This document shows, piece after piece, positions 1 through 36,514 of a stretch of 36,514 bases of DNA; position 1 is the stretch's first letter, and every line of letters starts with the position of its first letter. A program made the translations under genes and the position numbers. Origin of the DNA: Catajapyx aquilonaris (Eukaryota); contig KZ539020.1 of NCBI GenBank assembly GCA_000934665.2, positions 1 to 36,514 on the forward strand, read 5' to 3'. Below the pieces are notes generated by a model. That model did no database searches and was not told where the DNA came from. It saw only the letters and a list, made by a program, of their open reading frames with translations.

Positions 1-111
1 CGCGCCGAAGATGCGCCGAAGTGGGACATTTTACGCGTCGCTGCTACGTCATCGCAAAATCACTGCTATTAATCGCCGTTATAAAACGACACTTTAACTT
101 GGACCACCCTG
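1..111. mobile_element. Right end of a Tc1/mariner-type MITE, truncated by the window
   Basis: Ends CACCCTG followed by TA, like the complete elements elsewhere in the window. Confidence 0.55.
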
Positions 112-898
112 TATATATATAAGCTTACAGTAAGTTGAAGTCTCCACTCCAAGCTCCACTCATTAGCCTATAGCCTACTGTATAAAAATATTCCAAACGT
201 CGATAAAATGAGCGTGTTTTGGGTTTCATATTTTTAATTACATGGGGAATGAAGCTTACGAGGGTTTTGCAGACGAGGTAAATACGTTATGAATAAGTAG
301 TCAAGATTTCTCTTCAGGCTAGTTTGTTTTTGTGTTGTTTGTTCCTTTTTTTTCAGAAACGCAATTTTGGTGAGGCAGCGAGCCACTTTTGTAATGAAAG
401 ACCGCATCTCCCTCCGTATACAGGACTAATTGGAATGTGGCCGCCTGTTTGTTTTTCCTGTCGCTAACTATTTTAATGATGTAAATGTGAAAATTTGGGA
501 GGCGTACAGTACGATATCGGCCCAGGTAAAACAGTGATGGTAGTCTCAAAATGCTTGTAAGTTATTTGCTGTGCCTTGAACTTCCGAAAGTTACTGCTGA
601 TATATCAAACTTACTCTCAGCGCTCTCAGTAAACTACAGAAAAGGGCTATAGGGCATCCAGGACAGCCTAAGCTGTCTATTCTTGAATATGAGCCTTCTG
701 GAGAGAAAATTTGATCAAATATGAAGCTTATCAGTTTCTAGAAAACCAATCATTGAAAAACTAATATACTTCGACACAGTATGAAGACAGGAGCTGAAAA
801 TATCTGGTGCGAGGTATGACCTCGTTATCCTTCTGACCCCTAGAGGTCACCTCAGGGTAGTGGTTGTGGTCCACACTAAGTTACCAAAAAAGAGAGAG

Positions 899-1134
899 AA
901 AAAGTCTTATAGAACGGCTCTCTGTCTGTCTGTCAGTGGACAGGTATCAAACAGACAGACCTAGCCGTGCTATAAGACTTTTTTCGATTTTCGGGTTTCG
1001 GGTTTACTCTATCCGCCCCTTCCCCCTGGCTGCCCCATCCCCCCACCGCCCCCTCCCCCAGATGACCCGTTCCNCCCCATGATAGGTGATACCTGTCCAC
1101 ATACGGACGGACAGAGCCTGCTATAAGACTTTTT
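899..1134. mobile_element. Inverted-repeat element with (GTCY)n microsatellite, DINE-1/HINE-like
   Basis: AAAAAGTCTTATAGaACGGCT at 899, with inverted copies at 963-984 and 1115-1134. Imperfect long inverted repeat 899-949/1087-1134 includes CTGT/CCGT repeats. Confidence 0.5.
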
Positions 1135-1384
1135 ACGATGGATGAAAAAAGGTATAAAAGATGGGTTTGCTAGGATATATATATTTTTTAAGTGGCAAGG
1201 GGCGGTCCGGGGGTAGGAGGAGGGAGGGGGAAAAGGGTAAGTCAACTTTTGGCCGAAAATGAGTTATGGGTGGTTTCAGTTTCAGTCCCAGTAGTGCCGT
1301 GACGGACGTTGGGGACAATAGCAGTAAACATTATAAAGTCTACTCTAATCACGTTCACGTGATTTGCCAATCTTATTTTTAGGT

Positions 1385-1554
1385 CTAGCCTCGTCTCCGA
1401 CTGTCTCACGACTGATCACTGATCTACAGCCCTTCAAGCAGCCTTCAAGCCTCCCCCCATATCCGCCACGCGATACCCTCCACATCTACGCCATCTCTTG
1501 GCAAAACCGCCAACTCACAACTAACTCCATCTTGTGGGTGCGAGGGATGTCACA
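1385..1554. repeat. Dispersed repeat, copy 1 (possible solo-LTR remnant)
   Basis: Aligns with 32369-32851: ctagcc.cgtctccg...cgccatctct.ggcaaaac.gccaactcacaa...actccatcttg...ggatgtcaca. Confidence 0.65.
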
Positions 1555-2051
1555 CTGGGCACAATGTTTTATTCTCTAGTATAAATCTAGTGCCAAGAAT
1601 GCAGCCTACTGCGGACTATTAAAAGTAACCCATAAAATATTTTCTCTTTACTGGAAGATAACTAAATAAACATTTTCTCTAAGCAGAATATTGGACCTCT
1701 ATGCAGTATACGTATTACAGCTGGCTTCCGGCTCGTCATCATTATTAATTATTTTATCTGAGAACAACTTTATATACCTTTTTGTTGATCTCAATTAAAT
1801 GACTATATTTTCCACTTTTCTAACAATTTATAACCTCATCATTACTCATTGTCACACCAGATTCTATCTGATGTGCTAACAAGGTCTTATTCCTACTCTT
1901 ATTATAACAAACGTCACAGTCACTCTTAGGCCTACCTCTGCTCATAAGCTCTAGTCTATAGGGAATTTGATTGATTGATTAGCACACTGAACCCTCACAA
2001 TACTTTAGGCACAGCAGGCTGCATTTTACGTGAAAGCAGTTTCATAGCGTA

Positions 2052-2135
<84 letters not shown>
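2052..2135. repeat. (ATT)n microsatellite
   Basis: Direct reading. Confidence 0.98.
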
Positions 2136-2136
<1 letters not shown>

Positions 2137-3972
2137 GTTAATATTATTAAGTATTGTCCAACAGGATTAAACTGCATAGATCAGCGTAATATTGTATTAG
2201 GTGAGCAAATATTGTGGTGATATAATATCCTATTGATGTTAAAATTAATAACATTGATGAAATGGATGTGTGTAGTCAGCCTATTTTGTCCGCGATATTT
2301 TATTAAATAATTCGAATTTGCCACATTAACAATACTCGTTCAACAGTAACTTACATCGCTAATAAACGGAAGCAGACCTCCACAAAAAAAAATACTGAAC
2401 ATATCAAGCATGGTTGAAGTTCAGAATGAGTTACCACACTATTTACTGTGCAATACTCTTGAGGTATAAATAGTCTGTCAATGCACCATGCATGTTTGCA
2501 GCATATAATAATCATAAATATTAATGAACATAACAAGTATTATCATCATTAGCCATAATTAATATCGTACATAAATTAACGGGGCTTCACTTCTAACGGC
2601 TAGTTGCACAAACAGCAGTACCGTATTAGAGGTGAGTACTGCTATAAACTACAAACAAATTTTGTGAGCACACTGGCATCACTTCTGATGTGTTCCATCC
2701 GCAGGCTAAAGCAAATGCTCCACCACTTTGATTTCCAGGCCGAATTAAGGCCGGAAATAAGAATATCCGGTCTGTTTATTTCACTCTAGAAACCCATGTG
2801 GGCGTCATATTAGCAATGACATTAGGTGTGGGGTCCGGGTATTTGTTTATTTGCGAACGTTCTTGGATGGTGCTTACAATCCACTTTCCGCGGGGTTCTA
2901 GAGTATACGACGCAGGGCTGACAGAAAGTCAATACGCGTTGACCGGTGTGCTAATGTTTTGAGCGCTTTTTTTTTCCTTGGACAGATTGACATGGAGTGG
3001 ATCACTTGATGATATAGCAGTTAGTTCACTGTGTGATTTTTTCGAGTGTTCCAGGTCATTACGTTTGCTTTGCGACAGAATGCCCCAGATACGTTTGTTC
3101 AACATCGGATGTTTTACTGGGTACATTCATTTGGATAATAATACAGGAAATAGTTGGAATTTTTTTGCGCCATTGTTAGCTTTAGATCACAGTGCAACTT
3201 GTTTCAGTACAACTTTCGTGTTCGTCTAAAGTAATGTTTCGGACATCTAGGCCTCCTTATTAACAGCAACATTAAATATTAATATTCGTAATCAAGATGT
3301 GCCCCAATAAAAGTGTCTCATTTACTAATGCTATAAAATGAAAATAAAAATTCTCACACTTTCCAAAATTTTCCTATACGGACTTTTCAAATTTTAGTAA
3401 AGTTCACAATATTTTTCGACCCCTCGTCTTCGTTTCTGGATGTTCGTTTCTGGATGGCTATTATATGGATGTAACACACGATGTACTCACTCTGCAAGTA
3501 AGTTTCTTTCTTCATGCATGAACTGCCCAACTGCCTCTTGAACGTGATATACCGTACCTCATTATTTTTGTTGTTGAAAATATTGCATCTCTTGTAACTT
3601 TGGAAGTGCAATGCGATACCCATGTCAAGCTCCTCATGTTGGCATCAAATTTCCCTATCATTGTAATGGTATCATATGCCAAGAAAAAATTTCGGTAAAG
3701 GTTTATCGTCAACAAGCTATGTGAAATAATTTTTCTCGATATTCTCATACGCAGGATAAGTATTTTCGAAGCCTTTTTGACATCTACTACTTCAGTAGTC
3801 ACTTGATTAATACTGTTAATATATTGTGTGATATATCACATGAGATTTTGAGTCCAATATAATAATATGCAGTTATAGTGCTATCATTACATACGCTCAA
3901 CTGACCACTTTGGGGAGTCAACTGACTTCTGACTAGGCCGTTTTTCTATGTTTTTCTCAGGTGCTTCTCTAT

Positions 3973-4094
3973 CCTCCTGAGACCCGGAGTACAGTATACT
4001 GTACCTTTGTTTTTGTTTTTTTACGCGTTTGAGTTAGTCAGGAGGTGCTGGAAAAAACAAAGGTACAGTATACTGTACCAGGGGTCTCAGGAGG
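3973..4094. mobile_element. Short palindromic MITE-like element
   Basis: CCTCCTGAGACCC...GTACAGTATACTGTACCTTTGTTTTT is mirrored by AAAAACAAAGGTACAGTATACTGTAC...GGGTCTCAGGAGG. Target duplication is unclear. Confidence 0.7.
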
Positions 4095-4405
4095 CTATAT
4101 GACTGCACCACGTACGACGTTCTATGGCAAGAGAAAACCCTGGAACATGCCTAATTCACCTGAAGACTTTGTCAGCCAGATTAAAATGTTAATGCACTAA
4201 CAAGCAATAAGAAATTAAGCTTGCAAAAAATTTTTAGAGAAAAGAATATACAAAGGGGATTTTAGTCCGCAAAATAATAATGCAAACCAGCTTTGAGCGA
4301 CTGATGCAGATCACGCATTTTTTGTGCATGATATGTGACCTAAGGAGAGATAAGAAAAGCTTTTTTCAAAGCCAGATTTGAGTCAGAATTTGAATGAAGA
4401 GAGAA

Positions 4406-4768
4406 GGGAAGGTGCGGTGGCCGAAATGGTAACGCCTCGGCTTGCTGAGTGAAAGTTTCCAGGTTCGATCCCCTCTGGGAGTTCCCTTTCACCTGCGTCA
4501 GGAGGGTCTCTGACCTGCACCAAGGAGGTGTCTGGCAACCTAACCTCCTGGGGGACTGCACATGCCCCAATTTGAGACAATGCACTTGCACCCGTGTCCC
4601 CTCCCCAAGAATCCCTATGTCCTTGATCCCTTGCACCGGAGACTGAAGAAAAACTACACTCTAGAAAACTGATGGTGGTGTGCCACCCCCCTATAAGGGC
4701 CACGTGATAGGGCTGACTATCACGGGGTTGAGAGAGAGAGAGAGAGAGCGAGAGAGAGGGAGAGAGAG
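4406..4768 (+). mobile_element. tRNA-derived SINE, family A copy 1, ending in an (AG)n tract
   Basis: A box TGGCCGAAATGG (4418) and B box GGTTCGATCC (4462). Body is homologous to 25686-26150. Confidence 0.85.
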
Positions 4769-5162
4769 AATGAATAGAGAATAATTTGGAAATTGCAGAA
4801 TTCTGCAATATATTATCCTACATTTTGTTTCACAGGCAAAAGCTTTAATAGCCTATGTGAAAGAATAACGATCAGACGCAATAATCCTACAGCCAAAACC
4901 CCAATTGCCCCGAATAATCCACAACGGTACATTCTTTTGACAAGGTGTCTGGGCACATTATAGTCTCCCTTTATGCAGCTGTTTCGTGTGGTCTTATAGT
5001 AACAAACTCATGCGATAATGTGTATAGGGTACCAGTTTATCCATATAGAAGCGTCATTTTACACTTCTCTGTAATCTGACTGTTCGCACTTGAGCAACTG
5101 TGTTAACTGTTTGCTAATTATGATACATGGTAAAGTTATTCACCCTAAACAAAACACGGGCG

Positions 5163-5324
5163 GGAGAAATCCACTAAGTTCGAAAAATCGTCATTCTGGC
5201 TTGCTGGCTCGTAATGAATCTTTAGGACTAAATGGGCTAAATAGAGAATTGAAAATGCTATTTTCTAGTGTACACACTGTAGGCTAACTCAAATCCGCCA
5301 AAAGTGGACTTAGTGGATTTCTCC
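5163..5324. mobile_element. Small element bounded by a 17-bp perfect inverted repeat
   Basis: GGAGAAATCCACTAAGT (5163) / ACTTAGTGGATTTCTCC (5308-5324). Superfamily not assigned. Confidence 0.5.
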
Positions 5325-5419
5325 TGTACGCCAACGATAAGTTCATTTAGGTACAGCGACATGACCCATATTTCAAAGTAGGGTAATGGAAATGCAGGGA
5401 AGCTCTCCTCGGCATACTC

Positions 5420-5880
5420 GACTTCATCCTGAAGAAAAGAGCTCTCGAATCAAGTTAAGCCCCGAGGTAAACAGAATGTATGACAAGATGTGACCGTGAT
5501 TCACGTTGAAGGGGCGGAATGGGCAACAAGGAAGTATAAGGCGACAGAGCACTGGGAGTAGTCGTATTTGTAGATGGCAGGCTGAGGCTGAAATAAAGGC
5601 AGCCAAGTGCGACTAAAGCCAATTTGAGAAGCTTTTGGTCCCGCATCGATATGGCTGCAGGCTTCCTCCGCCTTTGTGCATAGCACGCCTCCGCCTAATT
5701 ACAGGAAAGGCAAGTTCAAACAAAAGTTACGCCACCCTTGTCAACTCGTGATGCAATTAAATACAAGTTGACTGCTTTATCCTCCTTGGAGGCATTCCAT
5801 CACTTCCTTCCACTCCTTTGGCGCCATTTTTGGTCCCGCGCCCTATTAGGTATTAGTCAACGGCCGGGGCACAAAGACAC
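5420..5880 (-). mobile_element. Decayed LINE reverse-transcriptase C-terminal fragment (CR1/L2/Jockey-like)
   Basis: Interrupted translations KW...WNASK and HIDAGPKASQIGFSR...F.P...IYK resemble the W..FNASKT and HI..KAS..LG.L.R...YK motifs. Confidence 0.35.
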
Positions 5881-6063
5881 CCAAGTTTTATCGCCTCTGG
5901 CTTAAATTCATTCAGGAAGGAGAGCAAATGGATGGCTGTTCCGGACTAAGGAAACTTCATTTCCTTTGCAGGGATAAGTCCTCAACAACTGTGTACCAGT
6001 ACCGGTTTAAGTGCGGATGGAAGAGTCACTCAACAAGGCAAAGGTCGGAGCTGGCAAACTCAC

Positions 6064-6215
6064 CTGTACGGTGACGTCGGTCAACTGTCGGTTGGCCATC
6101 CACCAGGTGATCATGGCAGAAGGTCGGCTCCCAACAGCCCGACACTCGATTCCGTACTTCCGATTGGCTGATAAAACCGCTGGTCGTGGAAGGATCCGCA
6201 CGTATAACGGGCGAA
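6064..6215 (-). CDS. Internal exon of the same Ig-superfamily gene (first half of the next Ig domain)
   Basis: ttcttttctag|TTCGCCCG...GTACAG|gtgagt; 152 bp, phase 1-0, in frame. Translates to LRPLYVRILPRPAVLSANRKYGIECRAVGSRPSAMITWWMANRQLTDVTVQ, matching the LSAxxxYxIxCxxxGSRPxAxITWW motif of Sidestep-family Ig3. Confidence 0.93.
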
Positions 6216-7762
6216 CTAGAAAAAGAAAGATCATCCACACGTTAATTTTATGCGCTCCTCTGTTACGTATAGGTCACCTCTGTGTAGGGTAAAGATGGCG
6301 TATAATTTCACATTTCTAATAGCTCTCAGATGTTGTTTTTTTGCGTCAAACATGAACTTCTTGGCGTCACACGTTATTCTACGGAATTCAAAGGCTGCAT
6401 ATGTCAGTTTGAAATCGATGTTGAGTGAAGGTCACTGTACATTTTTACCCTGAATTCTTTAACGTGAGCACGATTCTGTAGCGTGCATTATTATTGCGCT
6501 AAAATATGACCAATTTGCGATAGTCACGTGTGGACAAAGGTTCCTTACCGCATCTCATGCCCTGCATTTATATTCCCCATGGGCAAAAATAAACACACGA
6601 AATGCGTGCTCATATTCTATCAAAATATTTTATAAGCACTGTGTTTGTGTTTGTAAGTGTCCCCTTTAACTAACTTGTAAGAAGCAGAACTTAGTTGTAT
6701 TTGTGGAGGCAGAAGCCACCGGTTTGACTATAACGTTAAAAGGCTATATTGTGAATGAATATAAATGTACAGTAACTTAAGTTATTCCATAATTATTATA
6801 ATAGTCGAGTCAATAGTGAAACCGTTCAATACTGTACCTCTAGTACTGTACCATTAGTGAATACAAAACTTTTTCACCTACCACGCGCTAATGTTGCTGA
6901 TTACGCTATGTGGTTTCATTACATTCCTACGAGTAATGCAACTGATTACTAATTGGAATAGTATCCTGTGCCTGGTTAGCAGGGTAGCCCCGTTTGGCGT
7001 TAGGGAAAATATCCCTATACCAATGACTCTCTTACTCGTGTATTAATAATAATGATTACGTTGAGAAACTGAGACGCTGTAAAAATGTCGCGTGGTGTTG
7101 ATAATTGTCTATTTCTAAGTGATGCCGCTCTAAATAAAATACAATGAGAACAGTTGAAATTTTATAGATTAAATGTGCTTGTAAAATTTTCAAGATGTCA
7201 CATGCCATTACAACAGTCTCATTATCCTATCATTCTGCTGAAGAACCAGTATCTCTGTTTTTAAGACCCAGATTGGCGTATTTAACATATCAATGAAAGG
7301 GTGACGTGATTAGTAACTCAAGTGGATATGTTCCTAAAAGCTGCTATTAATTATCACCTTTTAATCGTCCTTTAATATTTACTATGGGTACGGAACAGTC
7401 TGATCTACACTTTTCGAATACGCTCGTACGGTATATCATGTTACAAATCACATGCCCAACTGCTAGCCAGAAGGACGTAATTTTTCAGTCCTTACTCTAC
7501 ATCCCCTCAGGACAAATATTATCCATTATCAAAATCATTATTTGTAGCTTTTTGGCAAAACTTTTCGCCTCAGCCGTCTTTTGACCACAAAATTCCTTTT
7601 CAACTCAGAATGGTGTCCTTTGCATGTGGTATCACGCTGGTATCATATTTCCCAAACACCTTGTGCATTTGGAGGAAACATGAAAAGAACACAATAATAT
7701 CTCCCATTTCTAATAGGCAATATGATGGCGGCCAATATCTCACGATCAGTTTCGGATATATA

Positions 7763-7959
7763 CAGGGTGACTCTAAAGTCAGGATACATCATCGGTAATA
7801 ATTTGATTGAATTGTTGGTTTCCCGTTGTGCCAACTAGCAGATTAATTATTGACAGTCAGTAAAGTTTGAGTTGGCACAGTTGGCACTTAGAGTTAGCAC
7901 AACCGGCAACCAACAATGTCATTCAATTACCTATGTATCCTGACTTTAGAGTCACCCTG
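7763..7959. mobile_element. Tc1/mariner-type MITE
   Basis: Perfect TIR CAGGGTGACTCTAAAGTCAGGATACAT at both ends, TA on both flanks, and further imperfect internal symmetry. Confidence 0.9.
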
Positions 7960-8394
7960 TATTATAAACCCTATGCCCATAATATATTCAAAAATGTCAA
8001 CAATGAGTGCCACCAATAGTCTGAAAGACCGTTGCTAGGTATTGTAAAATCAGTTCCATTTCACAAGTTGGAGAGTTGGCAAGAGAGTACATTTTTTACA
8101 CTGCGCTATTCTGCCCGATCACCCCACCACCTTTAAGTACTCGTATGTATTTTGCACTTTTTATTAGAGGAGTAATTATTGTAAACAACTTGGGCATCAT
8201 TAAATTATAGGGTGACCACTAACGTAATACGGAGTTATTATTACCTAACTCCGGACCTTATACAAAATCAACCCAAATGGTACTCTGTGCATGTGTGGAT
8301 AACGCAGAGTGAGGCTTTTGTTACTCCAGTCTATAGAAATCAGAAGGTAAGTTTAACTTTCGGTATAACCTTTTTACTATTTGACATGGCACAT

Positions 8395-8686
8395 CAGTGG
8401 CGGAACTAGCCGCGCGGGGCCCTAGTTCGAAAGTATCGGAAGCCCTCCCCCCTTCACTTACATATGCACCTACCAGTGAAGACCATACCGGTATCACGTT
8501 CTTCGGACCGGAAAAATTGAGAATAATTTATTTCTCTATTTATGTTGGAAAGAAGGGGGGCCCTAGAGAGCCTAGTAGACACTTAGCCATGCCCATGAGG
8601 CCCTTCTCGACTCTCAATGGGCCTGCCACTCCCACCCCTGACCAGGGCCCCTATGCCTCCAGAATAGTGCGTTTTCACCTCGACAC

Positions 8687-8723
<37 letters not shown>

Positions 8724-8893
8724 CCCCCCGCAAAATGCTGAAAATTTTGAGACTATCTCGGGGACGGCTCGGCGCCACTTCTCTTTTGAACTATATGTTT
8801 TTTGTTGTTTTTTTTTGCGACAGTTGCCCAGGGGCCCCCAAACCTCAGGGGCAGTTCGGCCGAACCGTCTGAACTACCCTAGTTCCGCCACTG
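8395..8893. mobile_element. hAT-type MITE with 8-bp TSD and an internal (CT)n tract
   Basis: TIR CAGTGGCGGAACTAG/CTAGTTCCGCCACTG. TGGCACAT is duplicated at 8387-8394 and 8894-8901. Confidence 0.92.
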
Positions 8894-9768
8894 TGGCACA
8901 TTGATTATGAGATTGAGGAATGCCAATCAGGCAAGATGCGATTTGATTAGCATTTCCCCCGGATATAACTGCAAAAATACTGGGGTTCATTCAAAGGGCA
9001 ACATCTGCAGCATATCCCTAATAGTTTCATACTGTATACTCTAAACTCTAAAGTCATATGGCGTGTAGCTCAGAGTTTTGCAAGGGTAAGTACTGTACAT
9101 GCGAATGCGAAAAAAGTTTTTTTTTTTTTTTTTGCAAGTGCTTGGGGCTCCATATTATTAATATTTTTGCCTCGCACCTGTTGGCACCTTGATTCTATCT
9201 GCCCAGGTAGATCGCCAAGCACATTCCGTGAGCATATCTGGCAACCAATCACATTCTTCGTGAATGGTCACATGGGATGTCCATACCCCTCCCACCCTGT
9301 AGCCTCTCTTGGCACTCCTGCTCAACAAATCAACAAATCAACAAACACAACAATGCTCCGGCTGTCGGGCGGCAACAGTGATTGTAGTAGTGTCTCATGC
9401 TCGAGTCCTATGCTCAAATTTAGAGCCCTCGCTAGTGCATATGAAACCAACCAATAAGTGCTGAATTCTGCTTTAAGTGAGACATTCAGGAGGTAGGCCC
9501 GATTTTGATGTTTCTAGTGTGATAGGAACCCAATTAATATGTAGCTTTTTCTACGGTTAAACCGTAGTTATATTTTAGTACTGCATTAAGTAATGTGGAG
9601 AATTTCTTACATACTGTACGTAAGAATAATATTAAGTAATTTCATACGTGATACATTAAATTCTTTGGAGGAGACCAGCTGATCAGACTGTATTGTGACT
9701 TACTTCACATAATTATGTGAATATCAGTTAATATAGGCCTACTAAGTTAATAATACATTTCAACAGTA

Positions 9769-9892
9769 GTGCCGCCATATTGGAATGAAAATGGCTGACG
9801 ACACCAAAACGCGTCAGCTATGTAGCTGCACAGTGCAGCTACAGTACAGCGTTTTGGTGTCGTCAGCCATTTTCATTCCAATATGGCGGCAC
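9769..9892. repeat. Long hairpin with 44-bp perfect arms and an inner 11-bp palindrome
   Basis: 9769-9812 is the exact reverse complement of 9849-9892. Inner TGTAGCTGCAC-A-GTGCAGCTACA at 9821-9843. Confidence 0.95.
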
Positions 9893-10010
9893 AATATGTG
9901 CACTTACCCCGGGTGTGCACTAACCCCACTTCACCCTATATTATTTTAGTATTTGTAATTACAGTACACAATACAAATAGTGGGTCTTACTTCTTGCTGA
10001 AAATGGCTTA

Positions 10011-10110
10011 GGGGTCGTACACATATGGCGTCATCACATTTGTGACTTTTTTGAACCCCCTTCCCCCCTCGTCATACTTTGTCATATTAATTTGGTTTTT
10101 ATTACGTCAT
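10011..10110. mobile_element. Truncated left end of a PIF/Harbinger-type MITE
   Basis: TTA|GGGGTCGTACACATA resembles the TIR at 10228. No right end seen. Confidence 0.45.
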
Positions 10111-10227
10111 TTCCTCCACAAATGAATATGCTCATAAAGCATAATTCGAGGTGATACTTCTGTATGCCAAGTAAGCTCTATCAGGACCATACTCATGTAA
10201 CAAGCTCAGAAATTATCTCCTATATTA

Positions 10228-10614
10228 GGGGTCGTGCAAATACCACGTGACCGTTTTAGGGGGAGGGGGGGGGGGTCGGCGACAGTTCACGTGGTATCTC
10301 TGAACACGGTGAATGGGCACATATGGGAGCTTTTACAGATGCAACATGGGTTCAAAATAACGTAAAATTCGAAATCAGCGACCCCGAAAACATGGGGACT
10401 TGGGGAGACATGTTTTTTACGTGCTTAAACAGTTTAGTTGAGGAGCTATCATTTTGGAACGCGTTTTTTCTGATAACATTGACCTTTTAAAAAACCACGT
10501 GAAAAGGGGCAGGGGAGGGGGGGGGGTTCCAATGGATACCACGGTTGGTCACTGGGGGGGAAGGGGAGGTCCAAAAGTGACCTAAAATCGGTCACGTGGT
10601 ATTTGCACGACCCC
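10228..10614. mobile_element. PIF/Harbinger (Tourist-like) MITE, family H copy 1
   Basis: TIR GGGGTCGTGCAAATACCACGTGACCG at both ends. TTA at 10225-10227 and 10615-10617. Confidence 0.9.
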
Positions 10615-10896
10615 TTATTGGTACAAACAAAAGTAACAATAAATACATTATTGTTCATTCGATAAAAATTATTCTTCCAGTCGTTAAAAGTACCCAGTCA
10701 CAGGCATTCCATTTTCAGGCCATGTTTCTCATTGCTGAAAAGGTTTTTAAAACAACAACAACGGTGGCATTAAAATATACCCGGAGAAGATAAATGAATT
10801 CAACAGGTACAAGGACGCGACGAAGTATTAACAGCTAGGTCTTCGATCACTGATAGGAATTTTAACAAACATCTGCTTCTACCTTATCTCTACTTA

Positions 10897-11082
10897 GGTG
10901 CGTTTACATGTTAGCGATTTGATCGCGCGATGTCATCGCCACCGGTACCATCGCTGCGCAACCGAAGTAACCTGCATGGTTATTGTTTGTGGCGAAAGTC
11001 GATTGTTACTTTCACTCAAACAATTGGATTCATCGCTCGGCGATAACATCGATCGATCATATCGCTCACATGTAAACGCACC
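10897..11082. mobile_element. PIF/Harbinger-type MITE
   Basis: TIR GGTGCGTTTACATG/CATGTAAACGCACC, extending imperfectly inward. TTA on both flanks. Confidence 0.88.
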
Positions 11083-11103
11083 TTAAACCGTATGGACGAA
11101 TCC

Positions 11104-11142
11104 TATAAAATTTTCAATTCGAAATTAATTTTTAAATAAGTT
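11104..11142 (+). promoter_or_regulatory. Candidate core promoter of the nested gene
   Basis: TATAAAA at 11104-11110, and Inr-like TAAGTT (one mismatch to TCAGTT) at 11137-11142, upstream of ATG 11177. Confidence 0.3.
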
Positions 11143-11176
11143 TACACGAAAATATGCAATCCATTGTAGGAAAAAT

Positions 11177-11881
11177 ATGTCACCCCGTGACAGAGGAACT
11201 CGCCCCGAGTATGTTGTAGACTACCAAGAAGTGGAAGAGGAGGAGTTTGCGGAGGAAGAGGAAGAAGTGGAAGAGGATGCATGGGAGGATGCATGGGAGG
11301 ATGCATGGGAGGATGCATGGGAGGATGCATGGGAGGATGCATGGGAGGATGAATGGGAGGATGAATGGGAGGACGAGGAGGACGAGGAGGACGAGGAGGA
11401 CGGGAATCACCTTGAAGTCGAGGTATCTGGAATGCCGTCCGAGGAAAATCTGGTTCAGGCTTTCTTCGTGCATTGCCATGCACTTTTTTACATCCAAGGG
11501 AAACTACTCGACTTAGAACCCGGCATAGGTCCTTCCAATGAAGATACTGATACGAGAATTGCCATTTGGAAAGAGATATTTGCTATAGCTCTCCAAAATA
11601 CGGTAAAAATAGTGCGAGGGATGGAGGATATTAGCACCTCAGAGGACCTCCAAGCTATACTTGACAATCCAAACTTATTAATTTTACTGGATGAGAATTA
11701 CGACGTGGAAGCTCTAAGGAATCTTATGAGCGATATTTTCTCTAGCGACTTATTTACCGTCAATCTTAATGACAACGAGTTGCAGATAGGTGATACTGAT
11801 GATGTGGCAGCAGGCAGCAACTACACAGAGGTAACTTATGAAGGGCTTTTATTTGAAAATATATTATGGGTCCTTTTCTAA
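11177..11881 (+). CDS. Unrecognised acidic protein with (EDAW)6(EDEW)2 repeat; nested antisense in the host intron. Either 234 aa unspliced or spliced at 11830.
   Basis: Longest ORF in the window, ATG-initiated, with about 150 non-repetitive codons after the repeat. TATAAAA at 11104-11110. Candidate phase-0 donor GAG|GTAACT at 11830/11831. Confidence 0.6.
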   Translation: MSPRDRGTRPEYVVDYQEVEEEEFAEEEEEVEEDAWEDAWEDAWEDAWEDAWEDAWEDEWEDEWEDEEDEEDEEDGNHLEVEVSGMPSEENLVQAFFVHCHALFYIQGKLLDLEPGIGPSNEDTDTRIAIWKEIFAIALQNTVKIVRGMEDISTSEDLQAILDNPNLLILLDENYDVEALRNLMSDIFSSDLFTVNLNDNELQIGDTDDVAAGSNYTEVTYEGLLFENILWVLF

Positions 11882-12375
11882 ATGATTGTAAAATAGAGGA
11901 TAGCAGGACTCGGATGGACTGTTCATTTCCAAATTTCTTTTCACTAAGCGAGTAGTAGGAAAATGGGAGCACTCGCAACTCTTTAACGATCGGTATGGTT
12001 GGGTAAAGCAGCTGTAGATTTTGTAGCCTGAACATAGCTGCCTCCAACCTTTTTACAGAAGAATGATTTAATATCTGATGTTAGGCTAGTCTATAGTTTT
12101 TGCAAGATACTTATACTGAACCGTAATTATTATAACTTTCTGTGGGTATACAATCTTGACATGGGAAGTGTGTACAATAAGATGTTCGGTTGGCGGCGAT
12201 AAAATATCGACGGAAATATTGAACATTACAACATTATTAAACTGTCAGATTTTCCACGGGCCTGCTGGTAGAATCACTAGAGTTATGTCAAAGTAAAGCC
12301 TACAATCCAGTTCAATGATTCTGACTAACCTGCCAGTTTAACGGCATTTGATATCCGGTATAAAGACAACTCTTA

Positions 12376-12501
12376 TGCCTGATTGCACCAACTGAATTAC
12401 CGATCCGATAGCTCCTAACAAATCGTTAGGTAGCCCTTTTAACGTGCCCTAACGATCTGTTAGGGGAATCGGATCGGTAATTCCGTTGGTGCAATCAGGC
12501 A
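12376..12501. mobile_element. Fold-back MITE, probably Harbinger-type
   Basis: TGCCTGATTGCACCAACtGAATTACCGATCCGAT is mirrored at the right end and the element is almost wholly palindromic. Flanks are TTA/TGA. Confidence 0.8.
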
Positions 12502-12576
12502 TGAAAGAGGGAGAAGCAGCTTATCACAAAATCTTTGTAAGCGTACTGTACATGCGAATTTTCTTTCATTTACCAG

Positions 12577-12618
12577 GATGACCCGCAGGAGGCTGATGAG
12601 AATACCAGCCCGGAATAA
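12577..12618 (+). CDS. Putative terminal coding exon of the acidic nested gene (DDPQEADENTSPE*)
   Basis: Strong acceptor ttttctttcatttaccag|G. The phase-0 reading matches the donor phase and keeps the acidic composition. AATAAA at 13027-13032. Confidence 0.4.
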   Translation, partial: DDPQEADENTSPE

Positions 12619-12640
12619 CCGGAAGTAAGCCCCGAAGACA

Positions 12641-12864
12641 AGAGGAAGAAGTGGAAGAGGAAGAAGTGGAAGAGGAAGAAGTGGAAGAGGAAGAAGTGGA
12701 AGAGGAAGAAGTGGAAGAGGATGAATGGGAGGATGAATGGGAGGATGAATGGGAGGATGAATGGGAGGACGAGGAGGACGAGGAGGACGAGGAGGACGGG
12801 AATCACTTGAAGTCGAGGTATCTGGAATGCCGTCCGAGGAAAATCTGGTTCAGGCTTTCTTCGT
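12641..12864 (+). pseudogene. Partial, frameshifted duplicate of the acidic repeat block (about 11257-11469)
   Basis: The unique segment GGGAATCAC(C)TTGAAGTCGAGG...GCTTTCTTCGT is identical to copy 1 except for a 1-bp deletion. Repeats here are (EEEVE)5(EDEW)4. Confidence 0.7.
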
Positions 12865-15800
12865 CATCGGAGGGGGGGTCATCGGGGGTGCTTGGGGGTC
12901 ATCGGGGGGAAAAACATCTGTTTACATTACACATAACTCCAAATGGAGCACTTTTATCGACATTATTGTTTTACAAGCTTCAATGCCATAGTTTCAGAAA
13001 CATTTTAAAATGGGATGATCATTGTTAATAAAATATTATTGCTAATATGTGTATTTTTACTTTTGGTGGCTCTATGTCACATAATTGATCCTCGCTAATT
13101 TAAAAATCCATATTTAAGATATCGGAGAACAGCTCAGTTTCAATTCATTGGTTCATACCCTTCAGATTGGAAGATATACAAAACCTCCACTAGGACCACA
13201 CATTATGCAGTATAACTCATCTCTTTGTAACCTAAAGTGTGATTTAATGAGGTTAGCAAGCTCACTTGAAATACACCAACAGCAGCAAGTTGGCAATCCA
13301 ACAACAGCGTTTTCCCCCACATTTTTAAGCCCCAGTTTTTATGAATGAACAGGTTGTGACGTTGTGCTAGTCATAAAGTGTTCCGTAAGCCCGCACTGTA
13401 CATGTTTGGAGGCTCCTGTCCTTTGCTGGATACATGTCTGCTGCCTCATAACTTTGCTGGTGACAAATGCCCCGACTGTGAACTGAGGCATAGAGATAAG
13501 CGCGCATGCACAAAATACATATTCATCATTTCCAACACTGAAATCGCGCTAACAGCTCGTTCACCAGACTTCCTCCGTGTCCCCTATAGTACGGCAAAGT
13601 CACGCATAAGCTCTTTATTAAGTACACAATAATCTCTCCGTTACTTTTTTCATCCGTGTGTATGTGCAATAATGTCAAGAATCAGACACTAAGGATGGTA
13701 CTTGAATGAATAATTACGATTGAGAGAACGTACTCTCTTGGATGATTTTCTCTGTGCGGTAGATAAGTCACACAAAATTATAATTAGCCGTTTTCAAGTT
13801 ATGCTTGAAATTGCTCATTGCTATAGGCTAATGAAGCTTATAACAATCACACAATTATAATGTGTTACAGTCATTTGGCGGCGTTTGGGTAATGTACAAA
13901 TGGAATATCCGTGGGGTGATTGACTGCAGTTGGTCAATTAGCTTGGCGTCATGTTATGGATCAAAAGTGCTGGAGATGTGTTCCAATGTTAGTTAAATAA
14001 AAATGATTTCAAATTAAATTGTCACGCATTGTAGGCATGATTACATGGGGGAAATATGGTCTGGCGTGTCAAGTGTCATAGACAATGACGTGACTAACTC
14101 GTAAGTCTGGATTACAAAAAGAGCATCATTTGGAAGTGCACATTTCAATAAATAATCACTAAACTATTATTAACATTAAAGGAACTTTTTCTGGTTTCTG
14201 TAAAACTCAATCCAGCATGTACACAGCAACCAGTCCAATAAAAAGGTGAATAGCCCTTTTAATGAAAGTTGCACAGAACATTCAATTCATATAATGCCTT
14301 CAAGCCACAGCATGAATGAACAAAACTTCGCTGATGCGAAGTAGTTCACTTTGGTCTACATAAGGGCAGACAAGTTTGATCTTCAGTCCAGGCTCTCCTT
14401 ATCATTCATGAAGACTTGCGGTCTCTCCGCTTAGTTTTAGGTGGGCGCGGCCGATGGAAGAGTCAAAGACTAGCCACTTACAGTCCAAGCCCTAGGCGTG
14501 TAAGAACATGGCCAAACTTAACCACTGGATCTATCATGGATGTAGTGCCTCTCATTTTAGAGCACTGAAATGAGTACCGTATAGGCCTACTCACTCTGTG
14601 AAGAAACTACTAATTACAGTATTTCCCCTCACCTTACAAAAACATCGTGCCTAATGTCTTTTCCGAATATAACATCGCTGTAAACGGCTTGAACGACTTA
14701 TTCTTCAGCATAAATACTGTGATTTTACCAAATACCCGTTTGGGTAACTGCTAGTAGACTATAGTAGGGCTTTTACTATATTATGCATGGAAATCTAGGC
14801 GAAGATTACTTGGTGCTCCATTTATGATTGGTTCCGTCGTTAACTTCCTCACACACATATGTGGGCATTTTTGCGGTAACGAACCAAGGTTCGGACGATT
14901 TTTTAAAACTTTCATTGGGATTTTCCATGCTTGTAGAAAACCTTTGGGGATTTTGGTTTTTTTTCTATCGAGTTCCAGGTACAGAGGGCTGCATTTTGCC
15001 TCAAATGTGATACAAACCCTCGATAGCGCCAGAGGAGCGAGAACAAACAAGGTAACGAACCAAAGTTTTGAGGACACACCAATCAGAGGATTCTCATGTA
15101 TTAGTCGATTGAGATGGCTGGGTCGTATGACCTGGTCATCGCTGACTACATCATCGTGGGACTATGCCATGATGATTGTGTATGTTGGATGTAACCCAGT
15201 ATGAAAAGGGTGCTGCCTGCCTACAAACCAGTCTTTGGGGACCAGGCTGACACACACACATCAATGAAGTTATGAACTGACTAGAATGGAAAACGTTTTA
15301 ATAGAGGTTTATTCAAAAAATTATAACAGCAAATTACCATTTGGCTCGTAAGTACAAAAATTATCTCGGGCAGTGAAAGACAAGGAAGTTCATCAGTACC
15401 ACAGATAAATGCAGATTTTTAAATTTACGGCCTATATAAAAAGCGGGAGGCTGTCATGACTGGGAAGAATCAAAGACTAGCTGCCGCCACCTGCCACCTT
15501 GACCGCTAGAGACAATTATTAACTTCCGGACCACCCATCTTGCAGTGGCATTGTAAATAAAGACAACTGTTTATAACCTGAGGAATTCGTGAAAATTCGT
15601 TTTCAGCATCATAAATAAGAACCACTGAAGAGTACAGGCCCTCTTCTGGAGCTGTATCCCTCCCCCTTCCTCCAAAAAAATCGGAGGTAGCATGAGGGCA
15701 TATCCGGATAACACATCGCTCCACTTTGATTTGTAACTTTTTACATCGAATTTGAAATCAGAGCCCTTTAAAGCCCCCGTAAACTAATTTTGACGCTAAG

Positions 15801-17867
15801 ACTGTATTATTCCTGTCCAATTCTCACACATGCTGTCTACCATATCGGATCTGCCATTTTAAATTTCGAATTTGTGATATCAGATCTGAAATCAGCGCCA
15901 TTGAAAACCATTACATAAAAATTTCTGCATTTTTGGCCGTGGATTTACTTATTACCTGATGAGCTGGCAGCAGAGATCGGAGGGAGAGCGCTCAGTGGCA
16001 GGTTGTTGCTTTGGTTCGTTACCGTCCAAATAAATACATAAATGTATGGTATTGGGCTGAATCTTTGCACACTCCTGTATTGCATTACTCCCATGGGGGT
16101 TTGCAAGTTTGACGCTCCAAATCATTGGTATAGGGTGCGTACGGGAATTCTGTGTAATTTTTGGTAACGAACCAAAGCTTTCGGATGACTCTGGTTAGTT
16201 ACTGAAAGTGACGCACACAGATATCACCCTCCGACAATTTAAGCACATCAATCGAAAGAGGACATCAAGCTGCATCCAACAGACATGCTGAGAAGTGATC
16301 GAATGAATGGAAATGCTTATAGAGGCGCCAAAAGACGCGCGTGTCCCCAGACACCAAAGGGCCGTCTGCGCGCACAGTTGAAAATAAGAGCAGCTGGTGC
16401 CAAAGAACAGCAACACTGGGCATTGTTTAGTAGACATCTTGAGAATCCTATTGGTGTGAAAAAATCGCGGTATTCAACGAAAAAAATAATCGTCGCTTGA
16501 TGTCCGCTCTATCGCAAAAATGCCCATGACAAAGTTGTACCGACTGTGAGTAGAAGCCCTATATTAGGTTGCATGACCTGTCAGCCAATGGGAAATGAGG
16601 ACAGACCAAAGCAGGCAGGCATGGGGAGCGGAGTCATACGGAATCCAGCGCTGCAGGTTCTGGCTCATGAAGTGGAAGATGACGGCGCCCATGAGGTCGA
16701 CAGAGTGGGTAATGACTGTAGCAGGTCGGCCATAGGCCTACTATTAAATAGTCCGTCGCATCTACAGACTTCCATGTTAAAAGTGTAAAATATCACTCAT
16801 CTGGCCCATTGTGCGACATAAGGCAGCGGTCCAGCCCACCTCAAGTCCACCTAGGTCCCGATTTGGTGTAATATGCCAGATCCTATTCTGATATCTGATA
16901 TAGTGAGCGGCATGACACGAAACCGGCCATGTGACTGCACATCGGAGCGACGCGACGTTCGCTGCCCGGGATAGAAATATGTCCCTGCTGTGACACAAGT
17001 CCGTGGATGTGTGCCTCCGCTTTTAGAATCAGATATGACTTCTCTTCAGCCGAATATTAGCAATTAATATTTTTGGTAGCGCAACACACTGTATCAAACA
17101 CTAAGTATGATTACATCGTATACTCATAAACTCTCAAGAAAGCGCGTTAGAAATTAATAACTAAAAATTAATGCGCTCCTTATTCGCTACAGAATATGAA
17201 GGAAAACAATAAGTAGCAGCATGAAACAAATTCTTGCAGAGCTCTTCATTCTTGTCAGATAAGATTCAAAAGGGCCTCCTTTTCAATTCCTCCCTCTTAA
17301 TTGCCTCTTAAAACTTCCTATTGCTACTAAGAAACAATACCAGTTCCATATTCTATATACCAGCACCACGAAGGCACCGATTAACAACCTTCATTGTTGA
17401 TATATCGTCCTAGTACAGTAATGTAAACACTTTTTAAAAACCATATCGATCATGAAAGATGCGTGATTCGAGTCCCCACATGAACACATGGTTTGAGGAC
17501 TCTTTTACGACGCCCCCATCACATGATCAATATACGTCAATGGCAGAGCACCTCTGCAACAGAAGTGCCTGTCACGAAGTCAGCCACGAAAAGCAATAAA
17601 AGAAAAAGTATTTACTCTGCAGTAACGACTACTAATATAGCAATCATAAAATATGTCTCCATATTTATTAATATTTGTATACATATTTCTAGTAGATATA
17701 TAGTTTGCATCCTTCACCAACATCATGATTTCTTTGACATTTCGTGAAGAGTTTGTAAAAAGACCGGTTGTGACCCCAGCAGGGAGTCGAGAAAGTTTCG
17801 CTTCACCTTGCCGCGCATTAGAATATAGTAGTAGGAAGGAAAACTTGAAAGGCCAGCGCCTACTCAC

Positions 17868-18071
17868 GGTTGAGCTCGATCCGAACGGTTTTTTGCAGCG
17901 GCGCCGTGAGATTGGTGTTGGAAGCCTGGCAGGTGAGATTGGCACCCAAGTGCTCGCGAGCCACATTACTGAAGAGCAGCTGGTTCACCACTCGCTCGTC
18001 GTCCACTTCTTCTTCCAAGCCGTCGACCAGCGCCTCCTCCACGTACCACACCACGCTGGGCAACGGATCAC
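17868..18071 (-). CDS. Internal exon of the same Ig-superfamily gene (second half of the Ig domain)
   Basis: tttgcgcag|GTGATCCG...CTCAACC|gtgagt; 204 bp, phase 1-1, in frame with the previous exon. Translates to GDPLPSVVWY...VVNQLLFSNVAREHLGANLTCQASNTNLTAPLQKTVRIELN, containing the Ig core Trp and second Cys. Confidence 0.93.
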
Positions 18072-19099
18072 CTGCGCAAAGAGATGTACACTTTTGAGTA
18101 CTGTCGGAAGTTTGCTTTGCTTAGGGAAATACGTAATATATGCAAAGCTGCAACGAATGGAACTTGACAGGCAGGGGTTTGCACGAGTCCAGCTTTATTC
18201 GGGGGGCAAAACAAGCAGTTGGAAGCGCTCAAGGCGGGAATAAATCTTATTGGGGGGCGGGGGGGCGGGGGGGATGGCTGCCCGAGGCACACGGATTACC
18301 TCATTTCACGCTGCGCCACGTCTCTTTGCCCACACCATTTATTCCTGGGGTTCCTGTTGCGCCACCAAAACTTTCTTCCTTCTTTTTCCTTCCTCTAACT
18401 CAACCGTCTTGATGCCAAGAATCCCAATGCCCTGGCTTATTTACTTACGTGCACCGAACTGGCATCGGCACCACTCAGGAAGCCAACTTCTCCTACATGC
18501 CCAAGGCCAGTGTGTTTTGCTTCAGTGCAGTCTTTCGGACTCGAGAATAACTAACATCGGTACTCACAAAGCAGAGTAAAACTCAAAAGGAGGCAGAGAG
18601 AGGCAGCGTGTGGTGCGGCTTCAATATTCAACTTTTGTCAGAGCTATTGGAGTGGAAAAGGCCTCCGGTATTCAACTCTGCCAAGACACTGGCGTATTGT
18701 TTCTAAACGGCATTCCTGTTTCCCCGGAGAAGTTGGTGACAAGACTGAGAGTTTGTCAAACTTTGTCAAGCTGCATATTGAGTTGCGGTGACGAGAGGCA
18801 AAAGATAGGAAGGAAGTAAGGCGAGGAAAGGAGGGGGAGACAGGGAGGGGAGGGAGAGACAGAGGGAAAAACGGATCAAGATGCGCCTTTATGCTCTTTG
18901 TCCTCCCTTCTCGCACCAAGCGCAGTGTCACGGCGTCTTCTTCGATACCTACGCCTCTCATTTTGTCGTTAGTTGCATGCTCTGTTACTCTCAAGCCACC
19001 ATCTTTCCTCACCTGTCACTGCAACTGCTGCTGCTTATGGAATCGTTACACCCTCAATTTACAATCATTAAATAACGATCCCAGCCTTTTTTGACTTTC

Positions 19100-21150
19100 A
19101 GAGTAATTTATTCTACGCGAATTATTCGACAGTTTGAACAAGGGAGTGTTCAGCTTAGTGTGAAAGTTCTTTTTTCCGCGTAGTTTCCATTCATCTGTGG
19201 AAGCCAATTAACTGGCGCATAAGTTATGAGTCGTTTTGAGGAATGTTTGTCGTAGCAATATGCAGTAAAAGTGTATCTGTTGAAGCGAAAAGGAGAGAAG
19301 GGTCTTTCAAATGCAGGGCAGATATCCAGCCGTGTCTGGCACAGGATTTTTTAAGCCGATACATTCGCAGGTCAATTCCCAAGTAGGAACATTTTACGTT
19401 CCTCTGTTTTTGCAGTGTCAAGCAGAGCTCTCCATTTTTGTCCATGCATTTTCTTATCTCCTGCTGACTTTTTTTCTCTTTTGTTGTGTGCCTAACCATT
19501 TCTGCAAGTCACTAGCAATTTTTCTTCTCGCTTCTCTCATATTGCATTGTGTTTGAGGGAAAGCACCCGCATTATGGTATCCGGAAGGAAATTGGCAACA
19601 CGTCTCATATCGCCTCGTAACGACATATTACAGCGGAACCCTCTCATTTGCTGCGCTTTTTGCAAAGAAAAGTCGAGTAAAGGCATGATGACTTTTTTTT
19701 CCTTGCTTCTATATCTTCTCATCCTCTTAACCTTCCCAGTATTTTTCTCTCCTCTCCTTAGCTCAGCAGGGACTAGGGATCCTCCAAATATGTACTTTTT
19801 CCCCTCCTCATTCTTCCTCGCCACGAGTGGATATTAAAGTTGAGAGTAGCTGTTCACCTTTTCTCTCTGCCGCCCGGAAAAAATATGGTTGCACTTCTTG
19901 TCAACCTCAAGACTGCTGCCAACACCCGGTTGGTAGCTTTCCACACTTGTAGACCCCCACCGCAATCAGAACACTGCACCAGATCCGGTACCGCACCCCC
20001 ATCTCAAAAGTTAGATTGCCAAAAGCAGAGCACCTGAGCCCCGCCCTTCACATTTCTGGAACCGAAGAAGCCTTTCATAACTACTAATATGACAATGTAG
20101 TGGAAACCTTCAGGAGGGACAATTGTCCAATCAAGCACAAGTGCACCTGATTTCATCCGGGATGAGAAGCGAGTAGGATATCGATTCCTGCAGGAGAAGA
20201 GCCAAGAACAGCAAGGATGGAAATAAGCTTGTGCAGAAGCACAGGGTGGGAGGTTAAATGGGAAGGTGGGTGGGTGGGGGGGGGGGAGAGAGAATGTCAG
20301 AAGGATGGCAAAGATGAGCCAGTCCCAGCCCAAGGAGGCCCCTTCCTGAATGATGAGCACATGAGCACCTGGAGAGGCTTCTCCCTGTCAGCTGAAGGAT
20401 ATTGAAAGTTTGTTGACTGCATTTGTCACACGGAATCATAATCCAATTTGATAAGAGGGGCGGAAGGCTTCCAAATGATGGCGAATCTCGAGCACTTCTT
20501 ATGCCCAAGCGAGCTGCCGAAACGTGTTTCGCATCTCCAATCCAGCTCAACTCACTTTCCTAACTCGCTTCGGGATGCACGTTTATTAGCCGCGAGGAAC
20601 CTCATGACTCGCACTGCAGCCATTTTCTGGAACACCGACGACATCCCCTACCAGACATTCTCCACTTTCTAGGCCATTCAAACCCCTCACACTGCCTGTT
20701 CCTGGAGCAAATCCTGTGTTCCATTCAAACAATCAGTGGCGACGGAGTTCCGGCAGTAGATCCACACATGATGCCATGCGCCATATGTACTAGTAGTTGG
20801 ACACCCAGCTGGGAAGTTTGATTTAGAATGCGACCACGTTACATTTGCAGTATTTCGTAGTCAACTTATAATTATTCTGCGCTTGGTGGACACATGGCAT
20901 GTGATTTGGAGGCGTCAGATACCGCCACCCCACCACCTGCTAGCGGTGGCTGGTCGCCGACACCGCCTAACAGAAAGGGGCATGCTGCACAACGCAAGCC
21001 TGGAGGGGTGATAAAGGCCTGTTTCCAGTTTTTCCGGATTACAAATTGCACCATTTTGACAAGCCAGAATGCTGAAGATGAGGGTAGAGCATGAAGCACG
21101 TGCGTCCGCGAAACCAAGCTCAATTATGGGGAACCCCGAAACGAGCCCTG
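19100..21150 (-). mobile_element. Heavily decayed LINE ORF2 remnant (APE endonuclease to RT); boundaries approximate
   Basis: Degenerate motifs occur in the expected order on the minus strand: DQPPLAGGGVAV (about 20940), LVGD (about 20650), then EIRK.M.KN...LLDTAKTE and YLGI (about 19460-19375). Many stops and frameshifts. Confidence 0.35.
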
Positions 21151-22634
21151 TTCATTACTCCACCTGGCATCTATTGCTCGCCTTGACGTTAACGATCTTC
21201 CCTAGCTTTCATTATTGCACGGAACTATTTGCTTACTAAATATTTCCCAGAAGACTATCACTTGCTGACTATACACCGACCTGCTTTCCCTGTTTTTGTT
21301 CTAGTTGCACGAAGGGATCATTCCCGGAATTCTACATGTGTGTGTGGGGGGGGGGAGAGGAGAGGGCCAGAGAGGGAAGTGGGGATGTACAGGATGAGCT
21401 ATAAATCCATTTGAAGTGAATCCGAGTGAAAAGTGGGCTGGAATAGGAGAGAGACATGCCATCTGATTGTCGCCATCTGACTCTGTCGCAAACTATTGGT
21501 CCTGATTTCCTACCTACTGCAGTCCTGGGCCTGGCGGCTCCCCCAGGGTGAACTCCGCAGGGATATGACAAGATTGAAGAAGCTCGTTCCCGTTTCTTTT
21601 CAGGCACTTGACTGGTTAGTATCACTCTGAAGCCACCCACCTATATACCGTACTCCATTGTGCGTATATAGCAATTATTTGGCCCCTCCATCTCTGGTGT
21701 GCTAGCAGAGGTCTGTGTGCTTTCCGGCATCAGGCAACAAAAGGGGAGGGTTGGAGGGTGAGCTGTCCTTCACGTGCACAAAATAATAATGGTAGAGGAG
21801 AGAATGGGGCAGCTTCCCTGTCCGGCGGAAAGAATGTGAGCAATAAACGGGGTGGAGTTGTGTGTGGGAAGCAGGCCCAGGCGATGATGGAAAGTAAAGT
21901 GTTTGGAGGAAGCCAGGAAGGCAGGCAGGCAGGCAGCTAACTGGTTGCCGGATTCTAGTGCTGCCGTCGACGCCGCTGTTGCTGCATGCAACCAGCTTAG
22001 TTTGGTCGATCGGAAATGAAGGCAGGCCAAATCCGCTCACGTCTGCGCTGCTTGACCATCAAACGGACCTACTGTACTACGGAAATGATCGTTAGTGCTT
22101 ACAATTCTTGCACCTCACTGCCCTTTTCTTATGCTCTCTACGCCTCTCGTTTGGCAGAATGTTATCCGCAGTGTTAATGAATGTGGATTGCAGCGTTTCG
22201 ATCGAGTGAAGAATGGCTGTTGGTCAGGGTAGAACGGCGGCTTCATCTTGTTCCGGCCTCAACAACATCCTGTTTGAGGCGCTGACGTTTCATTAGTGCG
22301 AGGTCTCCATAAACTGGCCCCATTCCGCGCCAACAATTCCGCATGGTTTTACAACCACATGTGCGATGCGCCCCGCAGCAGGCTGCAATGTAGGGCTTCC
22401 TCTCTCCCCCTTTCCCCATCAACCCCCCTATTCTCCCCACCTCACCCCCATTCTCCCCATCTCACCCCTGCAACCTCCCCTCGGCGCTGCTTACTTGGTC
22501 CAAACCAGGTTAGGCTACTACTTTACGTTACCGTCAAGGCCGTTTATGCTGTACTATATTGTCGACTCTTAGTGGACGACAAGCAAACTGGGCCTTTTCA
22601 ACGTTGTATAACAAACGAGACGTGACTAACTTAC

Positions 22635-22745
22635 CGCCGGTCACTTCACACTTGAGGAAGATGTCAGAGCCCTCGCTGTATGGGCCGGCAGAAGTGACGA
22701 TTTCCCTTTCGGTCGTGTCCAATACTTTTATCCTTTTGGGCGGAA
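22635..22745 (-). CDS. Internal exon of a Sidestep/nephrin-like Ig-superfamily gene (first half of an Ig domain)
   Basis: Minus strand reads tctcttgcag|TTCCGCCC...ACCGGCG|gtaagt; 111 bp, phase 1-1. Translates to xPPKRIKVLDTTEREIVTSAGPYSEGSDIFLKCEVTGG, matching the GPYxEGxxxxLxCxVxGG motif I recall from Sidestep-family Ig2. Confidence 0.92.
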
Positions 22746-23637
22746 CTGCAAGAGACAAGGATAATGATTGTTAAATTAGTCGGCTACTTGGGAAAACAAA
22801 AGGGAAACACTAATTTTGTCATTATTTTCCGATCGATGTTGCGATCATTAATGTTCTCACTAATGTAGAAATAATGGATGAACCACACTGTATTCGTCAC
22901 TGATCATTATTTTGCTGTCTGTTGCATGTGGAATCCATACTAAATGAAGAGTGGGTATTCAAAGTGCCCGGATATGCAAGCCCTGTAAGTGAACCTATCA
23001 AGTGGTGCCGTCTCAGGCGGACAAACCTCACAGTCAAAACTGCTTTATAGTCGGAAAAGACTAGTCTCAAGCCAGCTTTGGCAATGCAAATTTCTTGCAA
23101 CTTAAATTGCAAAAACACTCAGGTAAGAGAGTCGAGTTTAATGTATTTAGGCCCTATTTAAATTCAAGCCCAAGTGCTGGATGCTGTCGGACATGAAGCA
23201 GCATTTAATGGACCTCCACCCTGCATCCTTAAAATTAAACTTTCTCCATGTTCGTCCAAATTAAAGACTTCTCTGAAGCGCTGACAAGACCTGTTCGAGA
23301 AACTACTTCGGCATTGCAATCAACAACCTTTCACGACCCATTAATATTTGCACGTTATGGTCTCCCTGGTGAGGAAACTTCAAGGACCTACCAGTGCTCT
23401 TCATATATCCGATCCGTCGAAAAAGTAGTGGAATATTAATTTTTGCTCCCGTCTTCTAGCCCGCATAAGCAGATCGAGTAACTGTGCAGGACATATTTTA
23501 TATAAAACTCGCAACTTCAGACATCCTAAAACGGGGCGAGATTGTGCCAGCGCATTTTTGGACAACAGTGGCAGCAGGCGCAAACTAGCGAATTTCGGCA
23601 TGTTTCACAACATTGAGAGATGGTCAAGGTTGGCAAT

Positions 23638-23638
23638 A

Positions 23639-23705
<67 letters not shown>

Positions 23706-23978
23706 TCATACCCCGTTATCAGTCGGCGGCTCTTTAGGGGGGGATTTTTGTTTTGAATGGAACTCTTTCTTTGCATTTTTACTTCGCTTTTGGGGATAGG
23801 ATAGGGACGGAAGGAAGCGGCTGTGGCCTATTATTTTAGGAAACAACCCCGGCATTTACCTGGAGGGACCGTGGAAACCACAGAAAACCACGGTTAGGGT
23901 TGCCGGCCCCGGGGATCGAACCCAGTACCTCCCGATTAGCAGTCGGATACCATATCCCCTCCGCCACCACTGCTTCGG
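23638..23978 (-). mobile_element. tRNA-derived SINE, family B, with an (ATT)n tail
   Basis: Minus strand has A box TGGCGGAGGGG and B box GGTTCGATCCC (23912-23922), then body GTGGTTTTCTGTGGTTTCC...AAATGCCGGG. Trinucleotide tract at 23638-23705. Confidence 0.8.
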
Positions 23979-25685
23979 TGTTGGCAATGAATAATAAAAT
24001 TCGGGGTAGGACACAATGTTGTCCAAGAAATACGCTGGCACAATCTCACCCGTTTTACGGTATCACTTTTGAATTTTTAAAATTGGTCAGTAATTTTAAT
24101 ATGGCCATAAGAAAGATCTAAATACTAACTATGTGACAGTTATATATTACAAGTACGTTCATGTTATCATATTAATTGATAACTCGTATTCCTCGTAAAA
24201 ATTAATTTTTGAATTACTCGACATCTCCACGTGTTTGTTCCCTGATGATAAAATTCATTATAGAAAAACTTATAACTTACTTCATGACACACTACATTAT
24301 CGTAGCCTGTGAGTTTCAATACTATCGGTTCCTACGGATCAAGGAACCCTTTCTTGTAAAATAGAAGCGGCATGGATTCAACTATGCTTATCTGTTAATG
24401 ACTAAAGGCAAACAACAACATCGCATTTTTCATATTATTATACTGCACACTATCAGCGTTTTTAAAAAAAACATTGCTTTTGCTTTCAAGTCTTGTTTTA
24501 TATAATTATTGTGAAAATACTGTAGTATGCCCCGTTGCTTGCAGCACGTTACAGTAAAACATACTGATATGACAGCAAAGTGTACGCAGCTCAAAGGCAT
24601 TCATTTCCAATTTTGCCAACTTTTATCTTCCATTTCCAACTGTTAACAAAAAGTGCTTGTTACTATAGCCTACTACAGTTACATTAAAAAAATTACACTA
24701 ATCTTTTTTGTTCCCTTCTGTTGTAATAATAGACTGTCTTTGGTTCAAAACTTTTGCATCAGGCACACTGGCACAGTAAAAACACAAACAGGTGTCCTCA
24801 TCGCAAATAATAAGCTCATCACAATAAAGGCTCGGACTATCATGGCTCACCGCAACATAAAGGCAGGGTATGTTAGGCTTATACTGAATGTGGTTGTCAA
24901 ACTGGCATTGACTAGCCATGAGTGCAACATGCAAATGCCATGTCCTAAAAAATTCAGCGGGTGTAAAATGCAAAGATTGGAAGACGTAGGAATGCAATTA
25001 AACCTAATGTAACTGCCATCCACATCCCAAGGAATATTGACGAGTTCCAGCGTTTTCGCCATCTGACAGCCAAAACAATAAATTTCTTCCTTTGAATAAT
25101 GTTTCAAGTTCTTTCTTTCCATGTCACGTTGAACAAGATAAGGGAATAAGGGTTTCCATATCATGCGCCCCAAATAAATGGCACCACGATCCCCACTCTC
25201 GCGCAAGTTTGAAAAAGCTTATTAAAGTACATCACTTCATTATGCATAATCTTGTCAGGCTGGCGTTCTTATTAAGTAATGTGATGTCATGCAACGCCCA
25301 CACATTTAACGCTAGAAATTACTCCGTTACTGTGCAGTCTGCAGTCAACAAAACTTGACATAGGACAAAGAACTTAGGCCATGGGTCATGAACCCTGTAT
25401 TATCAGCTGAACACGTTTTGAAGATGTTTTTTTAAAAGAAAAAATTTATTACAATCCATCCAGCTTAATTTCTTGTAAAAATTAAAGACTCGACAGTATT
25501 TACGAAATCTGCAAAACGTAGGATTCTTGCCAAAGTATATCTTGAAAGGACTTATTCTTAATTGTTGTTTATTACGACCAACCGCAGATCACGACTACAC
25601 AGTGACGATTCTGTGAATATAAACACCTCTTTACTTCTCTTCCAAATTTTGGATTGTGCAATACACTCATGATATTGTCAAATGG

Positions 25686-26150
25686 GGGAAGGTGTGGTGG
25701 CCGAGATGGTAACGTCTTGGCTTGCTGAGTGAAAGATCCCAGGTTCGATCCCCGCCTGGGAGTTCCCTTTCACCTTTGGGGGTCACCTTTGGAGGTGTCT
25801 GGCAACCTAACCTCCTCGGGGATTGCACATGGCCCAACCTTGAGACATTGCACTTGCACCCGTGTCCCCTCCCCAAAAATCCATATCCTCTCCCATTGTC
25901 CTGTTTCCTTGCACAGGAGATTGAAGAAAAAGTACAAGAAAATTGATGGTGGTGTACTATGGGGCTCAAATTCTTTTGGCCACTTTATCCTGGCCTTGAA
26001 GCAACCCTTCACACAGGCCCCATGGTGAAGAAGTGGGTGCGTGTGAAGGGTTGGTTCAAGACCAGGATAAAGTGGCCTAAAAAATTTGAGACCCATAGTA
26101 CCACCCCCCAAAAAGGCCTATGTAGGCCTATCACTGGGTAAAATAAATAA
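25686..26150 (+). mobile_element. tRNA-derived SINE, family A copy 2, interrupted by a MITE
   Basis: Colinear with the copy at 4406. A/B boxes TGGCCGAGATGG and GGTTCGATCCC; A-rich tail. Confidence 0.85.
25957..26098. mobile_element. Fold-back MITE (family M copy 1) inserted at TA within the SINE
   Basis: CTATGGGgCTCAAATT...GGCCACTTTATCCTGG is mirrored at the right end. TA on both flanks. Absent from the SINE copy at 4406. Confidence 0.88.
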
Positions 26151-27096
26151 ATTTTAAAAAAATTGCCAAATGAATCCCAATAATGTAGGACTTGCTTAAT
26201 ATGGACTGGCTTGAGCTGCTCGTAAATTGAGTTAATTTTTGGGCATATTTATGTAAGGCATAGATTAATCGCTATCAATTATTAAAATCTGTCTCGGATA
26301 CTCTGGCGAAGTTTATCTTGAGCCATCTGGTATATAATGAATACTAACAGACTTGATTCTAAGTTGAAACTTCCTCACATCTGGATTACTGAGAAAATCT
26401 TGTGATAAAGACCTGAATAAGAATGCGAGGCTAATATTCTTTCCTCCAGTGAAGAAAACCAATACCTAAATCCATATTGAATACAAAACAAGACATTTTA
26501 TACCTGAAGTACGCTGTAAAACACTCATTATCACCCACTTTTTCCGAGAACTCTGGTGCTGTATCGTAGGCTGAATTAACTCTCCATTATTGTTTCTACA
26601 ACTGCGCTTTCAACCATCTCCATACCATTGTCGTCATCGCGTAATTACGAAGAACGAGGCCTGAACAATCTTATTCAATATTCAATGATGATTCAAACAG
26701 AATTAGGTTATGGAGCGCTGCATATTATACAGTATAAGGCTGAGGCAAATTCGGTAGTCTTCAACGAGCAACATTGTTAAGTGGAAACTGCTTCCTTGCA
26801 CGCAGCATGCTCGGAATGATAGTCCTAGGAATATTTCCGTTACATGGAGCGAAAGTACCAAATCAGGCAGCCTCTGCTGCGTGGTTAAGAGCCTTCTGCA
26901 TGCACTACTACATCTAGTACTTTTTCTATACTGACTACCTGCGGGGTTTACGAACTGTTGCACCTTTTTTTTGTAACAGTATACAGGGTGCTTCTAAAGA
27001 TGTGTATTTCCCCGGAATATGTCAAGATAAATTATTTGACCACATAGTCCAGTTTAGTCATACATATCGATAGTGAGAGAAAGTGGGAACCTTTAA

Positions 27097-27492
27097 GGGG
27101 TCGTCCATATACCACGTGACCGTTTTGGGGGGGAGGGGGGGTCTGCTGATATACCACGGTTGGTCACGGGGGGGAGGGGAGGGGGGGGGGTCGGCGAAAA
27201 TTCANNNNNNNNNNNNNNNNNNNNNNNNNNNNNNNNNNNNNNNNNNNNNNNNNNNNNNNNNNNNNNNNNNNNNNNNNNNNNNNNNNNNNNNNNNNNNNNN
27301 NNNNNNNNNNNNNNNNNNNNNNNNNNNNNNNNNNNNNNNNNNNNNNNNNNNNNNNNNNNNNNNNNNNNNNNNNNNNNNNNNNNNNNNGGGGGGGGGGAGA
27401 GTGGGTTCCAATGGATACCACGGTCGGTCACTGGGGGGTAGGGGGTGTCAAAAAGTGCCCGAAAATCGGCCACGTGGTATATGGACGACCCT
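27097..27492. mobile_element. PIF/Harbinger MITE, family H copy 2, spanning an assembly gap
   Basis: TIR GGGGTCGTCCATATACCACGTG; TAA on both flanks. Homologous to 10228-10614. Confidence 0.85.
27205..27387. other. Assembly gap (183 N)
   Basis: Run of N between G-rich tracts. Confidence 0.99.
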
Positions 27493-28168
27493 TAATGTTT
27501 AAACACATTCAGTGTAAGTCCTATTAAAAATTATTGACCTCGGGGTTAAATTAAGACGATTGTCATAATTATGTTATGTCCAGAATTATATGACCCATGA
27601 CCCGACCTTTAATAAGCAAAATCGAGAATATGATACACTTTTACAAATCACATACAAATACGAATAGGTTAATGGTTTTCATGTGACAGCACACACTCAT
27701 TGTAATGCGGAAGTATAGTGATATAATTATGCTGGTGTAGGCATACTCAATTATGAGCGAAATGAAACTGTCGCTAACAAACTGGAACAATTTTCAACGA
27801 AAAAAATGTTCAAAATAATTGTATCAGCCGTTACCAACTTTTGTGGTCACTTTGCATTGCATTGCATTTTTCACTAGCTGAAAATTAGTTGTTTTAAAAA
27901 AGTTTTCAAATGGAACGGACGCAAATATCCATGCCCTACTCTTTTGATGAGTGGAATTATATATTAGTCGGCTGTATTACTAAAGAGCATACGAAAGTAC
28001 TTCCTGTTTATTTTTTTTACAAATTAGATAGGTCATTCCTTGCCACGTAACAATGCACTGGCTGCAGCGTATTTCGCTACAAGCAACAAAGTTCTGCAAA
28101 TATACCGTACATTATTTGATGGCAAGTAATACTTTGGGACGTAGACGATAAATAAAATGTTCGTTATA

Positions 28169-28337
28169 CAAGGTGCTCCAAATGCGTGGGTCGTTTTCAT
28201 ATAACTGATATGTGGGTCGAATATAGCAGTAGTTATATAATGGGGCACATGGTTAGGGGCACAACAAGTTACACAAAATAACTGCTATCAGGCGATACCA
28301 GTTACATGAAAATGACTCACGAATTTGGAACACCCTG
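28169..28337. mobile_element. Older Tc1/mariner-type MITE (family K copy 1)
   Basis: Imperfect TIR of about 40 bp, CAaGGTGcTCCAAATgCGTG/CACGAATTTGGAACACCCTG, with TA flanks. Confidence 0.75.
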
Positions 28338-29205
28338 TATAATAAAGGTCACTTCTCTAAGCTGCAGCATACCACATCTTGTTTCATTGTCTGCATTGCG
28401 AAGTATCTTTTCTCCACATGGAATAATAAGCTAATCGAACAGTCTGAAGGATTTAAAGGTCAAGCTTTCTCCTGACGCCGATTTGTGCCAGAACATACGC
28501 ATTCTGGTAGCGGACGAATCCCCTTCTTACTCTCTACCTTGTCCCTCAGTAACCGTAAAAAGAAAGTGACTAGAAGGCCAGCAGGGTACTCGCAGGGGAG
28601 ACCAATAGGCTAAAGTGGTTCAACTCCCGGTAGGTTTGGCCCTCTAGCGGCGCCGACAAAACTCCTATTGAATGATATCCTGGTGGGACCCATGTGACAT
28701 TCACTTGGCGGTGAAATAGGCCCTAAGTCAGTCTATCTTCCTCCCACACCTTTCCGCGATTGTTACACTAGTTACCACTGTTACTCAATGAATAGGTGTT
28801 CAGCCTATGTTGGATAGTTTCTGTGCTTTTTTCATTCATAGCATGGCTTTCAACAACTTGTTTTCACATGGTAATACTGTATAATCTCTTGACAGTACTG
28901 CATAATCATGCAATATGCATAAGGGTGAGATAAATATTCTCCGAAAACGTGATGTGGGAACCTCATGTTCGTGACATGCATGAGTGAAGATAAGCCTGAG
29001 ACGCTTCGAGACTATCATCAAAGAAGAGCACATGTGCTTCGCTGTTTTAGTGATATAATTTACGTGTTTTTAAATAAATAAGATAAGGCATAAGTGAAGG
29101 GCATTTACTCTAATGTATCTTTCTTTGGAAATTCTTATTATTTAGAATTTGGACTATTTAAGTACTAAGTATAATGGCTCTTCCTTGCAGTTGAATATGA
29201 ATATA

Positions 29206-29441
29206 CCAAGGCTTTCCAAGTTCGTAGGTCGTTTTTAGTGATCACTGATATCGCCCGAAGCTGTTATTTTTGTGTAGCTAGTTGTGCCTCGATCCAGGTG
29301 CCCCATTACTCCCAGGTGGTCGAATATATCAGTTTCAACATAATAGGAAATCTGGATCGGGGCACAACAAGCTACAAAAAAATAACAGGTTCGAGTGAAA
29401 TTTCCTATAACTAAAAGGCCCCACGAACTTGGAACACCCTG
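29206..29441. mobile_element. Older Tc1/mariner-type MITE (family K relative)
   Basis: Ends CACGAACTTGGAACACCCTG|TA. Shares GGGGCACAACAAG.TACA.AAAATAAC with 28169-28337 and shows fold-back symmetry. Confidence 0.7.
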
Positions 29442-29990
29442 TATTATACGTGGATTTCATAAGAGCCAAATGATATCATGTTTCCAGTGTCACTGTCACT
29501 GACTTAGCATTGACAACAATAATTGTTGTCATTGCTTCATAAATTATTATGAAGCTGTAATGCAAAATCCAGGTTCTCCAAGGAGCAAAATTTCGTTAGA
29601 GATGGCATGACGATTTTCCCAAATAAGCTAGCTTTAACACAATCAAGTCCGTTAATAAAGCCATCTTTCGTAACTCATAGGCTGTGGAAAGTTAAGTTGT
29701 CGAACAAAATGCAGTCTGTCCACAATAACGGGCCTATTTGTCTCCTATAGGTGATAGTCAGAAGAGTTTTTCCATACACCGTGGCACACCCTTGATGACT
29801 GATGTAACATGGAAGCTCCAAACATCTGTGTTTATTTGAACGCTATTTTCATAAGGTGTCAGCTAATAATATATTTGACATGGGGAGGGAAAACTGCATT
29901 TTCAAACAGGAGCTCCACATAATAATATTTATTGGCTATGTCATTATTTTGGTACTGTACCTATGTGCTCTACTTGTATATCAGAATGTA

Positions 29991-30493
29991 CTATCGGGTT
30001 CAAATACTACTTTTGGCCACTTTATCCTGGTCTTGAAGCAACCCTTTGCGCAGACCCCACGTTAAGGAGGTTTGTGTGTGTATTCTTGTCTTCAATAAGG
30101 TGTGGGGACGGAAACTGGTTTGTTACTGTAACTCTGGGGACGTTGACCCAATTGTGGGGACATTTTAGGTCCCCACAGGGCCAAACAGCGTCACACACGA
30201 GAATATTACCGTTACTGTGGGGACATGTCCCCACTATTTCGTTTTGCACGTTTTCACAAAAGTCCATTTCTCTCAGCCTAGGTTAGTTAGGGTAGGGTAG
30301 GGTAGGGTAGGGTAGGGTAGGGTAGGGTAGGGTAGGGTAGGGTAGAGTAGGTTAGGTTAGTTTACACTCGCATTGAAAAGTTGTCTTTTTCACATCCCCA
30401 CACCTTAGTGAAAACAGGTCTGGGTGTGTGTGTGTGTGTGAAGGGTTGCTTCAAGACCAGGATAAAGTGGCCAAAAGTATTTGAACCCGATAG
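29991..30493. mobile_element. Fold-back MITE (family M copy 2) carrying a nested insertion
   Basis: CTATCGGGTTCAAATAC...TTTTGGCCACTTTATCCTGGTCTTGAAGCAACCCTT is mirrored at the right end. gTAc context on both sides. Confidence 0.88.
30082..30423. mobile_element. Nested element sitting in a (TG)n tract, with subterminal inverted repeats and (GGTAG)n
   Basis: Inverted repeat 30085-30108/30395-30418; internal GTGGGGAC/GTCCCCAC hairpins; pentamer repeat at about 30284-30360; TG runs on both sides. Absent from family M copy 1. Confidence 0.75.
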
Positions 30494-31659
30494 TACTTCT
30501 GACAGCTTCAAAGCGCAGCCTTGTGATTAATAATGTATTCATACTTATCTACTTCCGATTATTACTGTCTTGTGATTCCGGAATCCCAATATCTCATATG
30601 GGACCCAACATTGATAAAATATTTCTCAGGGAAATATTTTATAACAAATTATTTTAGAAATACATTTTATGAACAATGCGCCAACCATGATCTGTAAGTT
30701 TCCTCTTCCTCTTCCCCTCTTTTCCCCGTTGCTAGGTAACAAAACATGGTAATCCCAGATGAATAGGGAGGAATGAGTATCACAAGGGGTTTTTAAAACC
30801 TGGTTTCTACCCTAGCCGTCCCCGGTGTGAGCACACTGCTTTTCTAAGGCCCCTACGGCCGTCTCCTGTGATCACAACCTATCATGATGCAAAGCTTGGT
30901 GTTACTGGCTCCGAAGTTGGTTACTATAAAATTTTGACATTAAGCTTTTCCATTTATTAGGAAGTTTCTCTCGAACTTAATGTTACTTTTTCATATTAGT
31001 TGGAATGGAAGCATCTTTGCTAGCCATTTGTAAAATGAGGTTCAATCCTTGACCTTATATTACGTGATGGTTTCTCCTTAAATTTTTTTACTTCGTCTCC
31101 TTTTGTAAATGTTCATCATGGCGGCTCCCGTTTGTAATACTTTCTGCCAGTAAAAGTAACAGCTTAATAATGTAAATTCGTGCTATACCTACTTGGGCAG
31201 CGTATGGTTTCTTTTAATGGACACTAGCTTTACTGAACTACTAATTGTTGATGCACCGCTTCAGTGGGAAGAAACGAGAGAACTATGAGAAAACCCCACG
31301 AAAGCACAGAGAGTTCTCATCGTAAACACTGTCCACATGATAATTTCGTCGCCCTTTTGGGGAACGAGCTCTGGACTTTTGAAGTGGAAATGTAGTGGTG
31401 TGCGTTACCCTGTAACTGCCGCATACAAAGAAGTTTAATGCCAAAACAACTTTATAGCACCTAAACTGACAGGACGAACTGTGAGAGAATACCTCATATA
31501 ATGTGCCGCATCAGTGATGAAGCACTTCGGGGCTGTCCATTTCTGCTAGATTGGAGAAAAGCCCGTCATGTGGGGCTGGCACTACGGTGAGTGCAAATTT
31601 TAATAGCAATATTAGCTTTCAGAAAAAAAACGCTTCCATACATGCAATAATTCTTATGA

Positions 31660-32120
31660 TGTTATGCAATATGCTGTGCTGCACCTGGGAAAAACAGAGG
31701 CCAATCTACTGTACACGATTCTCCTGCTAGTGAAAGAGGAAAGTGCACACACTGCATTGCGTAGTCCGCATGAGCAGACTACTGTAAAATTCTTGAAATG
31801 TGGCGAAGGTCCATTCTAGATTGACGCAATGATGAGAGTCTCGTGTATACCACGTAAAAGCAGCCGAAGAAGTTGGGCCCAGAGGATTTGAGCTCCGGTT
31901 ACAAAATGTGGAAAAACAAGTGCATCAGCTGCTATCGCTGTTCCTGCTCCTCCGCAGTCATGACGTCTTTTTCTGCGAATGAGGCAGAGATGAAACGGGA
32001 CGCACTTAGCCGGCAACGGAGCAAATATACGTCCTCGTCAGCTAACCGGCTGCAAAATCTTGTGCCTTCCCTTCACACTTTATTGCAACTTGACCGCCTG
32101 GAAAAGTAGGTGGAGGAATG
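31660..32120 (+). mobile_element. Decayed CR1-like RT C-terminal fragment
   Basis: Interrupted translations AVLHLGK...Y, HC...KILEMWRRSI and LQLDRLEK follow the order of the CR1 motifs C.VLHLG, C...A..ILG.IRRS and L.L..LEKRR. Confidence 0.35.
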
Positions 32121-32368
32121 AAAGCAGTGTCATTTCTTTCCCACTTGCCCCTTTTCTGGGACACTTTTGCTCAAATGGCCTTCTTGGAGACTATTGACAT
32201 TTCTTCCGGATGACTGCAATCTCCTTATCCAGATATGCTTGAGTGGTGCACCATTAATAGGCCATTCCTCTCCTGAAATACCGTCAGTTTCCTGATTTCA
32301 TTGATGCTGGTTTACAGTTAGACAAATGCTTGTGTAATAATGCACAGGATGCTAACAAATTTATTAGA

Positions 32369-32851
32369 CTAGCCCCGTCTCCGGCCGTCTCACAACCCTA
32401 TATACAGGGTGTTTCAACTTTTTTGTCCGAACAGTTATCGGAAAGTTGCACGTAGCTGCTACTTTGTAAGCAGTGACTTGCAACCGGGTGATTTGTCAGA
32501 GGAATGGGGAATAGGGAAAAAGAGGGTCACACATCCCATGACATATGTGTCCCTCTTTTGTCAAGGCTTGACCCTCAATTTTCAGCGGGCAGCACGTATG
32601 CCACTTCAACCTACGATTCGCAGGTAATATTCCCCGTTCCTCCGAAAAATCACCGTTTGCAAGTCACTGCTTGCAAAGTACAGCTACGTGCAATTTTTCG
32701 ATAACTGTTCGGACAAAAAAGTTGAAACACCCTGTACAACCTGAAACCTCTCTCTAGGTCCACCACCCGACACTCCCCCCCGCATCAACGCCATCTCTCG
32801 GCAAAACTGCCAACTCACAAACTCCATCTTGCGAATGCAGTGGATGTCACA
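32369..32851. repeat. Dispersed repeat, copy 2 (homologue of 1385-1554), split by a MITE
   Basis: Both flanks of the MITE at 32405-32734 align colinearly to 1385-1554. Confidence 0.65.
32405..32734. mobile_element. Tc1/mariner-type MITE with long TIRs (family L copy 1)
   Basis: TIR of about 80 bp starting CAGGGTGTTTCAACTTTTTTGTCCGAACAGTTATCG; TA flanks. Confidence 0.92.
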
Positions 32852-32889
32852 AAATTTTGTCGAGCAAGAGTGGATTACAATTATTTTGA

Positions 32890-33250
32890 TGTGACGCGTG
32901 AGGCTGCAGTCCAGTGATTACATATTGTCAGAAGAGAGTGACGTATGATGGTGAGAGGCAGTGCATCAGCAGTGGCAACACTAGTAGGATCCAGAGCAAG
33001 CAAGTTGATTATTTGGGGGAGGCGGCAGACTTGTGCGGTGCGGCCCCGGGAAGTTGTTGGTCCGTGGCTAACGACGTGCAGACAGGAAACGCGCTCCGGA
33101 AATGGCATTTAGGGGGACTTGAAATCCTGGGAACCTTCCCCAACACTTCTCCCCCGTTTTCCCCTCTCCGGAATGTTTCCTCTTGGCCAAAAAGGGGGAA
33201 AAGCATCGCGGCGGAATGGAGAGCATGCACCACCCACCAGGCTCGCCAGC
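32890..33250 (-). mobile_element. Decayed LINE APE-endonuclease fragment
   Basis: TFRRGENGGEVL followed by VCRLP...PLTII...W resembles FRRDR..GGGVL, VYRPP and IIGDFN...W. Confidence 0.3.
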
Positions 33251-33845
33251 ACTTTGCTTACTGAGACGCCCAGCTCTGCTGATGCTGCTGCTCTTTTCCC
33301 TGACGCTCCATGTTCTCATTACTGCCTGTCCTCTCCGAATTTATTGCCACCATCTTTTTCTGCTCACCGCACCTGAAGCAACACCACAACAAATCTTCTT
33401 ACTTGCCCTCATCTATTCTCTGTCAGCTCAAAATCCTCCAACGAGTTTCACCAGCTTCTCTTTTTTTTACTTGCTTGATGGCCCACTTTGCAACATTTCT
33501 TCGGTTGCTGTCTCTTCGCTGCTCTCCTTCCGACCTTCTCGCTTCATGAATACCTCTTGTGTAACAATAGCTCACTCCATTCGTCTGCTGGTTGTGTTCC
33601 AAAGGTGATCCTCCTAAGCTGTCTCCGCTGCATTGTTTTTTTGCCCTTGTTCAGTTAGCTGCGCGTTGTGTTGTAGCCCGTGCGCATCAACGCTGACACA
33701 CAATACTCTGGAGTTCCGAATGTAACTACGAACTGTTTTGACACCGTACTATTAGCGTACTACCAAGATGAGGAGTTCTGGCAGATATTTTCAATCCGCA
33801 ATGTTGGACATATTCGTATTATAATTTTGTGTATAAAGTAAAATA

Positions 33846-34165
33846 CAGGGTGCTTCAACTTTTTTGTCCGAACAGTTATCGGAAAATTGCACATAGCTGA
33901 TACTTTGTAAGCAGTGACTTGCAACCGGTGATTTGTCGGAGGAATGGGGAATGGGGAAAGAGAGGGTCACACATCCCATGGCATGTGTGACCCTCTTTTT
34001 CCAGGCTTGACCCTCAATTTTCAGCAGGCAGCCACTTCAACCTACGATTCGCAGGTAATATTCCCCGTTCCTCCGAATAATCACCGTTTGCAAGTCACTG
34101 CTTACAAAGTAGCCGCTACGTGCAATTTTCCGATAACTGTTCGGACAAAAAGTTGAAACACCCTG
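33846..34165. mobile_element. Tc1/mariner-type MITE (family L copy 2)
   Basis: Highly similar to 32405-32734 along its length, same orientation, TA flanks. Confidence 0.92.
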
Positions 34166-35771
34166 TATACATGTGGCTTAGCGCGCATAGCTATGCCAGG
34201 CCGCCCTCCTTAAGCTTACATTCATTCTGTATACATATGGCACAAACTTTTGTTCACAAAAATGGAAAGGGATTCACCTAACAGCTACAGTCAAATACTT
34301 CCTAGTTATTGGGAAACAGTTAAATAAGCATAATTTATAATTGTTGTATTTCCTAAATTAAATTGTTGCACGTTCCGTTTATAAATATGCTTTGCAAAAA
34401 ATGTCATTTACTGTGCGGTGCATACATGCAGGGTCCTTCTAGGCATAATCTGGATTCAAACTAGGAAGTAGGCTATGCAAATGACAGGGCAGTGCGAGCA
34501 TTTGCGCTCTAAAACTGTCGGTTGTCCAGTGTCCTCTGCTGACGTTTGACGACGCTTCTAAAACGGCATTAGGGCTGAGGGTTGAAAAGAGTCGAATCTG
34601 AGCGCCGGCATAAGTAAACTAATATGGAGTCGAGGGTCCAGAGTGTGTGTCTGCCAGGCTGAACCAACACAAACCCAACTAATCCCGAAGTCTTATTGAT
34701 CTGGGTGCATATAAGAGTAGTTAAGTGGAAAATCCCGGAGTTGAGCACAGAAGCCGAGTCCATAAGAAGAGATCCACTTGATCCCGAGCTTGCTGGCAAT
34801 GAGATAACTCAGTCCATTACTATTCTCAGGAGGCAACTCTCCGCTTCATAAAAAGTTCCAGGATGAGGCTGGCAAAGATGGAGGCCAGCGCCCTTCAATT
34901 GTTTCCTCTGCCAATTCTATCAGGCAGCCTGTGGACCTGCTATTTGATATGCGCTTTTTATTTTGCTTGTGCGATCGGCTCCCAATGAGATGGAAGTAGG
35001 AAATCAACGGCGTGTTTTCCTACCCTTTACATTGGCACATTTCCATTTTGCTTCTTCTCTCCCCCGATTTGCAGCTTCTCCATTGGAATTGACCCAGGGG
35101 GCAAATCACCCCCGGTTCCTTCGTGGGAGGGAAATGTCATACTTCTTCGACTCGATCAAATCCTGACCTCGGCTGACTTGCTTTTGCATTTATGCACTTT
35201 TCACTGGCTGCCAAGAGGACGATAGGGTCGTGCTTTCCGCCGGGGCTGTATATATCGTAGCTGCACGCGCGAATGTAACAAACTGCCACAGCTACATCAC
35301 AATGTATGAAAAGGTGACGTTTATGGGGAAACAGATTTGGTTCAAATCACGCAGTCAGTGCCCTACTCCAACAAACTGGAATGGAAATGGCATCCCGGAA
35401 TATTTCACTATTCAAGGGCGCTGCTTGAATCTCATACACTATGATGCACTTCACGGCTTTTGCCTCACATTTTTATCTTTATTTCCACCCATCCACCCCC
35501 CTACACGGTTTCAGCTTCCTATCAAAAACTCTATTCCCCTCGCACTGTCTCTCAGCTTCACGCTCCAGCAGGTTTGACTTTTTAATGCTGGCATCACTGC
35601 GTACAACATAGTTTGAATAAAGTCGATCTCCAATTAAAAAAAAACACCATTATTGCTACTGCACCTATAGGATAGAACTATAATATGGGCTTTCTTCTCC
35701 ACTCCTGGCAAATGATGATTGCTTGTTGAGGGTTATACAGTATTATTCAGGTGACAATAGACAGCTTATGC

Positions 35772-35828
<57 letters not shown>

Positions 35829-35854
35829 CATCATAATAATAATAATAATAATAA

Positions 35855-35903
<49 letters not shown>
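35772..35903. repeat. Compound (AAT)n/(AAC)n microsatellite
   Basis: Direct reading. Confidence 0.97.
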
Positions 35904-36019
35904 CGCACGGACATTTACTTATTAATGTTTATTTATATACTGTATACTCTGTAGTTGAGGGAAGGGGCAGTATTCCCAAGATAGGGCACTCCTGGATAGA
36001 ATAGTTTTCGAGTCATTTC

Positions 36020-36197
36020 GGACCCTATTAAATCATAAGACGTTTTGCTCTTGGCCCTGGGCAGAGAAGGATTGCAAGTCTGCTCGGACAAGTCGGGTGA
36101 AAGGAAGAAAAAGAACAGACTAAGCGAAGGGGACGGGATTTGAACCTCGGACCTCCCGCTTGGCTGGCCAGTGGCTTAACCAATGTGCTCCACAAAC
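36020..36197 (-). mobile_element. Degenerate tRNA-derived SINE (3' limit approximate)
   Basis: Minus-strand A box TGGAGCACATTGG (36180-36192) and B box GGTTCAAATCCC (36135-36146). Confidence 0.6.
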
Positions 36198-36331
36198 CCA
36201 ATGAAAAATACTTTTTGCCAATTTTACTTGTACAGTTGTACTTCACAGATTTTGAGGAATCTCTCTATCAGTTAGACATTTCAACCTTTGTATTTAAGGG
36301 CAATTCATATGCAGGATATTTTTTTTAAATA

Positions 36332-36514
36332 GAGTAAAACCTCGATATAACGCTCCCGCATATAACGCTTTCCCGCTTTCAACGCCCCTTTTATCCGGTC
36401 CCTTGACCATTTCCATAATGTAAATTTCCCCGCATATAACGCTATCCCGCCTATAACGCTACTTTTGGGCAGTGGAGCACCCAGAAAGATCCCAAGGGGG
36501 GGGGGGGGGCAAGA
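36332..36514. mobile_element. Left end of a pogo/Tigger-type MITE
   Basis: TA|gAGTAAAACCTCGATATAACG resembles the CAGTAAAACCTCG terminus, followed by repeated TATAACGC subterminal motifs. Confidence 0.65.

Follow-up and report, generated by a model that had tools for sequence, protein, structure and literature searches.

Orphan genes nested in introns are a common class in insect genomes. In a 36,514-nt stretch of the Catajapyx aquilonaris genome (contig KZ539020.1, hereafter the window), we analyzed an ORF that resembles them: it is short, readable in one or two exons, lies antisense within a long intron in repeat-rich surroundings, and its predicted product has no detectable homologues and a low-complexity, probably disordered sequence. 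It differs from nested orphan genes in its strong codon-position signature, which suits an established coding sequence more than a frame newly born from non-coding DNA. The ORF is probably a young lineage-specific gene. More precisely, we give about an even chance to its being a single-copy, taxon-restricted (orphan) coding gene nested antisense in an Ig-gene intron, or such a gene very recently inactivated.

The predicted product (net charge -63, 10 Trp) may also be compared with known acidic proteins. Among polyacidic nuclear proteins and chaperones of histones or other basic proteins, prothymosin-alpha, ANP32 and nucleoplasmin tails contain long uninterrupted Asp/Glu tracts and have a very low pI. 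The ORF protein is similar in its long Asp/Glu tracts and very low pI; theirs are not known to be Trp-periodic, and no sequence relation with these polyacidic chaperones was found in Pfam, representative proteins or PDB sequences. In Arp2/3 activators of the WASP type (VCA), a WH2 (V) domain stands ahead of an acidic Trp-containing tail. No WH2 family was found in the ORF protein with Pfam at E ≤10, which sets it apart from these activators.

As PMC5450233 describes, the W-acidic motifs of kinesin light chain TPR binders consist of a Trp amid Asp/Glu, within an unstructured segment of strong negative charge, and Leu or Met at W-2 is frequent without being obligatory. As in such motifs, SKIP and calsyntenin being examples of the binders, the Trp of the ORF array are flanked by acidic residues: all eight are followed by E-D, with A (6) or E (2) just before them. 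At W-2, where Leu or Met is frequent, all eight have Asp. Known kinesin light chain adaptors have one or two motifs, whereas the array has eight at 4-residue spacing, and the array is evidently a young minisatellite rather than a conserved motif. For acidic activation domains, the section ‘Predicting ADs’ of PMC9241528, whose predictor was run on transcription factors, gives cut-offs for 39-residue tiles (net charge of -9 or below, at least 7 W/F/Y/L), and 50 of the 196 tiles of the ORF protein pass both. The composition therefore agrees with that of acidic activation domains (acidic exposure model; VP16, CITED2 class), but the charge is far more extreme (to -27 per tile) and Trp is the sole hydrophobic residue. 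Pfam gave no domain that would bind DNA or tether the protein in another way. The W-acidic or activation-domain grammar put forward in the original prediction is thus matched in composition only, through the passing tiles and the Trp flanked by Asp/Glu.

The candidate gene and its host intron

All sequence features named by the original prediction were found where it had placed them (Table 1), including the 234-codon ATG ORF, its acidic array and the stop-rich surroundings. Counted from stop to stop, 57 frames in the window reach 90 codons, and the ORF is the longest of them (250 codons, 11129-11881), the runner-up having 179. Its predicted translation starts the acidic region with (EDAW)6(EDEW)2(EDE)3, after which come 159 residues without repeats. 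In the corresponding 477 nt, each of the five remaining frames contains 6-14 stops, and the 695 nt located 3' of the ORF contain 12-22 stops per frame.

Table 1. Features of the locus (window positions; a dot denotes no strand)
Feature	Positions	Strand	Remarks
Host-gene exon, Ig (C2-set) domain	6010-6273	-	Pfam C2-set_2, E 0.0013, below cut-off
188-nt inverted-repeat element	10896-11083	.	Directly 5' of TATA box; 45-nt arms, 89% complementary
TATAAAA, candidate TATA box	11104-11110	+	Direct reading and motif scan
Upstream ORF, out of frame	11154-11219	+	ATG at 11154, 21 codons plus stop; overlaps main ATG
ATG ORF (protein P0001)	11177-11881	+	234 codons plus stop
Block A of local duplication	11256-11473	+	Acidic arrays and 59 nt of unique coding sequence
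In-frame tandem arrays	11273-11402	+	12-nt unit x8.4 (EDAW/EDEW), then 9-nt unit x3.9 (EDE)
Non-repetitive coding-like part of ORF	11402-11878	+	159 codons
Candidate intron	11831-12576	+	GT at 11831, AG at 12575-12576
High-copy inverted-repeat (MITE-like) element	12370-12507	.	Inside candidate intron; 40-nt arms, 93% complementary
Candidate second exon, DDPQEADENTSPE plus stop	12577-12618	+	Translation
Block B, partial direct duplicate	12640-12867	+	1.4 kb downstream; self-BLAST
AATAAA, candidate poly(A) signal	13027-13032	+	Motif scan; past duplicate block B
Host-gene exon, Ig domain	17863-18120	-	Pfam Ig_3, E 0.00023, below cut-off

The two minus-strand exons on either side gave Ig-domain matches at E values between 2e-5 and 3e-2. 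Among PDB sequences, the exon at 6010-6273 matched SYG-2 (E 2.1e-5), Roughest and Kirrel, and the exon at 17863-18120 matched neurotrimin (E 3.2e-5), SYG-2 and IgLON5. Sidestep, to which the original prediction had likened the host, was absent from the PDB-sequence matches of both exons, and the word-indexed protein search of the Ig exon was empty. These matches support a host gene of the Ig-superfamily adhesion type, with the ORF lying antisense between two Ig exons, in an intron of about 11.6 kb.

The TATAAAA motif reported ahead of the ORF is confirmed, 67 nt 5' of the main ATG, and a motif scan from this candidate TATA box to the main ATG found no TCAKTY initiator. We also observed an upstream ATG (uATG) that the original prediction did not include. 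It lies 23 nt ahead of the main ATG in an equally good context, and its short ORF would be within the 5' UTR if transcription begins around 30 nt past the TATA box. This out-of-frame uATG speaks mildly against efficient translation.

The letters announced for an optional splice are both present, as a candidate donor GAG/GTAACT at 11830/11831 (phase 0, ORF codon 218) and a candidate acceptor TTTCATTTACCAG/GAT at 12576/12577. The proposed length adds up as well, since 218 and 13 residues would give a 231-aa product ending in DDPQEADENTSPE and a stop; the frame of the candidate second exon is open from 12541 only. Splicing is unnecessary for an ORF to exist, as the unspliced frame stops just 16 codons past the candidate donor. 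At the 3' side, the AATAAA expected at 13027 was found and is the sole copy within 10900-13300; an ATTAAA is present at 12236. What we infer is transcription, translation and the optional splice, as well as any binding function of the product.

Tandem arrays, local duplication and copy number

Tandem Repeats Finder detected 8.4 copies of the 12-nt unit at 11273-11373 (98% matches) and 3.9 copies of the 9-nt unit at 11368-11402 (100% matches). By self-BLAST, the block containing these arrays is 89.6% identical across 230 columns to a second block downstream, with an exact 59-nt match (11411-11469 and 12806-12864), and the word depth is roughly doubled across 11445-11486, matching two genomic copies. 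In block B the repeat units differ from those of the ORF copy (15-nt x5.7, 12-nt x4.4, 9-nt x3.9), no ATG is found, and the alignment reveals that the frame is broken by the loss of 1 nt, which the ORF copy has kept. The periods of all five tandem arrays at the locus (12, 9, 15, 12 and 9 nt) are divisible by 3. The Trp-acidic array is evidently a homogeneous young in-frame minisatellite. Its youth, together with units unlike those in the duplicate, argues against a long-conserved multivalent design.

An inverted-repeat, MITE-like element inside the candidate intron had not been spotted before. Its summed word depth is 2700-10000, versus about 20-30 alongside, and it is found in around 200 contigs per run. 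The inverted-repeat elements around the locus and the recent partial duplication indicate that the region is unstable.

The ORF itself is not repeated in this way. One 964-nt contig covers 11440-12403 with no difference, at a depth of 20-30, in all three DNA runs, and these runs, made on one sample, contain no second contig over this interval at 80% likeness. From the ordinary depth of this single contig it follows that the locus is single-copy rather than a member of a repeat family, which answers the copy-number check suggested in the original prediction for copies of at least 80% likeness among the DNA contigs of one source sample, more diverged ones escaping such a count.

It is possible, though on the unlikely side, that the ORF is a dead relic, that is once-coding DNA (for instance, a fragment moved or duplicated from a fast-evolving gene, or the sole surviving copy of an ORF from an extinct mobile element) that is now silent and whose frame has stayed open because little time has passed. 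The recent rearrangement, in the form of a frameshifted partial duplicate and MITE-like insertions, would suit such a history, as would the uATG and the missing initiator; but a frame of 234 codons free of stop and frameshift, with its ATG and TATA box, stands amid the numerous stops of the other frames, and the contigs of the same genome contain neither a parent nor a sister copy down to 80% likeness. The protein searches returned no annotated protein with the ORF sequence, as expected from a relic, and Pfam gave no recognizable TE domain, which goes against one. As for the coding signature detailed below, it implies no more than that translation has acted on the sequence at some point.

Coding signature and predicted structure

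The base composition of the non-repetitive 477 nt is ordinary (A 146, T 137, G 107, C 90). When bases were counted by codon position, a chi2 of 38.3 (6 df) was obtained, a value that no stop-free simulation attained, with 5000 run for each of three nulls (null maximum 30.9-32.6). The frequencies at the codon positions (G1 0.36, G2 0.12, A2 0.36, T2 0.36) are those commonly seen in real coding sequence. Each half of the stretch that is not common to the duplicate carries the signal (chi2 13.6 and 20.9), which is missing from the flanks (4.3-4.5 for 488 nt downstream, 7.8-8.4 for 500 nt upstream). Per 100 codons, the chi2 of the ORF is 24.1, versus 14.8 for the best of the 30 frames in the window that reach 100 codons and overlap neither the arrays nor a poly-Asn run (36 frames were examined). 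The codon-position periodicity of the ORF is far past chance, and these results support the view that the ORF acts like genuine coding DNA.

ORF length by itself is not decisive. Several frames of the repeats are free of stops, a geometric model predicts that about one run of 159 codons or longer would arise by chance in the window, and open runs of 161, 162 and 179 codons are indeed present there. Upon dinucleotide shuffling of the 477 nt, the ORF frame was open in none of 20000 shuffles, and any of the six frames in 3 of 20000. One could consider that a stop-free GA-rich minisatellite, open in several frames and on both strands, happens to adjoin some 160 open codons, and that the protein is never made. 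We regard such a chance ORF as quite unlikely, since its chi2 is unmatched under all three nulls, the 161- and 162-codon frames found elsewhere in the window score only 3.7 and 3.5 per 100 codons, and the coding signal ends at the ORF borders.

A chance ORF would nevertheless agree with the lack of homologues and with the structural predictions. AlphaFold2, used without alignment, gave a mean pLDDT of 49.1 for the whole protein and 43.8 for residues 84-218, and no confident fold, no residue reaching a pLDDT of 70 in either run. The description of the non-repetitive part as helical and amphipathic was not borne out: the hydrophobic moment observed for residues 85-192 was matched in 2930 of 5000 shuffles. 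The Atlas recognition value of the ORF protein is low as well (1663); a value of 2300 is attained by 91 of 100 known-family proteins, compared with just 9 of 100 shuffled proteins. The lack of homologues, the low pLDDT, the Atlas value and the null hydrophobic moment count against our best explanation, together with the uATG, the lack of initiator, the instability of the region and the one chance frame or so expected per window.

Relatives, origin and possible meaning

The original prediction recognized no family, and our searches agree with it. With Pfam-A, only DUF4816 was listed for the ORF protein, on the repeat (E 3.7, 8 bits for a cut-off of 29.4), and the 250-codon stop-to-stop frame matched no family at E ≤0.01. 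Residues 76-234 had no match among 1,835,955,588 representative proteins (E ≤0.001) or PDB sequences (E ≤10), and no usable match in the ESM Atlas. No relative was found among word-sharing candidates, 71 of near length and 538 longer; the neighbouring Ig exon, taken as a control, likewise matched nothing in this word-indexed search, which limits the weight of its empty results.

These searches, together with the copy number, also bear on a capture or domestication of an accessory gene from a transposable element or endogenous virus, an origin considered in the original prediction that now appears improbable. The intron is full of inverted-repeat elements, the ORF is readable without an intron, and it is frequent for accessory ORFs, whether from elements or from large DNA viruses, to have no detectable relatives. 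However, the locus is single-copy at 80% likeness, Pfam contains no TE or viral domain for it, none of 9 pattern matches in IMG/VR and of 232 in JGI metagenomes was confirmed, and phage records gave no match for the protein. Moreover, no terminal repeats frame the ORF, the sole direct repeat being the internal partial duplication, and neither poly(A) tail nor target-site duplication was seen on reading. The other origin first envisaged, a lineage-specific nested gene, fits the coding signature, the single copy, the absence of a known family and the antisense place between Ig exons.

If the ORF is such a lineage-specific gene, its N-terminal region of about 75 residues would probably be disordered, being made of GA-rich units of 12 and 9 nt that expanded in frame in recent times, an expansion that sets a Trp at each fourth residue. 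By analogy, and with low confidence, the polyacidic Trp-studded region may form a fuzzy multivalent surface for basic or aromatic-pocket-bearing partners, like those known from acidic activation domains and W-acidic docking motifs, and the C-terminal 145-160 or so non-repetitive residues would supply specificity or localization. It is highly doubtful that the minisatellite-encoded array of eight Trp-acidic units in this new lineage-specific protein serves cellular readers of such motifs, for example kinesin light chain, Arp2/3 or the pockets of coactivators, as a super-multivalent hub or decoy, with a C-terminal domain of an undescribed family; were it so, repeat slippage would have made a potent interaction module in one step.

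If expressed, the ORF would be a clean taxon-restricted gene, with a strong coding signature and no detectable relatives, placed antisense in the intron of a neuronal adhesion gene, and it would exemplify a Trp-periodic polyacidic module built by in-frame minisatellite expansion. If not, it would be an ordinary unannotated ORF of little consequence. Such loci are useful for calibrating orphan-gene annotation in repeat-rich arthropod genomes. Finally, the partial duplicate at 12640-12867 had been missed in the original prediction; with its different units, it shows repeat turnover in a natural ‘before and after’.

An acidic open reading frame antisense to an Ig-adhesion gene

The plus strand carries at 11177-11881 an ATG open reading frame (ORF) of 234 codons followed by TAA, with a stop-to-stop extent of 250 codons (11129-11881). 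Of the 57 frames with 90 codons or more in the 36.5-kb window, none is longer, and the next ones have 179, 162 and 161 codons. Its translation starts with an E-rich stretch, continues with (EDAW)6(EDEW)2(EDE)3 and ends with 159 non-repetitive residues. The predicted protein has a net charge of -63 (72 D+E for 9 K+R) and contains 10 Trp, of which the array accounts for 8. The best explanation, in which we place about even confidence, is that the ORF is a single-copy, taxon-restricted predicted protein-coding gene, nested antisense in an intron of an Ig-adhesion gene. Repeat-rich arthropod genomes commonly contain such orphan ORFs.

The host gene was examined by a Pfam scan of every stop-to-stop frame of the window with 70 codons or more (136 frames). 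Ig-domain matches were found on the minus strand only, at 6010-6273 and 17863-18120, both under gathering cut-offs. Against PDB sequences, the first region matched SYG-2 (2.1e-5), and also Roughest and Kirrel, and the second matched neurotrimin (3.2e-5), and also SYG-2 and IgLON5. These two Ig exons flank the ORF, which is thus antisense between them, in an interval of approximately 11.6 kb. The antisense position agrees with the original prediction, made from the sequence alone, of an ORF nested in a "Sidestep-like" intron; the matches of the two exons are to Ig-superfamily adhesion molecules, with no Sidestep sequence among them. The ORF, its repeat translation, the TATAAAA, the splice-site motifs, the ending encoded past the acceptor and the AATAAA that it described were likewise all found in place.

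Features of the ORF and its surroundings (the candidate donor and acceptor delimit the proposed intron)
Feature	Position	Strand	Details
Perfect palindrome	9769-9892		44-nt arms, 100% complementary, 36-nt loop
Two nested inverted-repeat pairs	10224-10618 and 10042-10581		34-nt arms, 94%; 27-nt arms, 74%
Inverted-repeat element abutting the TATA box	10896-11083		inverted-repeat search
TATAAAA	11104	+	motif present
Out-of-frame upstream ORF	11154-11219	+	21 codons, ATG at 11154; overlaps the main ATG
12-nt tandem array	11273-11373	+	8.4 copies, 98% matches
9-nt tandem array	11368-11402	+	3.9 copies, 100% matches
Candidate donor	11830/11831	+	GAG/GTAACT, phase 0; sequence reading
MITE-like inverted repeat in the proposed intron	12370-12507		40-nt arms, 93% complementary
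Candidate acceptor	12576/12577	+	TTTCATTTACCAG/GAT; sequence reading
Frame past the candidate acceptor	from 12577	+	DDPQEADENTSPE*; translation
Candidate poly(A) signal	13027	+	AATAAA, motif present

A motif scan detected no TCAKTY initiator between the TATA box and the main ATG. Between 11001 and 13000 the plus strand has a marked purine excess unlike the remaining window (GC skew +0.21 to +0.23, AT skew +0.10), which results from the two array blocks of the locus, both GA-rich.

Codon-position signature

The length of the ORF is not decisive by itself, because array DNA is stop-free in several frames on both strands, and because a geometric model using the window stop frequency (0.050 per codon) predicts that a window will contain about one frame of 159 codons or more. 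The non-repetitive part (11402-11878, 477 nt) nonetheless has coding-like properties. It is of ordinary composition (A 146, T 137, G 107, C 90), and each of its other five frames contains 6-14 stops. Its frame was open in none of 20000 dinucleotide-preserving shuffles, and any of the six frames was open in 3 of the 20000.

Base usage by codon position in this part gave a chi2 of 38.3 (6 df; G1 0.36, G2 0.12, A2 0.36, T2 0.36). As conditioning on an open frame alone induces some periodicity, stop-free frames were simulated as the null. Briefly, stop-free frames of 159 codons were generated by first-order Markov models, with the ORF itself, the remainder of the window or the local flanks as training sequence. 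The observed value was attained by none of the 5000 simulations in each of the three nulls (means 7.6-8.3, maxima 30.9-32.6). Both halves of the portion not shared with the downstream partial duplicate carry the signal (13.6 for 68 codons, 20.9 for 67 codons). It was not found in the flanks, where chi2 was 4.3-4.5 for the three frames of the 488 nt downstream and 7.8-8.4 for the 500 nt upstream. Among the 36 window frames of at least 100 codons, 30 do not overlap arrays or a poly-Asn run and were kept for comparison; per 100 codons, chi2 was 24.1 for the ORF versus at most 14.8 for these 30 frames, and just 3.7 and 3.5 for the window frames of 161 and 162 codons.

From this signature, and from the periods of the tandem arrays at the locus, divisible by three in all five cases, we conclude that translation has shaped this sequence. 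A coding relic that died recently would have been shaped in the same way, and we consider this alternative rather unlikely. A chance ORF, which the length alone would allow, is improbable given that no simulation under any null reached the observed chi2 and that the signal is absent from the flanks.

Elsewhere on the plus strand, a 102-codon open frame (23429-23734) contains an AAC/AAT trinucleotide array encoding approximately 23 Asn in a row; its strong codon periodicity is due to this repeat only.

Copy number, relatives and neighbouring elements

Contigs from one sample (three DNA runs) and from another (one run) were compared with 11403-12640 at 80% likeness. In each of the three DNA runs, one 964-nt contig spans 11440-12403 without any difference, a sequence confirmation that is not independent if, as is possible, these runs are the source data of the assembly. 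Its word depth (19.6-29.5) falls among the values of the other contigs listed for these runs (most 15.9-45.6), and no second contig covers 11487-12368 at 80% likeness. Depth approximately doubles in bin 11445-11486, as expected if a 59-nt segment exists exactly twice, in the local duplicates A and B. Genome copy number was among the checks proposed with the original prediction. Judged by this one contig at ordinary depth in all three runs, the ORF is single-copy at 80% likeness, a level at which more diverged copies would escape detection, and the acidic block is no dispersed family at that same level. A retrogene was also considered and rejected, as neither candidate poly(A) signal (ATTAAA at 12236, AATAAA at 13027) is followed by a poly(A) tract and the contigs contain no parent copy at 80% likeness.

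Searches for relatives gave the following results. With the predicted protein, Pfam returned only DUF4816, on the repeat (E 3.7). An exhaustive phmmer search with residues 76-234 against 1,835,955,588 representative proteins gave no match at E 0.001 or better, within the coverage of arthropod proteomes in that library, and PDB sequences gave none at E 10 or better. The ESM Atlas, queried with the C-terminal part and the whole protein, gave no usable match, with a recognition value of 1663 versus the 2300 reached by 91 of 100 known-family proteins. No match was found in phage records by tblastn, and no pattern match was confirmed in IMG/VR (9 matches) or in the JGI metagenomes (232 matches). 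The original prediction's statement that no family could be recognised thus holds across these collections. A word-indexed protein search was also negative for the 71 near-length and the 538 longer candidates, but its silence is weak evidence for this taxon, since the neighbouring Ig exon (17863-18120, minus strand), used as a control query, likewise matched nothing among "longer" candidates.

No TE or viral domain was detected by Pfam in any of the 136 frames, apart from a weak match to Phlebovirus glycoprotein G1 far from the ORF (3390-3644, minus strand; E 0.0065, 15.4 bits for a cut-off of 25). This match is probably noise rather than an endogenous viral fragment, as about one of this kind is expected by chance among 136 frames. 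Capture of a TE or viral gene, proposed initially as an alternative origin, is improbable to much the same degree as a chance ORF: the ORF has no such domain, is single-copy at 80% likeness and has no confirmed IMG/VR relative. Over the whole window, Rfam gave no match at gathering thresholds and ARAGORN no tRNA.

The MITE-like element of the proposed intron is present in very high copy number (summed word depth 2700-10000 versus some 20-30 alongside; approximately 200 contigs per run). In run X5 (second sample, from another study), it was the only part of the region covered (4 of 30 bins), and relatives of it were found there also. Further upstream, the perfect palindrome has the appearance of a foldback or of a miniature element able to form a hairpin, and the two nested pairs suggest a non-autonomous element of approximately 400-540 nt, just upstream of the putative promoter region of the ORF. 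At 27205-27387 lies an assembly gap (183 N). The G-rich sequences flanking it (27077-27527) resemble one another in inverted orientation, which suggests an inverted repeat that was collapsed or left unresolved. Position 1074 is a single N.

Predicted protein and local duplication

AlphaFold2 run without alignment on the whole protein gave a mean pLDDT of 49.1, all residues being below 70 and predicted helices over residues 89-188 reaching approximately 58-65; residues 84-218 alone gave a mean of 43.8. Both models are unfit for a fold search, as matches would be meaningless. The amphipathic helical character initially proposed for the non-repetitive part was not borne out: the hydrophobic moment at 100 degrees of residues 85-192 (mean 0.195 versus 0.204 +/- 0.035 in shuffles) was attained by 2930 of 5000 shuffles, with 123-981 of 1000 for four control frames.

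We then compared the protein with two known grammars invoked by the original prediction. In the W-acidic motif, according to PMC5450233, a central Trp is typically flanked by D/E, often with L/M at W-2. Each of the 8 array Trp is followed by E-D, but Asp occupies W-2 in every case. For acidic activation domains, PMC9241528 gives single-property cut-offs on 39-residue tiles (charge of -9 or lower, at least 7 W/F/Y/L). Both are passed by 50 of the 196 tiles of the predicted protein, array tiles having charges down to -27 and 7-8 aromatic residues. The resemblance is compositional only, and the protein has no DNA-binding or other tethering domain detectable with Pfam.

If the ORF is indeed a gene, in-frame minisatellite expansion would have generated a polyacidic, probably disordered N-terminal region, and the C-terminal region, for which AlphaFold2 gave no confident fold, would complete the predicted protein. 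Exposed Trp in an acidic context could then provide fuzzy multivalent binding, which we infer to be the most plausible mode of action.

The array region is partially duplicated. Block A (11256-11473), comprising the acidic arrays and 59 nt of the next unique coding sequence, recurs as block B (12640-12867), with 89.6% identity over 230 columns and an identical 59-nt segment. The remainder of the ORF has no similar sequence elsewhere in the window. Block B, which sits between the proposed stop codon (12618) and the AATAAA, is made of a 15-nt unit (5.7 copies, EEEVE), a 12-nt unit (4.4 copies, EDEW) and, as in block A, a 9-nt unit (3.9 copies). It has neither EDAW unit nor ATG, and a 1-nt deletion just past its arrays puts its 59 nt out of frame. 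The array of the ORF is nearly perfectly homogeneous, hence young or rapidly turning over, EDAW and EDEW units differing by one base, and block B, only 1.4 kb away, already differs in unit make-up. This homogeneity and these different units call for caution in attributing a refined multivalent design to the array. Block B stops abruptly at 12867. The G-rich stretch directly past this breakpoint (12865-12935) contains three near-repeats of a TCATCGGGGG-like motif and may be the place where an insertion or junction cut the duplicate short.
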